A stretch of 64,000 nucleotides of DNA, from the NCBI GenBank assembly GCA_046713235.1, contig JBKKBZ010000116.1, forward strand, positions 2,742 to 66,741. Reading direction: 5' to 3'. Below are positions 1 to 64,000 of this stretch, one piece after another. Source of the DNA: Actinomycetota bacterium. GTDB lineage: Bacteria > Actinomycetota > AC-67. The notes under the pieces were generated by a model that had not been told where the DNA came from, searched no databases, and saw only the letters and a list, made by a program, of their open reading frames with translations. The stretch's first letter is position 1. Each line of letters begins with the position of its first letter. The position numbers were made by a program, and so were the translations under genes.

Positions 1-1304
1 TACCGGTCGATCTCGAACGGCGAGACGTACGCCCTGTATGCGTCCCACTCCGCGCGCTTGTTGCGTATGAAGTACTCGAAGACGTGGTCGCCGAGCGCCT
101 CGCGGACGAGCTCACTTTTCTCCATCGCCGCGATGGCTTCGTAGAGATCCTCGGGCATGGACTCAATGCCGGCGGCGCGCCGCTCGGCCTCGCTCATCTC
201 GTAGATGTTGGCCGATGCCGGCGGAGGCAGCTGCTCGTTGCCGGCGATCCCGCGCAGCCCGGCCGTGAGCATCACGGCGAAGGCGAGATAGGGATTGCAA
301 GCGGGGTCCGGGGAGCGAAACTCCACCCGGAGATCACGTCCCGGCGTCGAAGGGATGCGCAGGAGCGCGGAGCGGTTTTGCTTCGCCCAGCAGATGTGCA
401 CCGGCGCCTCATAGCCGGGAACCAGGCGCTTGTAGGAGTTCACCCACTGATTACAAACGGCGGCGGTCTCTCGGGCGTGTCCGAGGATGCCCGCGATGAA
501 CGCCCGGCCGATCTTCGAGATTCTGTCGGGATCCTCGCCGTCGTAGAAGGCGTTGCGCTCGCCTTCGTATAGCGCCATGTGGGTGTGCATGCCGCTTCCC
601 CAAGCTCCCTGAATGGGTTTCGGCATGAACGTCGCGTACACCCCGGCCTCTTGGGCAACTTCCTTCACGGCCAGCCGCGACGTCATGACGTTGTCGGCCA
701 TCGTGAGCGCGTCGGTGTCACGCAGCACGATCTCGTGCTGCGACGGGGCGACCTCGTGATGGACGCTTTCGACGGAGATTCCCATCGCCTCCAGGTAGAA
801 GACCGTGCGCTTGCGCAGATCGGAGGCCACGTCCAGCGGCGTCAAGTCGAAGTACCCGCCGTGGTCGAGCGGCTCGGTGCTGGAGGCGCTTGGAAAGTAG
901 AAGTACTCGAGCTCCGGCCCGACGTAGAACGTGAAGCCCATCTCGCCGGCCTTAGCGAGCGCTGCGCGGAGCACGCGGCGTGGGTCGCCCGGGAACGCAT
1001 CGCCGTCGGGCGTCAGCACGTCGCAAAACATGCGAGCCACGCCTTGTGCTTCCGGTCGCCACGGCAGGATCTGAAAGGTCGCGGGGTCGGGCTTGGCGAG
1101 CATGTCGGATTCCTGCACGCGTGCGAACCCCTCGATGGCCGACCCGTCGAAGCCCATGCCCTCGTCGAACGCCACCTCCAGCTCTGCGGGTGTAATGGCG
1201 AACGATTTCAGATACCCAAGGACGTCGGTGAACCACAGCCGGATGAATCGAATGTCTCGCTCTTCTACGGTCCTGAGCACATACTCTGTATCGCGCGCGC
1301 TCAC
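1..1304 (-). CDS. glnA: glutamine synthetase type I (GlnA2/GSI-alpha-like); last few C-terminal residues lie beyond the window start
   Basis: Own minus-strand translation; absent from the ORF track because the frame runs off the window edge. Reads VSARDTEYVLRTVEERDIRFIRLWFTDVLGYLKSFAITPAELE...FYVGPELEYFYF...HHEVAPSQHEI...GSGMHTHMALY...NSYKRLVPGYEAPV...RVEFRSPDPACNPYLAF. The GTG start at 1304-1302 overlaps the stop of the upstream gene (GTGA). Confidence 0.92.
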   Translation of the reverse strand, partial: MSARDTEYVLRTVEERDIRFIRLWFTDVLGYLKSFAITPAELEVAFDEGMGFDGSAIEGFARVQESDMLAKPDPATFQILPWRPEAQGVARMFCDVLTPDGDAFPGDPRRVLRAALAKAGEMGFTFYVGPELEYFYFPSASSTEPLDHGGYFDLTPLDVASDLRKRTVFYLEAMGISVESVHHEVAPSQHEIVLRDTDALTMADNVMTSRLAVKEVAQEAGVYATFMPKPIQGAWGSGMHTHMALYEGERNAFYDGEDPDRISKIGRAFIAGILGHARETAAVCNQWVNSYKRLVPGYEAPVHICWAKQNRSALLRIPSTPGRDLRVEFRSPDPACNPYLAFAVMLTAGLRGIAGNEQLPPPASANIYEMSEAERRAAGIESMPEDLYEAIAAMEKSELVREALGDHVFEYFIRNKRAEWDAYRAYVSPFEIDR

Positions 1305-1960
1305 GCATGCCTCCGCGGCTCAAGCTTGTATCCGACGTTGCGAATCGTTCCGATGATGGATTCGTGCTCCGCGCCCAACTTAGCCCGCAAGCGCCGGACG
1401 TGCACGTCCACCGTTCTGGTGCCTCCGAAATAGTCGTACCCCCACACCTCTTGCAGGAGCTGGCTGCGCGAGAACACTCGGCCCGGCCGCTGGGCTAGGA
1501 AGCGAAGGAGCTCGAACTCCTTGTAGGTCAGGTCGAGCGGCCGTCCTCGAAGCCGCACCTGATAGGTGTCGGGGTCGATCGACAGCTCGCCGATGCGCAC
1601 CACACCCGGCGAATCGACGAGATGACTTCCGATCAGCAAGCGAACCCGTGCAAGGGTCTCGGCGGGCGTGGCCCCCTCAACGAGGAACGCATCAATTTCC
1701 CAGTCGGGCGCGAGCGTGTCCACCGCTTCTGCGGCCACCGTCACAAGCAGCCGGAGGCGAGGCGCCTGGAATCGGAGCGAACGGCATGCTTCCCGTCCGC
1801 GCGCGATGTCCTTCACCGCATCGACGACGCAGATGTCGGGAGTCGGCCCCGAGCCCAACTGGGCGCCCAGCGCCGTGTAAGCGACGCGATGTCCGGCCGA
1901 CTCGAAGATCGCTCCGAGCTGCTCGTCGTCGCGATCCGAATGGATCAGAATGTCTGCCAC
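1301..1960 (-). CDS. OmpR/PhoB-family winged-helix response regulator with atypical receiver domain (GlnR-like orphan)
   Basis: ORF 1301..2065. C-terminal wHTH reads LTYKEFELLRFLAQRPGRVFSRSQLLQEVWGYDYFGGTRTVDVHVRRLRAKLG...IRNVGYKL. A receiver-like N-terminal domain is present. Preferred start is GTG 1960, preceded by GGAGG with a 6-nt spacer. No histidine kinase gene is adjacent. Confidence 0.8.
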   Translation of the reverse strand: MADILIHSDRDDEQLGAIFESAGHRVAYTALGAQLGSGPTPDICVVDAVKDIARGREACRSLRFQAPRLRLLVTVAAEAVDTLAPDWEIDAFLVEGATPAETLARVRLLIGSHLVDSPGVVRIGELSIDPDTYQVRLRGRPLDLTYKEFELLRFLAQRPGRVFSRSQLLQEVWGYDYFGGTRTVDVHVRRLRAKLGAEHESIIGTIRNVGYKLEPRRHA

Positions 1961-2168
1961 GTCGCGCCTCCGCGAAGGCCTCGAAAAGCGAAGAAACCCC
2001 AGGCGACCGGCTTCCTTGCCTGAGGTTCTAGACGCCGGTTGCGCTTCCCGGCGCCTGCCGAGCAAAGTAGCAGAGCCAGTCGCGTCTCACAAGGAGGATT
2101 CGCCTGCTCCCACCGACGAAGCGAGGTCGTGCCGCCCGGCGATTTTCGGCCGGGCATGAGGACTTCTT

Positions 2169-2984
2169 GTGCCGATGAACGACGGCGCGGAAGGACGCGG
2201 ACGCCATCTCTTTGTTGCCGGCGTGCTGGCGGTCGCCGCTTTGATCGGATTGCTGGCCGGCAAGGCCGCCCTCGCCGTCGTGACCGCGGGGGCAGCGATC
2301 CTCGGTGCGCGTGAGGTCTTCGACCGGCAGCGCCTTCGCGGGCTGCGCCCTGTTCCGCTTGTCGGCGTCGGTGCCATAGTTGGTCTTTTCGGGATTGCGC
2401 TGGCCACGGGAGAGGACGCACCACGTGTCTTCCCCTTCGTAGTTGCCTCGGCGACGGTCGCGTGTTTCGGAGCGATCATGTTGCGTAAGCGAATTGCCGG
2501 CGCGACCGAATCGATCGTGACGACGCTGCTGCTCGTCGTCGTGCTTGGAATGCTGGGAGCATACGTGGTCGTGGTGCGCGGTCTGCCGCTGGGTGTGCGA
2601 TTCGCGGCGGGGCTCCTGTCGATGGTGGCGGCGACCCAAGGCGGGAGTGCTGCCTATGCCGCATGGCGCCGCCGACGCGCCGGAAGTCATGCTCTGGCCC
2701 GCCCCGCGTGGGAGACGCGGGTTGCAGGTGCCGTAGGGTGCTTCGCCGTAGCTATGGTCGACGTCGTCGTTTTCGCGCCGGCCTTTGATCGCGGTAGGGC
2801 GCTGTTTCTCGCGGCAATCGTCATCATCTTCGTGCCACTCGGCGAGCTGTGGGTTTGGATGTTCCGGCAAGACCTCGCCGCCGAGGGTGAGCCGCTTCCA
2901 GAATTCCCCATCCTTGCGCGCGTTGCACCGGTGCTAACGGCCGCGGCCCCGTTCTTCTACGCGGTTCGAGCCCTGATCCGCTAG
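2169..2984 (+). CDS. polytopic membrane protein, degenerate CdsA (phosphatidate cytidylyltransferase)-like
   Basis: ORF 2169..2984 has multiple hydrophobic segments. The C-terminal half is colinear with the CdsA signature region (GSAAYAAW...RPAWETRVAG...GELWVWMFRQDLAAEGEPLPEFPILARV), but the K/D/PGHGG/DR residues are replaced. The stop overlaps the next start (TAGTG). Confidence 0.6.
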   Translation: MPMNDGAEGRGRHLFVAGVLAVAALIGLLAGKAALAVVTAGAAILGAREVFDRQRLRGLRPVPLVGVGAIVGLFGIALATGEDAPRVFPFVVASATVACFGAIMLRKRIAGATESIVTTLLLVVVLGMLGAYVVVVRGLPLGVRFAAGLLSMVAATQGGSAAYAAWRRRRAGSHALARPAWETRVAGAVGCFAVAMVDVVVFAPAFDRGRALFLAAIVIIFVPLGELWVWMFRQDLAAEGEPLPEFPILARVAPVLTAAAPFFYAVRALIR

Positions 2985-3745
2985 TGGGTCTGCTCGAGGC
3001 GCTCGTCCTTCGGCGGGTTACGCTAGCGCTCGTGCGCATGGTGCGGCGGCTCGTGGTGTTCCTGGTCCTCCTGGCCGGTCTAGGCCTCGTGGCCGGCGCG
3101 GCGCTTCAGCCGTTTGCCGAGCGCAAGATCGGCGAGACGATTCAGAAATCACTCGAGCTCGAGACACCACCGACGGTCCGCCTCGACGCCTTTCCCATCC
3201 TGGTACGTGCAGCGCAGGGCCGTGTTGCGGGCCTGACCGTTGATGGACGCAATCTCGTCGTTCAACGTCTCCGGCTCGCGCGGTATCACGTCGATGTCGT
3301 CGGTGTGGCCATCTCTTACTCCGCCCTGCTCACGGGAAATCCGCGCGCACGCGTGCAGGGTGGTGAAGCGTCGGCTCTTGTCACGCAGGAAGCCGTGAAC
3401 GCCTATCTTGCCGCGCGCAAGGAGACGGCGCGGGTGACCTTTGGAAAGGGCACGGTTCGCGTCCGAGATCGCGCGCGCTATCTCGGATCCGTTCGCAACC
3501 TCGAGGCGGTGGGACGGTTCTCGATCGATGGCCGGGATCTCGTGTTCGTCGCCGACCGCGTGACGATCGACGGCAAACCGCCCCCCGGAGCGCTGGCCGA
3601 GCGGGCAAAGCGGGACGCCGGCTTCCGCCAGCCGCTTCCGGCTCTCTTCGGGGGAATTCGCGCACGACGAATCACCGTCGAGCCGACGGGCGCCGAGCTC
3701 GTCGCCGAATTCGGTGCAACGACGATCGATCTGGGCGCCGCTTAG
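2984..3745 (+). CDS. DUF2993 (LmeA-like) membrane-anchored protein
   Basis: ORF 2984..3745. An N-terminal TM segment (VVFLVLLAGLGLVAGAAL) is followed by a repeated beta-rich pattern (VRLDAFPILVRAAQGRVAGLTVDG...) typical of DUF2993. Confidence 0.65.
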   Translation: MGLLEALVLRRVTLALVRMVRRLVVFLVLLAGLGLVAGAALQPFAERKIGETIQKSLELETPPTVRLDAFPILVRAAQGRVAGLTVDGRNLVVQRLRLARYHVDVVGVAISYSALLTGNPRARVQGGEASALVTQEAVNAYLAARKETARVTFGKGTVRVRDRARYLGSVRNLEAVGRFSIDGRDLVFVADRVTIDGKPPPGALAERAKRDAGFRQPLPALFGGIRARRITVEPTGAELVAEFGATTIDLGAA

Positions 3746-3750
3746 CGCTG

Positions 3751-5034
3751 CTAGGTGCGATAGCGTCGGAACTCGGGGACGAGGACCGCCAGAAGCATCG
3801 CGCCGGCGATACAGGCGACTCCCCCTGAGACGACGGAGGCGGTGGGCCCGAAGGCTTCGGCGACGAGTCCCGCCTCCAGATCGCCGAGCCTGGGACCGCC
3901 GGTGACAACCAAAATGTGGACGCCGGAAAGGCGCCCGCGCAAGGAGTCCGGAACGGAGGACTGGAGAATCGTCCCGCGAAACACCGCGGAGATGACGTCG
4001 GCGGCACCGGCGCCGGCGAGCAGGATCAGGGCGGCCGGCAAGTTTGAACCGACGAGTCCAAACGCGGTGATCCCCGCGCCCCAAATCGCCACCGCGATCA
4101 GCACCGCGAGACCTTGCCGGCGTATGCGTCCCACCCAACCGGCGGTGAGCGCACCGACCAGAGCCCCGGCGGCAATCGCGGAGAACAGCGCGCCGACGAC
4201 CTCCGGGCCGCGCCGGAACTGCGTCACCGCCAAGAGCGGAAACAACGCTCGCGGCATCCCGAAGATCATCGCGACGAGATCAACCGTGAAGGTCGACTGC
4301 AGCACGGGCCTGCCCTTGAGAAAACGAAATGCCTCGAGCACGGCACGGGGTCCGGAGGCAACGATGCTCGAAGCATCGCTCCGCGGTGTATGCGGGCGCA
4401 TGGCCATGGCGGCGCCGATCGTCGCGGCATACGTGAGGAGATCTACGGCGTATACCCACGCGAGTCCGGCGCGTGCGATGACGACCCCCGCGATCGCCGG
4501 CCCGACGACCATCGACGCGCTCCACATCGCCTGATTGAGCGCGATCGCCGACGGCAGCAATTCGCGCGGCACGAGGTTCGCCGTCAACGACGACCGGGTG
4601 GGCTGAGCGATTCCCGACAGGGCCGCAGACAATGCAACGGCCCCGTAGATCAGGCCGAGGGGCGGCCGGCCGGCCAGCGCGGCGAGAAGGAGCGCGGCCG
4701 ACGTCGCCGCGAGGCCTACCTGAGAGATCAGCAGTAGCTTCCGGCGGTCGGATCTGTCGACCAGCGGTCCGCCGCCGATCGTGGCAAGGATCAGCGGCAC
4801 GAGTTGCACGAGACCCACCAAGCCAACGGCTGCGGCCGACCCGGTGAGACGGAACACTTGATAGAAGACCGCGACGACCGTCATCTGATGTCCCGATGCG
4901 GATACGATCTCCCCGAACCACAGCAGGCGGTAGTCGCGCGACACGCGCAAGGGTGTGATATCGACGGCGACGAGTCGCGCGCGCTTTCGAAGGCGAGAAG
5001 CGAATCCGGGTTCGGTTGGGTCGCGCTCGTCCAC
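3751..5034 (-). CDS. MFS transporter
   Basis: ORF 3751..5034, 427 aa with about 12 hydrophobic helices. The N-terminal region LLWFGEIVSASGHQM...GGPLVDRSDRRKLL is typical of the EntS/DUF894-type MFS. Confidence 0.85.
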   Translation of the reverse strand: MDERDPTEPGFASRLRKRARLVAVDITPLRVSRDYRLLWFGEIVSASGHQMTVVAVFYQVFRLTGSAAAVGLVGLVQLVPLILATIGGGPLVDRSDRRKLLLISQVGLAATSAALLLAALAGRPPLGLIYGAVALSAALSGIAQPTRSSLTANLVPRELLPSAIALNQAMWSASMVVGPAIAGVVIARAGLAWVYAVDLLTYAATIGAAMAMRPHTPRSDASSIVASGPRAVLEAFRFLKGRPVLQSTFTVDLVAMIFGMPRALFPLLAVTQFRRGPEVVGALFSAIAAGALVGALTAGWVGRIRRQGLAVLIAVAIWGAGITAFGLVGSNLPAALILLAGAGAADVISAVFRGTILQSSVPDSLRGRLSGVHILVVTGGPRLGDLEAGLVAEAFGPTASVVSGGVACIAGAMLLAVLVPEFRRYRT

Positions 5035-5088
5035 TCCTGCTTAGCCTAGCCCCGAACGTCCCGTCAATGATTCGGTAATAGTTGGGGT

Positions 5089-5649
5089 TCAGACGGGAGA
5101 GGACGCCGGGCTGATCATCAGCTTGCCGTGGAACTCGAGGGGCTCCATCGGGTCGATGACTTCGGAGATTGCGGCGGTCGTCACGATCTTCTGAATTCCC
5201 TTGGAGAAGCGATTGCGGTAGGTGCGAGACGTGCACCCAGCCGAGACTCCGACCGGGTTGTGCGGGGCCGGCGGCATAACAAGCTCGAGGGGACCGACGC
5301 CGTCTTCAGGCGCAAGGCCGGTGAGATACTGGCAGGTCGCCCCGAAGATCAAGCGCCCGAGCGGGTCGAACCACGAGACCGAAACGTACCCTCCTGGGAT
5401 GACCGGCATGGCGACGTGGAAGTTCGCGTGGGACTCGACGAGAGATACGTACCCCGCCCGCGTGAGGGTGAACTGCCCAACGCAATCGCCGTACCAGCCT
5501 CCATCGCCGGTCGGCGTGGTCATCCCGGAGCACTCGCCCGGAACGGCTCCCGTCGCCAGAAGCTCGTGCACGGTGGCCCGGCCCGAACCGGGGACGGCCG
5601 TCCCCAGGGCAAGCGCAAGCATGAGTATGAAAAGTCTCGATCGGCCCAT
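5089..5649 (-). CDS. secreted hypothetical protein (signal peptide, 4 Cys)
   Basis: ORF 5089..5649. N-terminal signal-like MGRSRLFILMLALALGTAVPGSG. GAGGGG lies upstream of the ATG. No recognisable family. Confidence 0.6.
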   Translation of the reverse strand: MGRSRLFILMLALALGTAVPGSGRATVHELLATGAVPGECSGMTTPTGDGGWYGDCVGQFTLTRAGYVSLVESHANFHVAMPVIPGGYVSVSWFDPLGRLIFGATCQYLTGLAPEDGVGPLELVMPPAPHNPVGVSAGCTSRTYRNRFSKGIQKIVTTAAISEVIDPMEPLEFHGKLMISPASSPV

Positions 5650-5823
5650 ATGCAGATCCCCTCAAATATTGGAGGTTCGACATTGGCTCATTGATCTCCT
5701 TCCCGGCGGACACGGGGGATCCGGCACAATGCCGCCTCGCCCGGTAGCGCGAGGTCCCTACCGGGCGCCGGGGCTTTCCGGCCCTGCTGAGGACTCCCCC
5801 AAAGGGGCTCCGAACACGCACGA

Positions 5824-5846
5824 GCGCGGGGCGATTGACCCCGCGC
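5824..5846 (-). terminator. GC-rich hairpin downstream of the small membrane-protein gene
   Basis: GCGCGGGG-cgattga-CCCCGCGC, an 8-bp stem 19 nt after the stop at 5865. There is no U-tract. Confidence 0.35.
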
Positions 5847-5864
5847 GCGCCCGTGCGACTGTTT

Positions 5865-6008
5865 CTACGGGTTGGGAGCGGCTTCCTCCCAGCCCGACTC
5901 CTCACCCGCGCGGCCACGCTTCTTCTTCATGAAGAAGAACACACCACCGACGATTGCCAGCAGCGCGGCAAGCAGGCCCTTCTTCGAGCGCTTCTTCTCT
6001 TCGGCCAT
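5865..6008 (-). CDS. small (47 aa) single-pass membrane protein
   Basis: Internal ATG 6008 of ORF 5865..6188 is preceded by GGGAGGGG. Product is MAEEKKRSKKGLLAALLAIVGGVFFFMKKKRGRAGEESGWEEAAPNP, one TM helix flanked by basic residues. Confidence 0.55.
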   Translation of the reverse strand: MAEEKKRSKKGLLAALLAIVGGVFFFMKKKRGRAGEESGWEEAAPNP

Positions 6009-6039
6009 ACGGACCCCTCCCAATAGACGGGACGGGAGC

Positions 6040-6069
6040 ATCATAACGATCGCGCACGACACCCGACAA
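6040..6069 (-). promoter_or_regulatory. candidate sigma70-type promoter for the small membrane protein gene
   Basis: On the minus strand: TTGTCG (6069-6064), an 18-nt spacer, then TATGAT (6045-6040), about 30 nt upstream of ATG 6008. Confidence 0.3.
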
Positions 6070-6235
6070 TGCCCAGCCCGAAATCTGTCCGGATGGACAT
6101 GACCGTTTCGGGCTTGGAGAGTAGATATTTCGGCCCAGGAGGGGCAGGCGGGCCACCGGCTTCGCCTCTTGCTCGTCGCGGCGCTCATGGTCGGAGGGGG
6201 CGCCGATCCAGGACTGCCGGCGACTTAGGCCGACG

Positions 6236-7150
6236 TCATGGATCTTCTCGCGCCGTGCGGGTTGAGCGGATCACTCCGAAGTAGACGCCTACGAGCACGA
6301 GGATCGAGCCGACGACGAACGTGCCGGTGGTCTGCTCGTCCAGCAGCCAGGCCGCAAGCGCGATGCCAACCAGTGGCGCGAGCACGAACTCATAGGAGGC
6401 GGCGCTCGCCGACCATCTGCTGAGCACGAACAGATACAGCCCGAACACGCCCACCGTGCCGATGGTGACGAGGTAGGCCTGCGCTGCCCAGGTCGAACCT
6501 TCCTCGGGGATCTTGAAAGACTGGCCGAACAGCGGCATCAGTACGAAAAGCATCACGGTCGCCACGGCGAGGCCGATCGCATTCCTCGCCGCCGGATGCA
6601 CGGGAGGGAAGCCCTTCACAGCGATCGCGCCCTCAGCCGCACACGCCGCGGCCGCGAGGACTGCCAGCAATGATGCGACGGGCACACCTTCGTCGACGCC
6701 TCCGCGGAGGACGACCACCGTTCCCACCACGACGATCGCCGCGCCCGCAAGGCTGTCCCAGCGGAATCGCTCCTGGCCATGGGCAAGCGCAAAGATGAAC
6801 GTGAGCAATGGTCCCGTCGCCAGCAGCATGCCCGCCATCCCGGCGGGGACCTCTTGCAATCCCAAGTAGATGAATCCAAAGAAGGCGCCGAGCGAGAGTG
6901 CTCCGTACAACAGCGCGCCCACAAGTGCGCGCCCTCGCGGCATCGACGCACGAAGCACGCGCGCGACGATCGCGAAGATCACCGTGGCGATCAGGAAGCG
7001 CGACGCAGCCGCCCACAGAGGATCGATCCCCGGCTCGCGCAGTATGAGCTTGACGGCGACGACGTTACCGCCGATCCCGATCACCATGAGGAAGAACGCG
7101 CCAAGGACGGCCCGATCGGGCCGCTTGCCGGCCTCCTGCGCTTCCACCAC
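6236..7150 (-). CDS. EamA/DMT-family transporter
   Basis: ORF 6236..7150, 304 aa, about 10 TM segments in two repeated halves, typical of the EamA duplication. Confidence 0.8.
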   Translation of the reverse strand: MVEAQEAGKRPDRAVLGAFFLMVIGIGGNVVAVKLILREPGIDPLWAAASRFLIATVIFAIVARVLRASMPRGRALVGALLYGALSLGAFFGFIYLGLQEVPAGMAGMLLATGPLLTFIFALAHGQERFRWDSLAGAAIVVVGTVVVLRGGVDEGVPVASLLAVLAAAACAAEGAIAVKGFPPVHPAARNAIGLAVATVMLFVLMPLFGQSFKIPEEGSTWAAQAYLVTIGTVGVFGLYLFVLSRWSASAASYEFVLAPLVGIALAAWLLDEQTTGTFVVGSILVLVGVYFGVIRSTRTAREDP

Positions 7151-7252
7151 GTGCGACTTTATCGACAGCGCCCGATAGCATGCGTTGATGCCTCAGCGGT
7201 GTCGAAGACGCCATGCGGTCCGACCCGGCGTCAGGTTCGAACATTGTCAATC

Positions 7253-7329
<77 letters not shown>

Positions 7330-7350
7330 GCGGCCGGACAGGCTACCACT

Positions 7351-7713
7351 TCAGCCCTTTTCCGACACCGAGATCTCGATGCCGCCGACCACGTCGGCGA
7401 TGAGGTTGTAGAGAAACACGCCGCAGACGGTGATGATCGTCCAGACCACGGTCCCGAGGGCCCCGATGAGGAAGAACCACTTGAAGATCGCTCCGCCGGA
7501 GACCGTCACGGGATAATCCACGTCGGCGAACAACTGCTCGATGTCGGCGATGACCCCGAAGGCTTTCAGCATCGCGAAGATGATGGCCGAGCCGAGCAGA
7601 AAGACGAGGAGCAAGCAAAAGTAAAACAGGAGGGAGAACTTGAGGACCGACCACGGGTCGATCTTGCGGACGACGAGGCGAGCGCGGCGCCAGCCGCGAG
7701 GCGCAGCGGACAT
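7351..7713 (-). CDS. DUF3566 transmembrane protein (Rv0007 C-terminal-domain-like)
   Basis: ORF 7351..7713. The sequence RKIDPWSVLKFSLLFYFCLLLVFLLG...FLYNLIADVVGGIEISV is characteristic. It holds the conserved position next to the gyrA/tRNA-Ile region. Confidence 0.8.
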   Translation of the reverse strand: MSAAPRGWRRARLVVRKIDPWSVLKFSLLFYFCLLLVFLLGSAIIFAMLKAFGVIADIEQLFADVDYPVTVSGGAIFKWFFLIGALGTVVWTIITVCGVFLYNLIADVVGGIEISVSEKG

Positions 7714-7727
7714 CGTCTGGCCGGTCG

Positions 7728-9164
7728 CTATCCCTTGACGACCGCCAGAGGGCGCAGGCGCGCCACTCTCCTCGATAACTTCGCCCCCTCGCAGGTCTCC
7801 ACCACCGCGGACACATCCTTATACGCGGCCGGCGCCTCCTCCGCCAGCAGGCCCCATTGTGTCGCATTCACCAGCACACCGGCCGCAGCGAGGTCGGCCG
7901 CGAGCTGTCGGCCGCTGACCTGCTTCTTGGCTTGCGTGCGGCTCATCATTCGGCCGGCGCCGTGGCAGGTGGAGGAAAACGCCCGAGCGCCCTCGGCGAC
8001 ACCGGCCAGCACGTAAGAGGCCGTGCCCATCGAGCCCGGGATGAGCACCGGCTGTCCGGCCTCACGAAACGCATCTGCCAGCTCCGGGTGGCCGGGGCCG
8101 AACGCCCGCGTGGCGCCCTTGCGGTGAACGCAGAGAAGCCGCTCGCGCCCATCCACGTCGTGCCGTTCCAGCTTGGCAAGGTTATGCGAGACGTCGTACA
8201 CGAGCCGAAGGCCGAGATCCTCGGCACTCCGGCCGAAAACGGTCTCGAAGCACCGGCGAACCTCGTGTGCCAGAAGGTGCCTGTTCGCCCGGGCGAAATT
8301 CGCCGCCGCGGACATCGCCGACAGATACCGCTCACCTTCCGGCGTTCCCACCGGGGCACACGCGAGCTGCCGATCCGGGACGGTGATCTTGTATGCGGCC
8401 ATCGCCCGGTCGAACTTACGGACCTCGTCGGTGCAGACTTGGTGGCCGAGTCCTCGGGATCCGCAGTGCATCATCACCGTGATCGTCCCGGGCTCGAGGT
8501 CGAAGGCCGCAGCGGCGCGCTCGTCGAAGATTTCCTCGATCGCCTGGATCTCGAGGAAATGATTGCCGGCACCGAGCGATCCGAGCTGCGTCGCGCCGCG
8601 CTCGCGTGCCCGATCGCTTACCGCGTCGGGATCCGCTTCGAGGCGGCCCCCGTCCTCGCACCGCTCCACGTCCGAGGGCCAGCCGACACCGCGCTCGAGC
8701 AGCGCAACCACTCCGTCGGTGAGCACGTCCCGCATCTGGGCACCGTCGAGCTTCATGAGACCGTCGCGGCCCGTCCCCCGGGGTATGCGGCGCGCCAGCT
8801 CGTCGATCAGACGCTGCATCGCCGGCGCTGCTTCGGCGAGCAAGAGGTCGCTTCGCAACAGTCGCACACCGCAACAGATGTCGAATCCGACGCCCCCCGG
8901 TGTGACGACGCCGCCATTCTCGACGTCGGTCGCCGCAACCCCGCCGACGGGGAAGCCATAGCCCCAATGCACGTCGGGCATCGCGAACGAAGCGCGAACG
9001 ATGCCGGGAAGCATCGCCACGTTGGCCACCTGATCGAGGGCTCGATCCTCTTTCGCCTTTACCAATAACCCCTCGCTGGCAAAGACGTGGCCCGGCACGA
9101 CCATACCCGCCCGGGCGCCCACCGGGATCTGCCATTCGTACGGTCCGAGGCGGAGCAGGTCCAT
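7728..9164 (-). CDS. rtcB: RNA-splicing ligase RtcB (3'-phosphate/5'-hydroxyl ligase)
   Basis: ORF 7728..9203. Motifs seen: GGVGFDICCGVR, HCGSRGLGHQ, GSMGTASYVL, HGAGR. The preferred start ATG 9164 (MDLLRLGPYE) avoids overlap with the archease gene. Confidence 0.92.
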   Translation of the reverse strand: MDLLRLGPYEWQIPVGARAGMVVPGHVFASEGLLVKAKEDRALDQVANVAMLPGIVRASFAMPDVHWGYGFPVGGVAATDVENGGVVTPGGVGFDICCGVRLLRSDLLLAEAAPAMQRLIDELARRIPRGTGRDGLMKLDGAQMRDVLTDGVVALLERGVGWPSDVERCEDGGRLEADPDAVSDRARERGATQLGSLGAGNHFLEIQAIEEIFDERAAAAFDLEPGTITVMMHCGSRGLGHQVCTDEVRKFDRAMAAYKITVPDRQLACAPVGTPEGERYLSAMSAAANFARANRHLLAHEVRRCFETVFGRSAEDLGLRLVYDVSHNLAKLERHDVDGRERLLCVHRKGATRAFGPGHPELADAFREAGQPVLIPGSMGTASYVLAGVAEGARAFSSTCHGAGRMMSRTQAKKQVSGRQLAADLAAAGVLVNATQWGLLAEEAPAAYKDVSAVVETCEGAKLSRRVARLRPLAVVKG

Positions 9165-9172
9165 CGGGGCCT

Positions 9173-9577
9173 CTACACGTCGACGTAGACCCGAGCCATC
9201 CATTCGGACCTAGTCTTGGACACGGTCAAGCCGTGATAAGTGACCGCCTTGATCATGGGGCCGGCCGGCTCGGAGTCGATAACCACATAGACGTCCCCCT
9301 CCGCACGAGTCGGCGACACCTGCCGGAGGTCGGCGCCTACCACAAGCTCGCCTCGGGTCTCGAAGCGGTACAGGCACTCCTCCAGGAACTGGACGAGGGT
9401 GTCCTCAAGGTCGGACCCCTCGACCAGGATCGCCCGGGCGTCGTCGGAATCGTCGGGCTCGTCGTCGAGGATGATCGCCGCAAGGGCGCGAGCCGCGTCG
9501 GCGAACAGGACGGGAAGCTCGGGCGCACGCACCTCGATTCCCACGTCCGCCGTGTGGGGGATGATCTCGTACGGCAT
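9173..9577 (-). CDS. archease (RtcB activator/chaperone family)
   Basis: ORF 9173..9577. N-terminus MPYEIIPHTADVGIEV...LFADAARAL and C-terminus KAVTYHGL match the archease family pattern. Confidence 0.85.
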   Translation of the reverse strand: MPYEIIPHTADVGIEVRAPELPVLFADAARALAAIILDDEPDDSDDARAILVEGSDLEDTLVQFLEECLYRFETRGELVVGADLRQVSPTRAEGDVYVVIDSEPAGPMIKAVTYHGLTVSKTRSEWMARVYVDV

Positions 9578-9581
9578 CCTG

Positions 9582-12032
9582 CTACTCCGCCTCTACCTCC
9601 GCGATCACCGGGGCCATCGCCGAGATCTGCTGATCCTTGTCGAGGCGCATAACCCGGACCCCCTGAGTGTCCCGCCCCATCCGGGAGATGTCCTTGCAGG
9701 CCATTCGGATCACTACCCCGCTGGAAGAGATGAGGAAGACCTCGTGACCGGGCCGGACGACCATGGCGCCGCGGATCTGGCCGCGACGGGAGGTCAACCG
9801 CGCAGTCTTGACACCCTTACCTCCTCGCCGCTGGCGCGGATAGTGGGTCAGCATCGTGCGCTTGCCGAAGCCGGACTCGGTGACGATGAGTAGCTCCCCA
9901 TTCGGGTCCACGACGTCGAAGGCGACCAATTCGTCGTTGCCTCCAACCCGCATCCCGATGACCCCGGTTGCGGTGCGACCCATCGGCCGGACGTCGTTCT
10001 CGTCGAACGTGATCGAATAGCCGCCTCTCGAGACCATGATGAGCTCGTCCTCGCCCGTCGTCGCGCGAACCTGAACGACTTCGTCGTCTGCGCGCAGGTT
10101 GACGGCGATGATGCCGTCGCGGCGCGAAGAGTCGTACGCCGAGAACAGGGTCTTCTTGATCACGCCGCGTTTCGTCGCGATGACGAGATACTTACGCGTC
10201 GCGTAGTCGCGGGTATCGATCACCGCGGCGATCGACTCGTCCCCGGCCAGAGGAAGCAGGTTGCGCAGGCTGATCCCGCGTGCGGTGCGGTCCTTCTCAG
10301 GGATCTCGTGCGCCTTGATGCGGTAGACCTTGCCGCGATTCGAGAAGAACAGCACGTAGGAAAGGTTTGTCGTCGTCAGCATCTGGCCGACGATGTCTCC
10401 TTCCTTGGGCTTCGCGCCGCGTATCCCCTTGCCACCCCGTCCTTGGGTCCGGAAGACGTTCGACAGCACGCGTTTGATGTACCCGGACCGCGTGATGGTA
10501 ACGACGACGTCGTCGTCGGCGATCAAATCCTCGACGTCGATATCGCCCTCATCGCTGCCGATCTGGGTGCGGCGCTTGTCGGCGTGGCGGGACCGGATCT
10601 CGCCCAGCTCGTCCTTGATGATGCCGCGAATGCGCATCGGATCGGCGAGGATCGCTTTGTATTCGGCGATCTTCGCCGACAGCTCTGCGTGCTCCTCCTC
10701 GATCTTCTGGCGCTCGAGCGCCGCCAGCCGGCGCAACTGCATGTCCAGGATTGCATTCGCCTGGATCTCGCTCAGACTGAACCGTTCCATCAGGGCGGTC
10801 CGCGCCTGATCCGCGTTCGCCGAGGCGCGGATGAGCGCGATGACGGCATCGAGGTTCTGCAGCGCCACCAGCAGCCCTTCGAGGATGTGCGCACGTTCCT
10901 CGGCCTTGCGCAAGCGGAAGCGCGTCCTGCGCGTGACGACGTCGATCTGATGAGCGATGTACGGTGCCAGCACTTGAGGAAGCGACAGCGTCCGCGGGAC
11001 GCCGTCGACGAGCGCGAGGCAGTTCACGCCGAACGAGTCCTGCAGCTGCGTGTGCTTGTAGAGGTTGTTCAGCACGACTTGTGGAATGGAGTCCCGCTTC
11101 AGCTCGATGACGAGCCGCAGACCCTGCCGGTTCGACTCGTTTTTCAATGCCTTGGCCGTCGCAGGGATGCCGGTTATGACCTTCTTCTCGATCAACTCGG
11201 CGATCTTGGCAAGGACCCGATCGCCGGACACCGTGTACGGCAGCTCGGTGACGATGATGCGCTGCTTGCCCGACGCCGTCTCCTCGATCACGGCTTTGCC
11301 GCGAACCTTGACCGAGCCGCGGCCGGTGGTGAACGCATCCTTGATGCTTTCGCGCCCCATGATGATGCCGCCGGTCGGAAAGTCCGGGCCCTTGACGTAC
11401 TTCATCAGTCCGGCAACGGTGATCTCGGGATCGTCGATCATCGCGATCGTGGCGTCGATGACCTCTCCAAGATTGTGCGGCGGAATGTTCGTCGCCATAC
11501 CGACCGCGATCCCGCTGGATCCGTTCACGAGCAGATTGGGAAACCGCGCCGGCAGCGGCATCGGCTCGACCTCTTCGCCGTCGTAGTTGGGCAGGAAGTC
11601 GACGGTCTCTTCATCGATGTCGCGAAGCAGCTCCATCGCAAGCCAGGTAAGCCGGCATTCGCTGTACCGCATCGCCGCCGGCGGATCGCCGTCGACGGAT
11701 CCGAAGTTTCCATGCCCCTGGATCAGCGGTGCGCGCATCGAGAAGTCCTGCGCCATCCGAACCAGCGCATCGTAGATCGCTGTGTCGCCGTGGGGATGGT
11801 ACCGACCCATCACGTCACCGACCACGCGGGCCGACTTCTTAAATGGGCGGTCCGGCCGGATGCCCTGCTCGTTCATGCCGTAGAGAATCCGTCGGTGTAC
11901 CGGCTTCAAACCGTCGCGCACATCGGGCAGCGCGCGTCCGACGATGACCGACATCGCGTAGTCGAGGTAGGAACGCTTGACCTCCTCTTCGATATCGATC
12001 GGTTCGATGTTGGGCTCGAGCGGAAGTGTCAT
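9582..12032 (-). CDS. gyrA: DNA gyrase subunit A
   Basis: ORF 9582..12032, 816 aa. Contains [31 protein letters not shown] and [10 protein letters not shown], plus C-terminal beta-pinwheel repeats. Confidence 0.98.
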
Positions 12033-12036
12033 CGGC

Positions 12037-13953
12037 TCAGATGTCCACGAACGCGTCCTTCGCGTTCCGCTGGATGAACTCCCGGCGAGACTCCACGTCC
12101 TCGCCCATGAGCACGGTGAAGATCTGGTCGGCCACGGCGGCGTCGTCGAGCGTCACCTGGAGGAGCCGCCGTGTCTCCGGGTTCATCGTGGTATCCCACA
12201 GCTCTTCCGCGTTCATCTCGCCGAGACCCTTGAACCTCTGGATCGGAACCTTCTTGTTCGCCGGCGCCCCGGCGAGCACCTCGTCGCGCTGCCGGTCGCT
12301 GAAGGCGTAGCGCTTCTTTCCCTCGATCACGAGCCGGTAGAGCGGCGGCTGCGCGACGTAGACGTGTCCGGTTTCGACCAGCAAACGCATGTGCCGGAAG
12401 AAAAAGGTCAGCAGAAGCGTGCGGATGTGTGCGCCGTCGACATCGGCGTCGGTGAGGATCACGACCTTCCCGTAGCGCAGCTTCGACACGTCCGACTCCT
12501 CCCCGATGCCTGCCCCGATCGCGGAGATGAGTGCGAGGATCTCGTTGTTCTCCAGGACCTTGTGGAGACGGGCCTTCTCAACGTTGAGGATCTTTCCTCG
12601 GATGGGAAGGATCGCCTGAGTCTCCCGGTTTCGGGCCTGCTTGGCGCTCCCGCCCGCCGAGTCTCCCTCGACAATGAAGACCTCGCACGCATCGGGGTCG
12701 TTCGATGAGCAGTCGGCGAGCTTGCCGGGCAGACCCCCAGCATCGAACGCACTCTTCCGCGCGATGTCGCGCGCCTTCTTTGCGGCGAGCCGGGCGCGGG
12801 CGGCCTGCGTGGCCTTCGCGACCACGCGGCGTCCTTCGGTCGGATGCTCCTCGAACCACTCCGCCAGCCGCGCGTTCAGCGTCCGCTCGACGAACGCGCG
12901 GATCTCGGTGTTGCCGAGCTTGGTCTTGGTCTGTCCCTCGAATTGCGGCTCTCGAAGCTTTATCGACACGATCGCAACGAGGCCCTCACGAATGTCCTCG
13001 CCTTGAAGGTTCTCTTCCTTTTCCTTCAGCAGACCCTTGGCCCGGGCGTAGCGGTTCACGACGTTCGTGAGCGACTTCTTGAAGCCCTCCTCGTGCATTC
13101 CACCTTCGTGGGTGTTGATCGTGTTCGCGAAGGTGTAGATGGAGTCGTTGAAGCCGGCGTTCCACTGGAGCGCCATCTCGATCTCGCGCTCCTCCTCGGC
13201 GGCCTCGAAATAGATGATCTTGTTGAGGGTCTCGCGGCCGGCGCTCAGCGCCTTCACCATGTCTGCGATGCCGCCGGTGAAGCGATAGGTCTGCTCGTTC
13301 TTCGGGTGGGTTCGCTCGTCGGTGAGGGTGATCGACACACCCTTGGTCAGGTAGGCGAGCTCCTTGAGCCGTTGCTGAAGCACGTCGAACTTGAACTCGA
13401 GGTCCTCGAAGACCTGCGGATCGGGCCAGAAGTCGACCGTGGTCCCCGACTTCTGCGATGGTTTACCGCGCTCGAGCTTGGAGGTCGCCTTCCCTCTCGC
13501 GTAGCTTTGCTTCCAGGTGAAACCCTCGCGGTGGACCGTGACCTCGAGGCGCTCGGAGAGGGCGTTCACCACGGAGACACCCACCCCGTGGAGACCTCCG
13601 GAGACCGCATAACCCTTGCCGTCGAACTTTCCGCCGGCATGGAGCACCGTGAGCACAACCTCGAGCGCCGGACGCTTGTCCTTGCGGCCGGGGATCGGCT
13701 GGACGGGGATCCCTGCGCCGTTGTCGGTCACGCGGACTCCCCCGTCGGCCATGAGGACGGCGTCGATCTTGTCGCACCGGCCGGCCAGCGCTTCGTCGAT
13801 CGCGTTGTCGACAACCTCGTAGACCAGGTGATGGAGTCCCCGCGGACCGGTGGAGCCGATGTACATTCCGGGCCTGCGGCGAACCGCTTCGAGCCCCTCC
13901 AGAACCTGGATTTCGCTCGACGTGTAGCTCGTAACCGGCTTGGCCAAGCTCAA
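12037..13953 (-). CDS. gyrB: DNA gyrase subunit B
   Basis: ORF 12037..13953, 638 aa. Contains [39 protein letters not shown] (Toprim) and [12 protein letters not shown]-like motifs. Confidence 0.98.
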
Positions 13954-14130
13954 CTCCTCCAGGGCGTGCCGAAGCCCCGGGGAAGGGGCTCGGGGGGCCG
14001 GATCGGGCGACCGTTTCGAAGACCAATTCTAGCACGTCAGAGGCCTTTTTCGGCACCTCGGAGGCGCCGGTTTCGCCTCCTTCGGAGCATGTCCGACGAG
14101 CCGGACCTCACCTCCGCGGCCGGCTCCCCC

Positions 14131-14475
14131 TCATTCCTGTCTGGCCCGGCCTACGACGGCCCGCACCCGAGTCACCGATCCGGGCGGTAAGACGCCCGCG
14201 ACCCGCTCCAGCAAGGTTGCAGAAAGCAGCGTGAGCTCGGTGGCCCACGTGGGATTCTCGGCGCGAACGAAGAGCTCGCCGTCGACGAGCTTCACCGGTT
14301 CGCATCGGGCCGCGACGGTGGCCCCTACGATCTCCGCCCACCGCGCGGCAAGCTTGCCCAGAGCAAGCCGCTCCGACCAGCCGGGCCGATGACTGAGGTC
14401 CTCAATCAGCTCACCGAGACGCCGCGGGTCCTTGCGCCGCGGGTCCGTGTTGCCGTCATCACGCCGCATCGACAC
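14131..14475 (-). CDS. dciA: DUF721 protein (DciA-type helicase-operator family, Rv0004-like)
   Basis: ORF 14131..14475, sited between recF and gyrB as in mycobacteria. The sequence LGKLAARWAEIVG...LFVRAENPTWATELTLL is typical of DUF721. Its start overlaps the recF 3' end by 17 nt. Confidence 0.75.
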   Translation of the reverse strand: MSMRRDDGNTDPRRKDPRRLGELIEDLSHRPGWSERLALGKLAARWAEIVGATVAARCEPVKLVDGELFVRAENPTWATELTLLSATLLERVAGVLPPGSVTRVRAVVGRARQE

Positions 14476-15562
14476 GTCCCTCGCCGACGTGGAAGACCTT
14501 GGCTTCGAGCGAATCGGGAACCGCCCCCGGATCGGCCGCCGTGATGATGGCTTGCGCTCCGTCGGGCAGGGCGGCGGCCACTCGCTCGCGCCGCGCCGGG
14601 TCGAGCGGCTCGAGGGCGTCGTCGAGAAGCAGGACCGGCTCGTCCCCGCCCGTCGCTTCCCTCACCGAACTCCACGCCGCGAGCGCGAGCGCGAGCGTCA
14701 CCACCCACGCCTCTCCCTGCGACGCATGGGTCCGTGCCGGCAGGCCGTCGATCCCGAAAGCGACGTCGTCGCGATGAGGCCCCACCAGCGTCATCGCGCG
14801 GATGATCTCGTCCGATCGGCGCTCCTCAATGCGCGCGAGCATCGCCGCTGCCCAAGCTGCTGCGTCTGTTCCCACCCCGGGATGAGGAATGTTCGGACGA
14901 TAGGCGATCTCGAGCAGCCCGCGTCCCGCCACCGCCGCCCAGGCCGCGGCGGCGTGCGGCGCCAGCGCGCGGATGGCGGCTTCGCGCCTCGCCGAGATCT
15001 CTCCGCCGGAGGCCGAGAGCTGCGCGTCCCAGACCTCGATCCCGTCGGGCCTGCGCCCGGCCGACTCCCGTAGCAACGCGTTGCGCTGTCTAAGCGCGCG
15101 TTCGTAATCGCGGAGCACCCCGGCCAGCCGCGGCGTCACTTGCACGAGGATCTCATCGAGGAAGCGCCGGCGCTCGAGCGGATCTCCCCGAACGACCTCG
15201 ACCCGCTCCGGCGCAAAGAGACATGCACGAAGCACGCCGAGAACCTCGCGCTTGCGCCGAAGCGGCTCCCCGTCTAGCCGAACCCGGGACGCCCCCTGAG
15301 AACGGATCTCTACCTCGACCACCTGCTGCCTCACGTCGCGCTGCGTGTGAGCCCGAACGACGGCGCTCACACGGGACCGCTGGATGAGCGCCGGATCGGG
15401 GGCCCGGTGCGAGCCGAGAGTCGCGGCGTACCACGCTGCCTCAACGATTGAGGTTTTACCCGACGCGTTCGGTCCGACCAGTGCCACGCGTCCGGACGGG
15501 ATCGCGAGATCGAGTCCTTCCCAGCACCGGAACCCGTTCAGCTCGAGACGAGCGAGCCGCAC
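14459..15562 (-). CDS. recF: DNA replication/repair protein RecF
   Basis: ORF 14459..15562. Walker A GPNASGKTS, an ABC-signature-like SQGE region, and LLLDD (Walker B). Conserved dnaN-recF position. Confidence 0.93.
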   Translation of the reverse strand: MRLARLELNGFRCWEGLDLAIPSGRVALVGPNASGKTSIVEAAWYAATLGSHRAPDPALIQRSRVSAVVRAHTQRDVRQQVVEVEIRSQGASRVRLDGEPLRRKREVLGVLRACLFAPERVEVVRGDPLERRRFLDEILVQVTPRLAGVLRDYERALRQRNALLRESAGRRPDGIEVWDAQLSASGGEISARREAAIRALAPHAAAAWAAVAGRGLLEIAYRPNIPHPGVGTDAAAWAAAMLARIEERRSDEIIRAMTLVGPHRDDVAFGIDGLPARTHASQGEAWVVTLALALAAWSSVREATGGDEPVLLLDDALEPLDPARRERVAAALPDGAQAIITAADPGAVPDSLEAKVFHVGEGRVDAA

Positions 15563-15570
15563 CCCGCCCT

Positions 15571-16662
15571 CTAGGAAAGGCGTACCGGCATCAGTAGGTA
15601 CTGGAAACCGTCGTCCTGCGCGCCACGTAGCAGCGCCGGCTTTAGGCCGTCGCGCACCGACAAGATCAGCTCTGGTCCCTCGACCGCAGCGATCCCGTCG
15701 CTGAGATACCCCGGGTTGAACGCCACGGTCAGCGCTTCTCCCTCGAAAGTCGCGGCCACGTGCTCCGAAGCCTCTCCAAGATCTTGCGTCCCCGACGTCA
15801 GGCGCACACCTTCGGGCGAGAGATCGAGACGGACGGGCGCACCCTGCTGCGCGAGAATACCGACGCGCCTCACCGACTCGGCGAATGCTTCGCGCTCGAG
15901 ACGAAGGACATTGGGCTGGGCGTCTGGAACCAGTTGCCTCCAGTTCGGAAACTCACCCTCGATCAGACGAGTGGTGAGCCTGCGGGTGCCGGCCTCGACC
16001 CCGGCCTGCGTCGTCCCGAGCGCCAGTCGTACCTCGCTTTCATTGTCGGCGGCGCGCGCCGCTTCGCTCAAGGCGCGCCCCGGCACGACCCGGCGGAGCT
16101 CCTCGTCCGGCCCCGACCACGTGAGTGATCGCACGGCAAGCCGGTAGCTGTCGGTCGCCACCAAGGTAAGGGCGGAAGGACCGGCCTCCAGCAGGACGCC
16201 GGTCAAGATCGGCCGAGCTTCGTCGCGCGAAGCCGCCCGAGCCACCTGACTCACCGCGGAGAGGAAGAGCTTGGCGTCCAGTACACCGGTGTGGCCTTGG
16301 TCGGGAGCGCCGAGCGCAGGGAAATCGTCTGCAGGAAGGACGCGGAGCGTGAACTCCGCGGCACCTCCGACTATGCGAGCTTGAGACGCGTCGGTTTCGA
16401 GGAGAACTCCTCCTTCGGGAAGAGCGCGCACGATCTCGCCGAGCAGACGCCCCGGAAGCACGGCCCGGCCCGGCTGCTCTACCTGCCCCTCGATCTCCGC
16501 CCGGCCGGCGACCTCAAGGTCCGTGCCGGCGAACACGACTTTTCCTTCCCCTGCCTCGATGAGAACCCCGCCGAGCACCGGGAGCGTCGCCTTGCTTCCG
16601 ACCGATCGAAGAACCCATAAAACGACGTCGGCGATCTGGTCACGCTCGATCCGGATCTTCAC
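15571..16662 (-). CDS. dnaN: DNA polymerase III beta sliding clamp
   Basis: ORF 15571..16662, 363 aa with a three-domain clamp pattern (MKIRIERDQ...TLPVLGGVLIEA...LMPVRL). The GTG start is preceded by GGAGG. Confidence 0.95.
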   Translation of the reverse strand: MKIRIERDQIADVVLWVLRSVGSKATLPVLGGVLIEAGEGKVVFAGTDLEVAGRAEIEGQVEQPGRAVLPGRLLGEIVRALPEGGVLLETDASQARIVGGAAEFTLRVLPADDFPALGAPDQGHTGVLDAKLFLSAVSQVARAASRDEARPILTGVLLEAGPSALTLVATDSYRLAVRSLTWSGPDEELRRVVPGRALSEAARAADNESEVRLALGTTQAGVEAGTRRLTTRLIEGEFPNWRQLVPDAQPNVLRLEREAFAESVRRVGILAQQGAPVRLDLSPEGVRLTSGTQDLGEASEHVAATFEGEALTVAFNPGYLSDGIAAVEGPELILSVRDGLKPALLRGAQDDGFQYLLMPVRLS

Positions 16663-16848
16663 GGTTTCACACCTCCAGGGAGAATCGTACTTCGCGGCTG
16701 TGACAGAACCTTATCCACCCGATCTGTATCCAGGCTTTTAAAGGAATAATTCTGTAGTAACAGTCGTAGGGGCTGGGGACGCTGTGGAGAATGCCACGCC
16801 TTTGGGGAATTCGGCCGTCCCCCGCTGTGCACGGTGTCGTGGATGACA
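16663..16848. other. oriC: candidate oriC core (dnaA-dnaN intergenic): DnaA-box-like 9-mers plus an AT-rich unwinding element
   Basis: TTATCCACC at 16711-16719, TGTGGAGAA at 16783-16791, GTGGATGA-type box at 16839-16847. GCTTTTAAAGGAATAATTCTGTAGTAACAG at about 16733-16764 is among the most AT-rich stretches of the window. Confidence 0.6.
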
Positions 16849-18225
16849 TCAGGCCGATTCCACCTGCTGCGCGGTTCTTCTTCGGATTCTCGCCGTCAAC
16901 TCTTGGACCTGTGAATAGATTTGGCGGTGCTCGCCCATCAGCTTTCGGATCTTGCCATCGGCGTGCAAAACCGTGGTGTGGTCTCGTCCGCCGAAGATCT
17001 CGCCTAGCTTCGGAAGGGACAGCGGGGTCAGCTCCCGGCACAGGTACATGGCCACCTGCCGGGCCAGTACGATCGGGCGCTGGCGCGACGGACCCAGGAG
17101 ATCGCCGCGCGAGATGCCGAAGAACGAAACGCATTCCGCGATAACGACGTCGGGCCGGATCTCGCTGGCGCCCTCGGGAGCCAGCAGCGGGTTGAGAGCC
17201 TCTCGTGCCAGCTCCAGCGTCAGCGGCAGTCTCGACAGGGAGGACCACGATACGACCCGGATGAGCCGGCCCTCGAGCTCACGGATGTTGTTTTGCACGC
17301 GAGTCCCGATGAACTCGAGGACGTCATCGGGAACCTCGAAGCCTTCCGCCCGGGCCTTATTGTGGAGAATCGCCACCCGGGTTTCGAGATCAGGGGGCTG
17401 AACATCGGTGATAAGACCCCATTCGAAGCGGGTGCGCAGGCGATCCTCCAGCGAGGCGATGGCGCTCGGTGGCCGGTCGGAAGAGATGACTATCTGCCGG
17501 CCGTCGTTGTAGAGGGCGTTGAAGGTATGAAAGAACTCCTCTTGGGTGCGCTCACCGGTTGCCAGGAACTGGATATCGTCTACGAGCAGCACGTCGGTCT
17601 CGCGGTAACGCCGGCGGAACGCCGGCATCTTCTCCTCCCGCACGCCGCTGATGAACTCGTTCATGAATTGCTCGCTCGACACGTACCGCACGACCGCGGT
17701 CGGGTAGAGCGAACGGACGCAGTGTCCAATCGCGTGAAGCAAGTGGGTCTTTCCTAGACCGGCTCCCCCATAGATGAAGAGCGGGTTGTACGACCGGGCC
17801 GGTTGCTCGGCGACCGCCAGTGCCGCCGCGTGGGCGAACCGGTTCGAGGGACCGATCACGAACGTGTCGAAGCTGTATTTCGGAATGAGCTGCGAAGCTT
17901 CGGCGGCCGCGCGCAGTGGTGCCGGTACCGGGTCGGCCGGAGCGTCGAGGTCGAACACCTCCGGGGGCGCCGGCCGTGCGTCGACCGTGACCGATAGAGA
18001 AAGCGGCCTCTCCGCGGCAGCCTGCAGAGCCTCCGTGACTAGGCCTGCGTATCTTGTCTCCAGCCACTCCTTGGCGAACGCACTCGGGACTCCGAGGACG
18101 ATTTCGTCCCCGGAGAGGCTGAGCGGCCGGCTTCCTTCGATCCAGGTCTTGGCGCCGGGTGAGGGCAAGCGGTCACGCAGCGTCGCAAGGGTCCTCTGCC
18201 AAATTACGTCAAGTTCGTCGCCCAC
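16849..18225 (-). CDS. dnaA: chromosomal replication initiator DnaA
   Basis: ORF 16849..18399. Contains [15 protein letters not shown] (Walker A), LLVDDIQFL and a C-terminal HTH (DHTTVLHA). The preferred start GTG 18225 follows GGGAGG, though the 3-nt spacer to the GTG is short. The longer ORF would translate across a DnaA box (TTATCCACG 18248-18256). Confidence 0.93.
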
Positions 18226-18501
18226 GGGCCTCCCTGGTCCACAATGGTTATCCACGGTTGTGCAAAACCCTGGGGAAGGATTCACGCGTAGACAAACAGC
18301 AACTTCGCGAGGCCGAGGGAAGGAAGGGCTTGCCCAGTCGCCGACGCTCATCGGCGGACGAGCGGGCGCGAAGATACCATCGGTTTCCACAGACCTCAAG
18401 AGCGGGAAAGCGCCTCACTTTTGCCCCTCTCTAACGGTGACGAGAGGCGCCGATCGGCACGGTTGCGCCCCCACAGGCCGACCCGTAGACTGCGGACTTC
18501 G
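18226..18501. promoter_or_regulatory. dnaA/rpmH divergent control region with DnaA-box-like sites
   Basis: TTATCCACG at 18248-18256 and GTTTCCACA at 18383-18391. This is a 276-bp divergent intergenic region. Confidence 0.5.
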
Positions 18502-18636
18502 ATGAAGCGCACCTATCAGCCACACGTTCGGCGGCGGAAGCGCACGCACGGGTTCCGTGCACGTATGAAGACGCGCGCCGGCCGCGCCGTGCTTGCTCGC
18601 CGCCGGCGCAAGGGTCGCGCCGAGCTGACCGTGTGA
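18502..18636 (+). CDS. rpmH: 50S ribosomal protein L34
   Basis: Internal ATG 18502 of ORF 18421..18636 gives [44 protein letters not shown], the canonical L34 sequence. Confidence 0.95.
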
Positions 18637-18995
18637 CCCGGGCTCCCCGCCCGACCATGAAGCGAGCGAACCGCCTCAGGGCGCCCAGCGAGTTCGCGCA
18701 TGTCTACAGCACCGGACGACGCATTCAAGGCGACGGCGTTGCTGCCACCATCGCTTTCTCCCAGGAGCGGGCGCCCCGCGTGGCCGTCACTTGCGCGCGG
18801 CGGTTCGGGACCGGCGTGGCCCGCAACCGGGCAAAGCGACGTCTGCGCGCCGCTATCGCCCCGCTGATCCCGCGCCTGCGGCCGGGATCCGAGACCATTC
18901 TTCAGGCAACCCCTGCGGTGCTCTCCATGAGTTTCCAGGTACTGCACTGGGAGATCATGGAAGTCCTTCGAAAGGGCCAGGTCCTGGATGCTTAG
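18633..18995 (+). CDS. rnpA: ribonuclease P protein component
   Basis: ORF 18633..18995. Contains [12 protein letters not shown]...[14 protein letters not shown] (RNR motif). GTG 18633 overlaps the rpmH stop (GTGA). ATG 18657 is an alternative start. Confidence 0.88.
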
Positions 18996-19221
18996 GGCCC
19001 TCGCCATCGGGGTTCTCCGGCTCTACCAGGTAACCGCCGGGCGGGTGACCGCCGGGCACTGCCGGTTCCATCCCACGTGCTCGGAGTACGCCCTTCAGGC
19101 GGTGCGATCAGGTGGAGTCGTCCGCGGCATTTTCCTGGCCTCGTGGCGGATCCTTCGTTGCGGGCCGTGGAACCGGGGCGGCGTCGACTACCCGCCGCAT
19201 TCGGCGCGGTCCCATGGCTGA
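18988..19221 (+). CDS. yidD: membrane protein insertion efficiency factor YidD
   Basis: ORF 18988..19221. Contains CRFHPTCSEYALQAV...RILRCGPW, the YidD signature. Confidence 0.9.
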   Translation: MLRALAIGVLRLYQVTAGRVTAGHCRFHPTCSEYALQAVRSGGVVRGIFLASWRILRCGPWNRGGVDYPPHSARSHG

Positions 19222-20359
19222 GCTCTGGGGAGCAATCTTAGGAGGCTTCGGCTTCGCCCTCGATGCCATCTTCCGGGTCGTTCCTTCATACGGCGTAGCG
19301 ATCATCCTGCTCACGCTGGTCGCCCGGGCGCTCATCGCCCCCTTGGGCGTGAAGCAGATCAAGAGCATGCAGCAGATGCAGAAGTTGCAGCCGGAGGTAA
19401 AGAAGCTCCAGCAAAAGCACAAGGGCGACCGTCAGAAGATGAACGAAGAGCTAATGAAGCTCTACCGGGAGCACGGGGCAAACCCGCTCGGCGGCTGCTT
19501 TCCCCTCATCGCGCAGTTCCCCGTTTTCATCGCGCTCTATGCGGTGATTCGCGCCGTGGTGCCTTTCCAGGCCGCTACCGAGTCGCCGATTGCCCAGCTC
19601 CCCAAGGCGACCATCTGCACGCCGGCCGGCGCGACCGGGGACCCGCTCGTTCCCTCGGTCGGCGGTGAGGCGCCGGCTGCGGTCAGCTGCGACATCAAGG
19701 ACGGGACCGAGAGCTTCAAGATCAAACAGTGGAGCACCAGGGTAGGTACTGCGGTCGCCCAGCCGCCCTCCTATCTGGCCCGCTGCAACGTACAGGGCAC
19801 GGACGCCTTCGTTTGCGCCTCGCCACTCGGGACGGGTCACCTACCCAAGGACGGGAAGCTGTTCCGACAGCTGGTCGAGGGCAAGGGGCAGTTCCTCGGC
19901 ATGCATTTGGCTTGCTCGCCTAACCAGGCGGGAAGCAGCAACGGCATCCGCCAATGCACCTCCAGCGCCAAAAAGGCCGCCGGCCCGGCCCTGATCATGT
20001 ACTACCTGCTGGTCCTGGCGATGGCCGGGACGACGTTCTTCCAGCAGCGCCAAATGATGAAGAAGGCTCCTCCTCAGCAGGCGCAGCAGATGAAGGTGAT
20101 GGGCGTCATGATGCCCGTCGTTCTCGGGTTTTTCTCTCTCCAGTTTCCGGCTGCCCTGTCCGTCTACTGGATCACCGGAAACATCTGGACGATCGTCCAG
20201 CAGAAGGTGATCATGGACAGGCAGGAGGCCGCTCAGGCTGCCCAGCCCGCTCCGAAGCCCGAGCCGGGTAAGAAGCCCGGGGGCAACAGCAAGAGGCCCG
20301 GGGGCAACAGCAAGAAGCCCGGCGAGAAGGGAAAAGGGCCGACCAAAGGTAAGGGGTAG
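19214..20359 (+). CDS. yidC: membrane protein insertase YidC with a large Cys-rich loop insertion and a basic C-terminal tail
   Basis: ATG 19214 of ORF 19112..20359 overlaps the yidD stop. Contains LLTLVARALIAPL...QKLQPEVKKLQQKH...NPLGGCFPLIAQFPVFIALY...LSVYWITGNIWTIVQQ. Confidence 0.9.
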   Translation: MAELWGAILGGFGFALDAIFRVVPSYGVAIILLTLVARALIAPLGVKQIKSMQQMQKLQPEVKKLQQKHKGDRQKMNEELMKLYREHGANPLGGCFPLIAQFPVFIALYAVIRAVVPFQAATESPIAQLPKATICTPAGATGDPLVPSVGGEAPAAVSCDIKDGTESFKIKQWSTRVGTAVAQPPSYLARCNVQGTDAFVCASPLGTGHLPKDGKLFRQLVEGKGQFLGMHLACSPNQAGSSNGIRQCTSSAKKAAGPALIMYYLLVLAMAGTTFFQQRQMMKKAPPQQAQQMKVMGVMMPVVLGFFSLQFPAALSVYWITGNIWTIVQQKVIMDRQEAAQAAQPAPKPEPGKKPGGNSKRPGGNSKKPGEKGKGPTKGKG

Positions 20360-21082
20360 GTGCGAGAGGCGGTCGAGACCGAGGGGCGTACGGTCGAGGA
20401 AGCCATCGACGCGGCGCTGGATCTCCTCGGAGCGACCGATGACGAGGTCGAGATCAAGGTCCTCGCCGAGGGAGGCACCTGGCGGGGCAATGAGATCGCG
20501 CCGGCGCGAGTCCGGGTCGGTTTTCGCGATGAGCTCAGTCCCCAGGAGCGAGCCGAGCGAGAAGAGCGCGTGCGGGAGGAGCCTCTAGATCCGGCGCTCG
20601 GGGAAGAGATCCGCCGACAGGCCGAGGTTTGCCGTGATTTCCTGGTGGGGCTGCTCGAAAAGATGGATATCGAGGCCGAAGTTACCGCGTCGACCGGCCG
20701 GGACGGGGTGGAGTTGGAGATCGAGGCAGACGGGGACGACGGGGCGCTGCTCATAGGCCGGCACGGCCTGACCCTCGATGCGCTCCAGCTGCTTACGCGG
20801 GCTCAATCCTCACGCAGCGGTGGGCCTCGATTGCCGATATCCCTCGAGATCGCCGGATATCGAGCGCGCAGGAGGGCTTCTCTGCACCATCAGGCCGGGC
20901 GCGCTGCGGAGCGCGCCCGTCGGACGGGACGTAGCATTGCCTTGGCCCCCATGACCCCTCTTGAGCGCAAGGTCGTCCACGAGGCGATTGCCGAGCTCGG
21001 GGGCGTGCGATCCCGCAGCGAAGGGGAAGCCCTCGATCGACATGTGGTGATCGAGTGGGACCAATCGCATTCCAACGGTTAG
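20360..21082 (+). CDS. jag: RNA-binding protein Jag/KhpB (Jag_N, KH, R3H domains)
   Basis: ORF 20360..21082. N-terminus EGRTVEEAIDAALDLLG, C-terminal R3H region LAPMTPLERKVVHEAI. Conserved position after yidC. Confidence 0.88.
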   Translation: MREAVETEGRTVEEAIDAALDLLGATDDEVEIKVLAEGGTWRGNEIAPARVRVGFRDELSPQERAEREERVREEPLDPALGEEIRRQAEVCRDFLVGLLEKMDIEAEVTASTGRDGVELEIEADGDDGALLIGRHGLTLDALQLLTRAQSSRSGGPRLPISLEIAGYRARRRASLHHQAGRAAERARRTGRSIALAPMTPLERKVVHEAIAELGGVRSRSEGEALDRHVVIEWDQSHSNG

Positions 21083-21096
21083 TTTCACGGGAAACA
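21081..21096. promoter_or_regulatory. parS: parS-like centromere site
   Basis: AGTTTCACGGGAAACA matches the consensus TGTTTCACGTGAAACA at 14 of 16 positions. It spans the jag stop and the rsmG start. Confidence 0.6.
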
Positions 21097-21704
21097 TGGA
21101 CGCGTCCTCGGTTGTTGCCGGGCTGCTCCACGAGTTGAGCCTGCCCGATCAGGTGCTCTCCCTGTTGCTCGCGCACGCGCAGGCCGTGGCCCGGGAGGCG
21201 GATCGCCTGGGGCTTGTCTCGGATCGAGACGTCGAGCGGGTCCTGCTCAGGCATACGGCCGACTCCCTCCTCGTCGCCCTAGCCCGTCGCCCCGCCGCGG
21301 GAGAGCGCTGGGTGGACGTGGGATCGGGCGCGGGATTCCCGGGCTTGGTCCTTGCGGCGGCGTTCCCTGCGACCCGGTTCGTCTTGCTCGAACCGCAGCA
21401 GCGCCGCGCCGGATTCCTCGACCTGCAGATTCTCACGCTCGGCCTCACGAACGCCGAAGTGCTGCGGCAACGCCTCGAGCAGTTTCCGCGGTCCTGGGCC
21501 GACGTGATCGTCGCTCGGGCGCTCGATCGGCCCCATAGCAGTCTTCTGCTCTTGCAGGAACCTCTGGTTGATGGAGGGATGGCGTTGATTCTCGGCGGGC
21601 CGGGGACCCCGGCTCCCGCCGGCGCCACAATCGTCGACGTCGCTCGTCCTTCCGTGGAGTCTCCCGGGATGGTGTTTATGATGGCCAAGGAGCCTAGAGT
21701 ATGA
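21096..21704 (+). CDS. rsmG: 16S rRNA (guanine527-N7)-methyltransferase RsmG
   Basis: ORF 21096..21704. SAM motif VDVGSGAGFPGLVLA. Conserved position between jag and parA. Confidence 0.88.
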   Translation: MDASSVVAGLLHELSLPDQVLSLLLAHAQAVAREADRLGLVSDRDVERVLLRHTADSLLVALARRPAAGERWVDVGSGAGFPGLVLAAAFPATRFVLLEPQQRRAGFLDLQILTLGLTNAEVLRQRLEQFPRSWADVIVARALDRPHSSLLLLQEPLVDGGMALILGGPGTPAPAGATIVDVARPSVESPGMVFMMAKEPRV

Positions 21705-21748
21705 TCCAGTTTTTGCCAGATAGTAAAGCCTACAAACCAGGATAACCG

Positions 21749-22615
21749 ATGGAAGATTCTGGGATTATTTTTTCATTCTGCAACCAGAAGGGCGGGGTGG
21801 GCAAGACGACCACCGCGGTCAATCTCGGCGCATGCCTTGCCGAGGTGGGCGCCAAGGTTCTTCTCGTAGACGTGGATCCTCAGGGAAACGCGTCCTCGGG
21901 GGTCGGCATCGTTCGGGATCAAGGCGCCGTCGGCACCTACGAGCTGCTGGGTGGCGCAGGCCTGGACGAGGCCGTCACGACGACGTCGGTGCCCGGTCTG
22001 GACGTGATTCCGTCGTCGATGGACCTGGCCGGAGCGGAGATCGAGCTCGTTTCGGCGCTGGCGCGCGAGTCCAAGCTGCGCGGCGCGCTGGCCCCAGCGC
22101 GGAGCCGTTACGACTACATCCTCGTAGACTCCCCGCCGTCGCTCGGCTTGCTGGCGATCAACGCGCTGGTGGCAGCCGACGCCGTAATCATCCCGATCCA
22201 GTGCGAGTACTACGCGCTGGAGGGCCTGGGACAGCTCCTGCGCACGATCGATCTCGTTCGCGAGGGATTGAACGGCGATCTCGAGATCGGGGGCGTCGTG
22301 CTCACCATGTACGACGCACGCACCAGGCTGTCGGAGCAGGTGGTGAACGATGTGCGCGCCCACCTCGGGGACGTCGTCTTTCGCATGGTCATTCCGCGTT
22401 CGGTTCGGCTGTCTGAAGCGCCGGGCTATGGAAAGCCGGTGACACTCTACGATTCGGCATCGCGAGGTGCGTTTACCTACAGGGCGCTGTGTCGTGAGCT
22501 CGTGCACCGCTGGCCACGGGGCGCCGCCGCGGCGCTGCTCGACCAGCCGGCCGCGGTCGTGAGCCTGGACGATCGAGTCGAGCGTTCGGCCGGCGTCGAG
22601 AGGAGAGCAGGGTGA
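21749..22615 (+). CDS. parA: chromosome partitioning ATPase ParA/Soj
   Basis: ORF 21749..22615. Deviant Walker A NQKGGVGKTTTAVNL; also VDVDPQGNASSG. Confidence 0.95.
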   Translation: MEDSGIIFSFCNQKGGVGKTTTAVNLGACLAEVGAKVLLVDVDPQGNASSGVGIVRDQGAVGTYELLGGAGLDEAVTTTSVPGLDVIPSSMDLAGAEIELVSALARESKLRGALAPARSRYDYILVDSPPSLGLLAINALVAADAVIIPIQCEYYALEGLGQLLRTIDLVREGLNGDLEIGGVVLTMYDARTRLSEQVVNDVRAHLGDVVFRMVIPRSVRLSEAPGYGKPVTLYDSASRGAFTYRALCRELVHRWPRGAAAALLDQPAAVVSLDDRVERSAGVERRAG

Positions 22616-23475
22616 GCAGAGCAGCGGGAGGACTCGGCAGGGGGTTGTCGGCGTTGCTGCAGCCGGACTCCGGCATTGGCTATCGCGACGTGCCGGTCGG
22701 GGACATCGTCCCCAACCCTCGGCAGCCGCGTCGAACCTTTGACCCTCAAGCCGTCGATGACTTGACGGCGTCGATTCGCGCCGTCGGCGTCTTGCAGCCG
22801 GTCGTGGTACGCAGGGATGGAGAACGATTTCAGCTCGTGGTTGGTGAGCGTCGCTGGCGTGCCGCGATGAAGGCCGGCCTGGAGCGCATCCCCGCGATCG
22901 TTCGCGAGACCGACGACTTCTCGATGCTGAGCGAAGCGCTGATCGAAAATCTTCAGCGGGAGGACCTCAATCCACTCGAGGAGGCGGCGGCCTTTCGCGC
23001 GCTGATCGAGGACGGGGGACTGACTCACGACGACGTTGCGAACCGGGTGGGTAGAAGCCGGGCCGCGGTGACGAACGCGCTCCGGCTGCTCGGCTTGGCG
23101 CCGGGCGTCCAGGAGCGCCTCGCTTCCGGGGCGCTCTCGGCGGCACACGGCCGGGCGATTGCCGCGCTCGCGGATGCCGCAACGCAGGAGCGAGCGGCTA
23201 CCCGCGTTCTGGCTGAAGGGCTAAGCGTGAGGGCAGCCGAGGAACTCGTCCGGCGGCTCGCGGCGTCCGGAGAACGGCTGGCGGAACGCGCGGCAAAGAC
23301 CCGACGCGCGCCGCCGGAGAGGCCGCCGGGAATCCTGGAAGTGGAGCGCCGGCTGTCGGATATGCTGGATACGCGCGTACGCATCCGCACAACGGGCCGG
23401 CGCGGGAGCATCGAGGTCGAGTTCGCCGACCTCGAGGACCTCGAGCGGATCTGGCGCGCGATCGCCCCCAAATAG
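22612..23475 (+). CDS. parB: chromosome partitioning protein ParB/Spo0J
   Basis: ORF 22612..23475. Contains IVPNPRQPRRTFD, GERRWRAA and an HTH region. The start overlaps the parA stop by 4 nt. Confidence 0.95.
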   Translation: MSRAAGGLGRGLSALLQPDSGIGYRDVPVGDIVPNPRQPRRTFDPQAVDDLTASIRAVGVLQPVVVRRDGERFQLVVGERRWRAAMKAGLERIPAIVRETDDFSMLSEALIENLQREDLNPLEEAAAFRALIEDGGLTHDDVANRVGRSRAAVTNALRLLGLAPGVQERLASGALSAAHGRAIAALADAATQERAATRVLAEGLSVRAAEELVRRLAASGERLAERAAKTRRAPPERPPGILEVERRLSDMLDTRVRIRTTGRRGSIEVEFADLEDLERIWRAIAPK

Positions 23476-23499
23476 CGACCGTACACACAGGAGCGTCCG

Positions 23500-24669
23500 G
23501 TGGAGTTCCGCCGCATCGATCGCCTGCCGCCCTACGTTTTCAACGTCGTCAACGAGCTGAAGGCCCTGGCCCGGCGAGAAGGAGACGACGTCGTCGACCT
23601 CGGCATGGGGAATCCTGATCTCGCGACCCCTGCTCGCGTCGTCGAGAAGCTCGTCGAGGCGGCGCAAAACTCGCGCAATCACCGCTACTCGACGAGCCGG
23701 GGCATCCCCAAACTCCGATCGGCGATTTGCGATTGGTACCGGCGCCGCTACGGGGTCCGGCTTGATCCGGAAACGGAGGTTACCTCGACGATCGGGGCCA
23801 AAGAGGGTCTGAGCCATCTGGCCTGGGCGCTGGTCGAACCCGGAGACACCTGCCTCGTTCCGGAACCGACTTACCCCATCCACACGTTCTCGCTGGCCCT
23901 GGCCGGAGCACAGGTGCGCTCCGTACCTCTCGGGCCGGAGGAGGATGTCTTCGCGAATCTTCTGGCGGCATATGAGAGCACTTGGCCGCGTCCCCGCGTT
24001 GTGCTCACGAGTTTTCCGCACAACCCGACCACGGCGTGCGTCGACCGAACGTTCTTCGAGCGGCTCGTGCAGTTCGCGCACGAGCGTAACCTGATGGTGA
24101 TTCACGATTTCGCCTACGCGGACTTGTGCTTCGACGGCTACCACGCGCCGAGCTTTCTCGAAGTTCCCGGTGCCATCGACGTCGGCGTCGAGGTGTTTTC
24201 GTTGTCGAAATCCTTCTCGATGCCCGGCTGGCGCATTGCCTTCGTGGTGGGCAACCGGGAGATGGTCGGCGCGTTGACGCGCCTGAAGTCCTATCTCGAC
24301 TACGGCGTGTTCCAGCCGATTCAGATCGCGGCGATCATCGCGCTCAATGAGTGCGAGGACGAGACCAAGGTCTTCAACGACATCTACCGCTCACGGCGCG
24401 ACGCGCTCATCGAGGGGCTGGCTCGCGCCGGCTGGGAGGTGCCCTCGCCGAAAGCGACGATGTTCGTCTGGGCGGCCATTCCCAACGAGCACAGAGAGAA
24501 GGGGTCTCTGGAGTTCGCGAAGATGCTCCTGGCCGAAGCCAAGGTGGCCGTCGCGCCGGGGATCGGGTTCGGCCGGGCCGGCGACGGCTTCGTGCGATTC
24601 GCGCTCGTGGAGAACGAGCATCGCATTCGGCAAGCCGCTCGCGGCATCAAGCGTGCCCTGGGAGGTTGA
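23500..24669 (+). CDS. PLP-dependent class I aminotransferase (AlaT/AspC-like)
   Basis: ORF 23500..24669. Contains [21 protein letters not shown], and [15 protein letters not shown] with the PLP-binding lysine. Confidence 0.88.
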
Positions 24670-24676
24670 TGAGGAC

Positions 24677-24814
24677 GTGACGGAAGACGTTCGGAGTCGT
24701 GGGATCGCCGAAGGCAGCGAGGTGCGGCGCGCCACGATCGCGGTCGCGCTCGGCGCCGCCGTCGGCGTCGTACTCGGATTCCTGCTACGGAGAGACGACC
24801 GCGAGGAGCACTGA
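24677..24814 (+). CDS. possible small (45 aa) single-pass membrane protein
   Basis: GTG 24677 is in the frame of ORF 24347..24814 and gives VTEDVRSRGIAEGSEVRRATIAVALGAAVGVVLGFLLRRDDREEH. The stop overlaps the next ATG (TGATG). The start codon is uncertain. Confidence 0.35.
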   Translation: MTEDVRSRGIAEGSEVRRATIAVALGAAVGVVLGFLLRRDDREEH

Positions 24815-25440
24815 TGGGCCGGCGGATCCAGGACTTGGCGCTCGGGACACTGGACCAGTTGCCGCTCAGGTGCCGGGGATGCGTTTTCTGGGAGCTCTCG
24901 CCACTGGAGCGGGCCCTTGCGATGGAGCACGATCCCGAATTCGAAAAGGAGGCCTGGGTTTCCTCGGTCTCCCTGGAGTCCGGGAACTGCGGAAAGACGG
25001 CCTACGTCGACGGCCGGCCGGCCGGCTACGCGCTTGCGGGACTCCCGGAGGACTTTCCACGCGCCGACTTCTTTCCCGCGAAGGTGTCGAAGGACGCGTA
25101 TCTGCTCGCCACGCTTTACGTCATCCCGGAGTTCGCCGGACGGGGTATCGGCAAAGCAATGATCCAGGCGGTGTTGAGGGACGCAAAGGAGCGCGGGAAG
25201 CGAGCGCTCGAGTGCTTTGCAGACCGCCGTTGGGCCGGCCCCGATTGCATGATCCCGGCCGAGTTCTGCGAGGCGGTGGGCTTCAAGATCAAGCGTGACC
25301 ACATGCGGTTTCCGTTAATGCGGATCGATGTGCGTTCGCTGGCCAAGGTCGCCGAAACCATGGAGGCGGCGGTGGAGGCTTTCCTAGAGGCCGTTCGGGT
25401 GACAGAGCCTGCCACCCGTCCCGCAGGCATGCGGCCCTAG
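24814..25440 (+). CDS. GNAT-family N-acetyltransferase
   Basis: ORF 24814..25440. Acetyl-CoA motif region VIPEFAGRGIGKAMIQAVLRDAKERG. N-terminal CRGC motif. Confidence 0.75.
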   Translation: MGRRIQDLALGTLDQLPLRCRGCVFWELSPLERALAMEHDPEFEKEAWVSSVSLESGNCGKTAYVDGRPAGYALAGLPEDFPRADFFPAKVSKDAYLLATLYVIPEFAGRGIGKAMIQAVLRDAKERGKRALECFADRRWAGPDCMIPAEFCEAVGFKIKRDHMRFPLMRIDVRSLAKVAETMEAAVEAFLEAVRVTEPATRPAGMRP

Positions 25441-25448
25441 CGCGTTTG

Positions 25449-26540
25449 CTAGGCAGGGACGGCGGACGAAGCGAATCGCCCGACGGCCTCCGCCAGCGCG
25501 CCGGCAAGCATGCGGCGGAACCTATCGTCGGCGAGTAGCGCCTCATCGGCCGGGCTCGTCAGGTAAGCGGGCTCGAGGTGAACCGCCGGCATGCGAGTCT
25601 CTCGCAAAATCGGCCACGTCTTGGCGTGCGTCCGGCCGTCGGTGAGGCCGAGCCCACACACGGCCGATTGGCAGAGATCGGCGAGTCTGGCTCCTACCTG
25701 AGACTCGAATCGCTCGTGTCCGTAGTAGAAGGTTGCCGATCCGCTCGCCGCCGAATCGGTGTGTGCCGCGGTGTGGATCGAAAGAAAGATGTCGGCGGAA
25801 AGGCGATTGGCAAGATGTGCCCGTTCCCGGTCGGTTGGGTTCGCCATGTCGTCACGCGTCAGGAACACCGATGCCCCGGAAACCGCGAGGCGTTCCTCGA
25901 GATGCCGGGCGACGGCATACACGCAGTCGGCTTCTGCCAGGCCGTCCGGACCCACATCTCCGCGGTCGGGACCGCCATGTCCCGGGTCGATCACTACGAC
26001 CAGCCCGGGCGTGCCGGCAAGACGGCGAAAGGACTCGCGCTCACGAATCGGCCCCACCTGAGGAACGGTTGGGTGAGCGAGATGGGGAAGGCCGGCCAGC
26101 GCGCGAACCGTCGATTCCCCGACGATCGCGTCGGGGGGGAGTCCGTAATTCTCCTGAAACTCGCGCAACGCAAGCGCGGTTCGGGGCCCGAGAATGCCGT
26201 CGACCCTGCCGGCGTCGAATCCGAGCGCGCTCAACCGCTCCTGAAGCTCCCGCACGTCGTCGCCGCGGATCTGTGGGGAACGCAGATACAGCGTGCGATC
26301 GCCCAGCCGCCAGGAGGCCTCCACTAGCTCGCGCCAGGTATCGGGACCGACGAGACCGTCTACGAGAAGACCTCGCGCTTGCTGGAAAGAGCTGACGGCT
26401 TGAGCCGTTCCGGAACCGAACGCCCGGCTCCCCTCGTCCTCGCCTACCGAATGGCCGAGAGCGATCAGCCGCTGCTGGATGTCGCGGACTGCTCGTCCTC
26501 GGGCTCCCGGTCCGATGACCATGGCGCTATCCTTCCCCAA
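25449..26540 (-). CDS. cwlM: CwlM-like N-acetylmuramoyl-L-alanine amidase (2x PG-binding domain plus Amidase_3), no signal peptide
   Basis: ORF 25449..26540. Two PG_binding_1 repeats (VRDIQQRLIALG...GPDTWRELV; VRELQERLSALGF...GPRTALALREFQ) are followed by VVIDPGHGGPD...FLSIHTAAH. Confidence 0.88.
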   Translation of the reverse strand: MGKDSAMVIGPGARGRAVRDIQQRLIALGHSVGEDEGSRAFGSGTAQAVSSFQQARGLLVDGLVGPDTWRELVEASWRLGDRTLYLRSPQIRGDDVRELQERLSALGFDAGRVDGILGPRTALALREFQENYGLPPDAIVGESTVRALAGLPHLAHPTVPQVGPIRERESFRRLAGTPGLVVVIDPGHGGPDRGDVGPDGLAEADCVYAVARHLEERLAVSGASVFLTRDDMANPTDRERAHLANRLSADIFLSIHTAAHTDSAASGSATFYYGHERFESQVGARLADLCQSAVCGLGLTDGRTHAKTWPILRETRMPAVHLEPAYLTSPADEALLADDRFRRMLAGALAEAVGRFASSAVPA

Positions 26541-26563
26541 TCGTCCCCTCGAAGCGAACTCCT

Positions 26564-26636
26564 GGAGTGGGCAGATCTCTGCTGTGGGGGTCTCGTCGTT
26601 GAGAGCACCGGCCGGGTTCGAATCCGTTCACCTCCA
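26564..26636 (+). pseudogene. decayed tRNA-like element (good 3' half, non-functional fold)
   Basis: A 73-nt stretch ends ...GGGTTCGAATCCGTTCACCTCCA-CAA, giving a T-loop, a 3' acceptor strand and a discriminator. The 5' strand GGAGTGG pairs at only 5 of 7 positions, and the T-stem, D-arm and anticodon arm do not fold. Confidence 0.35.
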
Positions 26637-26734
26637 CAACCGCTTCTGGCCTGCGCGTTTGAGAAATGCACCCCACCGGTTCGCGAACCGGCGCGCCTCG
26701 AGATCGGTTGCCGCGACTTGTGGGCTGGGCAGGG

Positions 26735-26950
26735 CTACCGAGCGTAGATGGCGGGCCGATAACGGGGGCGCGGAATCGGTCGCCCTTCCTCACGGGCTGC
26801 CGCGAGCCACGCTTCCTTCGCGCGGTTGACTTCCGCGACCGCCTCCTCGGGAGTCTTGCCGAAGGCGGAGCACGCCTCAAGGTCGGGGATGTCGGCGATG
26901 TAGCCGCCGTCCTCCTCGCTGTAGAAAACGTTGATGTGGTAGTCGCTCAC
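26735..26950 (-). CDS. hicB: type II antitoxin HicB
   Basis: ORF 26735..26950. Contains YHINVFYSEEDGGYIADIPDLEACSAFGKTPEEAVAEVNRAKEAWL, the HicB/UPF0150 fold signature. It overlaps hicA by 4 nt. Confidence 0.85.
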   Translation of the reverse strand: MSDYHINVFYSEEDGGYIADIPDLEACSAFGKTPEEAVAEVNRAKEAWLAAAREEGRPIPRPRYRPAIYAR

Positions 26951-27279
26951 CGGTCCTCCCTGAGCTTCAAAGCATACCGTTCAACGAGCTTCATGAGCTG
27001 ACGGACCTGGTAGGGCTTCGCCTGACCGCTCACCTCTTGGAGGTTGACGAGCTCCGAGAGGTCCGGATGGCCGTAGATGTGATGACTCCCTGAGACCCGC
27101 TTTCGCTCGAACCCAAAGGCCTCCACGAGCCGGGCAAGATCATCGAACGAGACGTTCTTCACCGATCCTCGGGCTACGCGGCGAAGGAGCTTGCGAGGAT
27201 CCACGAGAACCACCCTATCGGGGACCGCCGTCACAATACCGAGGTCGCCGTTCGTGTGGACCGCGACCGCTGAGTCCAT
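26947..27279 (-). CDS. hicA: type II toxin HicA (mRNA interferase)
   Basis: ORF 26947..27279. Contains LARLVEAFGFERKRVSGSHHIYGHP...KPYQVRQLMKLVE. A shorter start at GTG 27204, preceded by AGGGTGG, would give the usual size of about 85 aa. Confidence 0.82.
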   Translation of the reverse strand: MDSAVAVHTNGDLGIVTAVPDRVVLVDPRKLLRRVARGSVKNVSFDDLARLVEAFGFERKRVSGSHHIYGHPDLSELVNLQEVSGQAKPYQVRQLMKLVERYALKLREDR

Positions 27280-27452
27280 CTTGGAGAAGGTCGCGCGGGG
27301 TCGCGTGGCCCTCGCACAAACCGCCGGTTAAACATGAGACACCACACTAGGGAAGCCCCGAGTTCAGCCCGCCCTCCCGCGCCGAGGGGAGCGTTGCGGA
27401 CGCCCCGTAGCCCGGCAACGGGCTCAACTCGCGTGGATCGGTCGGGATTGTT

Positions 27453-27479
27453 GTGGCACTCGACCAACTGGTCGGCCAC
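27453..27479 (-). terminator. hairpin immediately downstream of trxA
   Basis: GTGGC-act-CGACC-aact-GGTCG-GCCAC begins 6 nt after the trxA stop. There is no U-tract. Confidence 0.35.
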
Positions 27480-27484
27480 CTCGG

Positions 27485-27814
27485 TTAGGTGATGAATTCC
27501 TGGAGTTCGCCGAGGATCTGGGCCTTGCCTCGGGCGCCGACCACGCGGCGCTTTTCGACCCCATCCACGAAGAGCAGCATGGAGGGGATCGACATGATCC
27601 CGTAGCGCATCGAGGTTTGGGGGTTTGAGTCCACGTCGAGCTTGACGATGGTCAGGTTCCCCTGCTTTTCCTGGGCGATTTCCTCAAGGACCGGGGCCAC
27701 CATATGGCATGGCCCGCACCAGTCCGCCCAGAAGTCGACGAGGACGGGCGTACCGGCCTTGAGAACCTTCTCCTCGAAATCCGAATCGGTGACTTGGATG
27801 ATTGGGCCGCTCAT
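27485..27814 (-). CDS. trxA: thioredoxin
   Basis: ORF 27485..27814, 109 aa, active site WADWCGPC. Confidence 0.95.
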   Translation of the reverse strand: MSGPIIQVTDSDFEEKVLKAGTPVLVDFWADWCGPCHMVAPVLEEIAQEKQGNLTIVKLDVDSNPQTSMRYGIMSIPSMLLFVDGVEKRRVVGARGKAQILGELQEFIT

Positions 27815-27902
27815 GGTGGGAATCCTCCGTGTCGATGGTCGTCAGAGTCTAATACCGAGCCTCGACGCCCGAAACGTCGTCCCGGCTCCGCCTATTCCCG
27901 GC

Positions 27903-29036
27903 TCAGATCGCTTGCCCGTGCGCCTCGATGCGCCCGAGGTCCAGCTCCACACCGAGCCCCGGCTTGGCCGGAAGAGCTATCGTTCCGTCTGCGTCTACTC
28001 GAAACGGTTCGGCGAGCATCGCGTCGCGCCCTTCGGGGACCCATCCCGGCGGGTCGTAGGGGAACTCTATGAGCGCGCCGTTCGTCGCGGCGAGCACATG
28101 AAGATTCGCGGCGAAACCGAGCCCGTTGGACCAGGCGTGCGGCATGAATCCGATGCCGAACTGCTCGGCCGTACGTGCTAGGGACAGCGCCCCGGCAATG
28201 CCACCGCTGACCGTCGCGTCCGGCTGGATGATGTCGACCGCGCGGCGCTCAATCAGCTCCCGCACCGGCCAGATGTCCCCGGCAAACTCCCCCCCGGCGA
28301 TGGGGGTGGTCGTCTGGTCGCGCAGGCGACGGTAGCCTTCGAAATCGAACTGATCCAGCGGTTCCTCCAGCCAGGCGACCCCGTACTCCTCGTACGCGCG
28401 AGCGGTCGCGAGGGCCCGTTTGAAATCCCACCGCGGTCCCTGTGCGAAGACGTCGACGCGCCATCCCTGGTTGGCGTCGGCGGCGACGCCGAACTCGTCG
28501 CCGACCGCTTCTCGGACGGTGCGCACCTCGTCGACGTCCTCACGCATGGACTCGTGGCGCGGCCGGAGCTTCACGCAGCGAAAGCCGGCCTCCCGGGCGG
28601 CCAGCGCGTCGTCGGCTCGCCGCTTGGCCTCCCGCATCTCCCCGAACGACGCGTACGCCGGGACCCGGTCGCGTGTACCGCCGAGGTAGCGATACAACGG
28701 CAAGCCGGCCGCTTTCGCGGCGAGGTCGTAGAGCGCCGTCTCGATGAACCACACGCGCAGGCCCAGCGCGCGAACGGCGGCCTCGAGGATAGGACGCAGC
28801 TCCGCGGGTCGCGATGGGTCGCGCCCGATGAGGAAGGCGCGCATGAGATTCACCGGACCACGCGGCTCGTCGGCGAACGCCACCCACCCCGCGTAGCCCT
28901 CGAGGCCATCGTCGGTGACCAGGCGATAGACCACGCATGAGTTGTTGGGATTGGCGAGGCCGGGGATCCACGCCGGCGAGAAAGGCGCCGGAAGCGGGAA
29001 ATGGCATATCCATGCGTCGATGCGGTCGATCTTCAT
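27903..29036 (-). CDS. enolase-superfamily enzyme (mandelate racemase/muconate lactonizing family)
   Basis: ORF 27903..29036. Has an N-terminal capping domain, metal-ligand regions ADANQGW, LEEP and IQPD, and a barrel-end HAWSNGLG. Confidence 0.8.
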   Translation of the reverse strand: MKIDRIDAWICHFPLPAPFSPAWIPGLANPNNSCVVYRLVTDDGLEGYAGWVAFADEPRGPVNLMRAFLIGRDPSRPAELRPILEAAVRALGLRVWFIETALYDLAAKAAGLPLYRYLGGTRDRVPAYASFGEMREAKRRADDALAAREAGFRCVKLRPRHESMREDVDEVRTVREAVGDEFGVAADANQGWRVDVFAQGPRWDFKRALATARAYEEYGVAWLEEPLDQFDFEGYRRLRDQTTTPIAGGEFAGDIWPVRELIERRAVDIIQPDATVSGGIAGALSLARTAEQFGIGFMPHAWSNGLGFAANLHVLAATNGALIEFPYDPPGWVPEGRDAMLAEPFRVDADGTIALPAKPGLGVELDLGRIEAHGQAI

Positions 29037-29120
29037 CGGCGTCCCCCTGGTCGGTCGGCGTGGCTATCCTCGCACAGGGCCCGAACCGTGCGTCAAGCTG
29101 CTGAGGTAGGATGCGCTTTC

Positions 29121-29402
29121 GTGCCCCGCTATCTTCGTTGGATTGCCGCGGCGACGAGTGCCGTGATGGTGCAGTTCGCGTTCTTCGTAGGCGTCGGCGC
29201 GGTAGCGGTTGGAACCGGGAACAAGGAGCTGTCGGGAGGGATCGGGCTGTTGGTTACGCTCGGCTCGACGCTGGTGCCCGTTCTCGTGGCGCTTGCAGTC
29301 AACGATTGGCTTGCCCGCCGCTACCCGGCCACGGCGCAAGAGTCTTCTGAAACCGGGGCGGCCGGGCGACTCGCGCCGGTCGAGCCGTCAGTGCCCGAGT
29401 GA
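29121..29402 (+). CDS. possible small membrane protein (2 TM)
   Basis: In-frame GTG 29121 of ORF 29001..29402 gives VPRYLRWIAAATSAVMVQFAFFVGVGAVAV...LLVTLGSTLVPVLVALAV. The 3' end overlaps the trxB 3' end convergently by 15 nt. Confidence 0.35.
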   Translation: MPRYLRWIAAATSAVMVQFAFFVGVGAVAVGTGNKELSGGIGLLVTLGSTLVPVLVALAVNDWLARRYPATAQESSETGAAGRLAPVEPSVPE

Positions 29403-30314
29403 CTCGAGGTAGCGCTCGGCGTCGATAGCCGCCTGACACCCCATGCCGGCAGCGGTCACGGCCTGGCGGTAGATGTGATCGACAACGTCGCCGCACGCAA
29501 AGACACCCTCCACGCTGGTCGCCATGCGCGGGTGCGCGACCCGGATGTATCCCTCCGCGTTCATCTCGAGCTGGCCTGCGAAAAGCGTGCTGTTGGGGTC
29601 GTGACCGATGGCCACGAAGAGACCCCCGGTCTCGAGGTCGGTGGTGTCGCCCGTTTTCACGTGCCGGAGCCGCAGCCGGTCGACTTTGCCGTTTCCCCCG
29701 AGGACGTCCTCGACAACGGTGTCCCAGATGAAATCGACCTTGGGGTTGGCAAAGGCGCGCTCCTGCATGATCTTCGATGCGCGTAGCTCGTGGCGCCGGT
29801 GCACTACGGTGACCTTGGTTGCAAACCGGGTTAGGAACACAGCCTCTTCGACGGCCGAGTCTCCCCCGCCGGCGACGACGAGCGGAACACCTCGGAAGAA
29901 GAAGCCGTCGCAGGTGGCGCAGGTCGAAACCCCGCGGCCCAGGTACTCGCGCTCGCCTGGAACACCCAGCATCCGGGCGCGCGCGCCCGTGGAGACGATG
30001 AGCGTTTTCCCTTCGTAGGTCGCGTCGCCCGACTCAACGACGAAGGGACGTGTCCCGAGATCCACCCGAGTGGCGTCGGCGGTGATGAACTTGGCACCAA
30101 ACCGCTCCGCCTGCGCGCGGAACTTTTCCATCAGCTCGGGGCCGAGTATGCCGTCGGGGAAGCCGGGATAGTTCTCTACCTCGGTCGTCAGCATCAGCTG
30201 TCCGAGGGGTGTGGCGCCCTCGATGACCAGCGGGTCGAGCTGCGCGCGGGCCGCGTACAGCGCGGCGGTGAGGCCGGCCGGCCCAGAGCCGACGATTATG
30301 ACGTTCTCGGACAT
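29388..30314 (-). CDS. trxB: thioredoxin-disulfide reductase
   Basis: ORF 29388..30314. Contains GSGPAGLTAA (FAD), CATCDG (redox centre) and GGGDSAVEEA (NADPH). Confidence 0.96.
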   Translation of the reverse strand: MSENVIIVGSGPAGLTAALYAARAQLDPLVIEGATPLGQLMLTTEVENYPGFPDGILGPELMEKFRAQAERFGAKFITADATRVDLGTRPFVVESGDATYEGKTLIVSTGARARMLGVPGEREYLGRGVSTCATCDGFFFRGVPLVVAGGGDSAVEEAVFLTRFATKVTVVHRRHELRASKIMQERAFANPKVDFIWDTVVEDVLGGNGKVDRLRLRHVKTGDTTDLETGGLFVAIGHDPNSTLFAGQLEMNAEGYIRVAHPRMATSVEGVFACGDVVDHIYRQAVTAAGMGCQAAIDAERYLESLGH

Positions 30315-30388
30315 ACGAACCTCGCACGTGGGAAGGAAGTCCGAGGATTCTAACGCAGGGGCTTACCCGCCTCTTCCGTGATCCCGGC

Positions 30389-31177
30389 CTAGATCGGGCG
30401 TTGCGCCCAGTAGAGAGTGAAGCAATCCGACGGACGAAGGACCCAGACTTCGGCCCTCGTCGGGCTGCCCTTGGGCGCGACGAAGAAGAGCACGTAGGCT
30501 TCGCGACCTTCGAACGTCGCGACCTCGTAGCGCTGGGGATCAAGCGGCGCATCGGCTCCACGGACGACGTCCTCGGCGCATTCGAGCAGCCCGGGTGGAG
30601 CCGTTGTAAAGGCCGTCCCTGTTTCGTATTCACCCGAGGCGGGACTAGGTATTAGCGTGTCCTTCGAGGTGCTTCTTGCGGTTCCCCTCTCGGTGGACCC
30701 GTCCACGGCAACGGTGCCGAACGCGGCCAGCTCGGCCGAGGCTGAAGCCCGGTCGTAGGTGCGTCCGGCGAGCACGGTGACCTGCTGATCCGAGGCTCCG
30801 GAGGTGTTCTCCCGGAGTGCCGAGTTGCCTCCCTGTCGAGAGACGTCGCGCAGGCTGAGCAGTCCGATCGCCAGCAATCCGGCTGCCGCCGCACCGGCGG
30901 CCCATCCCCAGCGGCGGGTCGCTTTGCTGCGCGCGGGGGAGACGACCGCGAGGCGACGTGCCTCGGCGACCCGGTCGGTGATGAAGGCTGCGGAGACCTC
31001 ATCGAGCGCCACCGGCTCGAGGGAACGCAGGTCGCCGACCGTCGCCCGCAGCGCCTCCAGGGTGCGGCGGCACTCCGCGCACTCGGGGAGGTGATCGTCG
31101 ATGCCGGCGCGGTCGGCGGCGTCGAGCTCTCCGTCGAGATAGGCGGAGAGCAGGTCGAGCTGGTCGTGTTTACTCAT
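30389..31177 (-). CDS. membrane-anchored zinc-binding (ZAS, HxxxCxxC) anti-sigma factor
   Basis: ATG 31177 of ORF 30389..31258 gives MSKHDQLDLLSAYLDGELDAADRAGIDDHLPECAECRRTL. One TM segment (WGWAAGAAAAGLLAIGLL) precedes an extracytoplasmic domain. The start overlaps the sigma gene stop (ATGAGTAA). Confidence 0.82.
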   Translation of the reverse strand: MSKHDQLDLLSAYLDGELDAADRAGIDDHLPECAECRRTLEALRATVGDLRSLEPVALDEVSAAFITDRVAEARRLAVVSPARSKATRRWGWAAGAAAAGLLAIGLLSLRDVSRQGGNSALRENTSGASDQQVTVLAGRTYDRASASAELAAFGTVAVDGSTERGTARSTSKDTLIPSPASGEYETGTAFTTAPPGLLECAEDVVRGADAPLDPQRYEVATFEGREAYVLFFVAPKGSPTRAEVWVLRPSDCFTLYWAQRPI

Positions 31178-31769
31178 CGGGTCTCGCCACCTTAGAGGGT
31201 TCTTCCTCCCCCTCGGGTTCCAAGTGCCCGAGAATACGTGCCAATTCGAGCCGGGCACGATGGAGGCGGCTCTTTACCGTCCCGATCGGAATTTTCAAGG
31301 CAAAGGCGACTTCGGAGTAGTCCAGGTCCTCGAGGTCGTGAAGAACGACGACTGCCCGGTGATCCGGGCTCAGCGAGGCGACGCCTCGGCGGACGGCTTG
31401 GGCGCGGTGCGCTGCCAGGGCCAGTTCCTCCGGCCCGGGGCCGGCATCGGCCGTCTCGGGAACGTCGTCGAGCGCAGCGTGGTCGCGCCGGCTGCGGCGG
31501 CGACCGAGGTCCACGGCTGCGTTCACGGCAAGCCGGTGAAGCCAGGTGGTCAGTTTCGCCTCGCCGCGGAACGACCCCAGCGAGCGATAGGCCGTCACGA
31601 ACACTTCCTGGGCCACGTCGAGGGCGTCCTCGTGACGCCCGCACACGCGAAGCGCCACCGCGTACACCCGCGTGCGGTGGCGGGAGACGATCTCATCGAA
31701 GGCGGCAGTTTCCCCGGCGAGATGCCGCCGGACCAGCTCGGGGTCGGTCGCGCGGGTGGGGTCGGTCAT
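31170..31769 (-). CDS. ECF-type RNA polymerase sigma factor (SigM-position)
   Basis: ORF 31170..31769. Region 2 reads DALDVAQEVFVTAYRSL...TWLHRLAVNAAVD; region 4 reads DLDYSEVAFALKIPIGTVKSRLHRAR. Confidence 0.9.
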   Translation of the reverse strand: MTDPTRATDPELVRRHLAGETAAFDEIVSRHRTRVYAVALRVCGRHEDALDVAQEVFVTAYRSLGSFRGEAKLTTWLHRLAVNAAVDLGRRRSRRDHAALDDVPETADAGPGPEELALAAHRAQAVRRGVASLSPDHRAVVVLHDLEDLDYSEVAFALKIPIGTVKSRLHRARLELARILGHLEPEGEEEPSKVARPDE

Positions 31770-31776
31770 CGACGCC

Positions 31777-32943
31777 TCAGCCGCCGTCGTTCACGTATAC
31801 CCGCTCGATGTGGGAGCCCACGAGCAGGCGGCGGGCCTCGATGCGCACGACGTCTCCCACGGCCACTCCCGGAACGTCGCCGACATCGACGGTTGCTTGC
31901 TGCATCGAGATTCGTCCGACGACGGGCGCCCGTCCGCCGCGTACCGTAACCGCGCGCGGGGACGAGCGACGGCCGGCGACGATCGCCGCGACGCGCAAGC
32001 CGGCTCGCGCCGCTTCCGACCAGGATTCGGTTCGGGCGGCAGGCTCGAGGCCGAATCCGTCGGCGTATCCGACCGGGATGGTGGCAACTCGCGTCGGCCG
32101 CCCGGCGCGCCACTCGCTCCCGTACCCGACACCTTCGCCGGTTGCGACCGTTCGCAGGCTGACGATGCGTGCGAACCAAGAGAACGGATCCTCCAGCGGC
32201 ATCGGTGCGCGAACGTGCGGAGGATCGAGACCGTATAGGAGCGTTCCCACGCGCACCATGTCGTAGCGCGCCTCCGGGTGGGCAATCGTCGCCGCGGAGT
32301 TTGCCGCATGGAGGATGGTCCGGGCGGCTCTCTTTCCCAGCGCCGTCCGGACGCGCTCGAAGGCCGCGATCTGAGGAGAGGCCGACGCGGTCCCGGCGGC
32401 CGCGAAGTGGGTCCAGATACCTTCGAGCGAAATGTGGTCATCCCCGGCCGCCCGGCCGGCAACGACCACCGCGTCGTTGGGCGAAACCCCCAGGCGTCCC
32501 ATTCCGGTGTTGACCTTCATGTGGACATGCGCGCGCTTCCCGCCGGCCTCGGCGGCAGCCGAGATGGGACCGAGATCTTCGGATGAGGCGACGCATAGGG
32601 TGAGGTCGAGGGCGATCGCGTCGCGGATCAGGTCTGCCGGAATCGGAGTGAGCAGCAGGACGGGCGTGGAGATCCCCGCTGTGCGGAGCTCGCGTGCCTC
32701 TTCCCATCGGGTGACCGCGAGCATGCGAGCCCCGGCGTCGGCCAACGTGCGCGCGACGGCAACGAGCCCGTGGCCGTAAGCGTTGGCCTTCACCACGGCG
32801 CACACGGGAACGCCGGCGTGTGCCGCAACGGCCGCAAAGTTGTTGCGTATGGCGTCGAGCGAGATCTCGATCCACGTGGACGCACCCCGGGGGATCCGCC
32901 CGGCATCACCGGGAGATCCAAGGTCAGTCGGCGAGCGAGCCAC
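31777..32943 (-). CDS. alr: alanine racemase
   Basis: ORF 31777..32943. PLP-lysine motif AVVKANAYGHG, plus PVGYADG and a C-terminal beta domain. Confidence 0.92.
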   Translation of the reverse strand: MARSPTDLGSPGDAGRIPRGASTWIEISLDAIRNNFAAVAAHAGVPVCAVVKANAYGHGLVAVARTLADAGARMLAVTRWEEARELRTAGISTPVLLLTPIPADLIRDAIALDLTLCVASSEDLGPISAAAEAGGKRAHVHMKVNTGMGRLGVSPNDAVVVAGRAAGDDHISLEGIWTHFAAAGTASASPQIAAFERVRTALGKRAARTILHAANSAATIAHPEARYDMVRVGTLLYGLDPPHVRAPMPLEDPFSWFARIVSLRTVATGEGVGYGSEWRAGRPTRVATIPVGYADGFGLEPAARTESWSEAARAGLRVAAIVAGRRSSPRAVTVRGGRAPVVGRISMQQATVDVGDVPGVAVGDVVRIEARRLLVGSHIERVYVNDGG

Positions 32944-34012
32944 CGCTGCCTCGCAGAGCCTTGAGCGCTCTCATTGCCACCGGCGCACCGTATCGCCATC
33001 CTCGGTACATCACCGAACGCAGCGGGAGGTCCAGCTCGCCGACGTACTCCACGTAGCGCGCGCCGAACCCGGCCTTGAACCGATTCAGCCCGGCAAGGTG
33101 CTCTTCGGTCGGCTTGCCGTTACGCATGGGCGACACCCCGCGAAAATCGTAGGTCTGAAAGCCTCGGTCGTGCGCCCAGCGGATCATCGTCCACTGGAGC
33201 AGATGATTCGGCATGACGTTGCGATCCCGGCTCGACGAGGCGCCGTAGGTATACGTCGCGCGAGACCCGAACGTGAGCAGCATCGCCCCGGCGATCGCGC
33301 GACCCTCGTACCGCGCGAGGAACATCGCGAGCCGGCCGGCCGGCGTCAGGACGTCGACCAGGCGCTCGAAGTACTCGCGGCCGCGAATGAGGAAATGGTC
33401 CCTGCGCGCCGTCTCGAGCAGCAGGTCGTAGAAGACCGGAAGTTCGTCTCGTCCGGCCTCGGAAACTTCCACTCCCTTTCGCTCGGCCAGCCGGATGTTG
33501 TACTTCCATTTCTTGTGGAACCCTTCGTGCACGCTGTCGATGCCGGGGGCGAGATCGAGGACCATGACCGCGCGCGGTTGTACGCCACCGAATCGTCCCG
33601 CCCCCGACGGACGAAAACCTGCGGCCGCCAGGGCACCCGCTTCCGCGATGCCCATCGGAATCGGAGGATCACACTTCAAGAGGATTGCCTTTCCCGCTCG
33701 CCGCTCGACCTCGGCAAGTATTGCCCCAAGAGCCTCTGGTTGCCGGTAATCGAGCACCGGGCCACGCGGACAGTACAGAATCGGAGGCGCCCCACGAACC
33801 GGTCTCGTTTCCAGAACCTGAGCCGCTGCGACGATCCCGTGGCCGCCTTGGACGAGGATCCGATGGGGGACCCAGCCGCCGGTGCGCTTGACCTCCCCCC
33901 AGGCGAAGGATTGGAGAACGTCGGCGAAGGGCGAGCGCGCAACGAAGTCGTCGTAGAGATCCCTCTCGTGCTCGCCGGCGATGCGGGGCCGCAAGGCCCC
34001 TGAGTCGATCAA
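32924..34012 (-). CDS. FemAB-family peptidoglycan branch peptidyltransferase (aminoacyl-tRNA dependent family)
   Basis: ORF 32924..34222. Contains FLQSFAWGEVK-like SFAWGEVKRTGGW, KKWKYNIRLAERKGV, and YTYGASSSRDRNVMPNHLLQWTMIRWAHDRGFQTYDFRG. The preferred start TTG 34012 overlaps the pseudokinase stop (TTGA). Confidence 0.8.
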   Translation of the reverse strand: MIDSGALRPRIAGEHERDLYDDFVARSPFADVLQSFAWGEVKRTGGWVPHRILVQGGHGIVAAAQVLETRPVRGAPPILYCPRGPVLDYRQPEALGAILAEVERRAGKAILLKCDPPIPMGIAEAGALAAAGFRPSGAGRFGGVQPRAVMVLDLAPGIDSVHEGFHKKWKYNIRLAERKGVEVSEAGRDELPVFYDLLLETARRDHFLIRGREYFERLVDVLTPAGRLAMFLARYEGRAIAGAMLLTFGSRATYTYGASSSRDRNVMPNHLLQWTMIRWAHDRGFQTYDFRGVSPMRNGKPTEEHLAGLNRFKAGFGARYVEYVGELDLPLRSVMYRGWRYGAPVAMRALKALRGSGGSLAD

Positions 34013-35397
34013 CCTGCCGCCTCGAATGTGATTTCGGCGACGGCGGCCTGGAACGGGAGGTTGCTTCCCGAGCCGGCGTTGGCAAGCTCCGTTATCCACA
34101 GCAGCCAGTAACGACCCTGGTTTTCCCCGGACGGCTTCACCGCGCCGTCGGAGCTGGCCGTAAACGACGCGACGACCCTGTAGTCGGCCGCAGACCCTCC
34201 GGCCGCGCCGGAGACTCGCCATTCACCACGCCAGCCGGCGATGGGGCTGCGCAGACGGATCGTATCGACGCGCACGTTGGCTCCGAGATCGAAGAGCAGG
34301 CCGACGCCGGGCTTGGAGCCGCCGAGGTTTGCCGACGCGTAGCCCACAGTCGTCCATGCGCTGGTGGCGTCACCGTCGAGAACCAGCGCTACCTTTTCGG
34401 GGTGTTCGCTGCCGTTTCCGGGATTCGGGTCGAAGTCCCGGACGGCTGCCACGGATAGCGCCCCCCGGGGCGAAGGGGAAGGGGATGCCGCGCCCTCGCG
34501 TCGCTGGGGAAGGAGCTTCGCAACGGTCAAGCCGGCGACGATCGCCCCGGCCGCGACGCCGAGGAACAACAAGAGCGCGAGCAACCACCGGCCCTCCGTT
34601 CGCAGGTAGCCCGGCTCCCGAGCGGCCGGCGGTGCCTTGGGGGCTGCGAACGGCTCGACTGCGTCGAGAAAGCTCGGCAGGTCCGAGTGCCCACCGAGAG
34701 CGCGTTCGACGGCCGAAGCGAGTTCCGCAGTCACCCCGCGCGATCCTGTCAGGGAGGTGCCCGGTGTGTTGGGCGGGCGGCCGGTGAGCATGTGGACGGT
34801 GAGAGCGGCCAGTGCCCGAAGGTCTGCCTCTGCCGGCTCCTTCGGATCGGGACCTGGGTACCCCTCCGGCTGTACCGGTGGATCGGCCGGCTCTCCTCGC
34901 GCTCCTCCGGCAAGCATCGCAACCTCCACCAGGCCGGGTCCGAGCAGCTTGGCTCGGCCTTCCTCGTCGAATGCCACCCAGGCCGGACCGATGGCGCCGT
35001 GCGTCCGCCCCGCTTGATGAAGGACCCGGAGCGCGGCCCCGACACTGGATGCCACCCGCGCCGCCTCGGCAACCGGGAGCGTGCCGTCGCGCAGCCGCTC
35101 GGCGAGCCGCCCGCCCGTCGGGTGCTCGGTGACCAGGTACGGCGGATCGTCGCCGCAGTCGTAGATCTGCACCAGACGCCGGTCGACGAGCTGGGCGTCC
35201 CGTGCGGCGATGCGCAGAAGCGCCTCGCGGGTCCCGGCATCGCCGGCAACATCGGGACCCAGCATGTGAACGAGCACCGGCCGGTTCAGGACGGTGTCGC
35301 GCGCCTCCCAAACCGGCCCGGCCGGCGCCGGCCACGCCAGACGTTCCACGCGGTAACGCCCCGCGATCACGGTGCCGGTTCGCACGACGTCTTTCAT
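34009..35397 (-). CDS. membrane-spanning pseudokinase (degenerate Ser/Thr kinase fold) with an extracellular discoidin/F5-8-type-C-like domain
   Basis: ORF 34009..35397 has a Hanks-kinase-like layout with the catalytic motifs lost. The G-loop reads AWPAPAGPV, VAIK reads VLVHM, HRD reads GRTHGAIGP, and DFG reads LLGPG. One TM segment (WLLALLLFLGVAAGAIVAGL) follows. The C-terminal domain reads DGDATSAWTT...YWLLWITEL. Confidence 0.8.
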   Translation of the reverse strand: MKDVVRTGTVIAGRYRVERLAWPAPAGPVWEARDTVLNRPVLVHMLGPDVAGDAGTREALLRIAARDAQLVDRRLVQIYDCGDDPPYLVTEHPTGGRLAERLRDGTLPVAEAARVASSVGAALRVLHQAGRTHGAIGPAWVAFDEEGRAKLLGPGLVEVAMLAGGARGEPADPPVQPEGYPGPDPKEPAEADLRALAALTVHMLTGRPPNTPGTSLTGSRGVTAELASAVERALGGHSDLPSFLDAVEPFAAPKAPPAAREPGYLRTEGRWLLALLLFLGVAAGAIVAGLTVAKLLPQRREGAASPSPSPRGALSVAAVRDFDPNPGNGSEHPEKVALVLDGDATSAWTTVGYASANLGGSKPGVGLLFDLGANVRVDTIRLRSPIAGWRGEWRVSGAAGGSAADYRVVASFTASSDGAVKPSGENQGRYWLLWITELANAGSGSNLPFQAAVAEITFEAAG

Positions 35398-35444
35398 TTG
35401 GATAAACGCACCCTCCCAGCGCGGCGGGTAATGTCGAGAGACGG

Positions 35445-35834
35445 TCAGACGGAAAATGCTCGCGCGCTCGAACGCACCCTGACGAACCTCCTGAGTGGTC
35501 CGATTCGGTGAATGAAGAGGGTCTTGGCCTCCCTGGCTACGGTGACATTGACCCGCTCCTGGCCGCCTGCTCCTGCGTCGTCCGCAGAGAACCCGACGAG
35601 AACGGATCCCTCTCGGCGGACGATCTTCTCGGCTTCCGCACGTGCCGCCCGAACGTCGCGCGAATGCGCGAAAACGCCGACTGCCTCCTGGGCGGCGGTT
35701 CGGGAGGCGTTGTCCGCGCCGACGTTGGCGATCACGATTGCCGCGCCCTCAAAGAGCAGCACGCCGGCGACGGCCAGCCCGACGAATACCCGAAGGAACC
35801 ATCCGATGAGGATGCCGCCGCGCTCGCCGCTCAC
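35445..35834 (-). CDS. membrane-anchored hypothetical protein (N-terminal TM, TadE-like topology)
   Basis: ORF 35445..35834. The start overlaps the murJ stop by 4 nt. N-terminus reads ERGGILIGWFLRVFVGLAVAGVLLF. Confidence 0.6.
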   Translation of the reverse strand: MSGERGGILIGWFLRVFVGLAVAGVLLFEGAAIVIANVGADNASRTAAQEAVGVFAHSRDVRAARAEAEKIVRREGSVLVGFSADDAGAGGQERVNVTVAREAKTLFIHRIGPLRRFVRVRSSARAFSV

Positions 35835-37513
35835 ACCCTCGATCCTCGCACGAAACGCGCGAGTACGGTGCGAACCAGGGGGCGCGACTCCTCCATGCGC
35901 AGCAGCACGGCAAGTCCGGCATAGACGGCGATCCCGGACGCCACACCCGCCGCAACCTCCAGCATCTGCCCGGAGAGCGCGGTCGTATCGACGGCATCGG
36001 CCACTGCGCGCGAAGCGGCCCAGGCCACCGCTCCGGTCGCGGCGGACGCACCGAGAATCTTGGCGTGGCTTACGGCCACCCGGCGCCCGTCGATGCCGCC
36101 CAGCTTGCGCCGGAGAATCGCACCACCGATCACCGCGGCCAGGAGGTACGACGCGGCGTGCCCCAGGGCGAGACCCGGGACGCCCAGCGCGGCAAACAGC
36201 GGGAAGTTGACCACGATGTTGAACGCGGTCGACCAGAAGTTGATCAGCCAGGGCGTCCTCGTATCCTGCCGGGCATAGAGCGCTCGCGTTTGCTGTTGAA
36301 ACACGGCGAAGCCACCGAGTCCGAGCGCCATGAACGCGAGCGTGTCGGCTAAGAGTTCCGTGGATCCCCGCGAGAACACCCCATGCTCGAGAAGGAGCCT
36401 GACGATGGGCGTGGCGAGGGCGACGAACCCGGCCGCGGCCGGCAGCACGACGAAGGAGGTCATGCGCGTGCCGGTGGAGAGGTCCCGGATGAAGCTCGTC
36501 CTGTCGCCCCGTACGTGATGCGCCGAGAGCGCCGGGATCAGGGCTGTGAAGACGCTAACCGCAAAGATGCCGTACGGCAGCTGATACAGCGCGTAGGCGC
36601 CTAGAAACGCCGTCACCCCGCCGTTCACTCGGTTCGCCAGGGCGAAAACCATCCAGAGCCCGACCTGATTGATCGCGACGAAGGCAAGCGAGTACTTGGC
36701 GAGATGCCCGACGCGGCGGACGGCGGGATGTCGCCACTCCCACGCACGGAAGCTGTACCGGCCGGGCAGTTGACGAATGTACGGCCACAAGATGAGCGTC
36801 ATCACGACGACCCCCAGCGTCGTCCCCCCTCCCAACAAGAGCTTGTCGGCCGTCGTCAGATCGGTGAGCTGGAGGATCCCTTCCGGGTTCTTGATCCGGA
36901 AGGCAACAAACGTGGCCGCGACGATCACGTTGTTCAAGACCGGAGCAAACATCGGCGGCGCGAAACGCCGGTGTGCCGTGAGGAGGCCCGTCAGCACGGC
37001 GCCTGCGGCGTAGAAGATCATTTGGGGCATCAACAGCCGCAGCAGAAACGCACCGATTTCGTTCTGCTGGGAGCGCAAAGGCTCGGGCGCGCGGAAGGTG
37101 TACATCCGGATAAGCCAGGGAGCGGCGAGCACCGTCACGACGACCAGTGCCGCGGCCGCCACCACCGCAAGATTGAGAATCGTTGAGGCCAGCCGCCAGG
37201 ACTCGTCACGGTCCCGCGTGGTGAGATACTCGACGAAGACCGGAACGAAAACGGTTGCGAGAATCTCTCCCAGGATCAGTTGGTACACGACGTTGGGTAG
37301 GTTGTTTGCCAGGTTGTACGTGTCGGGGACCTTCGATTCGACCCCTCCGATTGCCCAGGCCATCACCGAAAGCCGCACGAAGCCGGTCGCCCGGGACAGC
37401 GTGGTGCCGACGCTCATCACTGCGGTCGCCCTCGTTAGCGAGATTCCGGCGTGCAGGTCCGGGGCCTCCGGGGCGGCAGGCTCGGGCGCGGCCGGGCGAT
37501 CCGCTTCGCTCAC
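35831..37513 (-). CDS. murJ: lipid II flippase MurJ (MviN)
   Basis: ORF 35831..37513, 560 aa, 14 TM-type profile. Contains TLSRATGFVR...AFVPVFVEY...YALYQLPYGIF. Confidence 0.92.
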   Translation of the reverse strand: MSEADRPAAPEPAAPEAPDLHAGISLTRATAVMSVGTTLSRATGFVRLSVMAWAIGGVESKVPDTYNLANNLPNVVYQLILGEILATVFVPVFVEYLTTRDRDESWRLASTILNLAVVAAAALVVVTVLAAPWLIRMYTFRAPEPLRSQQNEIGAFLLRLLMPQMIFYAAGAVLTGLLTAHRRFAPPMFAPVLNNVIVAATFVAFRIKNPEGILQLTDLTTADKLLLGGGTTLGVVVMTLILWPYIRQLPGRYSFRAWEWRHPAVRRVGHLAKYSLAFVAINQVGLWMVFALANRVNGGVTAFLGAYALYQLPYGIFAVSVFTALIPALSAHHVRGDRTSFIRDLSTGTRMTSFVVLPAAAGFVALATPIVRLLLEHGVFSRGSTELLADTLAFMALGLGGFAVFQQQTRALYARQDTRTPWLINFWSTAFNIVVNFPLFAALGVPGLALGHAASYLLAAVIGGAILRRKLGGIDGRRVAVSHAKILGASAATGAVAWAASRAVADAVDTTALSGQMLEVAAGVASGIAVYAGLAVLLRMEESRPLVRTVLARFVRGSRV

Positions 37514-39504
37514 ACCGGGGCCCGGTTCCGCGAGCGGCTACGCAGCGCCCTGCGCATCCACGTGAGGAAGAGCGCAATCGCTCCGCCGAGGGTGATGATG
37601 AGCGTCACCGCACTAACGCGAGTCGAGCGCACGACCAGCTCGCTCTGCCCGACGGGGGCGCCGTCGAGGGTCTCCAATCGCACGACGACGGGGAAGGATC
37701 CGCTGACCCGTGTCTCTGCTTGGAACGTCATGGTGAAGACCCGCTGGGCCACCGTCACGTTGCGGCTCGCGCCTCTCGGGAAGCGCATTTTCGTCGAATC
37801 GAGCGTGACCCGCACGCGCACCGGTTGACCGGTGCCGTTGACGAGCGTGACCGGAATCTGAGCGATTCGCGATGTCAGGGTCACCCGGCGCTCCGGCACC
37901 CTGATCAAGTCCAGTGTGCGCTCGGCGCGCCCCCGTGCAGCACGTGCGAGGATCGAACCCCGAGAGGGATCGGCGATCCAGTCCGCGGACTGGGCCGCCA
38001 GGATGAGACGCTCCAGAAGCTCGACCGGCCTCTCGGGCTCGAGCACCCGTACGAGTGTGTCCACGGCCCGACGAGCCGCGCGAGCAGCAGACAGCGCCGG
38101 CCGGTCGGGGTCCGTGGAGCTGTCGAGAGCGAGTACCTTGTCGGTTGGGGGGAGCGCGGATGCGGCTTGGGTGGCGGTGAGAAGGCGGACCCATGGAGCG
38201 CCTGCCAGCGCGTCGAGAAGCGCGCCTGCTGCAGCCGAGTCGGGCGACGTCGGGGTGCCGACAACGAGCAATCGCTCGGAGGCAAGCGCCGGGAGCTCGA
38301 AGAACGAAGCGGCGGTCTCTGCCACCACGCCCTGCGCGGCCAGGACCGGATCGCGCCTGCTGCTCAATCGGTCGCGAATGGCGGGATCGACGACCAGGCC
38401 CGTCAGTCGAACCTGATTTCCGCCGGCTAGTGCTTGGGGGCGATCGAATCCGAAGTTCGTCAGGCTTTGGGGGAGGGACTCGGGCGCGATGGCCACCACC
38501 CGGGCACCAGTCGCGGCGATCGCGCCGGCCGAGCGCTTGTCGAGACGGAAATCCGGGGGCACGAACAGTCCCGGCGTGGCCGGGCGCCCGAGCAACCGCC
38601 GGATGCGCTCATCTTCGGAAGAGAGTTGCAGGCTCAGCTCGCTCTGCATCCGGTTCGACAGCAACCCGATGATGTCGGCGCGGGAATAGGTCGAAGAAGC
38701 CAGGTCGATTGCCGGCGACCCCACCGCGCGGCGGAGGGCGGCGAGCGCCCGACGCGCTCCCACCGCGGTCGGGTCGCCGGGATGCACGGCGCGCCTGCCG
38801 CCGGCCGGGTAGCCGTCCCCGGCGTCGTCGAGCTGGTCGAGCGTCAGTCCGGTCGGCGCGATCGTGACCGGAGCGCTGGGGCGGGAAGCAAGTGCCTCGA
38901 TCACCGCCCGGAGACCTGCTCCCGGCGCCAGGTGGCGCTCGATCGTTCCGGATGGGTAGACGCCGCGGGCATCGAATGCGGCCGGCAGATGAACCGGGTA
39001 GATCCACGCGACGTTCAGCCGGCTTGACGGCGGCGTGAAGAAGAACGGCACAGCCGTTGTCGCGTGGGCCAGGTCCCGGCCACCGGATATAAGGCGCACC
39101 GACACGGGATACACACCATCGCGGCCCTGGGCGCGAAACGTCCCGGCAAGGGTACCGAGATCCCGGGTCAGGGTTCGGACCCGGCGCTCCCCGGAGACGA
39201 GCGGTTCGACTTGGTCTGTCGTTACAACGAGAACATCACCCCCGGGGTTGCCGTCGAGGGCCGCACGAAGCTCCGATCGCGAGAAAACCCGGTTGTGCAC
39301 GGAGATTCTGATCGTGAGATCCTCGAGCGGGATGGATCCGGGGTTCGTGAGCGCGAACGTCACGCTCAGCAGGCGATCCTGACCGACGAAGGGGGAAACC
39401 CCCAGGAGCGTGAACCCGGGGTCCCGGTCTTGGGCAAGTCCGGATCCGGGAAGTGTCCCCAGGAGGAGTCCGAGCGCGAGGAGAGCGGCGCGTACGATCC
39501 GCAC
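37510..39504 (-). CDS. large secreted/anchored protein, Rv3909-like (DUF6049-type)
   Basis: ORF 37510..39504. Signal peptide MRIVRAALLALGLLLGTLPGSGLA and a C-terminal TM (VTLIITLGGAIALFLTW). It overlaps the murJ start by 4 nt and holds the conserved position upstream of murJ. Confidence 0.65.
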   Translation of the reverse strand: MRIVRAALLALGLLLGTLPGSGLAQDRDPGFTLLGVSPFVGQDRLLSVTFALTNPGSIPLEDLTIRISVHNRVFSRSELRAALDGNPGGDVLVVTTDQVEPLVSGERRVRTLTRDLGTLAGTFRAQGRDGVYPVSVRLISGGRDLAHATTAVPFFFTPPSSRLNVAWIYPVHLPAAFDARGVYPSGTIERHLAPGAGLRAVIEALASRPSAPVTIAPTGLTLDQLDDAGDGYPAGGRRAVHPGDPTAVGARRALAALRRAVGSPAIDLASSTYSRADIIGLLSNRMQSELSLQLSSEDERIRRLLGRPATPGLFVPPDFRLDKRSAGAIAATGARVVAIAPESLPQSLTNFGFDRPQALAGGNQVRLTGLVVDPAIRDRLSSRRDPVLAAQGVVAETAASFFELPALASERLLVVGTPTSPDSAAAGALLDALAGAPWVRLLTATQAASALPPTDKVLALDSSTDPDRPALSAARAARRAVDTLVRVLEPERPVELLERLILAAQSADWIADPSRGSILARAARGRAERTLDLIRVPERRVTLTSRIAQIPVTLVNGTGQPVRVRVTLDSTKMRFPRGASRNVTVAQRVFTMTFQAETRVSGSFPVVVRLETLDGAPVGQSELVVRSTRVSAVTLIITLGGAIALFLTWMRRALRSRSRNRAPV

Positions 39505-39545
39505 GGCAGCGCGATGCTAGCATCCCGGACGGAAGGGGGAAGCCA

Positions 39546-39911
39546 ATGGCCGCGGACGTGCTCGTCGGCGTTGCGATCGGCGTTGTGGCCGGGGTGCTGG
39601 CGGGGATGTTCGGTATCGGAGGAGGAATCCTCATCGTTCCCGCGCTCGTGCTCCTTGGGCTGACCCAGCATGAGGCGAGCGGGACCTCGCTCGCGGCTCT
39701 TGTGGTTCCCGTCGGGATTCTCGGCGTCTTCGAGTACGCCCGGCGTTCGCAGGTGCGATTCGTCTATGCCATCGGCCTGGCGATAGGGCTCACGCTGGGG
39801 GCCTGGCTGGGGGCTCGCTTTGCCGGCCGCTTGTCGAACACAGACCTTCAGCGCGCTTTCGGCGTCATCCTCGCAGCCGCCTCCGTGCGCTTTCTCTTCT
39901 TCGCGCGCTGA
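39546..39911 (+). CDS. half-size TauE/SafE (TSUP) family membrane transporter unit
   Basis: ATG 39546 of ORF 39453..39911 is preceded by GGAAGGGGGA. Contains GVLAGMFGIGGGILIVPALV...GTSLAALV. It has 4 TM segments in 121 aa. Confidence 0.7.
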   Translation: MAADVLVGVAIGVVAGVLAGMFGIGGGILIVPALVLLGLTQHEASGTSLAALVVPVGILGVFEYARRSQVRFVYAIGLAIGLTLGAWLGARFAGRLSNTDLQRAFGVILAAASVRFLFFAR

Positions 39912-39978
39912 CCTCCTGGGCGGCGCCCCACAGACCGGCGCCGTCTTCAAGGGTGTCGAGCCGGGGGTTCCCTGCGGG

Positions 39979-40191
39979 TTACTTCGAGCCGCCCTTTCGC
40001 CCGATCCGCTGGTAGAACTCGACCCCGTAGCGCCGCTTGGTGGACTCGCCGCCCTTCTTCCCACCGAGCCGCCCGATCTTCCCAAAGAACTCGTCGCCGT
40101 GGCGCTGCTTCGTGGCGAGTCCGCCCTTGCGTCCCGCTTCCGCTCTGGTCATCTTGCGCTTTTCTGCAGTGTCCTCCGCGAACACGGGCAT
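39979..40191 (-). CDS. KGG-repeat general stress protein (YciG/Con-10-like)
   Basis: ORF 39979..40191. Repeated motifs: GRKGGLATKQRHGDEFF, GRLGGKKGGESTKRRYG and GRKGGSK. Confidence 0.8.
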   Translation of the reverse strand: MPVFAEDTAEKRKMTRAEAGRKGGLATKQRHGDEFFGKIGRLGGKKGGESTKRRYGVEFYQRIGRKGGSK

Positions 40192-40358
40192 ACCTCCTCT
40201 ACCTCCGGTCCGGTTCGACCCATTCTTTCCCTACCCGAGGTCTTGGGCCCATAAACGCTCGGTCCGGTGGGCGTCCCTGAGGCCGGGGGTGCCCGGGGGT
40301 ATCAAGATCGATCTCAGCAGGGCCGATTGAAGGAGAGATACCTCACGAGCGGGAGCCC

Positions 40359-41438
40359 ATGGCCCAGATAGAGATCGACGACCTGCTGAGAATGACGGCC
40401 GAGCGCAAGGCCTCCGACCTCCACCTCCGGGCCGGAGGTCCCCCGTACGTGCGGGTGGACGGCGAGCTGTACCAGCTCGACGGCATTTCCTTGACGCCGG
40501 CCGACGCCGAGCGCCTTGCGTTCAGTCTCATGACGGAACAGCAGGCGCGGGAGTTCAACCGGACCAACGAGCTTGATTTCGCCTACACCGTCCCCGGGCT
40601 GGCCCGCTTCCGAGTCAACGTCTTCCGCCAGCGGGGCAGCCTCGGCGTGGCCGTGCGACGCGTGCTGCCCGGCGGGTCGTCGTTTGATGCTCTCGGCCTC
40701 CCTCAGGTCGTGCGGAAACTGGCCGACGAGCAGCGAGGGCTAGTGCTCGTCACCGGAATGACGGGCTCGGGAAAGACGACCACGACGGCGTCGATGATCC
40801 ACCACATCAACATGACCCGCCGTTGTCACATTGTGACGATCGAGGATCCGATCGAGGTTCTTCACGACGACCGGATGGCGATCGTCGATCAGCGGGAAGT
40901 AGGGATCGATACCGCCGACTTCTCGGTGGCGCTCCGTCACGTTGCCCGGCAAGACCCGGACGTGATCTTCATCGGCGAGATGCGCGATATCGAGACGGTA
41001 AAGGCGGCGCTGCAGGCGGCCGAGACCGGCCACCTTGTCGTCTCCACGCTGCACACCTTGAATGCGACCGAGACGGTCAACCGCATCATCGACTTCTATC
41101 CGCCGCACCAGCAGATGCAAGCGCGCCTCTCGCTTGCGGGAACCCTGAAGGGGACGGTCTCGCAGCGGTTGCTCCCCCGAACCGACGGCAAGGGCCGGAT
41201 CCCGGCCGTCGAAGTCTTGATCATGACCGGGCGCGTCTACGACATGATCATCAACCCCGAGAACACCCACCTGATCGAGGACGTCATTGCCGAGGGAGAT
41301 TTCTACGGGATGCAGACCTTCGATCAGCACCTGCTGGGGCTCTATCGTGAGGGCCTTGTGACGATCGAGAATGCGGTTGCCGCCGCGAGTTCTCCGCACG
41401 ACTTCACGCTGGCGGTTCGTCAGGCCGGTCTGGCCTAG
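40359..41438 (+). CDS. pilT: PilT-family type IV pilus retraction ATPase
   Basis: ORF 40359..41438. Contains ASDLHL, Walker A GMTGSGKTTT, Asp box IVTIEDPIE, Walker B VIFIGEMRD and His box LVVSTLHT. Confidence 0.9.
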   Translation: MAQIEIDDLLRMTAERKASDLHLRAGGPPYVRVDGELYQLDGISLTPADAERLAFSLMTEQQAREFNRTNELDFAYTVPGLARFRVNVFRQRGSLGVAVRRVLPGGSSFDALGLPQVVRKLADEQRGLVLVTGMTGSGKTTTTASMIHHINMTRRCHIVTIEDPIEVLHDDRMAIVDQREVGIDTADFSVALRHVARQDPDVIFIGEMRDIETVKAALQAAETGHLVVSTLHTLNATETVNRIIDFYPPHQQMQARLSLAGTLKGTVSQRLLPRTDGKGRIPAVEVLIMTGRVYDMIINPENTHLIEDVIAEGDFYGMQTFDQHLLGLYREGLVTIENAVAAASSPHDFTLAVRQAGLA

Positions 41439-41523
41439 TTCGCCACAACCTCGCGGCAGCGCGGCGCCGGCCCCACGTTCAATCGCCGAATCATCGGTCC
41501 GGCGAAGGTATCCTGAGCACGCC

Positions 41524-42948
41524 ATGTCCTTGCCACCTGAGGTGACCGCTCGAATCCGCGAGCTGATAAAGGTCCCTGCGGTCGCCGAGGACCTGGCGAA
41601 GCGCTTCGCAGCCGCCGGCCACGACTTGTATCTCGTCGGCGGGTCCGTGCGCGACGCGCTTCTGGAACGCCGTAACGAGCCGGATCTCGACTTTGCGACC
41701 GACGCACGCCCGGAGCGCGTGCTCGAGATCGTCAAGCGCTGGGCCGAGGGCACCTGGATCACCGGCATCAAGTTCGGGACGGTAGGAGCGAACAAGCAGG
41801 GAAGGCGATTGGAGATCACGACCTTCCGCGAGGAGCACTATCCGGAGGATTCCCGTCAGCCGCAGGTGCGTCACGTCGCAACGATCGAGGACGATCTGGC
41901 TCGCCGCGATTTTACGATCAATGCGATGGCCTACCGGCTTTCGGATCGTAGGTTCGTCGACCCGCACGGCGGTCTCGGTGACCTGGCGTCGAAACGGCTT
42001 CGAACGCCTCTGTCGCCGGAAGTGTCGTTCTCCGACGACCCACTCCGGATGCTGCGGGCGGCTCGATTCGCCGCCACGCTCGACCTCGCGCCCGACGAGG
42101 CGCTGACGGATGCGATGCGCGCCCAGCGCCACCGGCTGAGGATCGTCTCGGCCGAGCGAATTCGGGACGAGCTGGAGAAGCTTCTGGATGCCGCGCAACC
42201 CTCTACGGGCTTGGATCTGGCAACTGAGACGGGTCTGTGCGACCTGTTCTTGCCCGAGTTACCGGCGCTCCGGCTCGAGCAGGATCCGATTCACAGGCAC
42301 AAGGATGTTTACCGGCACACGCTCGCCGTGGTGGACAAGATCGCAGCCTCGGATCCCGGCCCGGAGCCGGATACCGAGCTCCGCCTCGCCGGACTCTTGC
42401 ACGACGTCGGCAAGCCGGCGACCCGTCGCTACGGACCCGAGGGCGTGTCGTTCCACCATCACGAGGTCGTCGGTGCGGAGATGGCCGAACGACGCATGCG
42501 CGCGCTTCGCTTCTCGACGGAGCAAATCCAGGACGTCACGCAACTGATCGCGATGCACCTGCGCTTTCACACGTTTCGACTCGGATGGAGTGATTCGGCA
42601 GTGCGGCGTTACGTCCGCGACTCCGGTCCTCTCCTCGACCGGTTGAACCGGCTCGTCCGCGCAGACTGCACGACGCGCAATCCCTTCAAGGCTCGCCAGC
42701 TTGGGCTCGCCATCGACGAGCTCGAGGAGCGTATCGCCAGGCTTGCCGCCGATGAGGATCTCAAGAGCATCCGGCCTCCGCTTAACGGTCACGATGTCAT
42801 GCAGCATCTGCGAGTGCCTCCGGGAGCAATTGTCGGCGAGGCGCTCGACTTCCTCCTCGAGGTCCGGCTGGACCGCGGCGAGTACGGCCGGGAAGAAGCC
42901 ATGCGCTTGCTCGACGAATGGTGGCACCAACGCAACGAGGGGCCGTGA
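41524..42948 (+). CDS. cca: CCA tRNA nucleotidyltransferase (class II, HD domain)
   Basis: ATG 41524 of ORF 41371..42948. Contains LYLVGGSVRDALL, DLDFAT, RRDFTINAM and HD-region HDVGKP. Confidence 0.9.
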   Translation: MSLPPEVTARIRELIKVPAVAEDLAKRFAAAGHDLYLVGGSVRDALLERRNEPDLDFATDARPERVLEIVKRWAEGTWITGIKFGTVGANKQGRRLEITTFREEHYPEDSRQPQVRHVATIEDDLARRDFTINAMAYRLSDRRFVDPHGGLGDLASKRLRTPLSPEVSFSDDPLRMLRAARFAATLDLAPDEALTDAMRAQRHRLRIVSAERIRDELEKLLDAAQPSTGLDLATETGLCDLFLPELPALRLEQDPIHRHKDVYRHTLAVVDKIAASDPGPEPDTELRLAGLLHDVGKPATRRYGPEGVSFHHHEVVGAEMAERRMRALRFSTEQIQDVTQLIAMHLRFHTFRLGWSDSAVRRYVRDSGPLLDRLNRLVRADCTTRNPFKARQLGLAIDELEERIARLAADEDLKSIRPPLNGHDVMQHLRVPPGAIVGEALDFLLEVRLDRGEYGREEAMRLLDEWWHQRNEGP

Positions 42949-42972
42949 CGGCCCCTCGTCCGCGCCGCGCGT

Positions 42973-43368
42973 CTATTTCTTGCTTGCGGTGAAGACCTCG
43001 CCGATCTCGTCGATGAGATCGAGAAGCTTCTGGCCGTCTTTCGGGTCGAGGGACTTCTTGCACTGACCCGCCTGCTTCGTCGCCGACCAGAACAGCTCGT
43101 GGAGGTTCGGAAACTTGTCGAGGTGCTCGGGCTTGAAATAGTCGGTCCAGAGCACCCACAGGTGGTGCTTGACCAGCTCCGAACGCTCCTCCTTGACCTG
43201 GATTGCGCGGGTTCGGAACTGCTCGTCGTCGTTCTGCTCGTACTTCTCCATGGTCGCCTTGACCGACTCCGCCTCGATTCGGGCTTGAGCCGGGTCGTAC
43301 ACTCCACAAGGCAGGTCACAGTGCGCATGGACGACGCGCGACGGAGCGAACCACTGCGAGAGTGTCAC
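42973..43368 (-). CDS. sodN: nickel superoxide dismutase precursor
   Basis: ORF 42973..43368. A leader MTLSQWFAPSRVVHA is followed by the Ni-hook HCDLPCGVYDP. Confidence 0.93.
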   Translation of the reverse strand: MTLSQWFAPSRVVHAHCDLPCGVYDPAQARIEAESVKATMEKYEQNDDEQFRTRAIQVKEERSELVKHHLWVLWTDYFKPEHLDKFPNLHELFWSATKQAGQCKKSLDPKDGQKLLDLIDEIGEVFTASKK

Positions 43369-43423
43369 CGAGGGCCTCCTTCAATGCCGGTGTCCGGACC
43401 ATCACGTATACCATCCGGGATCG

Positions 43424-43771
43424 ATGAAGGGCATTCGAGCTCTCGCTTTGCTCGCCGCCGCCGGGCTGGCGACGGCCTGGAAACGGGCCCGGCTCTTCCC
43501 CGTCCGGGTGCAAGGGCCGAGCATGGAACCCACGCTGCACGCCGGAGACCTCGCGGCAGTGTCTCCACGTATACCGGCATACGTCGGCTCGGTGGTCGTC
43601 GTGCGATCGGGCGGCAGGGAGATTATCAAGCGGGTGGGAGCCATCTCGCCGGGCGGGATCGAGCTGGCGGGCGACAACCGGAGGGCAAGCACCGATCTCG
43701 TCGTACCGACCGACGATGTCGCGGGGGTCGTCGTGGCACGCTACTGGCCGCGCCCCGCGATGCTGCTCTAG
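43424..43771 (+). CDS. sodX: S26-family peptidase, NiSOD maturation protease SodX
   Basis: ORF 43424..43771. Contains GPSMEPTL (catalytic Ser) and IIKRV (Lys). It is divergent from sodN with a 55-bp spacer. Confidence 0.85.
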   Translation: MKGIRALALLAAAGLATAWKRARLFPVRVQGPSMEPTLHAGDLAAVSPRIPAYVGSVVVVRSGGREIIKRVGAISPGGIELAGDNRRASTDLVVPTDDVAGVVVARYWPRPAMLL

Positions 43772-43784
43772 CCGGGCTGGCGGA

Positions 43785-44669
43785 TCACGCCTCGGCGACG
43801 CTCTCGGACTCCAGGAAGCGCGCCGCGATATCCCTTGCGGCGTCCAGCAGGCGCTGGGTCTGCGAGAGATCGTTGTAGCGGATGTTGCTCGAGTCTACGG
43901 CCGGAAGAACGACGATCTCCGCGACGTCGTTGTATCGCGTAAGGTCGAGATCGAGCCGCACTGCGCGCGAATGGGTGAACGCCTGAACGAGTACGTCAAG
44001 CGGCCGGCGGATCGGCTGCGGCTGGTTTTTCCGAAGCCCGCACGTCAGCAGGTAGATCTTCCGCGCCCCGAGATCGACTGCGCGTGAGATCGGGGCGTTG
44101 TTCACGACCCCGCCGTCAACGTACAGCTCGTCGTCCACTTGTATCGGTGGAAAGATTCCGGGAAGCGCCGTCGAGGCGAGGACCGCTCGCATGAGCGGGC
44201 CCTCGGTGAACCAATGCTCAGCGCCGGTGCGCAAGTTCGTGGCAGAGATGTGCAGCGGTACCACCGTCTCTTCGAACGTGCGGACGGGCAGACGCTCGAT
44301 CAGCCGCCGGAGGCCTTCGTTGGGATAGATGTGGTCGCCTCGAGCCACGATATGCCACGCGCGAGAGAACCTGCTGCCGGGGAAGATGTCCTCGGTGCGC
44401 ACGCCGACCCAGATCTCGGCGAGCTCGTCGGCGGAGGCCGCAGTCGGCGTGCAGGCGAGGAACGCGGCGTTGAGGGAGCCGACCGAAGTTCCTACGAGCA
44501 CGTCGGGGATGATCCCGGCGTTCGTGAGTGCCTGGAGCTGACCTGCCTGAATTGCCCCGAGCACGCCGCCGCCGGAGAGCACGAAGGCAGTGCGCGGGGG
44601 CAGGTGGGCAACCCCAGAGGCAGCGTAACCGCGCCGTCTGAGCTTCCGCACGTATCCACCTAGACCCAC
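43785..44669 (-). CDS. patatin-like phospholipase
   Basis: ORF 43785..44669. Contains GGGVLGAIQAG (oxyanion hole), GTSVGS (GxSxG) and DGGVVNN (catalytic Asp). Confidence 0.88.
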   Translation of the reverse strand: MGLGGYVRKLRRRGYAASGVAHLPPRTAFVLSGGGVLGAIQAGQLQALTNAGIIPDVLVGTSVGSLNAAFLACTPTAASADELAEIWVGVRTEDIFPGSRFSRAWHIVARGDHIYPNEGLRRLIERLPVRTFEETVVPLHISATNLRTGAEHWFTEGPLMRAVLASTALPGIFPPIQVDDELYVDGGVVNNAPISRAVDLGARKIYLLTCGLRKNQPQPIRRPLDVLVQAFTHSRAVRLDLDLTRYNDVAEIVVLPAVDSSNIRYNDLSQTQRLLDAARDIAARFLESESVAEA

Positions 44670-44730
44670 GGTCGCTCCTCGTTGAGGATCTCGGAGTTCA
44701 TCCCCCCCAGCAGGATAGCCACCGAATGGG

Positions 44731-46365
44731 TCATCCTCGGCTAGCCCGTTCGGGCCCGTCTCCCGGTAGACCCAGCAGTGCCTGTGCGACCAGGGGAACC
44801 GGCATGGACCCCTCGTTGAGCACCCGGTCGTGAAACTCCGTTAAAGAGAATTTCGGCCCCTCCCGCCGCTTGACCTCCCGGCGAAGCCGGAGGATTTCCT
44901 CCTTACCGATCGCGTAGGACATCTGATAGCCGGGGGTAAAGGCGTACCGGCGGACCTCTGCCTCGGCGTTCGGGCGCTCCACGTCGGCCTCGCGGACGAG
45001 CATGTCCACCGCCTCCTCGACGGTCATCGTCCCCTGATGCAGGCGCATGTCGATCACAACCCGGCACGCGCGCCACAGCTCGTCTTTTAACTGGCATAGG
45101 CGCGACTGCGGAGAGAGCAGCCCCTGCTCGTGGCCGAGCTCTTCGCAGTAGAACGCCCAGCCTTCGATGAGCAGCGGGGAGTCGCCCAGCCGCCGGACGC
45201 GCGACGGATGCCGGTTGGCCCGCGTGAGCTGGAGATGGTGGCCGGGATAGCCCTCATGCAGTGCCACGACGGGGATCGCCGCGCGGGCATGGTCTTTGAG
45301 TGCCTCGAGGTTCCCGTCTGGCGGGGTGACCCAGAAGATGCCGCGCTGATCCTCCTCGAACGCGCCCGGCACCGTATAGGCGGCGAAGGGCATGGTGTGG
45401 CGCCAGAACAGCGGTGTCGCCATGACGTCGAGCGGCGCGTCGGACGCCGGCGTCGCCAGGCGCCGATCCCGGACGACCTGTTCCGTCCAGCGCATCGCCT
45501 CGGCATACGCGTCCACGAGGGCGTCGGGCGACGGAACGTCCTTCTTCGTTTCGGCAACTGCCGAGCGCCAGTCGGGAAAGCCGAGCGACCCGGCGACGGC
45601 CGAGATCTCTTCGCCGATACGCCGAAGCATGTCCTCTCCGCGAAGTGCGATCTCGTCGGGTGCGTCGGGCAACAGGTGATGGGCGGCGACGATCCTCGAG
45701 AGCAACTCCGCACCGACGGCCGTCGGTGCGGTGCTCCGCGCCAGGTAATCGTCCCGAAGCCATGCGGCGTGCTCGCGTAGCGCCTCGGCCGCGGGCCCGG
45801 CGGCCTCGCGAACGGCGCGGCCTGCTGCGCCGAGCGGTTCCACCCATGCCGGTATCTCGTCCTCGATCAACCCCACGCCGCCTTCTGCCGATTGAATTGC
45901 CGTCTCCGTGAGCACGCGCGGGGTGTCGGTCAGCGTGGCACGTGATCGCGCCAGGTAGGCCGGGAGCTCTCCGAGCCGCCCGGCAAGTGATGCGGCGCGC
46001 TCGTGCGCCGGAGCGAACTCCCGCTGCATCAGGAAAAAAAGTCCGGTGAGCGCGAGATCGACCGCCTGATCCGGGTTCCGCTGCCACCATCGGGTGTCCT
46101 CGGCCTCGAGCAGCTCGGAATCCAGGAGATGAAGGAGGAAGCGACGGTCGATGCGGTCCGCCTGGGATGCGGGGGCCGTATCCTCTACCCCTCGCCGCAA
46201 CGCCCGGAGCGCCGATGCGTATGCGGCTACGGACTCGTCGGTGTAGGTCCCGAGATCGCCGTCGCGGTCGTGCAAACCGAGCAACGTACCGGCGACGGGA
46301 TGCGTCGAGGCAAGAAGCTCGATGAACCGGTGCCCGATTGACTCCAAAAGCTCGTGGGTAGTCAT
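44731..46365 (-). CDS. DUF885-family protein (metallopeptidase-like HExxH-related HEGYPGHH)
   Basis: ATG 46365 of ORF 44731..46419 overlaps the upstream gene stop (ATGA). Contains HEGYPGHHLQ. Confidence 0.78.
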   Translation of the reverse strand: MTTHELLESIGHRFIELLASTHPVAGTLLGLHDRDGDLGTYTDESVAAYASALRALRRGVEDTAPASQADRIDRRFLLHLLDSELLEAEDTRWWQRNPDQAVDLALTGLFFLMQREFAPAHERAASLAGRLGELPAYLARSRATLTDTPRVLTETAIQSAEGGVGLIEDEIPAWVEPLGAAGRAVREAAGPAAEALREHAAWLRDDYLARSTAPTAVGAELLSRIVAAHHLLPDAPDEIALRGEDMLRRIGEEISAVAGSLGFPDWRSAVAETKKDVPSPDALVDAYAEAMRWTEQVVRDRRLATPASDAPLDVMATPLFWRHTMPFAAYTVPGAFEEDQRGIFWVTPPDGNLEALKDHARAAIPVVALHEGYPGHHLQLTRANRHPSRVRRLGDSPLLIEGWAFYCEELGHEQGLLSPQSRLCQLKDELWRACRVVIDMRLHQGTMTVEEAVDMLVREADVERPNAEAEVRRYAFTPGYQMSYAIGKEEILRLRREVKRREGPKFSLTEFHDRVLNEGSMPVPLVAQALLGLPGDGPERASRG

Positions 46366-47948
46366 GTGCCGGAATCCTCTCTCGCTGTTCCGATCGGAGT
46401 GGCCCGCTCGATCTCCCACAGCGAAGCGTTCTCATTATAGGAAAGTCGAACGCGCTGGCCGGCCGCTCGGACGACGAATACGCGGCGCCGCACTCCATCG
46501 CGTTCCTCCAAGGCCCGCCACACGACGTCCTCGATCGGTATCTCGCGATCGCCCAGGAGGATGGCTCGCGGAGCCTCGTCGGCGCGCGACCCGGAATATG
46601 AGCGCACATTCACGAGCTCCCCTGCGGAGAAGGGGGACGCAATCGTTTCCTTTCGGGTAGCGGCAGGCTTGCGGTGTCCCCAGCGTCGCTCGAGCTTCCA
46701 TTCCCACACCGCGAATCCTCCTGCGCAGAGCAGGAACGCAAGCGCGATAGCCCCCACTGCCGCTCGTGTACCGGCGCCCAACCCGTATGCTGCCGCGATG
46801 ATCGCGATCCCGACTACCCGGGCGATATTGAACAGCACGTCGTAGACTGCGAAGGCTCGTCCCCGGACGTCATCGGCCATCTCCTGCTGGACGATCGTAT
46901 CCACGGGGATCTTGGCGAACGCATAGGCGACGCCGACGACACCGGCTCCGGCGACGAGAGTGACCCGGTTGAGGCTTACCACGCCGAGCGAAGCGCCGGC
47001 TGCGGCGATGAGAAGAGCCGCGGGAATCAGGATGTCGTGGCGCAGCCGTCGCCCCACAACGGGGACCAGGATGACTCCTGCGCCGATTCCGATCGCGAGG
47101 ACGGCGAGCAGACCGAAAGCGGACCCCTCGTCGAGCCGAAGCTCGGCGATAAAGTAGTGAACGATCACGCCAATCATCGCCCCGACCAGCACCTGCAAGA
47201 TCCCCACGGCCGTCAGACCGAAAACGACCCTGTGGTCGGCGCGAACACGGCGCAGGCCCTCCACCATCTCGTCGGTAACTTCCCGAAGCTCATCGCGCAC
47301 GGGGGCACGTCGTGGCGTGAACCCGCGATGAACCGGCACGAGCCGTGCGACCATTGCGCTGATGGCGAATGCGACCGCGGCGAGAAGCGAGGTCCGAATT
47401 CCCCCGATTACTGCCGAGACGGCGGAGCCGATGGCCTGGCCGGAGACGTTGGCAACTGCGCCGCCGGTGGTGGCGGCCGAGTTGGCTACGAGAAGGTCAT
47501 CCTCCGGGACAAGTTGCGGCAATGCTGCCGACATCGTCGCCAGGAAGAAGCGATTCGCGGAAAGCACGACCAGAACCACGGCGTAAAACGGGATGCTTCC
47601 GGTTCCGGCGACGGCGGCGGCCGCGGGAAGAAGCGCTGCGACCGCCGCGCGCAACAGCGGCACTCTGGTGAGGATCTTTCGGCGCTCCCACCGATCGATG
47701 AAGACGCCGACGAAAGGGCCGATCACGCTGAAGGGCACCAGGGTCACTGCGCTGATGACCAGCAGATCGACGACGGGGTTGGGACTCGCACGCTCGAAGA
47801 GCAGCACGGCGGCCGCCGAGAATTGGAATAGGCCGTCCCCGAACTGGGAGACGAGTCGTGCGGAAAAAAACCGTCGGAAGCCCGCACCGGCGAAGATCTC
47901 GCGGAGGCGCTCCAGCGTGCCGACGGCGTCCTGAGTGCCGCTCGACAC
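46362..47948 (-). CDS. MFS transporter with about 110-aa C-terminal soluble extension
   Basis: ORF 46362..48137. The preferred start GTG 47948 follows AGGAGGG and avoids overlap with ino1. There are 12 TM-type segments (FRRFFSARLVSQFGDGLF...), then a hydrophilic tail ...RSYSGSRADEAPRAILLGDREIPIEDVVWRALEE... Confidence 0.78.
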   Translation of the reverse strand: MSSGTQDAVGTLERLREIFAGAGFRRFFSARLVSQFGDGLFQFSAAAVLLFERASPNPVVDLLVISAVTLVPFSVIGPFVGVFIDRWERRKILTRVPLLRAAVAALLPAAAAVAGTGSIPFYAVVLVVLSANRFFLATMSAALPQLVPEDDLLVANSAATTGGAVANVSGQAIGSAVSAVIGGIRTSLLAAVAFAISAMVARLVPVHRGFTPRRAPVRDELREVTDEMVEGLRRVRADHRVVFGLTAVGILQVLVGAMIGVIVHYFIAELRLDEGSAFGLLAVLAIGIGAGVILVPVVGRRLRHDILIPAALLIAAAGASLGVVSLNRVTLVAGAGVVGVAYAFAKIPVDTIVQQEMADDVRGRAFAVYDVLFNIARVVGIAIIAAAYGLGAGTRAAVGAIALAFLLCAGGFAVWEWKLERRWGHRKPAATRKETIASPFSAGELVNVRSYSGSRADEAPRAILLGDREIPIEDVVWRALEERDGVRRRVFVVRAAGQRVRLSYNENASLWEIERATPIGTAREDSGT

Positions 47949-48009
47949 GGTGGTCAACCCTCCTGGTGGAGGATCCTGCCGGCCGCACCCACCGGCACCA
48001 TCTCGGCGA

Positions 48010-49179
48010 TTAGCGGAGGTCGGACGGAGCCAGCAGCGGTTCGCGCGTGCCGTTGGACGGTGCGAGTCCGTTGGGATGAGCGCCGTTTCCGGAGACCGGC
48101 GTGCCGACGATGAACTCCTCGACCAGCTTTCTTGCAACCTCGTCCGGGTACTGGGCGGGCGGGGACTTCATGAAGTACGAACTCGGCCCGACGAGCGGAC
48201 CGCCGATCCCCCGGTCGAGGGCGACCTTCGCGCACCTCACGGCGTCCACGACGATCCCCGCGGAGTTCGGCGAGTCCCACACCTCGAGCTTGAGGTCCAC
48301 CGTCAGTGGGACGTTTCCGAACTCTCGTCCCTCGAGCCGGATGTGCGCCCATTTGCGATCGCTCAACCAAGGAACGTGGTCGGACGGCCCGATGTGCACG
48401 TCGTCCTTACCGAGGCTCCGGCGCATGTTCGATGTGACGGCTTGCGTCTTGGAGATCTTCTTCGACTGGAGGCGCTCGCGCTCCAGCATGTTCATGAAGT
48501 CCATGTTGCCGCCGAAGTTCAGCTGGTACGTGTGGTCGAGATGCACGCCCCGGTCTTCAAAAAGCTTCGCGAGCACGCGATGCACGATCGTCGATCCCAG
48601 TTGACTCTTGATGTCGTCGCCGATGATCGGCAGGCCGGCGGTGCGGAATCGTGTCGCCCATTCCTCGCGCGATGCGATGAAGACGGGGATGCAGTTTACG
48701 AACGCAACGCCGGCTTCCAGGGCTGCCTCGGCGTAGAAGCGCGTCGCCATCTCGCTGCCGACGGGAAGGTACGAGACCAGGACGTCGGTGCCGGACTCGC
48801 GCAGCGCCGCGGCGACGTCGACCGGGTCCGACGGTGCTTCCTCCACCATCTCGCGGTAGAACTGACCGAGCCCGTCGAGAGTGTGTCCGCGAAGAACCTC
48901 GATGCCGACCGGCGGGACATCGGCGAATTGGATCGTGTTGTTCGGTGGCGCAACGATCGCCTCGGCGAGATCCCGGCCGACCTTCTTGGCGTCCACATCG
49001 AAAGCGGCGACGAACTCGATGTCGCCGACATGGTAACGGCCGAGTGAAACGTGCATGAGACCCGGAACATCGTCATCGGGCTGCGCCCCGGCGTAAAAAT
49101 GCACGCCTTGCACGAGCGACGAGGCGCAATTGCCGACACCGGCGATTGCGACCCGGACTTTCTTTGCCTCAATGCTCAT
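48010..49179 (-). CDS. ino1: myo-inositol-1-phosphate synthase
   Basis: ORF 48010..49179. Contains [27 protein letters not shown] and [10 protein letters not shown]. Confidence 0.93.
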
Positions 49180-49205
49180 CTACGTCCTCCTAATCGGTCC
49201 CGCGC

Positions 49206-49778
49206 TCAACCCATACCTTCGACGGGGCGTGCGGGCTGGGGCGGCGGGGTGCCGTTTCCGCTGGTTCCGTTCCGCTCGGCCTCGAGCATGCCGTCGAGCC
49301 AGCGAATGTCGTGCTCCGCTTCATCGACGCCGTACCGCATCAACTCGAGCGAGTAGGCGTCCATCTTGTCGCGCAGCCGCTTCAGGCTCGCCGCCATCTT
49401 CGTGAGACGGTCCTGCAAGTAGCCGCGCCGTCGTTCCAACAGTCTCCGTCGAGACTCCGGCCGCATGTAGCGGCTGAAAGCAAGGCGAAGCATGAACGCA
49501 TCGCGGTCGCTCACCTCTGGGGAGGCGGCCTCGAGCTGGTCGGTAAAGAGCTGCTCACCCTTCGCTGTGATGCGGTAGACATTCTTGCGGCGCGGGGTTT
49601 CCCCGGCCGGGGTTTCGAATTCCACGGCCTGGTCTCGAGCCAGACGCTTGAGAGTCGGATACAGCGACCCGTAGGAGAAGCGCCAGAAGTGCCCCAACTG
49701 CTCGTCGAGGTTTTTCTTGAGCTCGTAGCCGTGCATGGTCTTCTCCTTGAGAAGCCCCAACACTGCAAGCTCGAGCAT
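49206..49778 (-). CDS. PadR-family transcriptional regulator
   Basis: ATG 49778 of ORF 49206..49889 gives MLELAVLGLLKEKTMHGYELKKNL...SYGSLYPTLKRLARD (PadR wHTH). The longer ORF would translate the repeat array. Confidence 0.85.
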   Translation of the reverse strand: MLELAVLGLLKEKTMHGYELKKNLDEQLGHFWRFSYGSLYPTLKRLARDQAVEFETPAGETPRRKNVYRITAKGEQLFTDQLEAASPEVSDRDAFMLRLAFSRYMRPESRRRLLERRRGYLQDRLTKMAASLKRLRDKMDAYSLELMRYGVDEAEHDIRWLDGMLEAERNGTSGNGTPPPQPARPVEGMG

Positions 49779-49815
49779 TTGCGCTATCCTCCAGATCGCC
49801 ACGATCGGGCCGCCA

Positions 49816-49880
49816 CGATATCTCGGAACGATATATCGACGCGATATATCGACGCGATATATCGAGTCGATATATTGTCG
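49816..49880. repeat. five tandem 13-bp units centred on the palindrome CGATATATCG (putative operator array)
   Basis: Unit starts fall at 49816, 49829, 49842, 49855 and 49868. The units read CGATATCTCGGAA, CGATATATCGACG, CGATATATCGACG, CGATATATCGAGT and CGATATATTGTCG. The array lies in the 192-bp padR/DUF5318 divergent intergenic region. Confidence 0.9.
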
Positions 49881-49970
49881 GGGCTGCACCCTCGCCTGTC
49901 AAACACCACGGTCGGTGACCGAATTGCGTCCCTTGGGGTGCTTGCAGCCGGGCGTACAATGCGTTCCACC

Positions 49971-50333
49971 ATGGCAGCAGCGATCGACTACCGGATGGCG
50001 AAGCGAGCCATCCTGCGCCAGCTCCGCTACGGGCTTCTGTCCAGGCTAGATGTGTGCGACGCGCACCCCGAGCTTCTGCGCGCCGCCCGCCACATCGGGG
50101 TCGAGACCTCGGACGTGTGCCCGGTTTGTGAGAGGGAGTCTCTCCGCCTCGTCGTCTACACCTACGGCAAGGCACTGAAGCGAGGCAGCGGCCGCGTGCG
50201 CCGTCTCCAAGATCTTCACGAGTTGCGCCGCGAGGTCGACGAGTTCATCTGCTACGTGGTCGAGGTGTGCACCCGGTGCCAGTGGAACCATCTGGTGCGG
50301 TCCTACCTCACCGGACGCCGGCACGCCGTCTAG
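49971..50333 (+). CDS. small Cys4 protein, DUF5318/Rv0049-like
   Basis: ATG 49971 within ORF 49311..50333 gives MAAAIDYRMAKRAILRQL...CPVCERE...CTRCQWNHL. It holds the conserved position between padR and ponA. Confidence 0.75.
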   Translation: MAAAIDYRMAKRAILRQLRYGLLSRLDVCDAHPELLRAARHIGVETSDVCPVCERESLRLVVYTYGKALKRGSGRVRRLQDLHELRREVDEFICYVVEVCTRCQWNHLVRSYLTGRRHAV

Positions 50334-50419
50334 TACCGCTTTGTCCGGGCTTACCGCCCCCTCCTCCGCTTGGATGTCGGTTGTCCTGGGTAGCCTCGTC
50401 GCAGGAGGGAGTTTCAATC

Positions 50420-52516
50420 GTGAAGACACGACCACGGGCTCGGGCCTCACGCACCCCAATGAAGGGCCGCCGCGGACGCTCGCGCTTCGGTCTCGACGCG
50501 GCTCGGGTGAAGCGGTGGCTGATCTTCGCCGTCCCAGGGTCGCTCGTGCTTGTGTTGTTGCTGCTCGGCCTGGCGTACGCACTTGCCCGCGTGCCGGAGA
50601 CGTCCGACTTCGCGACGAGCCAATCGACGATCATCACCGACCGCTACAACCAGCCTTTCGCGCGGTTTCACGCTGAAGTCGATCGCTCGGACGTTCCGTT
50701 TGAGGAGATGCCGAAGTACCTGCGGGACGCGGTCATCGTTGTGGAAGACCGAACGTTCTACCGGCATGGCGGGGTCTCGGTCTCGTCCGTAATCCGAGCC
50801 GCATTCACGAACCTGGTTAACAGGGACGTGGTGCAAGGGGGGAGCACGATCACGCAGCAATACGTTAAGAACGCCTATGTCGGCCGGGAACGCACGTACT
50901 GGCGCAAGATCAAAGAGGTCATCGTTGCCATGAAGCTGGAGCGCTCGGCGTCGAAAGACGAGATCTTCGAGCAGTATCTGAACACTGTGTATTTCGGCGG
51001 GGGAGCATACGGTGTCGAGGCCGCCGCCAGAACCCATTTCGGCCGACCGGCAAAGGCGTTGTCGCTGTCGCAAGCCGCATTTCTGGCCGGAGCGATTCAC
51101 GCGCCACAGCGATACGCCGAGGATCCGGAACGCGCCCGGGAAAGACGCAACGCCGTGCTCGACACCATGGTCGACCTCGCCAAGATCTCGTCGAAGGATG
51201 CCGAGGCGGCGAAGGGGGAGACCCTGAGCTTCGTCCGGCGCCCACCCAACTTTGACACCTCGGTAGGGATCTATTTCGTCGAGGACGTGCGCAAGCAACT
51301 CATCGACGAGTTCGGGGAGAACAGGGTGTTTCGCGGAGGTCTTCGGGTGAGGACGACGCTCGATTTCAAGATGCAGCTGGCCGCCGAGGAGGCGGTGCGC
51401 AAGACACTCGATCGCCCCGACGACCCCGAGGCGGCCCTGGTCGCGGTCGAGCCGCAAACGGGGGCAGTGCGTGCGCTGGTCGGAGGTCGCGACTTCGCGC
51501 GCCAAAAGATGAACCTCGCGACTCAGGGCCGCGGCAGGCAACCGGGAAGTGCGTTCAAGCCGTTCATCCTCGCGGCGGCGCTCGATGAGGGGACGTCGAT
51601 TAAATCGACTTTCCGGGCGCCGTTTTCCATCGTGCTGAAAACCGGGTTCGAGCCGTGGGACGTGTCGAACTACGACGAGCGCGACTACGGAACCCTCGAT
51701 CTTCTCGACGCCACCGCTTTCAGCGTTAACACCGTCTACGCGCAGCTCATTCTCGAGGTCGGGCCACGCGCAGCTGCGCAGGCTGCCCAGCGCGCCGGGA
51801 TCACCAGCCCGATGTCGGCAGTGCCCTCACTTGCCCTGGGGACGAAAGAGGTGAAGCCGATCGAGCTCGCCGGCGCGTACGCGACGTTCGCCAACCGCGG
51901 CCTGCATCTTGCGCCGCACCTGATCGAGCGCGTGGTCGCCCCCGACGGAGAGGTCCTCTTCGAGGCTGAGATCGAGCCGGTGCGGGCTTTCGAAGAGAGG
52001 GTTGCGAACACCGTCAACTACGCGCTGCGCAACGTGATCGAAAGGGGCACGGGTCGCAGTGCCGCGTTCGGCCGGCCGGCAGCCGGAAAGACGGGTACGA
52101 CCGAGTTCCACGTCGACGCCTGGTTCGCGGGGTACACGCCCGAGCTTGCCGCCGCGGTGTGGATGGGGTACCCGCAGGGTGGGAAACGTATGGAGAACGT
52201 GCGCGGGGCCGCCGTGGTGGGAGGGTCGTTCCCCGCGCAGATCTGGCGCGCGTTCATGTCGGCGGTGCACAACGGAAAGCCGATCACCGATTTTGGCAAG
52301 CCGGATCTCGGCGGGGCGGTGGCATCATCGACGCCGTCGGTGGCGCCGTCACCGAGCCCGAGTGCGACCACTATTCCTCCCTCGTCGTTCTCGCCGGCAC
52401 CCTCGCTCCCGCCGAAGAAGACGAAGCCGCCGTCGCCCGGACCCTCCCCCACGTCCTCGCAGAGTTCCTCGCCGACGCCGACGCCGACGCCGGCGCCGGC
52501 ACCCGGTCCCACCTAG
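50420..52516 (+). CDS. ponA: class A penicillin-binding protein (transglycosylase/transpeptidase)
   Basis: ORF 50267..52516. The preferred start GTG 50420 follows GGAGGGAG. GT51 motifs: VVVEDRTFYRHGG and GGSTITQQYVKN. TPase motifs: SAFKP, SVN and KTGTT. The C-terminus is a Pro/Ser-rich tail. Confidence 0.93.
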   Translation: MKTRPRARASRTPMKGRRGRSRFGLDAARVKRWLIFAVPGSLVLVLLLLGLAYALARVPETSDFATSQSTIITDRYNQPFARFHAEVDRSDVPFEEMPKYLRDAVIVVEDRTFYRHGGVSVSSVIRAAFTNLVNRDVVQGGSTITQQYVKNAYVGRERTYWRKIKEVIVAMKLERSASKDEIFEQYLNTVYFGGGAYGVEAAARTHFGRPAKALSLSQAAFLAGAIHAPQRYAEDPERARERRNAVLDTMVDLAKISSKDAEAAKGETLSFVRRPPNFDTSVGIYFVEDVRKQLIDEFGENRVFRGGLRVRTTLDFKMQLAAEEAVRKTLDRPDDPEAALVAVEPQTGAVRALVGGRDFARQKMNLATQGRGRQPGSAFKPFILAAALDEGTSIKSTFRAPFSIVLKTGFEPWDVSNYDERDYGTLDLLDATAFSVNTVYAQLILEVGPRAAAQAAQRAGITSPMSAVPSLALGTKEVKPIELAGAYATFANRGLHLAPHLIERVVAPDGEVLFEAEIEPVRAFEERVANTVNYALRNVIERGTGRSAAFGRPAAGKTGTTEFHVDAWFAGYTPELAAAVWMGYPQGGKRMENVRGAAVVGGSFPAQIWRAFMSAVHNGKPITDFGKPDLGGAVASSTPSVAPSPSPSATTIPPSSFSPAPSLPPKKTKPPSPGPSPTSSQSSSPTPTPTPAPAPGPT

Positions 52517-52566
52517 CGCGCGTCGGTTGATACCGCGGCTGCGGGGAAGAGACCGTGGCGGGTCGG

Positions 52567-54216
52567 TCAGTCCAGCGCGAAGATCAGCAGCCGGCCGGAT
52601 CGACGTTTGCGCATGCCGTCCGGGAGCGGCCGGCCGGCGACGTTGTGCAAGCGCGTTCCCGGCACGAGATCAAGGTGCACGATCACCACGTCGACGCCGT
52701 AGGCGCGCAGGGCGCGCACGGAACGCTCGTCGGGGAAATCGCCGATCTGTGCGGCGAGTCGTTCGAGCCTCGGCGGAGAAAACCCCGAGTAACCGTTTGC
52801 CATCGCCGGGAAGGCCTGCGTCGTCCAGAGCATGTAGAGCCCCTGGCTCGGGTCCCCGACGTTCAGTGGTAGGTGAAGTTGCAGACGGCCGGAGACCGTC
52901 TCGATCCCCGGCGGCGGCTCGGGTACCGCTGCCGTTGGGATAGGCGCGCCGAGCCCTTCGATCGAGACCGCGAGCCCCAAGACGAGGAGCGAGTAACGGT
53001 GGTGGCCGGCGATCCGCTCGGCTCCGGCGGCCGCAAGGAGCCCAAGAGGTAGCGCCGCGAGTGCCATCAGCCGGCCCGGAGTCCGTGAGGAGTCGAAACC
53101 AGGCGCGAACTCGAGCAAGGCGCGGTAGGGATAGAAGCGCCCCGGACCCTCGACGTGCGCGCCCAAGGCGAGGGCTACGAGAGTGATCGATGCGGCGGCG
53201 AGTGCGAGCCTCCGTCGCTTGCCCCACGCTCCCCAGGTGGCGCCGACGAAGGCGAGAATCGGGACGACGAGGCCGGGGAATACGGCGTGCTCGGGCGGAT
53301 AGCTCACCCGATCGCGAAACGGCCGGGTAACTCCGGCCCAGGTTCGCGACTGCTCGGTGGCGGCGAGAAGCCCGGCGACGGGCGGTGAGAAAAGTGACAC
53401 GTCCCCGAGGCCGCGCCGGGACTCCGGATGGCGATCGGCTACGCGCAGATACGGCCGCGCCATCACGGCGGCGGCGAGGAGGAACACGGTGATCCCTGCG
53501 ACGCTGGCGGTCAGGATGGCCGCCGGCGGACGTTCTCGCCTTTTGATCAGCATGACGGAGTACCCCAGCGCAACGGCTGCCAGTCCGTAGCTGAAGGGGA
53601 CGCCGATCGTCCAGGAGATGGTCACCTGCCACGCCGCAACCAGCCAGCCGCTAATGATCGTTCCGGGACGGCGTCTCCGGTACCCGCGAACGAGGAGGAA
53701 GAACGCGAGCGCCGCCGGGCCGCTCCACAGGACGTGAAGGTGTCCGCCTTGGCTCAGGCGGAAGGGCGCATACGCAAACGCTATACCTGCGACGGCGGCC
53801 GCTCCCGGTCGGGCGCCGAGTTCGCGCGCAAGAAGATACGCGCCCAGCAATGCCACGACGTATGCGCCGATCCAAAGCAGCCCGTGGCGAATCAGCGCAG
53901 ACCGCATTCCTCGCCCGCCGATGTTGAAGGGCGCCAGACCGAGAAGAGAGTCGGTGAATGCCAGCGTGTCGCGCTCGGGTCGAAAGATGTTTGCCTGGAA
54001 GGTCCGCGCTTCGGAGCGCAGGGCGTGGCCGCCCCAGGCGGTCTGCCACGTCGTGAGCACGGGGTCGCCGAGGTCGTACGGCACGTGTGTGGCAAGTCGT
54101 GCCGGAAGGGGCCACGACATCGCGAGTGCGAGGATCCAGGCCGCGACGACGACGACGACGACCTCCCGCCGGGTTACGCTTGTCTGGTCATCGTGTTCGG
54201 ACGCGAGACTGTTCAC
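52567..54216 (-). CDS. GT-C-fold-like polytopic membrane protein (putative glycosyltransferase)
   Basis: GTG 54216 of ORF 52567..55182 overlaps the upstream stop (GTGA). The N-terminal loop reads HVPYDLGDPVLTTWQTAWG, followed by many TM segments and a C-terminal soluble domain. The upstream 322 codons of the long ORF overlap the neighbouring gene out of frame. Confidence 0.65.
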   Translation of the reverse strand: MNSLASEHDDQTSVTRREVVVVVVAAWILALAMSWPLPARLATHVPYDLGDPVLTTWQTAWGGHALRSEARTFQANIFRPERDTLAFTDSLLGLAPFNIGGRGMRSALIRHGLLWIGAYVVALLGAYLLARELGARPGAAAVAGIAFAYAPFRLSQGGHLHVLWSGPAALAFFLLVRGYRRRRPGTIISGWLVAAWQVTISWTIGVPFSYGLAAVALGYSVMLIKRRERPPAAILTASVAGITVFLLAAAVMARPYLRVADRHPESRRGLGDVSLFSPPVAGLLAATEQSRTWAGVTRPFRDRVSYPPEHAVFPGLVVPILAFVGATWGAWGKRRRLALAAASITLVALALGAHVEGPGRFYPYRALLEFAPGFDSSRTPGRLMALAALPLGLLAAAGAERIAGHHRYSLLVLGLAVSIEGLGAPIPTAAVPEPPPGIETVSGRLQLHLPLNVGDPSQGLYMLWTTQAFPAMANGYSGFSPPRLERLAAQIGDFPDERSVRALRAYGVDVVIVHLDLVPGTRLHNVAGRPLPDGMRKRRSGRLLIFALD

Positions 54217-55448
54217 GCGGGCGCCTCTGCTCGGCGGGCCCGGTGCAGCGTGAGGAGAACGAGCAGGAGAACACCGAACGCCAGGAACCGAGCGAAGATC
54301 GCCGCGCTGAACCAGGTGTGGCTGAGAAGACCGGCGAACTCCGGGGACCAGAAACGCGTCACGAGAACGAACACGTCGAGAGCCTGAAAGGCGATCCAGA
54401 CGCCGACGGCTCGCCCCGTGGCCGGGAGGATCAGCGCCCACAGCGGGAGCAGCCACACACCGTACTGGGGCGACCAGACCTTGTTCACCATGAGAAACCA
54501 GGCCACGAGGATGAACATGGCGCTTGCCGTCGACCGGCGGATGCCGGGCGCCGCGTCGACATCGTCGGGGCTTCGAAGGCCAAGCCACTGCCACAGCCCC
54601 AGCAGCGCGAATCCGGCCACGAACAACAGTGCGGTGTTGCGGTTGAGCTCGAGCGTCGGGATGCCGATGTGCCACACGCGATCGATGTGGTGCCAGATCG
54701 AGTCCCAGTCGGCGCCGCGTTCGGCGTTCAATCTGAAGAACTCTCGCCAGCCACGCGGAGCCCCGACCGCGACCGGGAGGTTGACGGCGAGGATCGTGAG
54801 GCCGCTCACCACCGCCAGCATCGCCGCGGCGCGCTTCCGACCTTCTCGCAGACGTTGCAATGCCAAGAACGGTAAGGCGAACGCCGGATAAAGCTTGGCT
54901 GCGGCGCCGATGCCGAGAAGCAGGCCCGCCGTTCCGTCGCGGCCGGCTGAGAACGCCAGGAGCGCAAGACACATCGGAACCACGGCAAGCAGATCCCAGC
55001 TGATGCCGCCGAGTAACAACAGTGTGGGTGCGGCCGCAAAGTAGAGCGCGCGCCGCCATCCGACCAGACGTGCCAGCGCGGCCGCGCCGCCCACTATGAG
55101 CAGTCCGAACGCCACCTGGGTCAGCCAGAAATACGCGTTGACGTTTGCTTTGGGGGCGAGCTTGGCCATCGCGTACATCCATGCCCCGGTCAGCACGGGG
55201 TACTCCATGTAGCGGCCGTCCTCGCGAACGTCGAAGTACGGCACGACGCCCTCATGGAGTCCTTCGCTGTAGTACAGCGCGTACACGTCGGTGTAGCAGA
55301 GCCGTTCCAGCGACTCTTTGAGCTCGCCGCCGGCGCGCACGCACGGGATGCGAAAGATGAATCCCAGAACGACGAGCGCGGCAGCGGCGGCCACCGGGAT
55401 CGTGACGGACCGAGCCCGGCGTGGGTCGTCCGGCTCCGGAGAGCGCAT
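54213..55448 (-). CDS. GT87/DUF2029-type membrane glycosyl(mannosyl)transferase-like protein (Rv0051-position)
   Basis: ATG 55448 of ORF 54213..56093. Contains CYTDVYALYYSEGLHEGVVPYFDV...MEYPVLTG, followed by about 10 TM segments. Confidence 0.7.
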   Translation of the reverse strand: MRSPEPDDPRRARSVTIPVAAAAALVVLGFIFRIPCVRAGGELKESLERLCYTDVYALYYSEGLHEGVVPYFDVREDGRYMEYPVLTGAWMYAMAKLAPKANVNAYFWLTQVAFGLLIVGGAAALARLVGWRRALYFAAAPTLLLLGGISWDLLAVVPMCLALLAFSAGRDGTAGLLLGIGAAAKLYPAFALPFLALQRLREGRKRAAAMLAVVSGLTILAVNLPVAVGAPRGWREFFRLNAERGADWDSIWHHIDRVWHIGIPTLELNRNTALLFVAGFALLGLWQWLGLRSPDDVDAAPGIRRSTASAMFILVAWFLMVNKVWSPQYGVWLLPLWALILPATGRAVGVWIAFQALDVFVLVTRFWSPEFAGLLSHTWFSAAIFARFLAFGVLLLVLLTLHRARRAEAPA

Positions 55449-55505
55449 GACGGGAAGCGTATCCGAGAGCGCGCGCGATGCTCGGTCCCGGGGCCGTCGG
55501 ATAGC

Positions 55506-56213
55506 ATGGCCGGCGTGAGCGACGAGCGACCGCACCCGCGGCAGATCGTTCGGTACGCGTTTTACCGGGCGGACCCGGCGTGGCGCGGCCTGCCCGCGGA
55601 CGACCGGGCAACCGCGCACAAGGAATTGGTGGAGCTCCTGCTCGACGGGCGCGACCGCTTTCCGATGCTCCGGACGTACTCCACTGTTGGGATGCGAGCC
55701 GATGCCGACATGCTGATCTGGATGGCGGCTGCCACCCTCGAGGAGGTGCAAGACTTCGAGACGGCGATGCGGGGCACGCAGATGGGACGGTATCTGTTGC
55801 CGACGCATTCGTATCTGGCGATGACCAAGCGTTCGCCGTACGAGGACCGGCTGGATCCGTCGCGCAGGCAGAGGCTTCAGGTCAAGCCGGGCCGCGCGAA
55901 GTATCTCTTCGTGTATCCGTTCGTGAAAACGCGGGCGTGGTACGCGCTGCCCTTCGCCGAGCGCCAGAAGATGATGGACGCCCACATCGAGGTCGGTCAC
56001 AAGTACCCGACGGTGAAGCTCAACACGACGTACTCGTTCGGCCTCGACGATCAAGAGTTCGTCGTGGCATTCGAGACCGACCACCCCGACCATTTTCTCG
56101 ATCTCGTGATGGAGCTACGCGAGGTGCGATCGTCGGAGTTCACTCTGCGGGACACCCCGATCTTCACCTGTATAGCGGGAGAGCCGGCAGCCGTGCTCGA
56201 CGCGATCGGCTAA
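55506..56213 (+). CDS. hemQ: coproheme decarboxylase HemQ/ChdC (chlorite dismutase family)
   Basis: ATG 55506 of ORF 55254..56213. Contains YLFVYPFVKTRAWYALPFAERQKMMDAHIEVGHKY and FGLDDQEFVVAFETD. Confidence 0.88.
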   Translation: MAGVSDERPHPRQIVRYAFYRADPAWRGLPADDRATAHKELVELLLDGRDRFPMLRTYSTVGMRADADMLIWMAAATLEEVQDFETAMRGTQMGRYLLPTHSYLAMTKRSPYEDRLDPSRRQRLQVKPGRAKYLFVYPFVKTRAWYALPFAERQKMMDAHIEVGHKYPTVKLNTTYSFGLDDQEFVVAFETDHPDHFLDLVMELREVRSSEFTLRDTPIFTCIAGEPAAVLDAIG

Positions 56214-56566
56214 TGCGTGGGGGTGGTCGCGGCGCGCAGTTCGGCGGTTGGGGCTGCGCGCAGGGTGAATCGGCAGTCGTACTCGCTCTCGAGGGAGAAG
56301 GAGTCGTTGGCCACCCCTTCGTCCACGTCCACGATCAACTCGGCGTCGCCGGCGTAGAGGTCGGCCAGCCACTTCGGCGACAAGATCGCCACGCCGTCGA
56401 TCTCTCCGACGGAGACGGCGTCGGGCTCGGGGAGGTAATGGTCGTAGAGGTACGGCGCGGTGGAGTCGCAGCAGCCGGTGCCGAGGATCATGACGAGCTC
56501 GGTGCGCCCCTCGTCGCGCACCCGTCGCACGGTAGCCGCGGCGGTCCCGGTGGTCGTGATCTTCAT
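56210..56566 (-). CDS. DUF779-family protein
   Basis: ORF 56210..56596, with preferred ATG 56566 (MKITTTGTAAATV...). Contains LVMILGTGCCDSTAPYLY, the characteristic CC motif. Confidence 0.75.
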   Translation of the reverse strand: MKITTTGTAAATVRRVRDEGRTELVMILGTGCCDSTAPYLYDHYLPEPDAVSVGEIDGVAILSPKWLADLYAGDAELIVDVDEGVANDSFSLESEYDCRFTLRAAPTAELRAATTPTH

Positions 56567-56595
56567 CTTGCCCAGTGTAGCCCGGCGGGAACACA

Positions 56596-57168
56596 TTGAC
56601 GCAGAGAGGCCGCGGGATTCTGCTGCTTGCCGCGCTTCTGGGGGCGCTGGGGTCGGGGGCGACGACAGTGTTCCTCATAGGCTCACGCAATCGCGCGATC
56701 GATCGCCTGGACGTGCTCGCCTACGAAGCGAGGGTCACCGCCGAGGTGCGTGAGATGAACGTCGTCGCCGGATCGATGCTTAACCTGGCCGATCAGATGC
56801 AGCAGCGGCGTGCGGACCCAGCACTGTTTCTGTCCAAGATGCGAGAGTTCCAGGGAACCTTGGGCCTCGTCGCGGCTCGGCTGCGCGAGATACCGCTGCC
56901 TCCTGCCGTGGGGCGGGGCTCCCCGGCGTTCCCCCCGGCTGCTGCGGAATACGCGGAAGCCGCGGATCGATTCGCCGTTGGTGCTTCGTGCTACGTCGAT
57001 GTTCCTCGAAAGGGCGGTGCGAAAATTTCATGCGCGGCCTTCAACGCCGCACGCGACCGCGCCGCGACGGCGCTGTCGCGGTATCGCGCCGCGGTGGAGG
57101 CGTTGCAAGCCGCCAGGGTGAGGCTGGATCTGGGACCGAGCCCAAATTTCGGAGATCCGCCCCGCTGA
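56596..57168 (+). CDS. hypothetical membrane-anchored/secreted protein
   Basis: ORF 56596..57168 (TTG start). N-terminal hydrophobic segment GILLLAALLGALGSGATTVFLIG. No recognisable family. Confidence 0.5.
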   Translation: MTQRGRGILLLAALLGALGSGATTVFLIGSRNRAIDRLDVLAYEARVTAEVREMNVVAGSMLNLADQMQQRRADPALFLSKMREFQGTLGLVAARLREIPLPPAVGRGSPAFPPAAAEYAEAADRFAVGASCYVDVPRKGGAKISCAAFNAARDRAATALSRYRAAVEALQAARVRLDLGPSPNFGDPPR

Positions 57169-57199
57169 CATCTCCTCGAAAGTGTGACCGTCGTGGACG

Positions 57200-57361
57200 A
57201 TGGAGCGCGCCGAAGGCGTTCCTGCGGGTCTCAACCACAATTTCTTCAGTGGCCACCGGCTGTGGCTCATCGCGGGGATCCTCGGCATCCTCTCCGTGAT
57301 CATCATCGTGATGATGGTGTGGAAGCCGGGCTCGGGCTGTGGACCGCTCTACCGCTGTTAG
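57200..57361 (+). CDS. possible small (53 aa) single-pass membrane protein
   Basis: Own reading; it falls below the ORF-track size cutoff. ATG 57200 through TAG 57359-57361 gives MERAEGVPAGLNHNFFSGHRLWLIAGILGILSVIIIVMMVWKPGSGCGPLYRC. GC3-rich codons. The RBS is weak. Confidence 0.3.
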   Translation: MERAEGVPAGLNHNFFSGHRLWLIAGILGILSVIIIVMMVWKPGSGCGPLYRC

Positions 57362-57392
57362 GGTCCGCGACCGCCGTTCCCTGAGAAAATAG

Positions 57393-58367
57393 TCAGTCCG
57401 GACCAGCGATGTTCCTGGCGCGCCCGGAGGATCTCATCGCGCGGGCGATGGCTCGCAACGCAGCGTCGGGTCCTTCGACGATGTCCGACCACGTCACGTG
57501 GATGACCAGCCAGCCCAGGGAGGTGAGCTCGTTCCGGCGCGCCAGGTCGCGGGTCCACCGAAGCCGTCCGCCGTGCCATCGAAATCCTTCGGCCTCGATC
57601 GCGATGCGCCGCTCCGGGTAGGCGAAGTCGACGACGGCGACGAGGCGGCCTCCATCCCTAATCCGATGCTGACGAATCGGATCGGGTAAGCCGACGCTTT
57701 GAAGCGCGCGCAGAACCCTGGTTTCTAACACGCTCTGGGGGACGGGGAGGCCGTCGGCGCGGGTTTCGACGAGCGAGCGAAGCAACGCCGCGCCGGCGCG
57801 CCCATTGCGCGGGGCCTGGCCCAGTTGCCACCTCATCCGCTTCAGGGATACCAGCCCCCTTCGTAGCGCATCGTCGAGAGCCTCTTCCACCGTGCGGGCA
57901 TCGGCAGCAGCCGCGACGTCGAGCAGCGTTCGTGTCGGGGTCGTCACCGGTATCGCGTCCCGAGTCGTGACGTCACCGGGCGGCAGAGAGAGTGGCCGGT
58001 GGACGGTGCCGGGACGTTTTCGGTCGCGGCCGCGCGGCACGATCAGCTCGATCGGCCCCGCCGGGAAACCAGGGAACGCCCACAGGGCGGCGGCGGCACG
58101 GTGGGACGCGACGGCTCCCGGTCCCCAGGCAAGACACGCCGCGATTAGCGCCTGGCGCCACGTCTCCGAGGATCCGGCCAGCCGGTACACGCTCTTGTGC
58201 ACCCGCTCCCAGCTACCGGTGGCAATGCGACGATGCATCATGCCGTCGCTCGCCCCCAGCTGCCGGGCCTGCATCCGGGAGAAAACCCCGTGTTGACCGG
58301 CCGCCAGCTTTGCTATCCGCCGGTCGGCGGATTCTCGTACGATCCTACGCTCGCCCGCGAACGCCAC
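57393..58367 (-). CDS. AbiEi_4-like N-terminal domain fused to a DUF559 (Vsr/restriction-endonuclease-like) domain
   Basis: ORF 57393..58367. N-terminus reads LAAGQHGVFSRMQARQLG...HRRIATGSWERVHKSVYRL. The C-terminus reads VVDFAYPERRIAIEAEGFRWHG...RDLARRNELTSLGWLVIHVTW. Confidence 0.78.
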   Translation of the reverse strand: MAFAGERRIVRESADRRIAKLAAGQHGVFSRMQARQLGASDGMMHRRIATGSWERVHKSVYRLAGSSETWRQALIAACLAWGPGAVASHRAAAALWAFPGFPAGPIELIVPRGRDRKRPGTVHRPLSLPPGDVTTRDAIPVTTPTRTLLDVAAAADARTVEEALDDALRRGLVSLKRMRWQLGQAPRNGRAGAALLRSLVETRADGLPVPQSVLETRVLRALQSVGLPDPIRQHRIRDGGRLVAVVDFAYPERRIAIEAEGFRWHGGRLRWTRDLARRNELTSLGWLVIHVTWSDIVEGPDAALRAIARAMRSSGRARNIAGPD

Positions 58368-58520
58368 TTCGTACGAGTACCACGGCAGTCGTCCGGGAGC
58401 AGCCGCTTCGGGGACCGGATCGAGACGATCGCGATCACTTTCTCGAAGTGGGCCCGGCCCGATCGTCCGAACGGAGTGAAACCGACCGAGCCCCGCCGCT
58501 CCGAGCCCGAGCCGCGCCGA

Positions 58521-60035
58521 TCACAGCCCGAGGATCTGGAACCAGAACTTCTGCTCCTTGCTCGGAAGCTGGTCTACCTGGATGTACTTCGTCTGCTGGT
58601 ACTCGCGGATGCCCCAGAGGCCGAGTTCGCGGCCGACGCCAGACTGCTTGTAGCCGCCGAACGGTCCGAAGCCGGACACCAGGTGGTAATCGTTGATCCA
58701 CACCGTGCCGGTCCTCATGCGCTTCGCCACGCCGATCGCTCGCGGGATGTCGCGTGACCACACGCCGCCGCCGAGCCCGTAGATCGAGTCGTTCGCCATG
58801 CGGATCGCGTCCTCGACGCCCTCGTAGCGGATGACCGACAGCACCGGCCCGAAGATCTCCTCCTGCGCAATTTTCATTCCGTTGTCTACTTCGCCGAAGA
58901 TCGTCGGCTTGTAGTAGTAGCCGCCCTCGTGCCCGGCAACAGTGACGGCTTCGCCGCCGGTGACCAGCTTGGCGCCTTCCTCGAGCCCGGTCCGTACGTA
59001 GCGATCGATGGTCTCGAACTGCGTGCGGTGAACGATCGGCCCCAAGTCGCTGGAGAAGTCCATTGCCGGCCCGACGGTCAGGCCCTCGGAAAGCTCCACC
59101 ATGCGGGCCACGACCTCGTCGTACAGCGACGCCGGTACGAAGCAGCGCGTCCCCGAGTGGCAGATCTGCCCCGAGTGCAGGAACGTCGCCCAGAGAGATC
59201 CCGGAATAGCGATGTCTAGGTCGGCATCCTCCAGGATGATGTTTGCGCTCTTGCCGCCGAGCTCGAGCGTGACTTTTTTCACCGTCGGAGCGGCGAGCTG
59301 CATGACGCGCCGGCCGACCTCCGTCGAACCCGTGAACGCGACCTTGTCGACGAGCGGATTAGAGGCTAGCTCCTCACCGGCCGCACCGCCGGCGCCGGGC
59401 ACAACATTCAGAACTCCCGGTGGAATGAGGTCGGACTCCGTCACGATCTTTCCGAACTCCGCGGTGGACATGGGCGTGTACGTCGCGGGCTTTACGATCA
59501 TGGAGTTACCGGCCGCGAGACCCGGCGCGACCTTCCACATCATCAAGATGAAGGGGAAGTTCCACGGAGTGATCGCCGAGCAAACGCCGTACGGCTCGCG
59601 CCGCACCATGCCCCACGCCGGCGCCGGATAGTCGATGGCCTCCACGGGCTCGTACTCGCCGAGCTTGCCGGCCATCTGCGCGGTGGCGCGCCAGTTCTCG
59701 ATGCCGAGCGGAATCGAGAACATGTTCGCCATCCGAATGGTGTGCCCGCCGTCGTGCGCCTCGATGTCGGAGAGCACGGCCTGCCTTTCCTGGAGGATGT
59801 GCCACAGCTTCACCATCCGGTCGGTGCGCTCGGCGATCGGCATCTCCGACCACACTCCCGAGTCGAAGGACGCCCGCGCGGCTTCACAGGCGCGCTTGAC
59901 GTCCTCGCGCCCGCCGCGGGCAATGCGCCCGACGACATCGCCGTCCGACGGGTCGGTGCTCTCGAACGTCGCCCCGTCTGCGGCATCGACGAACTGCCCG
60001 TCGATGAGGAGCTGATACTCGCGGATGTCCGCCAT
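58521..60035 (-). CDS. NAD(P)-dependent aldehyde dehydrogenase
   Basis: ORF 58521..60035. Contains FTGSTEVGRRV, ELGGKSANII (Glu), GQICHSGTR (Cys) and EEIFGPV. Confidence 0.93.
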   Translation of the reverse strand: MADIREYQLLIDGQFVDAADGATFESTDPSDGDVVGRIARGGREDVKRACEAARASFDSGVWSEMPIAERTDRMVKLWHILQERQAVLSDIEAHDGGHTIRMANMFSIPLGIENWRATAQMAGKLGEYEPVEAIDYPAPAWGMVRREPYGVCSAITPWNFPFILMMWKVAPGLAAGNSMIVKPATYTPMSTAEFGKIVTESDLIPPGVLNVVPGAGGAAGEELASNPLVDKVAFTGSTEVGRRVMQLAAPTVKKVTLELGGKSANIILEDADLDIAIPGSLWATFLHSGQICHSGTRCFVPASLYDEVVARMVELSEGLTVGPAMDFSSDLGPIVHRTQFETIDRYVRTGLEEGAKLVTGGEAVTVAGHEGGYYYKPTIFGEVDNGMKIAQEEIFGPVLSVIRYEGVEDAIRMANDSIYGLGGGVWSRDIPRAIGVAKRMRTGTVWINDYHLVSGFGPFGGYKQSGVGRELGLWGIREYQQTKYIQVDQLPSKEQKFWFQILGL

Positions 60036-60107
60036 GGGTGGCCTCCCGGTGCCCGGTGAAGAAGTGCTCGAATTATCGCAGCGAGGGTCTTCCGGGGACC
60101 AGCCCGG

Positions 60108-60995
60108 TCAGCCGCGCTTTGGCTTCATTCCCAGGGCCAGCAGCGCGTCGCGGAGATCCACGAGGTGTTCGGGGAACCGCTCGGCGAATGTGCGGCGGAC
60201 GCGCTGGCGGAACCCTTCCCATAGCTTCGGGCCGAGCATGGACCTCACGAACCGGCCGACGGCTTCGGTTTCCAGACCGACGATGAGGTCCTCCCGCGAC
60301 ATGCGGAAGCGGTACTCGCGCTTTTCAACCCGGACCGGCCGCAGGCCGGCGTCGCGCAGCACCGCCTCGAGCTTGGCCGGAACCGACAGCGCCTCCGCCC
60401 AGGGAGTCTCCTCTTTTATCGCGCCGCGCAGGACCTCGATGCCGACGGCTTCCTCGACGAGCTCCCGCCACGCGCGCATGAATTGGTCCTCCCCGGCAGC
60501 CCACGTCGAGACGGCGAGCCTGCCGCCGGGCCGCAGTGCGCGAAGGAGGTCGAAGAGCGCCGTGTCGAGCTTCGTGAAGTAGGGCAGGGTGAAGCATGCC
60601 ATGGCCACGTCGAACGCCCCGTCCTGCAGCGGAAGATCGAGCACCTCGGCCGCGACCACGACGAGTTCCGGCCGTGCGCGGCGAGATACCTCCAGCATTC
60701 GGACGGCCGGTTCCACGCCGATCGTCAGGCCCTCCGGCCCGGTGATGGCGGCGGCCTCCTTGGTGCCGGCCCCCGTGCCGGCTCCAATGTCGAGCACACG
60801 TTCACCGGAGCGCACCTCCGCGACGGCGAGCAGGTCGGCGGCGACCATCCTCGTGTGGGGCGCATGGGTGCGGTCGTAGTCTTCCGCGACCGCGTCGTAG
60901 GATCGCCAATCGAACCCGGTCTCGCGCTCGCGTCCCGGCGCTTCCGAAGAAGCTCGGCGGTCGCCCGGTTCTTTCCGGCCGAAGAAGCGTCTCAT
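60108..60995 (-). CDS. class I SAM-dependent methyltransferase
   Basis: ATG 60995 of ORF 60108..61400. Contains VLDIGAGTGAGT (motif I) and LRPGGRLAV. The upstream part of the long ORF is antisense to the cupredoxin gene. Confidence 0.85.
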   Translation of the reverse strand: MRRFFGRKEPGDRRASSEAPGRERETGFDWRSYDAVAEDYDRTHAPHTRMVAADLLAVAEVRSGERVLDIGAGTGAGTKEAAAITGPEGLTIGVEPAVRMLEVSRRARPELVVVAAEVLDLPLQDGAFDVAMACFTLPYFTKLDTALFDLLRALRPGGRLAVSTWAAGEDQFMRAWRELVEEAVGIEVLRGAIKEETPWAEALSVPAKLEAVLRDAGLRPVRVEKREYRFRMSREDLIVGLETEAVGRFVRSMLGPKLWEGFRQRVRRTFAERFPEHLVDLRDALLALGMKPKRG

Positions 60996-61046
60996 GCCGC
61001 CTGAGCCTACCGCGACAGGGTTTCGGGCCGCCGATATGCTCGCCGT

Positions 61047-61733
61047 GTGCGTGCGCGAATGGCTCCGGTTCTGCTCCTTGCCGTCACCTCGCTCGTGCCG
61101 GCGCAGTCGCGTGCCGTCGTCACCTGGACCGTCACGATTCGCGATTGCTCGTTCAGGCCCGATTTCCGCGCGATCGAGGTCGGCGACTCCGTGATGTGGT
61201 CCTACGACGAAGGGGACTGCAATCCGGCCAATCACCGAGTAAGAACCTTCGGTTCGCCACCGGAGTCGTTCGATTCGGGGGAATGCGACGGACCATTCAG
61301 CCCGGAGCCGTCGTGTTTGAACGATCAGCCCTTCAGGCAGGAGCGCTATCAGAAGGCCTTTCCCTCTGCCGGCACGTACAACTACTACTGTCCCATCCAC
61401 TCCGAAGTCGTCGGCTCGCGGTGCACAGGCAGCATGTGTGGTCAGATTCGTGTGGTCGCCGAACCGAGCATCTCTCCCCCGCCCCCGCCGCCACCAACCT
61501 CGCCTCCGCCGAGCCCTCGGCGCACCAGTCCGAGCCCGACGCCGTCGGGAACGGCAACCGGCACCGTCACGGCAACACCGACGGCTACGGCAACGGCCAC
61601 GATCCTCGGCCGCGGAGACGATGAACCCGGAGGCGGCGGCGGGTCCAGATGGCTCATCGCGCTCCTTGCGGTCGCCGTGCTCGGGGCAGCCGCATTCTTT
61701 GTCTGGCGCACCTACATCGCGGCCCCGGACTGA
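61047..61733 (+). CDS. Cys-rich cupredoxin-like protein with signal peptide, Pro/Thr linker and C-terminal TM anchor
   Basis: ORF 61047..61733. Signal peptide APVLLLAVTSLVPAQS. Copper-site-like NHRVRT...YYCPIHSEVVGSRCTGSM. Linker PPPPPPPTSPPPSP...TATPTATATAT. Anchor WLIALLAVAVLGAAAFFVW. Confidence 0.7.
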   Translation: MRARMAPVLLLAVTSLVPAQSRAVVTWTVTIRDCSFRPDFRAIEVGDSVMWSYDEGDCNPANHRVRTFGSPPESFDSGECDGPFSPEPSCLNDQPFRQERYQKAFPSAGTYNYYCPIHSEVVGSRCTGSMCGQIRVVAEPSISPPPPPPPTSPPPSPRRTSPSPTPSGTATGTVTATPTATATATILGRGDDEPGGGGGSRWLIALLAVAVLGAAAFFVWRTYIAAPD

Positions 61734-61753
61734 GGCGGGAATCGCCGGCCGCG

Positions 61754-62137
61754 GTGAGGTTCCGTATCATCCGCGATGTGCGCAAGGTTTCGATCCTTCC
61801 GGTGGTGGGTCTCCTGGCCGCCCTTTTCATGGCCCTGCCCGGCGGGAACTCCGGAGAGAAGGTGACGCTGCGCGAGTCCGTCTTCGCTCCGGCAAGGAAG
61901 CACGTCCAGGTTGGGGAGACCGTCTGGTTCGACAACCGGAGCCGGAACACTCACACGGCCACGTGTCGGAACTGCCCCCGCGACACCGGCGACATTCAGC
62001 CCGGCCTGGCCAAGCCGCTCACGTTCCACAAAGAGGGAGTGTTCGTCCTGCTCTGCCGGTATCACGGTGAAGCCGGGATGGTTGTGGAGATCACCGTCGG
62101 CGAGCCAACCACGTCGCCCGCTCCGATCCCGTCGTAG
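61754..62137 (+). CDS. plastocyanin/azurin-like type-1 copper protein (signal peptide)
   Basis: GTG 61754 in ORF 61649..62137; GTG 61776 is an alternative start. Ligand pattern NTHTA...LLCRYHGEAGM (H...C-x2-H-x4-M). Confidence 0.7.
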   Translation: MRFRIIRDVRKVSILPVVGLLAALFMALPGGNSGEKVTLRESVFAPARKHVQVGETVWFDNRSRNTHTATCRNCPRDTGDIQPGLAKPLTFHKEGVFVLLCRYHGEAGMVVEITVGEPTTSPAPIPS

Positions 62138-62275
62138 ACGGCAGGAGAGTGTCACACCACGCAGCTACGGTTGATCCTCGTAACCGGGTCACGGATGGAG
62201 GTCCGAGGGGTGCGATGGTATGCTTAGCCGTGCGGCGGCCCGGACCACACCGTCGGCAGAGATCTCACCCCTGTT

Positions 62276-62292
62276 CCTTCCCAAGGGGAAGG
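62276..62292 (+). promoter_or_regulatory. hairpin in the rpsF 5' leader
   Basis: CCTTCCC-aag-GGGAAGG, a 7-bp stem ending 27 nt upstream of the rpsF ATG. Confidence 0.3.
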
Positions 62293-62318
62293 GACCGTAT
62301 AGACCAGAGGAGGTGAGG

Positions 62319-62618
62319 ATGGCGGACCGGCGCCAATACGAAGTGATGCTCATCCTCGACCCGAGGGTCGAGGATGCCTCCATCCAGCAGGCGATCGAAC
62401 GGTATCTCGACGTCGTGCGCCAACGCGGTGGCGAGGTGACCAAGCTGGACCATTGGGGGCGGCGAAAGCTCTCCTTCGAGATGCAGCATCTCAAGGAGGG
62501 CTACTACGCCGTCGCCGCGGTGCTGGCGGAACCTGCTGCAATGAACGAGCTGGACCGCGTCTTGCGGCTCCAGGACGAGCTGTTTCGTCACAAGATCGTT
62601 CGACCCGGTAAGGATTAA
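62319..62618 (+). CDS. rpsF: 30S ribosomal protein S6
   Basis: ATG 62319 of ORF 62220..62618 follows GAGGAGGTGAGG. Product begins MADRRQYEVMLILDPRVED...WGRRKLSFEMQHLKEGYY. Confidence 0.95.
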   Translation: MADRRQYEVMLILDPRVEDASIQQAIERYLDVVRQRGGEVTKLDHWGRRKLSFEMQHLKEGYYAVAAVLAEPAAMNELDRVLRLQDELFRHKIVRPGKD

Positions 62619-62651
62619 TCGGAAGTCCTTCCCCGGGAGGAGGAAAGCAAG

Positions 62652-63104
62652 ATGGCGATCGGCAACTCAGTCGTGTTGGTCGGGAACCTGACCGACGACC
62701 CGGAGCTGCGTTTCACGCCCCAAGGCGTGGCCGTGGCGAACTTCCGGATGGCCGTCAATCAGCGCTTCAAAGACCAGCAGGGCAACTGGCAAGACGGCGA
62801 GACGTCGTATTTCCGTGTGAACTGCTGGAGGCAGCTCGCGGAGAACATCGCCGAGACACTGACGCGGGGCTCCCGCGCGATCGTGAGCGGGAGACTGAAA
62901 TTCCGTCAGTGGGAAACGCAGGACGGCGAGACGCGCTCGGTCGTAGAGATCGAGGCGGAAGAAGTCGGACCGTCGCTGCGCTTCGCAACGGCGAAGGTGG
63001 AGAAGGTGGCGCGGGGCGGCGGCACTGGTGGCACGCCGGCCGGCGGCGACGATTGGGACGCTTCCTCGGCGGCGACACCGCCCGCCGACGACGTTCCGTT
63101 CTAG
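62652..63104 (+). CDS. ssb: single-stranded DNA-binding protein
   Basis: ORF 62652..63104. OB fold NSVVLVGNLTDDPELRFTPQG, a Gly-rich tail and the acidic tip DDVPF. Confidence 0.95.
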   Translation: MAIGNSVVLVGNLTDDPELRFTPQGVAVANFRMAVNQRFKDQQGNWQDGETSYFRVNCWRQLAENIAETLTRGSRAIVSGRLKFRQWETQDGETRSVVEIEAEEVGPSLRFATAKVEKVARGGGTGGTPAGGDDWDASSAATPPADDVPF

Positions 63105-63113
63105 AGACGCAGT

Positions 63114-63161
63114 GGGAGGCGGGTGACGGCTTCGGGGAAGGAGTCCGTCACCCCGTCTCCC
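63114..63161 (+). promoter_or_regulatory. long imperfect hairpin between ssb and rpsR
   Basis: The core GGGTGACGG (63121-63129) pairs with CCGTCACCC (63145-63153). It is extended by GGGAGG/CTCCC and lies directly upstream of the rpsR RBS GAGGAGG. Confidence 0.3.
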
Positions 63162-63182
63162 GTTTGAGGAGGACGTTGAGAC

Positions 63183-63500
63183 ATGGGACGAGAAGGCAGA
63201 ACGCCGAAGGGGAAGGGCCGCGACCGGGATCGCGATCGCGGCCGTGATGGCGGCCGTGATGGCGGCCGTGAAGGCAAGGGCGGGTTCCGGCGTCATAGGC
63301 CCAAGGTGTGCCAGTTCTGCGCCGAGAAGGCGACGTGGGTGGACTACAAGGACGTGCAGTTGCTCCGCCGCTTCGTGTCGGACCGCGGCAAGATTCGTGC
63401 GCGCCGTGTGACCGGGACTTGCGCACAGCATCAACGCGACGTCGCCACGGCCGTCAAGAACGCTCGCGAGATGGCCCTGATCCCCTACGCAGCGCGATGA
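63183..63500 (+). CDS. rpsR: 30S ribosomal protein S18 with an Arg/Asp/Gly-repeat N-terminal extension
   Basis: ORF 63183..63500. The core [46 protein letters not shown] is preceded by [25 protein letters not shown]. Confidence 0.93.
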
Positions 63501-63943
63501 AGGTCATCCTGACCCAAGAGGTGCGGGCACTCGGCGTCCCCGGCGACGTCGTCGACGTAGCCGACGGTTACGGCCGCAACTATCTGATCCCACGAGGCTA
63601 TGCGCGCCGTGCGACGCCGGGATCCCTCAAACAGGTCGACGTGATCCGCCGCACCCGCGAGCTGCGTGAGATTCGCGACCGCGACAAGGCGCAAGAGCTC
63701 GCCGACCAGCTCGCGAAGTTGCGCGTGCGTATCGGCGCGAAGGCCGGCGATCAAGGCCGCCTCTTCGGACAGGTGACGCCCAACGCCGTCGCCGAGGCTA
63801 TCACCAAGGCGGGTGGCCCGAAGGTCGACAAACGCCGCCTGAATTTCGAGGGTCCGATCAAGCACCTCGGCGCCCACCCGGTGTCGATCAGGCTGCATCC
63901 CGAGGTGGAGGCCACCTTCCAGATCGAGATCACGAAGGTGTAA
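63497..63943 (+). CDS. rplI: 50S ribosomal protein L9
   Basis: ATG 63497 of ORF 63308..63943 overlaps the rpsR stop (ATGA). Product begins [36 protein letters not shown]. Confidence 0.95.
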
Positions 63944-64000
63944 CTGCTTCTGGGCGGCGGTTTGTGGCTGCCGCGTGACGGTTTGGTCCGGGCCATGTTC

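Follow-up and report, generated by a model that had tools for sequence, protein, structure and literature searches.

An archease-RtcB gene pair placed between gyrA and cofA in an uncultured actinobacterial lineage

In one uncultured member of the Actinomycetota (lineage AC-67) the genes for an archease and an RtcB-family RNA ligase lie inside the gyrase locus. How did the pair come to be there, is it transcribed with gyrase, and does its position say anything about what it does? The DNA analyzed is a contig stretch of 64,000 nucleotides (the window), in which direct sequence reading, Pfam and ARAGORN give the following order on the minus strand:

12037-13953, minus strand: gyrB, 638 aa, TTG start (Pfam HATPase_c, DNA_gyraseB, Toprim, DNA_gyraseB_C)
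9582-12032, minus strand: gyrA, 816 aa (Pfam DNA_topoisoIV, 8e-162, and six DNA_gyraseA_C repeats)
9173-9577, minus strand: archease, 134 aa (PF01951, 6e-29)
7728-9164, minus strand: rtcB, 478 aa (PF01139, 1e-168)
7351-7713, minus strand: DUF3566, a CofA-like small membrane protein, 120 aa (PF12089, 9e-23)
7253-7329, minus strand: tRNA-Ile(GAT) (ARAGORN; Rfam RF00005, 73.8 bits)

The spacers are 4 nt (gyrB-gyrA), 4 nt (gyrA-archease), 8 nt (archease-rtcB) and 14 nt (rtcB-DUF3566), the same values as in an earlier reading made from the letters of the DNA (the sequence-only reading), and a further 21 nt separate DUF3566 from the tRNA. Since dnaA, dnaN, recF and DciA lie upstream of gyrB, the locus is assigned to the oriC region, and gyrB follows dnaN-recF-DciA in relatives too.

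The DUF3566 product, which scores 81 bits against PF12089 (cutoff 22), belongs to the family now known as CofA, characterized as acting with the class A PBP1a as its cofactor. In Actinobacteria at large, cofA typically comes immediately after gyrase and is itself followed by tRNA genes (Sher et al., 2020, eLife, PMC7205459). The window agrees with this layout in its flanking genes and their order beside dnaA-dnaN-recF-DciA, but differs in that gyrA is not adjacent to DUF3566: archease and rtcB are interposed as 1.85 kb between them. The sequence-only reading had taken the pair for an insertion into a conserved gyrBA-DUF3566-tRNA unit, and this is borne out both by the published layout and by three relatives (L170-L172) that have exactly that layout, gyrA being followed directly by DUF3566. 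CofA is also short in the window, at 120 aa versus 153-207 aa in these empty-site relatives. The tRNA-Ile follows DUF3566 in relatives as well, often with a tRNA-Ala. The counterpart of the locus in M. tuberculosis is Rv0005-Rv0007-ileT. A class A PBP gene is also present in the window, at 50267-52516.

The archease and RtcB proteins

While the longest rtcB open reading frame opens at 9203, homologs and the alignment to Pyrococcus horikoshii (Pho) RtcB fit the ATG at 9164, giving 478 aa. The protein matches PF01139 over model positions 1-426 of 426 (562 bits, cutoff 27) and aligns end to end with the RtcBs of P. horikoshii (3e-160, residues 3-478) and Thermus thermophilus (TTHA1785, 2e-154). 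Its Asp95, Cys98, Asn201, His202, His233, His327 and His401 correspond to Pho D95, C98, N202, H203, H234, H329 and H404, of which D95, C98, H203, H234 and H329 are Mn2+ ligands and His404 is the residue that is guanylylated. All seven positions are invariant in the RtcBs compared (87/87). The window RtcB is an orthodox member of the 3′-phosphate/5′-hydroxyl RNA ligase family by sequence, with that activity predicted.

The archease matches PF01951 over the full model (101.5 bits, cutoff 25; positions 1-136 of 136) and P. horikoshii archease (4n2p) at 1e-8, although its score of 72 against the NCBIfam equivalog model falls below the cutoff of 126, which marks it as divergent within the family. 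Activation of RtcB in P. horikoshii depends on His9, Asp12, Lys117, Asp141 and the C-terminal Ile142 (PMC3973293), and these correspond to His8, Asp11, Lys110, Asp133 and the C-terminal Val134 of the window protein, the activation residues being kept in 58-60 of the 61 archeases collected. It is, from these residues, an orthodox member of the RtcB activator family, with activation as its predicted role. In the proposed scheme RtcB would join 2′,3′-cyclic-phosphate or 3′-phosphate ends to 5′-OH RNA ends using GTP and Mn2+ through a His-GMP intermediate, and archease would turn it into a multiple-turnover enzyme. Both genes would be translated through their own Shine-Dalgarno sites, namely GGAG at −11 to −8 for archease, located inside the end of gyrA, and GAGG at −10 to −7 for rtcB.

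Such a pair is well precedented. Archease-RtcB operons in bacteria and the archease dependence of T. thermophilus RtcB are documented, and the so-called tRNA splicing operon is found in P. horikoshii, T. thermophilus, Pelobacter, Synechococcus and Syntrophus (Desai et al., 2014, 2015; PMC3973293, PMC4604427). The window resembles these in that archease and rtcB are adjacent on the same strand, RtcB is of the roughly 480-aa type, and the catalytic residues and the archease metal-site and activation residues are all conserved. It is unlike them in that the pair lies within gyrB-gyrA-cofA at oriC rather than alone or beside tRNA-modification genes. To describe the pair as archaeal/eukaryal in style is misleading. 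Of 85 RtcB loci, mostly bacterial and drawn from many phyla, 59 have an archease gene close by, operons of the two genes have been on record for bacteria since 2014 (PMC3973293), and the window RtcB groups with actinobacterial RtcBs.

The other well-known arrangement is the sigma-54, RtcR-controlled rtcBA-rtcR operon of Escherichia coli, with which the window shares an RtcB-family ligase. The window RtcB scores 193 bits against the E. coli-type model NF007153 (cutoff 407), and archease is absent from E. coli. Pfam searches of 46 of the window open reading frames gave no rtcA, rtcR or Ro domain, nor were these among the immediate neighbors of the pair, and only the tRNA reached the Rfam gathering score in the window, so that no Y RNA was detected, in agreement with the sequence-only reading.

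Synteny and ancestry of the pair

Of 13 related contigs from uncultured Actinomycetota, 8 have the order gyrB-gyrA-archease-rtcB-DUF3566(-tRNA-Ile), all of the relatives being MAG or metagenome contigs. The eight are the window, L001, L003, L006, L016 (which ends within rtcB, so that DUF3566 would lie beyond the contig), L009, L010 and L086, and their gyrA-archease spacers are 4-21 nt. The identity of gyrA to that of the window runs from 85% down to 53%, and since the order is kept over this range the placement is old and not the result of a recent transfer. The archease-rtcB junction is −4, −1, +8 or +38 nt in the clade, and of the 11 relatives in which the two genes are adjacent, 8 have them overlapping (−1 or −4). 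DUF3566 follows rtcB in every one of the 12 clade contigs that extend as far as this junction.

The link to gyrase is less constant and is broken in 5 of the 13 members: gyrBA is inverted in L088, an opposite-strand CAP-domain gene (L008) or an opposite-strand histidine kinase and response regulator (L089) lie between gyrA and archease, and giant adhesin genes, a 7 kb insertion, separate archease from rtcB in L005 and L021. In addition, the empty-site relatives are nested inside the insertion-bearing lineage in a gyrA tree, and in L087 archease-rtcB occur at another locus. The inverted gyrBA, the interrupted junctions and the empty-site subclade indicate that linkage to gyrase is dispensable. 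The sequence-only reading had named as its refuting case an arrangement both universal and already documented in the clade; the order is in fact common in the lineage but not universal, and a literature search found no published account of a gyrase-archease-rtcB arrangement.

Where did the pair come from? In neighbor-joining trees, which carry no support values, the gyrA/DUF3566-linked RtcBs form one group that is sister to the RtcBs of Acidimicrobiia and Streptomyces, and among the best 80 loci in a scan of GTDB species representatives the top match is 67% identical. The GC3 values of archease (0.86) and rtcB (0.80) are within the range of the window genes. A recent horizontal transfer from archaea is rejected in view of this host-like codon-position GC and of the actinobacterial affiliation of the nearest RtcBs outside the clade. 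An origin of the pair as a mobile element has no support either, since the flanking spacers of 4 and 14 nt are too tight to hold terminal repeats and neither neighbor encodes an integrase or a transposase. The pair was probably inherited vertically within the Actinomycetota and would have been relocated into the gyrA-cofA junction early in one uncultured lineage. A known pair is thus found in a new genomic setting. The placement is old and undescribed, but looks more like an accident of position than like a novel system, and the finding is otherwise a synteny variant of two described systems, the operon of archease with RtcB and the locus of gyrBA with cofA.

Transcription of the locus

A scan for sigma-70 consensus sites over 7000-14600 gave none, which is uninformative for an actinobacterium of 66% GC, and a search for TANNNT −10-like hexamers combined with cross-species conservation was used in its place. 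Two candidates emerged:

14026-14034, minus strand: candidate promoter of the operon, an extended −10 (TGcTAGAAT) in the 177-nt DciA-gyrB gap, 73 nt before the gyrB start
7340-7345, minus strand: candidate separate tRNA promoter, −10-like TAGCCT, 11-16 nt before the 5′ end of tRNA-Ile

TAGAAT (14026-14031) is the sole TANNNT in the DciA-gyrB gap. The block containing the extended motif, CTCTGACGTGCTAGAAT, is identical in L001 and has one or two mismatches in L003 and in the empty-site relative L170, while the spacer is poorly conserved outside it, and we infer that TGcTAGAAT is a candidate promoter for the operon. At about the equivalent place before the tRNA, L001, L003, L008, L010 and L005 have TAGCCT, TAGACT, TACAAT or TACTAT, and TAGCCT may similarly serve as a separate promoter for tRNA-Ile. 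The 200 nt preceding each of archease, rtcB and DUF3566 contain no TANNNT hexamer, against a background of about 0.2 per 200 nt. Promoters of actinobacteria can, however, be so degenerate that a motif scan misses them, and an internal promoter inside gyrA may yet be present. No terminator-like hairpin follows gyrA, and the sole terminator-like matches are weak and inside open reading frames.

The genes from gyrB to cofA thus have the features of a single operon, with one strand, short spacers and no internal promoter or terminator motifs. Co-transcription of archease and rtcB with gyrase is plausible in the window genome, being favored by the lack of internal TANNNT hexamers and the conserved TGcTAGAAT upstream of gyrB. 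The reading preferred here, to which a probability of about 0.7 is given, is that a canonical archease-activated RtcB pair, inherited vertically and relocated early, most likely shares with gyrB, gyrA and cofA a transcript driven by a promoter ahead of gyrB, that it most likely serves for RNA end-joining or repair of a generic kind, both the ligase activity and the physiological substrate being inferred, and that its position beside gyrase is a tolerated historical accident and not functional coupling.

In the alternative that fares best, archease, rtcB and cofA would form their own transcription unit with a promoter in the 3′ coding end of gyrA and would be expressed independently of gyrase. 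A promoter of its own is required for the archease-rtcB-DUF3566 block in L088, where the inverted gyrBA leaves a 254-nt divergent gap, and in L008 and L089, and the block stays whole when parted from gyrA. For the window genome this is nevertheless unlikely, as the gyrA-archease junction has no TANNNT, sigma-70-like site or terminator-like hairpin, and a 4-nt spacer with a ribosome-binding site in the end of gyrA is typical of an operon-internal gene.

If the pair is co-transcribed with gyrase, the RNA ligase would be expressed from a very strong, steady, origin-proximal and supercoiling-sensitive operon, as opposed to the stress-induced, RtcR-gated system of E. coli, and the lineage would offer a natural test case for an always-on bacterial archease-RtcB. 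With its directly linked, inverted, interrupted, empty and relocated members, the clade is also a natural experiment on gene position versus RtcB expression.

Significance of the position beside gyrase

Could the link to gyrase be functional? The pair might benefit from a supercoiling-responsive gyrBA promoter and origin dosage, RtcB might seal or cap DNA ends, or archease might modulate gyrase. Short gyrA-archease spacers have persisted in 8 of 13 members over deep divergence, and similar placements occur outside the clade. The order gyrA-rtcB-serS is found in L075, L090 and L091, from an AT-rich uncultured bacterial lineage, and in L029, an Elusimicrobia-labelled MAG, gyrA lies within 5 kb upstream of archease-rtcB-serS with four open reading frames between. 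Like the window, these have rtcB directly or closely downstream of gyrA in a recF-DciA-gyrB-gyrA cluster, but they belong to other phyla, their RtcBs are only 50-55% identical, serS and not cofA/tRNA-Ile is downstream, and L075 lacks archease; their placement is probably independent in origin. A rough estimate is that chance predicts about 0.5 gyrA-near cases among about 140 non-clade loci, although the figure is a crude one and the cases outside the clade could be related by descent. One further locus, L058 (labelled Actinomycetota), was discounted as a case of gyrase linkage because five unrelated genes, including that of an OprB porin, lie in the 6.5 kb between a gyrA fragment and archease-rtcB, and because the fragment may be parC.

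Biochemically, RtcB joins 5′-OH DNA and guanylylates DNA 3′-phosphate in vitro (PMC8051266, PMC4381079), and a paper cited in PMC3973293, Anantharaman and Aravind (2004), deals with the SHS2 module common to GyrI, a gyrase inhibitor, and the archease superfamily. Against a functional link stand the five members in which it is broken, the nested subclade that has lost the pair from the site while keeping gyrBA-cofA, and the fact that most surveyed RtcB loci have no gyrase nearby. The DNA-end version meets a further objection in that type IIA topoisomerases leave 5′-phosphotyrosyl and 3′-OH ends, which are not RtcB substrates. A functional link is therefore improbable, as is the broader proposal that placement of rtcB, with or without archease, downstream of gyrA has been selected and has arisen at least two times, once in this Actinomycetota lineage and again in the gyrA-rtcB-serS lineage and the Elusimicrobia-labelled MAG, coupling end-joining to a supercoiling-responsive, origin-proximal gyrase promoter. 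Were it so, the repair of nucleic-acid breaks would rise together with gyrase on DNA relaxation or replication restart, and direct action on DNA 3′-phosphate ends or modulation of gyrase by archease would also be conceivable. Its recurrence outside the clade is a hint that the gyrase cluster near the origin is perhaps a preferred site for the placement.

The sequence-only reading had also argued from linkage to gyrase to constitutive expression and a housekeeping role, possibly in repair after cleavage by a HicA toxin. The inference of a housekeeping role is weakened by the same broken links and empty sites, and further because gyrase operons are regulated by supercoiling and are not simply constitutive. 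The toxin concerned is encoded elsewhere in the window:

26947-27279: HicA
26735-26950: HicB-like gene

E. coli RtcB re-ligates toxin-cleaved rRNA, and HicA and a HicB-like gene are indeed present, but a dedicated role of the pair in countering resident RNase toxins of this kind is very improbable, given that hicAB lies about 17.5 kb away in an unrelated stretch with nothing tying it to the pair, and that a toxin gene is beside the pair in none of the 13 clade loci.

To return to the tolerated accident preferred here, one observation that counts against it concerns the downstream side of the pair: accident alone does not predict that the rtcB-DUF3566 junction should be retained without exception, and operon compaction may explain it.

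Gene order and the archease-rtcB pair

The archease-rtcB pair of the window is a two-gene module that is already known, here in a genomic context that is new and specific to one lineage, between gyrA and the gene for DUF3566 (CofA). The window covers the chromosomal origin region, where rnpA and yidC run divergently from dnaA; its gene order comes from an ORF listing, Pfam and tRNA searches, and the minus-strand sequence read directly.

Gene order around gyrase in the window
16849-18399, minus: dnaA
15571-16662, minus: dnaN
14459-15562, minus: recF
14131-14475, minus: DciA
12037-13953, minus: gyrB
9582-12032, minus: gyrA
9173-9577, minus: archease (PF01951, 6e-29)
7728-9164, minus: rtcB (PF01139, 562 bits)
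7351-7713, minus: DUF3566 (cofA)
7253-7329, minus: tRNA-Ile(GAT)

Direct strand reading from gyrB to tRNA-Ile gave spacers of 4, 4, 8, 14 and 21 nt, the first four being the values reported in the sequence-only reading of this DNA. The start of rtcB was placed at the ATG at 9164, in agreement with the length of every homologue (478-481 aa) and with how the protein aligns to Pyrococcus horikoshii RtcB; the mechanical ORF starts at 9203.

Judged by sequence, the two inserted proteins are orthodox members of their families. RtcB aligns over its full length with the enzymes of P. horikoshii (3e-160) and Thermus thermophilus (TTHA1785, 2e-154), and its D95, C98, N201, H202, H233, H327 and H401 match, in the Pyrococcus protein, the ligands of Mn2+, Asn202 and the histidine that becomes guanylylated, seven catalytic positions that are invariant in 87 of 87 aligned RtcBs. 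Archease retains His8, Asp11, Lys110, Asp133 and a hydrophobic C-terminal residue, the counterparts of P. horikoshii residues whose substitution abolishes RtcB activation. Codon-position GC of the two genes is host-like. No rtcA, rtcR or Ro domain was found among the 46 window ORFs scanned, and tRNA was the sole match in an Rfam search.

The catalytic cysteine of the window RtcB belongs to a vicinal pair, Cys97-Cys98 (codon of residue 97 at ~8874-8876, minus strand). Cys97 occurs only in the window subgroup (the window and the related contigs L001, L003, L006 and L016) and in one Acidimicrobiia sequence, the residue elsewhere being Ser, Asn, Gly or Ala. The oxidation sensitivity of the RtcB active-site cysteine is known, and the vicinal pair is possibly linked to it. 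Five metagenome loci (L118, L120, L125, L126 and L127) show RtcB homology in two pieces, an N-terminal ~90 aa and a C-terminal ~380 aa in the same orientation and 1.3-1.5 kb apart, consistent with intein-containing RtcBs, for which NCBIfam includes models.

A 2014 paper described archease-rtcB operons 'in diverse bacteria and archaea' (PMC3973293), and an archease-dependent bacterial RtcB, that of T. thermophilus, followed in 2015 (PMC4604427). Archease was also present within the fetched flanks at 59 of 85 RtcB loci sampled, which were mostly bacterial and from many phyla, and therefore the 'archaeal/eukaryal style' ascribed to the pair is not a distinguishing trait. The embedding in the gyrase cluster, in turn, appears undescribed; our literature search found no paper naming RtcB, archease and gyrase together. 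The function of DUF3566 is no longer unknown, and its gene lies 'invariably very close to oriC' (PMC4255298). The window also encodes, at 50267-52516 (plus strand), a class A penicillin-binding protein (Transgly and Transpeptidase), the type of enzyme that CofA/DUF3566 partners in Corynebacterium.

Conservation and disruption of the gyrase linkage

One deep, uncultured actinobacterial lineage (the clade) shares this arrangement as a conserved feature; the clade was assembled from a protein search, contig look-ups and a scan of GTDB species representatives and analyzed with locally built HMMs. Its 13 distinct contigs, the relatives all being MAG or metagenome contigs of coarse taxonomy, carry RtcBs 63-76% identical to that of the window, which form one group, sister to RtcBs of Acidimicrobiia and Streptomyces/Kitasatospora, in a neighbor-joining (NJ) tree (all trees lack support values). 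Direct gyrB-gyrA-archease-rtcB-DUF3566 order occurs in eight contigs (the window, L001, L003, L006, L016, L009, L010 and L086; L016 stops within rtcB, with DUF3566 outside view), with gyrA-archease spacers of 4-21 nt, a TGATG or ATGA overlap joining archease to rtcB in most, and DUF3566 followed by tRNA-Ile and often also tRNA-Ala. The arrangement is old, since the gyrA of these contigs ranges from 85% down to 53% identity to that of the window.

Within the clade, breaks in the link to gyrase recur, in contrast to the constant rtcB-DUF3566 junction, which is present in 12 of the 12 clade contigs that reach it, at -4 to +14 nt where the DUF3566 start can be assigned (the gap is ~190 nt in L010, and the uncertain start in L001 and L003 is no more than 54 nt distant). 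The whole gyrB-gyrA segment of L088 (2845-7325) is inverted between DciA and archease; gyrB and archease are transcribed in opposite directions from the 254 nt between them, a naturally uncoupled case that could serve as a control in studies of expression. Opposite-strand genes separate gyrA from archease in L008 (a CAP-domain gene) and L089 (a histidine kinase and response regulator). Adhesin genes of ~7 kb separate archease from rtcB in the Microflora Danica long-read MAGs L005 (188-578 and 2156-7937) and L021 (163-6942), the insertions being of MBG_2/RTX/F5_F8 type and up to 2259 aa; the L005 archease, split over two frames, is either a pseudogene or a homopolymer sequencing error. The pair of L087 lies at an unrelated locus.

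Three matches looked up from a DUF3566 search (L170, L171 and L172) have an empty site, recF-DciA-gyrB-gyrA-DUF3566, with gyrA 71-72% identical to that of the window. They nest within the insertion-bearing lineage in the gyrA NJ tree, sister to the window subgroup, with deeper branches for L010, for L089 and for the L088/L008/L009/L086 group. This pattern is read most economically as a single insertion at an early stage, the pair later being lost from the site or moved elsewhere in one subclade. The proposed insertion into a conserved operon is supported. The gyrA of L171 (2750-6469; 1239 aa product) is interrupted by an intein that carries a LAGLIDADG homing endonuclease.

Gyrase proximity outside the clade

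An uncultured, AT-rich lineage has the order gyrA-rtcB-serS (L075, the identical L090, and L091, which is 85% identical), L121 has rtcB-serS at a contig end, and L029, an Elusimicrobia-labelled MAG, has gyrA, four unannotated ORFs and then archease-rtcB-serS. No gyrase lies within 7 kb of rtcB at the other ~140 non-clade RtcB loci, save a discounted gyrA-like fragment 6.5 kb upstream of archease-rtcB in L058, an Actinomycetota-labelled locus. These few cases exceed the ~0.5 expected by chance, a crude estimate, but they may share ancestry and many of the contigs are short.

Selected functional coupling of the pair to gyrase, which this excess would favor, is improbable: the clade tolerates loss of the linkage, and gyrase leaves 5'-phosphotyrosyl and 3'-OH ends, neither of which is an RtcB substrate. 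In vitro, RtcB can act on 5'-OH and 3'-phosphate ends of DNA (PMC8051266, PMC4381079), and archease belongs to a fold class (SHS2) that also includes the gyrase inhibitor GyrI, as stated by a reference that PMC3973293 cites. The gyrA-rtcB-serS organism (L075/L090, L091) is unclassified, with 43-45% GC, and its gyrB (1899-4433 in L075/L090; 844 aa) has a ~200 aa insertion between the Toprim and C-terminal regions.

Transcription of the cluster

Promoters were called from motifs and conservation only; a generic sigma-70 scan was empty and uninformative here. A TANNNT scan gave no -10-like hexamer in the 200 nt that precede archease, rtcB or DUF3566, against a background of ~0.2 per 200 nt. Between DciA and gyrB (177 nt) there is a single such hexamer, TAGAAT at 14026-14031, with TGc in front of it. 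It lies in the block CTCTGACGTGCTAGAAT, which L001 shares without change and from which L003 and L170, an empty-site relative, differ at one or two positions; the remainder of the spacer is poorly conserved. Shine-Dalgarno-like sequences precede archease (GGAG) and rtcB (GAGG). Together these features favor a single predicted gyrB-gyrA-archease-rtcB-cofA transcript and agree with the probable co-transcription with gyrase first proposed. The tRNA-Ile probably has its own promoter, because a -10-like TAGCCT (7340-7345, minus strand), right after the cofA stop and 11-16 nt before the tRNA 5' end, has counterparts (TAGCCT, TAGACT, TACAAT, TACTAT) within 10-16 nt of the tRNA in L001, L003, L008, L010 and L005, which suggests a dedicated promoter with a very short leader.

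The further proposals of a constitutive housekeeping role and a connection to hicA were not supported. On the minus strand, the gene for the HicA toxin (PF07927, 26947-27279) shares 4 nt with that for a HicB/UPF0150-like antitoxin (26735-26950), and the true HicA start is probably internal to the listed 110 aa ORF, since the domain spans residues 46-97. A candidate defense or toxin-antitoxin-related gene at 57393-58367 (minus strand) encodes a fusion of an N-terminus resembling an AbiEi antitoxin with a C-terminus resembling an MTES_1575/DUF559 endonuclease.

Follow-up and report, generated by a model that had tools for sequence, protein, structure and literature searches.

Introduction

In Mycobacterium tuberculosis, the Rv3909-Rv3915 cluster brings together Rv3909, MviN/MurJ (Rv3910), the sigma factor SigM, its anti-sigma factor RsmA, the thioredoxin reductase TrxB2, the thioredoxin TrxC and CwlM, beside parAB, gidB and dnaA (gene functions are described in PMC5845002, PMC11898655, PMC4105308). 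The pseudokinase of MviN is linked to phosphorylation by PknB and to the recruitment of FhaA (PMC5845002, PMC11898655). The redox genes trxB2 and trxC are controlled by SigH in M. tuberculosis, trxB and trxC are controlled by SigM in Corynebacterium glutamicum (PMC4105308), and the trxBp1 promoter of Streptomyces coelicolor is SigR-dependent (PMC4921905).

The 64-kb stretch of Actinomycetota DNA analysed here (the window) carries these gene families in the same order, the mycobacterial side of this comparison being taken from published description. The presence of dnaA, gyrBA, recF, yidC, gidB, parAB and pcnA in the neighbourhood puts the array close to the replication origin. The array is the known oriC-proximal actinobacterial cell-wall and thiol-redox cluster, in a modest variant to which femX and alr have been added. 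Its backbone, DUF6049-MurJ-pseudokinase-sigma-ZAS anti-sigma-TrxB-Trx-CwlM, is conserved in about 70 loci; this backbone is textbook, so the value of the locus as a discovery is modest.

Gene content and geometry of the array

Nine open reading frames run on the minus strand between positions 29388 and 39504, and the identities that a first-pass annotation had given them hold at the level of Pfam, TIGR and NCBIfam families (Table 1). The junction distances that it had listed were each reproduced on recomputation from the sequence. Reading from the head of the array, DUF6049 and murJ overlap by 4 nt (GTGA), as do murJ and the small membrane gene; 47 nt separate the latter from the pseudokinase gene, which overlaps femX by 4 nt (TTGA), and femX in turn overlaps alr by 20 nt. 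There are 7 nt between alr and the sigma gene, an 8-nt overlap between sigma and anti-sigma genes (ATGAGTAA) and 74 nt between the anti-sigma gene and trxB. The TTG start of femX at 34012 agrees with gene calls in related contigs, as does the GTG start of alr at 32943, which is the sole in-frame start ahead of the conserved domain. This compact geometry is not due to chance: at least 11 independent related loci show the order again, with spacings close to zero. No terminator-like signal rises above chance level.

Table 1. Features of the cluster, listed from the head of the array onwards (window coordinates)
Feature	Position	Strand	Basis
Palindrome ATGCTAGCAT, extended -10-like element (TGcTAGCAT)	39514..39523	(-)	ends 9 nt ahead of DUF6049 GTG
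DUF6049 protein, Rv3909-like by position, signal peptide, 664 aa	37510..39504	(-)	Pfam PF19516, E 1.3e-24
murJ, lipid II flippase, 560 aa	35831..37513	(-)	TIGR01695 284.1 bits (cut-off 235.55); Pfam MurJ 1.3e-82
Small membrane protein, 129 aa	35445..35834	(-)	no Pfam match
Membrane-anchored pseudokinase, conserved extracellular C-terminal domain	34009..35397	(-)	kinase fold by profile
femX-type peptidoglycan branch transferase, FemAB family, 362 aa, TTG start	32924..34012	(-)	Pfam FemAB 3.5e-50
alr, alanine racemase, 388 aa, GTG start	31777..32943	(-)	TIGR00492 262.1 bits (cut-off 168)
SigM-like ECF sigma factor, 199 aa, 7 nt past alr stop	31170..31769	(-)	Sigma70_r2 and r4_2 only
ZAS anti-sigma factor, membrane-spanning, RsmA-like by position, 262 aa	30389..31177	(-)	zf-HC2 38.1 bits (cut-off 22.2)
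Putative SigH/SigR-class ECF promoter GGAAG-N18-GTT, in 74-nt gap 5' of trxB	30352..30377	(-)	positional conservation
trxB, thioredoxin reductase, 308 aa	29388..30314	(-)	TIGR01292 394.8 bits (cut-off 343.45)
Conserved small membrane protein, about 93 aa, convergent with trxB	29121..29402	(+)	overlaps trxB 3' end by 15 nt
Enolase-superfamily (MR_MLE) enzyme	27903..29036	(-)	Pfam MR_MLE_C 1.2e-59
Putative ECF-type promoter GGAAT-N18-GTT 5' of trx, then TAGACT -10-like element	27873..27898	(-)	motif in 20/29 trx upstream regions
Thioredoxin (trx)	27485..27814	(-)	TIGR01068 119 bits (cut-off 97); Pfam Thioredoxin 2.2e-30
CwlM-like, two PG_binding_1 repeats and Amidase_3 domain	25449..26540	(-)	Pfam

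The DUF6049 gene is the first backbone gene in about 60 loci, and the MurJ protein scores above the cut-off of its equivalog model. The small membrane protein, which has no match in Pfam, shows a weak TadE-like similarity that falls under the cut-off (TIGR03816, E 6e-4), and homologues occupy the same slot in about 28 loci. The sigma factor belongs to the ECF group (group 4), with Sigma70_r2 at 63 bits, Sigma70_r4_2 at 53 bits and TIGR02937 at 94.5 bits against a cut-off of 42.9. Its top NCBIfam model is SigM (NF007225), at 152.5 bits and thus under the equivalog cut-off of 190, and it occupies the SigM slot, between an MviN pseudokinase and anti-sigma/TrxB, a position shared by about 72 loci, among them Mycobacteriales MAGs. 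Its partner has the N-terminal H-x3-C-x2-C zinc motif (HLPECAEC) that characterises a ZAS anti-sigma factor, and one hydrophobic span; Pfam RsmA_C is matched by the orthologue in locus L084 and not by the window's own protein. TrxB carries the CATC redox motif expected of a thioredoxin reductase, and alanine racemase carries the PLP-lysine motif VVKANAYGHG, with a C-terminal domain that is split by an extra segment.

The family profile of the pseudokinase matches PknA as well as PknB with E-values near 1e-28 (PknA, 4.7e-28), and none of the 27 homologues compared retains the catalytic Lys, the HRD Asp or the DFG Asp. Aligned to PknA, the profile reads VlvqtL in place of VAVK, aHG in place of HRD and gag in place of DFG. 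The homologues have a transmembrane segment and a conserved C-terminal domain, one of them with a match to an F5/8-type-C domain. An MviN-type pseudokinase combines a kinase fold without catalytic residues with a transmembrane helix and then an extracellular domain, and this is the architecture present here; the gene is the counterpart of the C-terminal half of mycobacterial MviN/Rv3910, standing as a separate gene. The solved M. tuberculosis MviN domain showed no direct similarity among the top PDB matches of the pseudokinase.

A candidate promoter ahead of DUF6049

The palindrome ahead of DUF6049 has no second copy in the 64-kb window. It is found 7-9 nt 5' of the DUF6049 start in the window and in six relatives (L001, L002, L005, L007, L008 and L009), and TAGCAT variants are present at the DUF6049 head in L006, L085 and L086. 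It includes a conserved extended -10 of the leaderless type (TGCTAGCAT) at a distance of 9 nt from the start codon, and we propose that it would act as a leaderless sigma-A-type promoter heading the array. Such a promoter is possibly bidirectional, serving the divergent TauE gene as well, and the palindrome could be an operator, instead of or besides a -10 element.

The extended -10 TGNTANNNT, which has a background rate of 0.13 per kb, stands 7-9 nt ahead of DUF6049 start codons and, in nine of 11 relatives, ahead of murJ too. It is absent ahead of the small membrane, pseudokinase, femX, sigma and anti-sigma genes in every clade locus, and was seen ahead of alr in a single one (L006). The window lacks the murJ-proximal element that most relatives possess; promoter content therefore differs among members of the clade. 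High-GC actinobacterial sigma-A promoters are weakly defined, and scans of this kind could miss an internal promoter that has no extended -10.

Wiring of the sigma and anti-sigma genes

Across the loci compared, the start of the SigM-type gene is joined to the preceding cell-wall gene almost everywhere, and the usual ECF autoregulatory promoter is missing. In nine of the 11 clade loci it overlaps alr by 4 nt, and in most loci without the femX/alr insertion the overlap is with the pseudokinase gene and measures 4, 8 or 11 nt. Since the overlap with the pseudokinase gene is found in most insertion-free loci, tight coupling to the preceding gene is ancestral and widespread, and was not created by the insertion. 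The first-pass annotation had held that the sigma gene has essentially no room for a promoter of its own. This stands insofar as no promoter is recognisable there, and fails as an effect of the insertion, which the pseudokinase overlap predates.

The ECF-type motif GGAA-N17-20-GTT lies 5' of the sigma gene in four of 72 loci and in none of the clade loci, an extended -10 is likewise absent from all clade loci, and other ECF-like motifs show no enrichment. The 3' end of alr, where the first-pass annotation had advised looking for an internal ECF-type promoter, contains neither motif, and its last 240 nt hold no conserved non-coding block. The sigma gene is thus probably without a promoter of its own. 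These null results, together with the 4-nt overlap retained in most of the clade, weigh against the idea that sigma and anti-sigma genes are driven by an unrecognised promoter of their own within the alr or femX coding sequence, in which case murJ-operon transcription would have little bearing on their dosage and the tight junction would reflect genome compaction only. We consider this unlikely, though far from negligible: promoters inside upstream genes are common among actinobacteria, sigM of C. glutamicum is SigH-dependent (PMC3489674, PMC4105308), a few loci (L037, L051) do have GGAA-N-GTT 40 nt ahead of sigma, and in the window the 7-nt gap, with a GAGG ribosome-binding site belonging to the sigma gene, takes the place of an overlap.

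Start-codon coupling of a SigM-type gene combined with a missing autoregulatory promoter was not found stated in the literature searched, and the coupling of sigma to a cell-wall gene bears on the role of SigM, which is poorly understood. A bolder generalisation, which we put forward as speculation that is unlikely to hold, is that throughout the Actinomycetota a SigM-type sigma/anti-sigma pair is hard-wired into the lipid II flippase operon through start/stop overlaps and has no autoregulatory promoter, so that the membrane sensor would be made in proportion to peptidoglycan export. In the present clade the unit would also have taken in a branch transferase and D-Ala supply. SigM/RsmA might then be a monitor of precursor flux or of envelope thiol state rather than a self-amplifying switch.

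The clade-specific femX and alr genes

The femX product is a clear member of the FemAB family (Pfam FemAB, 171.5 bits against a cut-off of 24), and its closest solved relatives are Staphylococcus aureus FemX (6snr, 2.8e-44) and Weissella FemX (1ne9, 4.5e-26); against the FemX equivalog model NF047883 it scores 122.9 bits where the cut-off is 500. The first-pass annotation had noted that the M. tuberculosis backbone lacks FemAB and alr, and they are indeed missing from about 70 other backbone loci, Mycobacteriales MAGs included. Their placement between pseudokinase and sigma is limited to the window, L001-L011 and L084-L086, the last being three further contigs reached through FemX, all of which carry the pair. 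The insertion is confined to this one MAG-only Actinomycetota clade and, being shared across it, is not unique to the present genome.

Within the clade, the array is broken in L006 by about 1.2 kb and 1.6 kb of additional DNA, and other lineage-specific insertions near it comprise the MR_MLE gene, a peptidase M1 gene (L085) and HicB (window). Such insertions, the restriction of femX and alr to a single clade and the finding that the mycobacterial SigM regulon is ESX-4 rather than cell-wall synthesis (PMC13491425) would all suit a neutral rearrangement, fixed in one lineage within an already compact operon, in which the adjacency of sigma and cell-wall genes is historical and not functional. 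We think this improbable. The femX-alr-sigma order and the 4-nt alr/sigma overlap survive in relatives with pseudokinases that share only about 40% identity with that of the window, L086 has lost its pseudokinase and still keeps the order, and femX and alr serve peptidoglycan precursor synthesis, as murJ does. Placement of femX and alr in one unit would predict a branched peptidoglycan, with precursor supply, export and stress sensor expressed together.

Separate regulation of trxB and the region downstream

The first-pass annotation had treated trxB as a passive ninth member of the operon. However, the gap ahead of it holds a conserved SigH/SigR-type promoter motif, the 3' end of which overlaps a TAGAAT -10-like hexamer. 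Motifs of the GGAA-N-GTT type have a background rate of about 0.18 per kb; with a spacer of 17-20 nt they precede trxB in 49 of the 63 loci and trx in 20 of 29, compared with one of 81 for the pseudokinase gene and none of eight for alr. Most other genes of the cluster have the motif in at most 5% of loci. A SigH/SigR-type ECF promoter is defined by GGAA(T/C)-N18-GTT at a conserved position ahead of a thiol-redox gene, and the sites of the window at 30352-30377 and 27873-27898 are of this kind. No SigR/SigH homologue is encoded within the 64-kb window. That all nine genes form one read-through operon, with thioredoxin reductase also slaved to murJ transcription, is very unlikely: the genes share one strand, the gap is merely 74 nt and some read-through is plausible since no sign of an intrinsic terminator was seen between the anti-sigma gene and trxB, but this gap is always the largest in the array (57-91 nt), every clade locus has the motif and its hexamer at a fixed position, and in model actinobacteria trxB is well known as a target of SigR, SigH or SigM (PMC4921905, PMC4105308).

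The cluster does not end functionally at 29388, where the first-pass annotation had closed it, and continues through the convergent membrane gene, the enolase-superfamily gene, trx and cwlM. The convergent gene, which aligns with opposite-strand ORFs of 86-94 aa in L001, L002 and L084-L086, marks the limit of the minus-strand run. An MR_MLE gene at this site, separating trxB from trx, is specific to the femX/alr clade; the NCBIfam models nearest to its product are acid-sugar dehydratases, all of which score far under their cut-offs. The CwlM-like gene closes the backbone in about 45 loci.

A model for expression of the cluster

Collectively these results favour, with a probability of roughly 0.6, an eight-gene operon read from the head promoter and followed by a separately regulated trxB in a conserved cluster. 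The genes from DUF6049 through the anti-sigma gene would form one transcription unit, starting at the leaderless extended -10 sigma-A-type promoter. Having no promoter of their own, sigma and anti-sigma factors would be made in fixed proportion to the products of the peptidoglycan-precursor genes, with translation of sigma predicted to be coupled to that of alr and translation of anti-sigma to that of sigma, and the membrane ZAS anti-sigma factor would set sigma activity post-translationally. trxB, and trx further downstream, would be separately inducible through their SigH/SigR-type ECF promoters; this fits the regulation of trxB in Streptomyces, Mycobacterium and Corynebacterium.

Several points count against this model. 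Besides the variable promoter content of the clade, the limited reach of sigma-A promoter scans and the possible operator role of the palindrome, the extra DNA in L006 indicates that strict contiguity is not obligatory, and the SigH control of sigM transcription reported in C. glutamicum means that a separate sigM promoter exists in at least one actinobacterium (PMC3489674, PMC4105308).

Comparison with known systems

As in M. tuberculosis, MurJ is associated with a pseudokinase that has an extracellular domain, an ECF sigma gene is followed by its anti-sigma gene, and CwlM consists of two PG-binding repeats and an amidase domain. In Rv3910, MurJ and pseudokinase are fused in one protein, whereas in the uncultured clade of the window they are separate genes, in the window with the small membrane protein between them. 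The window further differs in carrying femX and alr ahead of sigma, in the separation of trxB from trx by the convergent membrane gene and the enolase-superfamily gene, and in a sigma factor that falls under the NCBIfam SigM cut-off. The SigH-type promoters at trxB and trx are a further likeness (PMC4105308). In the sigM-trxB-trxC-cwlM region of C. glutamicum, too, an ECF sigma gene adjoins trxB and trxC, both with ECF-type promoters (PMC4105308). Within the SigH/SigM disulfide-stress network of that organism sigM is reported to be activated by SigH (PMC3489674), whereas the sigma gene of the window has no such motif.

The trxB (GGAAG-N18-GTT) and trx (GGAAT-N18-GTT) promoter motifs of the window match those of the S. 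coelicolor SigR-RsrA system in core hexamer and spacing. The SigR consensus is said to have been given as GGAAT-N18-GTT by Paget and colleagues in 2001. The adjacent sigma factor of the window is SigM-like and its anti-sigma factor spans the membrane, whereas RsrA is soluble.

Full-length FemAB-fold homology relates the window's femX to FemX, the lipid II:glycine glycyltransferase of S. aureus and the UDP-MurNAc-pentapeptide:L-Ala transferase of Weissella viridescens. The window gene differs in its equivalog score (123 bits against the cut-off of 500) and in sitting inside a murJ-sigma operon. In Bacillus subtilis, the ECF factor sigma-M controls cell-wall genes, and there too an ECF sigma factor is tied to the synthesis and export of peptidoglycan precursors. 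The two sigma factors belong to unrelated groups, however, and the logic is reversed, in that the sigma gene of the window seems to be carried along as a passenger by the cell-wall operon.

Composition of the array and its surroundings

When each junction was re-read from the sequence, the nine minus-strand open reading frames and the distances between them (see the table) agreed with the first-pass annotation, and the gene families that it had named were upheld by Pfam and NCBIfam matches. These searches assign the first gene to DUF6049 and the femAB gene (femX) to the FemAB family, while MurJ (TIGR01695, NCBIfam), alanine racemase (alr; TIGR00492) and thioredoxin reductase (trxB) score above their model cut-offs. 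The ECF sigma factor has SigM as its top NCBIfam model, yet scores below the cut-off for that model, and the anti-sigma factor matches zf-HC2 (Pfam), with no RsmA_C domain (Pfam) found in it even at E=5. A family profile of 27 homologues of the kinase-like protein aligns to PknA and PknB (E ~1e-28), and family-wide substitutions have removed the catalytic Lys as well as the Asp residues of the HRD and DFG motifs, features that identify it as a genuine pseudokinase. C-terminal to the kinase-like domain are a transmembrane helix and then a well-conserved extracellular domain; the solved M. tuberculosis MviN pseudokinase was not among the top PDB matches.

Two further genes have features of their own. 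The small membrane protein (125-140 aa) is conserved between murJ and the pseudokinase gene in ~28 loci and has no Pfam family, its sole match being weak and TadE-like; its gene is kept in the related contig L086 despite the missing pseudokinase. In alanine racemase, an extra segment of ~30 residues (~298-330) interrupts the C-terminal domain, splitting the match to the Pfam and TIGRFAM models in two, and is conserved across the clade relatives in a DNA alignment.

Within a few kilobases of the array are gyrA, gyrB, recF, dnaA, yidC, gidB, parA and parB, and its other flank carries genes for TauE, a T2SSE ATPase and CCA/poly(A) polymerase. Beyond the 3' end of trxB are a convergent conserved small membrane gene, an enolase-superfamily gene, thioredoxin (trx), a HicB-like gene and a CwlM-like gene, so that the functional neighbourhood reaches cwlM and the limits first drawn for the array were too narrow. 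The convergent gene (~90 aa) overlaps the trxB 3' end by 15 nt and is found in every clade locus examined. The enolase-superfamily gene was considered as an L-Ala-D/L-Glu epimerase, another peptidoglycan link, and rejected, as NCBIfam places it nearer to acid-sugar dehydratases, with none above cut-off. In the window, a HicB/UPF0150-like antitoxin frame and adjacent small frames separate trx from cwlM, whereas the space between these two genes is only ~20-110 nt in L001, L002, L084 and other relatives; the region has the appearance of a toxin-antitoxin insertion, specific to the window, in a conserved cluster. Elsewhere in the window, a frame with weak similarity to the ECF sigma query (E 0.13) may encode another sigma-70 family protein.

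Features of the array and related loci (window positions unless a locus is named; distance to the following gene in nt, negative for overlaps; motif, loci with GGAA-N17-20-GTT at -250 to +10)
Feature	Position	Strand	Distance	Motif
DUF6049 gene		minus	-4	2/61
murJ		minus	-4	
small membrane protein gene	35445-35834	minus	+47	
pseudokinase gene		minus	-4	1/81
femAB (femX)		minus	-20	1/10
alr	31777-32943	minus	+7	0/8
sigma gene		minus	-8	4/72
anti-sigma gene		minus	+74	
trxB		minus		49/63
trx				20/29
Head palindrome	39514-39523			
DUF6049/murJ overlap	37510-37513			
trx upstream elements	27820-27860			
Convergent membrane gene	29121-29402	plus		
HicB/UPF0150-like frame	26735-26950	minus		
Region between trx and cwlM	26541-27484			
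Sigma-like frame	57393-58367	minus		
murJ element, L001	7861-7884			
Extra DNA, pseudokinase gene to femX, L006	11333-12526			
Extra DNA, anti-sigma gene to trxB, L006	16032-17637			

Gene order across Actinomycetota

Eighty genome loci were collected with the pseudokinase profile and six contigs via exact proteins, and twelve window proteins were placed in all of them by tblastn. The backbone DUF6049-murJ-(small)-pseudokinase-sigma-(anti-sigma)-trxB-(trx)-cwlM recurs in ~70 loci from diverse Actinomycetota. Placement of femX and alr between the pseudokinase and sigma genes is confined to the window's nearest relatives (L001-L011), apart from three contigs reached via FemX homologues of 55-60% identity (L084-L086), in which the two genes also precede sigma; the last of these contigs lacks the pseudokinase and retains the order femX-alr-sigma. 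Since this order is absent from the other loci, it characterises, as a conserved trait, a clade represented by MAGs only, and an enolase-superfamily gene between trxB and trx is likewise a feature of that clade. The juxtaposition of alr and FemAB is thus not unique to the window's genome, but neither is it general, and it could be either an insertion or an ancestral state with loss elsewhere. The relative L006 has ~1.2 kb and ~1.6 kb of extra DNA at two junctions; interruption of the array is thus tolerated.

The alr stop and the sigma start share 4 nt in nine of 11 distinct clade loci, the exceptions being the window (+7) and L010 (+5). In most loci that lack femX and alr, sigma instead shares 4, 8 or 11 nt with the pseudokinase gene, which argues that the lack of intergenic room before sigma is ancestral; the tight junction would have re-formed with alr after the putative femX/alr insertion. 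The claim that sigma has no room for its own promoter therefore holds as to the near-zero gap, but this is not peculiar to the window.

Promoter-like elements

Occurrences of GGAA-N17-20-GTT were counted from -250 to +10 of each gene in all loci, against a background of ~0.18 per kb. Before sigma they are few (see the table), neither GGAAC-type (the mycobacterial SigM -35), generic GAAC-N-CGT nor other ECF-like patterns are enriched there, and conservation in the last 240 nt of alr is codon-level only; no internal ECF-type promoter is recognised ahead of sigma. Actinobacterial sigma-A promoters are difficult to recognise. A sigma-70 promoter scan of the window gave 0 sites and a terminator scan did no better than chance (8 hits, 7.3 expected), both being poorly suited to 66% GC actinobacterial DNA, and RNA folding of the array junctions gave no convincing terminator.

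The picture at trxB is of another kind. The gap before it holds GGAAG-N18-GTT with TAGAAT immediately after, at an identical place in all clade loci. The consensus of this motif class is GGAAT-N18-GTT. In model actinobacteria the class serves SigR, SigH and SigM at trxB (PMC4921905, PMC4105308). Instead of being a passive ninth member of the read-through, trxB is thus predicted to have its own promoter. Upstream of trx, in the window and relatives, the ECF-type promoter is followed on its 3' side by another conserved element that resembles a -10 (TTAGACT or TGATAGACT), which suggests ECF and housekeeping promoters in tandem.

At the head of the array, the palindrome GGATGCTAGCATCG, which occurs once in the window, puts an extended -10 (TGcTAGCAT) 9 nt ahead of the DUF6049 GTG, and in clade relatives this element is kept 7-9 nt ahead of the start codon, the geometry of leaderless actinobacterial promoters. 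A sister element, TGATA[C/G]CAT followed after 7-9 nt by ATG, precedes murJ in 9/11 relatives. It lies in the DUF6049/murJ gap of L001, L002, L005, L007-L009, L084 and L085, and is missing from the window and L086, where the two genes overlap by 4 nt. At a background of 0.13 per kb, no extended -10 element precedes the small, pseudokinase, femX, sigma or anti-sigma genes in any clade locus, and one precedes alr in L006 only.

A model for expression of the sigma factor

The most economical reading of these sequence features combines an eight-gene unit, a separately inducible trxB/trx pair and post-translational control of sigma. Transcription from DUF6049 to the anti-sigma gene would start at the head promoter, such that the peptidoglycan-precursor message carries sigma and anti-sigma along; trxB and trx would be induced separately by an ECF sigma factor of the SigH/SigR/SigM promoter class, and the membrane ZAS anti-sigma factor would set sigma activity. 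Comparative conservation of the tight junctions makes plausible the central idea of the first-pass annotation, that sigma dosage is tied to murJ-operon transcription, although such coupling is widespread and older than the putative femX/alr insertion. A generalisable and testable proposal follows, namely that the SigM-type sigma factor is not autoregulated and that its expression simply follows that of the MurJ operon, in which it is a passenger.

Relation to known actinobacterial systems

The array is the origin-proximal cluster known in M. tuberculosis as Rv3907c-Rv3915, in a conserved clade-specific variant, and the novelty of the observation is correspondingly limited; literature searches for an explicit description of an mviN-sigM operon gave nothing on point. 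MviN and CwlM are peptidoglycan factors under PknB regulation (PMC5845002, PMC11898655). In mycobacteria the genes under SigM control are those of ESX-4, not of the cell wall (PMC13491425), which leaves any functional tie of sigma to peptidoglycan putative. SigH targets include trxB2 and trxC (PMC4105308), and in C. glutamicum sigM reportedly depends on SigH (PMC3489674). The region upstream of the window's trx resembles that of S. coelicolor trxBA in its apparent tandem of ECF and housekeeping promoters.

Follow-up and report, generated by a model that had tools for sequence, protein, structure and literature searches.

Does the MurJ region of this window, a 64,000-nucleotide stretch of DNA from an Actinomycetota bacterium, encode the mycobacterial MviN protein in separate pieces, and what could a kinase-like protein stripped of its catalytic residues do beside a lipid II flippase? 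MviN from M. tuberculosis (Rv3910; ActPs3; PDB 3UQC, 3OTV, 3OUN) fuses MurJ, a pseudokinase, a 15th transmembrane helix and a carbohydrate-binding-like ectodomain in a single chain. The original prediction assigned these parts to three neighboring genes (34009-37513), and all three are open reading frames at the expected positions on the minus strand (Table 1).

Table 1. Features of the MurJ region and its downstream neighborhood in the window.
Feature	Coordinates	Strand	Basis and remarks
DUF6049 protein, 664 aa	37510..39504	-	Pfam DUF6049 1.3e-24; opens coupled block
MurJ lipid II flippase, 560 aa, without C-terminal extension	35831..37513	-	Pfam MurJ 1.3e-82; TIGR01695 284 bits (cutoff 235.55)
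Small membrane-anchored protein, 129 aa, TadE-like	35445..35834	-	Sequence, AF2; TIGR03816 in relatives
Receptor-type pseudokinase, 462 aa (entire gene with stop)	34009..35397	-	ORF, HMMER, AF2, Foldseek
Cytoplasmic pseudokinase domain, residues ~8-250	34648..35376	-	HMMER vs PknE/PknA, column counts, Foldseek
Single transmembrane segment, residues ~271-293	34519..34587	-	AF2 helix; conserved E268..W271 motif before segment
Extracellular beta-sandwich, residues ~312-462, distant F5/8-type-C / galactose-binding-like	34012..34464	-	AF2; Pfam in relatives
FemAB-family peptidyl transferase	32924..34012	-	Pfam FemAB 8.5e-50; likely TTG start at 34012
Alanine racemase (Alr)	31777..32943	-	ORF; L001/L002 ortholog with Ala_racemase_N and Ala_racemase_C
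ECF sigma factor, SigM position	31170..31769	-	ORF; Sigma70_r2/r4 in L001/L002 orthologs
Anti-sigma factor, zf-HC2 type	30389..31258	-	Maximal ORF, true start probably ~31173; zf-HC2 in L001/L002 orthologs
Thioredoxin reductase (TrxB)	29388..30314	-	ORF; Pyr_redox_2 in L001/L002 orthologs
CwlM-like protein, two PG_binding_1 and Amidase_3	25449..26540	-	Pfam; closes conserved neighborhood; also in L001, L002, L027

We analyzed the 462-residue protein by sequence comparison and structure prediction. Its best PDB matches with phmmer are PknE and PknA (5e-11), and its AlphaFold2 (AF2) model, with a mean pLDDT of 89.2, has PknA, PknB and PknI as top Foldseek matches (target-normalised TM-scores 0.65-0.77). 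HMMER alignments place W22-P-A-P-A-G27 at the GxGxxG of the G-loop, H44 at the VAIK lysine, I63 at the alpha-C glutamate, H133-G-A-I-G-P-A-W140 at HRDxKxxN and G153-P-G155 at DFG. Each predicted substitution is thus borne out within a confidently modeled kinase fold; no intact Lys/Asp set emerges after alignment, and every residue for ATP binding and phosphotransfer is lost. These residues are missing in all 21 family members compared, which are 39-58% identical to the window protein, so the loss is old and maintained and does not reflect a sequencing artefact. H133, G134, P138, D144, E146 and R148 are invariant in the same alignment. Against Pkinase the pseudokinases score 18-62 bits, compared with 155-167 bits for two active kinases that were scanned as well. 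Mean pairwise identity is 0.46 in the kinase-like domain and 0.49 in the ectodomain, the N-lobe equalling the ectodomain and the C-lobe being lower. The dead domain is about as conserved as the ectodomain, which points to selection on it.

The model continues with one helix (residues 264-293) that includes the hydrophobic stretch starting at W271; E268, W271 and L272 are invariant ahead of, or at, the start of the transmembrane segment. Residues ~312-460 then form a confident beta-sandwich, 10-residue blocks of the region 311-460 averaging pLDDT 87-98. The discoidin-like ectodomain expected after a single membrane crossing is only faintly visible in the window protein, whose PF00754 match is not significant (E=0.17), and is backed by its relatives: F5_F8_type_C is matched in 9 of 21 (best 9.5e-6, profile positions 12-115 of 127), and one relative from the same genomic position matches F5_F8_type_C_2 with 28.5 bits, above the cutoff of 27.8.

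The operon reads DUF6049, MurJ, small protein, pseudokinase, FemAB, Alr, sigma/anti-sigma, TrxB, Trx and CwlM-like protein, and adjoins oriC; it matches the order of Rv3909-Rv3915 in M. tuberculosis. Three junctions overlap by 4 nt: the DUF6049 stop with the MurJ start, the MurJ TGA stop with the GTG start of the small protein (GTGA), and the pseudokinase stop with the likely TTG start of FemAB (TTGA), the last being identical in L001, one of the related loci. DUF6049 also precedes MurJ in L001-L003, L026, L027 and L030, and the order DUF6049, MurJ, small protein, (pseudo)kinase and, further on, sigma, anti-sigma, TrxB, Trx and CwlM is conserved in L001-L003 and L025-L030. This region makes up the central part of a cell-wall operon that is conserved in actinobacteria and lies next to oriC.

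The split layout is not unusual: the genes are separate in every related locus examined, and this is the normal state in Actinobacteria. It had already been noted: according to the legend of S6 Fig of PMC10166564 (2023), mviN orthologs that lack the extension frequently have a "protein kinase family protein" downstream. Of the 20 genome loci L004-L023, 17 have both MurJ and the small protein (L020 and L022 have no small protein; L005 duplicates the L001 sequence), and in 14 of these 17 the (pseudo)kinase is also present within the fetched DNA. The unfused state is widespread and therefore plausibly ancestral, as had been proposed. The dead state, on the other hand, is probably derived, because eight related loci have in this slot a kinase whose catalytic motifs are intact and whose ectodomain is the same (L018, L019, L021, L023; L025, P0277; L028, P0353; L029, P0254; L030, P0250). 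The active receptor kinases of L018, L019, L021, L023, L025, L028 and L030 also share the transmembrane segment and, in most cases, the small protein upstream, and the full-length profile matches them at 1e-60 to 1e-81. Unlike the dead window protein, they keep a GxGxxG-like G-loop, VAVK, the glutamate of alpha-C, HRDxKPxN, DFG and an activation segment with SPE. A different type of pseudokinase fills the slot in Frankia-like lineages and, according to the literature, the MurJ-fused pseudokinase occupies the corresponding slot in mycolata.

We propose, as a reasonably probable reading, that the 462-residue protein is a non-catalytic transmembrane sensor and scaffold linked to MurJ, an unfused positional counterpart of the C-terminal region of MviN that would derive from an active MurJ-linked receptor kinase. 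Its ectodomain may bind a cell-wall glycan or precursor cue; ligand binding would lead the pseudokinase domains to dimerise, and dimerisation could alter recruitment to, or activity of, the co-encoded machinery for lipid II export and peptidoglycan precursors (MurJ, FemAB, Alr, CwlM-like). The pilin-fold small protein would be a third, older partner of MurJ and not a lineage-specific adaptor.

A parallel can be drawn with the PASTA kinases PknB/StkP and with PknA, which are by sequence and fold the closest solved kinase domains. Like the window protein they are receptor-type, and through a domain that senses the wall outside the cell they act on peptidoglycan synthesis; the window protein differs in being a dead kinase and in having a discoidin-like beta-sandwich instead of PASTA repeats. 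PknB uses back-to-back N-lobe dimers. We take R14, L37 and D80 to correspond to the residues that mediate this dimerisation in PknB and M. tuberculosis MviN, a mapping made by residue spacing; all three would then be retained in the window protein, and in its family they are kept in 20/20, 20/20 and 21/21 sequences, respectively. Counted from the beta3 position, L37 stands 7 residues upstream and D80 36 residues downstream, a spacing equal to that of L750 and D793 in MviN, if its beta3-Lys equivalent (the T of VALT) is residue 757, as we deduced from the L37/D80 spacing. The MviN dimer depends crucially on L750 and D793, which have analogs in other bacterial kinases (PMC12599244).

How close, then, is the window protein to MviN itself? 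Both have the same domain set and order and the same complete loss of catalytic motifs, together with the N-lobe residues above. Their neighborhoods also agree, with DUF6049 upstream, SigM-type sigma/anti-sigma, TrxB, Trx and CwlM downstream, and oriC nearby. The window differs by its three polypeptides, with the TadE-like protein between MurJ and the pseudokinase, and by FemAB and Alr inserted ahead of the sigma factor. Sequence likeness is another matter: the top 60 PDB matches of the window pseudokinase family profile do not include MviN, with PknA/PknB/StkP and even eukaryotic kinases ranking above it, and neither do the 41 matches of the C-lobe profile. The idea of a MviN counterpart thus holds for domain set and neighborhood, and fails for specific likeness to the MviN pseudokinase.

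The standalone pseudokinases of Frankia and Mycobacteriales metagenome-assembled genomes (alignment A4), which occupy the same slot, match the MviN structures 3UQC/3OTV/3OUN at 6e-23, and MviN ranks first of all matches of their C-lobe profile (2e-5). Here we take them to be the standalone kinase-family protein named in the S6 Fig legend of PMC10166564. Like the window protein they are encoded by a separate gene that comes after those of MurJ and the small protein, and consist of pseudokinase, transmembrane segment and a homologous ectodomain. Unlike in the window, one or two NlpC/P60 genes separate the small protein from the pseudokinase, many members keep the Lys/Arg of beta3, the Asn and the Asp of DFG (HGRLHPGN, DVA), and their activation segment is shortened: the DFG and alpha-F equivalents are separated by a median of 23 residues, as against 36 in the window family and 38-39 in active kinases. 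They share with MviN the C-lobe signature RWP, in place of which the window family has the ordinary kinase LTGxxP. One of them, P0499, is named MurJ by NCBI. By sequence, the window pseudokinase is not of the MviN (ActPs3) type, as it displays neither this C-lobe signature nor the activation-loop deletion. Common descent of its dead state with that of MviN is unproven, since there is no specific sequence affinity and no such deletion.

The window clade could indeed have lost catalysis apart from the Frankia/Mycobacteriales lineage of MviN, starting from an active MurJ-locus receptor kinase, by convergent loss in orthologous genes. This seems to us quite possible, if short of probable, and it is compatible with a sensor and scaffold role, as it concerns history only. 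Active kinases hold the slot in eight loci, and L018, L019, L021 and L023 carry one of two MurJ motifs of the window clade (VMAWA[IM]G[GA] or PDTYNLAN, search patterns drawn from its MurJ alignment). The remnant motifs differ, with Q/H/F/Y, HG(A/S)x(G/S)P and no DFG Asp in the window clade versus K/R, HGRLHPGN and D(V/L)A in the Frankia type, as do activation-loop lengths and C-lobe signatures. Neighbor-joining (NJ) trees are divided: the ectodomain alone groups the two pseudokinase clades in 0/100 bootstraps, although this tree is poorly resolved (144 columns), whereas the kinase domain and the full-length sequence group them in 68/100 and 88/100, which could be due to long-branch attraction between relaxed domains.

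Could the protein instead be a true MviN-type pseudokinase whose parts are merely separate, a PknB-like kinase phosphorylating a juxtamembrane Thr so that an FhaA-like protein docks and late peptidoglycan synthesis is throttled? The shared locus and domain set would fit, as would the degraded catalytic motifs with a C-terminal transmembrane helix, described for ActPs3 (PMC12599244), the position of T267 directly ahead of the transmembrane segment, and the nearby CwlM-like gene, the equivalent of which in M. tuberculosis encodes a substrate of PknB (PMC6180346). However, T267, the sole juxtamembrane Thr, is confined to the window's own subclade (8/21 aligned sequences; S, A or Q elsewhere) and falls inside the predicted helix 264-293, and no juxtamembrane Thr is conserved throughout the 21 sequences. 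A scan of the likely genes of the 64-kb window yielded neither an FHA protein nor an active kinase. Given also the missing MviN matches, activation-loop deletion and RWP signature, we consider this reading, and with it the FhaA mechanism initially suggested, unlikely.

Less expected, along with the intact kinases in the same slot of related lineages, was the likeness of the 129-residue protein to a pilus subunit. It starts with a hydrophobic helix and matches no Pfam family, and its AF2 model (pLDDT 92.8) shows a helix 3-58, a helix 61-74 and three strands in a pilin-like topology. TIGR03816 (Rv3654c-family TadE-like) is matched, near full-length, by 60 of 64 family members, all below its cutoff (best 4.7e-8; 20 bits for the window protein, cutoff 50.95). 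The protein is a remote TadE-like one. It is not an insertion special to this genome: homologs follow MurJ in 23 loci, divergent lineages included. It resembles the TadE-like minor pilins Rv3654c/Rv3655c of the actinobacterial Flp/Tad locus in length, N-terminal hydrophobic helix and small beta-sheet, but scores far below the family cutoff, has Trp for the pilin Glu+5 and lies beside MurJ instead of tad genes. A PilT-like ATPase gene nearby could suggest that it belongs to a type IV/Tad-like pilus system and adjoins MurJ by accident. We find this improbable: its gene is translationally coupled to MurJ, it also follows MurJ in L026 and L027, where the fetched stretch has no T2SSE gene, and no prepilin peptidase, platform or secretin gene was seen in the window. 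In addition, an invariant Trp stands at the position of the assembly-critical Glu+5, the G/xxxxE site is absent, and all TadE matches of the family are far below the cutoffs.

Finally, WNK and SelO-type proteins exemplify relocated residues or a different reaction, and the window domain might likewise be atypical instead of dead, binding nucleotide or catalyzing another reaction. Pseudokinases with alternative chemistry have been reviewed (PMC12599244), and H133, D144, E146 and R148, all invariant, and K150 (K in 19/21, R in 2/21) lie near the former active site; this is nevertheless hardly credible, as the alpha-C Glu, HRD Asp, Asn and DFG Asp are absent across the family, the N-lobe has no invariant Lys, the G-loop glycines have given way to a Trp/Pro-rich stretch (W22 at the first Gly position in 19/20), and K150 corresponds in the alignment to the usual structural Lys/Arg of beta8, not to a catalytic Lys.

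The 462-aa protein is encoded in a co-oriented run of genes on the minus strand, from about 39.5 kb to 25.4 kb of the window (see table). The original prediction, that the architecture of Mycobacterium tuberculosis MviN (Rv3910, MurJ fused to a pseudokinase, a transmembrane helix and a carbohydrate-binding-like ectodomain) is distributed here over separate genes, was right as to the genes: MurJ, the small protein and the pseudokinase are all found at their predicted places as separate ORFs with their own stop codons and a 47-nt gap, without MviN-type fusion. As in the MviN module, the pseudokinase and its ectodomain are genetically linked to MurJ within a DUF6049...SigM...CwlM locus. Starts and stops overlap by 4 nt at three junctions, namely DUF6049/MurJ, MurJ/129-aa protein (GTGA) and 462-aa protein/FemAB (TTGA), which suggests a translationally coupled operon. 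The window is origin-proximal: the region 9582-23475 carries gyrA, gyrB, recF, dnaN and dnaA on the minus strand (dnaA at 16849-18399) and, from 19112 onwards, yidC, jag, gidB, parA and parB on the plus strand, with a minimum of cumulative GC skew at about 18-20 kb. This neighbourhood corresponds to the Rv3907c-Rv3915 region of M. tuberculosis, where MviN is encoded by Rv3910. Part of the M. tuberculosis gene order used for this comparison is taken from PMC12599244.

Genes of the MurJ-pseudokinase run in the window
Feature	Position	Strand	Remarks
DUF6049 protein	37510-39504	-	
MurJ	35831-37513	-	Pfam 1.3e-82; TIGR01695 284.1 bits over residues 25-546, above the equivalog cutoff of 235.55
129-aa small protein	35445-35834	-	
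462-aa pseudokinase	34009-35397	-	
FemAB-family transferase	32924 to about 34012	-	
Alanine racemase	31777-32943	-	
ECF sigma factor, then zf-HC2 anti-sigma factor	after alanine racemase	-	
Thioredoxin reductase	after anti-sigma factor	-	
Mandelate-racemase-family (MR_MLE) gene	27903-29036		between thioredoxin reductase and thioredoxin
HicA toxin-like ORF	26947-27279	-	Pfam 8.2e-9; between thioredoxin and CwlM-like gene
CwlM-like protein	end of run	-	two PG_binding_1 domains and Amidase_3

By sequence and predicted structure, the 462-aa protein has a bilobal Hanks-type kinase fold. Its score with the Pfam Pkinase model is 18 bits versus a cutoff of 31.7; searches of the PDB with phmmer returned PknE and PknA at 5e-11, and the profile of its family matches PknA and PknB at 5e-27. 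An AlphaFold2 model made with 21 homologs as input has a mean pLDDT of 89.2, and Foldseek with this full-length model, in which kinase matches swamp the ectodomain, retrieved PknA, PknB and PknI (E about 1e-13, target-normalised TM 0.65-0.77). The anticipated kinase-like nature of the protein was found again, and so was the replacement of every catalytic element, once the register had been fixed by HMMER alignments. The G-loop reads W22-P-A-P-A-G27, and two tryptophans, W22 and W30, sit in the former loop. H44 occupies the beta3 Lys position and I63 that of the alpha-C Glu; HRDxKxxN has become H133-G-A-I-G-P-A-W140, with A135 in place of the HRD Asp and W140 in place of the Asn, and DFG has become G153-P-G155. 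None of the catalytic residues survives in any of 21 homologs (39-58% identity with the window protein), the N-lobe has no invariant Lys, and no intact Lys/Asp set emerged from the alignment. Judging from these alignments, the protein has none of the features of a catalytically competent Ser/Thr kinase. A decaying pseudogene was rejected in view of the 46-49% pairwise identity of both domains and of the confident model. The dead kinase-like domain is itself under selection, since its mean pairwise identity is 0.46, versus 0.49 in the ectodomain.

The single membrane crossing that had been announced corresponds to one predicted helix after the kinase domain (residues 264-293), with a hydrophobic stretch from W271. 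It is followed by a confident beta-sandwich (residues about 312-460), whose proposed discoidin-like character was judged by the gathering scores of PF00754 and PF22633 together with the predicted fold. Nine of the 21 family members match almost the full length of F5_F8_type_C (profile positions 12-115 of 127, up to 26.2 bits), and an active relative from the same genomic position (locus L021) scores 28.5 bits with F5_F8_type_C_2, versus a cutoff of 27.8, but the window ectodomain itself gives only E=0.17 with PF00754 (12.4 bits versus a gathering score of 28.2). The discoidin-like assignment therefore appears to hold at the level of the family and is not significant for the window protein taken alone. 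With phmmer, the ectodomain gave only chance matches in the PDB, and no MviN ectodomain chain was among the matches of the sequence searches.

The unfused arrangement is not peculiar to the window. The homologs of the 462-aa protein, which come from uncultured Actinomycetota, are without exception standalone and measure 415-466 aa, and three relative loci (L001-L003) share an identical order: DUF6049, MurJ, a 125-130-aa protein, the pseudokinase, FemAB, Alr, sigma, anti-sigma, TrxB, Trx and CwlM. We also scanned species-representative genomes with highly specific patterns from a MurJ alignment and obtained 20 loci, all from uncultured Actinomycetota, a set without mycobacterial or Streptomyces loci. 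MurJ is accompanied by the small protein in 17 of the 20 (it is absent from L020 and L022, and L005 and L001 are one sequence), and in 14 of these 17 a kinase or pseudokinase gene also lies within the fetched DNA. Locus L020, from the same MAG as L018, carries a further MurJ paralog, which shares 41% identity with the MurJ of the window and is followed by no small-protein or kinase gene; linked and unlinked MurJ can therefore occur in one genome.

In Frankia-like and 'Mycobacteriales' MAGs, MurJ is again unfused (535-538 aa) and is followed by the small protein, one or two NlpC/P60 genes and a standalone pseudokinase with the same ectodomain as the window protein, then by a SigM-type sigma factor, RsmA, TrxB, Trx and CwlM. 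A profile of this Frankia type found 1235 proteins at E<=1e-10 among 8000 candidates evaluated; the best 120 of the 1235 all measure 471-539 aa, and several matches bear the NCBI name 'protein kinase family protein'. A 'protein kinase family protein' is frequent downstream of mviN orthologs devoid of the extension (PMC10166564, S6 Fig legend), and the fused mviN extension is confined to organisms with an arabinogalactan layer (PMC10166564, main text). Because the relative loci are unfused and because of these records, the 'split MviN' is the common state and the fusion the exception. The interpretation first given to the locus is thus retained in that it is the unfused form of an MviN-type module, but such a layout is common and already known from the literature. 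The names of four relative proteins (P0499, P0021, P0186 and P0194) are likely cases of annotation carry-over: MurJ or lipid II flippase for standalone pseudokinases that measure 444-498 aa, and 'mannitol PTS IIBC' or 'RseP' for homologs of the small protein.

The surroundings of the kinase or pseudokinase gene are variable and house cell-wall or lipid genes. In the clade of the window (31777-34012) the pseudokinase is followed by FemAB and alanine racemase, in Frankia-type loci it comes after one or two NlpC/P60 genes (L026, 5891-6892; L027, 4763-6964), and a DegV gene stands instead of the small protein in L029 and L030 (L030, 4086-4922).

By position and domain order, the window pseudokinase is the counterpart of that of MviN. 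Like the MviN pseudokinase family, ActPs3, it displays complete degradation of the three catalytic motifs (PMC12599244), and its predicted helix corresponds to the transmembrane helix after the ActPs3 pseudokinase domain. The equivalence that had been drawn with MviN is supported by locus, domain order and dead motifs, but extends neither to sequence affinity nor to the activation-loop deletion that is the hallmark of ActPs3 (PMC12599244). This deletion is observed in the Frankia type, where a median of 23 residues separates the DFG equivalent from that of alpha-F, whereas the window protein, with 36 residues versus 38-39 in the active kinases of the locus, is without it. Sequence affinity was judged via the MviN entries 3UQC/3OTV/3OUN of the PDB, with the Frankia type as positive control: its profile matches them at 6e-23, directly after PknA/PknB/PknE/StkP, and MviN is the top match (2e-5) of its C-lobe-only profile, via a common D-x-R...LYA-x-L-x-x-RWP signature. 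MviN is absent from the best 60 PDB matches of the window family profile, all better than 2e-13, and from the 41 matches of the C-lobe profile of this family. The remnants of the catalytic motifs differ as well. They are Q/H/F/Y at beta3, HG(A/S)x(G/S)P and no DFG Asp in the window clade; K/R at beta3, HGRLHPGN and D(V/L)A in the Frankia type; VALT, LSIDHPSR and Y-- in MviN. On these sequence comparisons, we consider the window pseudokinase a variant distinct from the MviN/ActPs3 type.

In an exhaustive search with the family profile, 4465 cluster representatives reached E<=1e-30. Intact VAVK, alpha-C Glu, HRDxKPxN and DFG are present in most of the best matches over the full length (450-570 aa, with kinase, transmembrane helix and the same ectodomain), and all active kinase proteins with an examined context lie at a MurJ/SigM-type locus. 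MurJ, small protein and active kinase follow one another in L018, L019, L021 and L023; in L025 they stand between a 722-aa gene truncated by the contig end, with no Pfam on record, and a sigma factor. L028 contains small protein, active kinase, sigma, anti-sigma, TrxB, a peptidase M23 gene, CwlM-like and ParB, and L030 contains DUF6049, MurJ, DegV, active kinase and sigma, an order that L029 reproduces minus MurJ. As the active proteins are all at the MurJ locus where examined, the family is best described as a MurJ/SigM-locus receptor kinase that is active in many lineages but dead elsewhere. Five giant proteins of 1500-2600 aa (P0245, P0246, P0261, P0276 and P0350) are also among the best matches of the family profile and contain 3-6 tandem kinase-like domains, some intact and some degenerate. 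P0307 (1216 aa) was rejected as a MurJ fusion, being a tandem-kinase protein.

One would wonder whether catalysis was lost once or several times. Neighbour-joining trees group the two pseudokinase clades in 68/100 bootstraps with the kinase domain and in 88/100 with the full length, and in 0/100 with the ectodomain only; these are crude distance trees (numpy NJ), by which single versus multiple inactivation is not settled, and there is a real risk that attraction between relaxed domains groups the pseudokinase clades. A tentative reading, which we hold to be rather unlikely as a whole, is that MurJ, a TadE-like pilin-fold protein and a discoidin-ectodomain receptor kinase formed an ancient, phylum-wide actinobacterial unit for the control of lipid II export, the kinase being originally active and silenced more than once (in the window clade and, separately, in the Frankia/Mycobacteriales line), with the fusion to MurJ coming last, in mycolata. 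If this were true, the well-studied MviN pseudokinase would stand at the end of a series that can be traced from kinase through pseudokinase to fusion, with the pilin-like protein as an unrecognised third component.

In M. tuberculosis, Thr947 of the MviN tail is the phospho-acceptor that recruits the FHA domain of FhaA (PMC10166564, PMC12599244). The extension of this route to the window is unsupported. A conserved juxtamembrane phospho-acceptor Thr was not found across 21 aligned sequences: the sole Thr near the membrane, T267, exists only in the window's own subclade (8 of the 21) and falls inside the predicted helix. Moreover, neither an FHA domain nor an active kinase, PknB-like or other, was detected with Pfam among the likely genes scanned across the 64-kb window.

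MviN forms a back-to-back dimer for which L750 and D793, analogous to dimerisation residues of other bacterial kinases, are crucial (PMC12599244). L37 and D80 of the 462-aa protein are their equivalents by spacing, 7 before and 36 after the beta3 position, if residue 757 of MviN is taken, also from spacing, as its beta3-Lys equivalent. The same spacing fits L33 and D76 of PknB, and PDB titles among the Foldseek matches name L33D and D76A mutants. Conservation of these positions is complete: L37 in 20/20 sequences, D80 in 21/21 and R14, the equivalent of PknB R10, in 20/20. We propose that the pseudokinase could act as a dimerising non-catalytic scaffold, the state of which would be set by the ectodomain.

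More than 140 homologs of the small protein were found, in a range of 112-147 aa and mostly of 124-133 aa, apart from one fragment of 82 aa; each comes from uncultured Actinomycetota and is without a Pfam family. Weak Pfam matches to FixH, SurA_N_3 and RNase_Y_N were discarded as artefacts of the N-terminal helix. Since homologs also follow MurJ in active-kinase and Frankia-type loci (family HMM, E 1e-16 to 1e-28), the small protein is probably a long-standing partner of MurJ, irrespective of whether the kinase is active or dead. Its AlphaFold2 model (pLDDT 92.8) has a predicted pilin-like topology, in which an N-terminal helix of 56 residues is followed by another helix and a sheet of three strands. 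TIGR03816, the model of the Rv3654c-family TadE-like proteins, gives near full-length matches in 60 of 64 members, all sub-threshold (best 4.7e-8; 20 bits versus a cutoff of 50.95 for the window protein), and NF041390, the Rv3655c TadE minor-pilin model, matches 18 family members. Solved pilins are weak structural matches, and where pilins have Glu+5 this family has an invariant Trp. No pilus-assembly genes were seen beside the small protein, save a nearby PilT-like ATPase in some lineages. This T2SSE ATPase adjoins the DUF6049-MurJ block in the window (40359-41438, plus strand), close to the small protein, and recurs in L001 (960-2033), L002 (1845-2915), L003 (2604-3674) and L029 (1-143); it was not found in the fetched DNA around Frankia-type loci. 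The role of adaptor that had been suggested for the small protein is a guess.

Control of MurJ by the MviN pseudokinase is a leading example of pseudokinase signalling in bacteria and is ascribed to mycolata in the papers cited here; the present loci suggest an unfused occurrence of the same module throughout Actinomycetota, at one conserved locus. Taken alone, the window holds a well-conserved but ordinary member of this module in an uncultured lineage. The wider pattern is more interesting. One locus holds three states, namely an active kinase, a dead one in two forms that differ in sequence and, known from the literature, a fused one, together with a TadE-like third gene. These states constitute a natural series on what receptor kinases keep after losing catalysis, which in the window family is the ectodomain, the dimer interface and the linkage to MurJ. 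The conserved pilin-like small protein is a candidate for a missing partner of MurJ.

Elsewhere in the window, genes for an RtcB RNA ligase and an archease form a pair (7728-9577, minus strand) directly beside gyrA. In an ORF at 57393-58367 (minus strand), the N-terminus is AbiEi antitoxin-like and the C-terminus resembles DUF559/REase_MTES_1575 endonucleases. Finally, an inositol-1-phosphate synthase, a PadR regulator and a class A PBP are encoded together at 48010-52516, a cluster that resembles ino1 / Rv0047c / ponA1 of M. tuberculosis.
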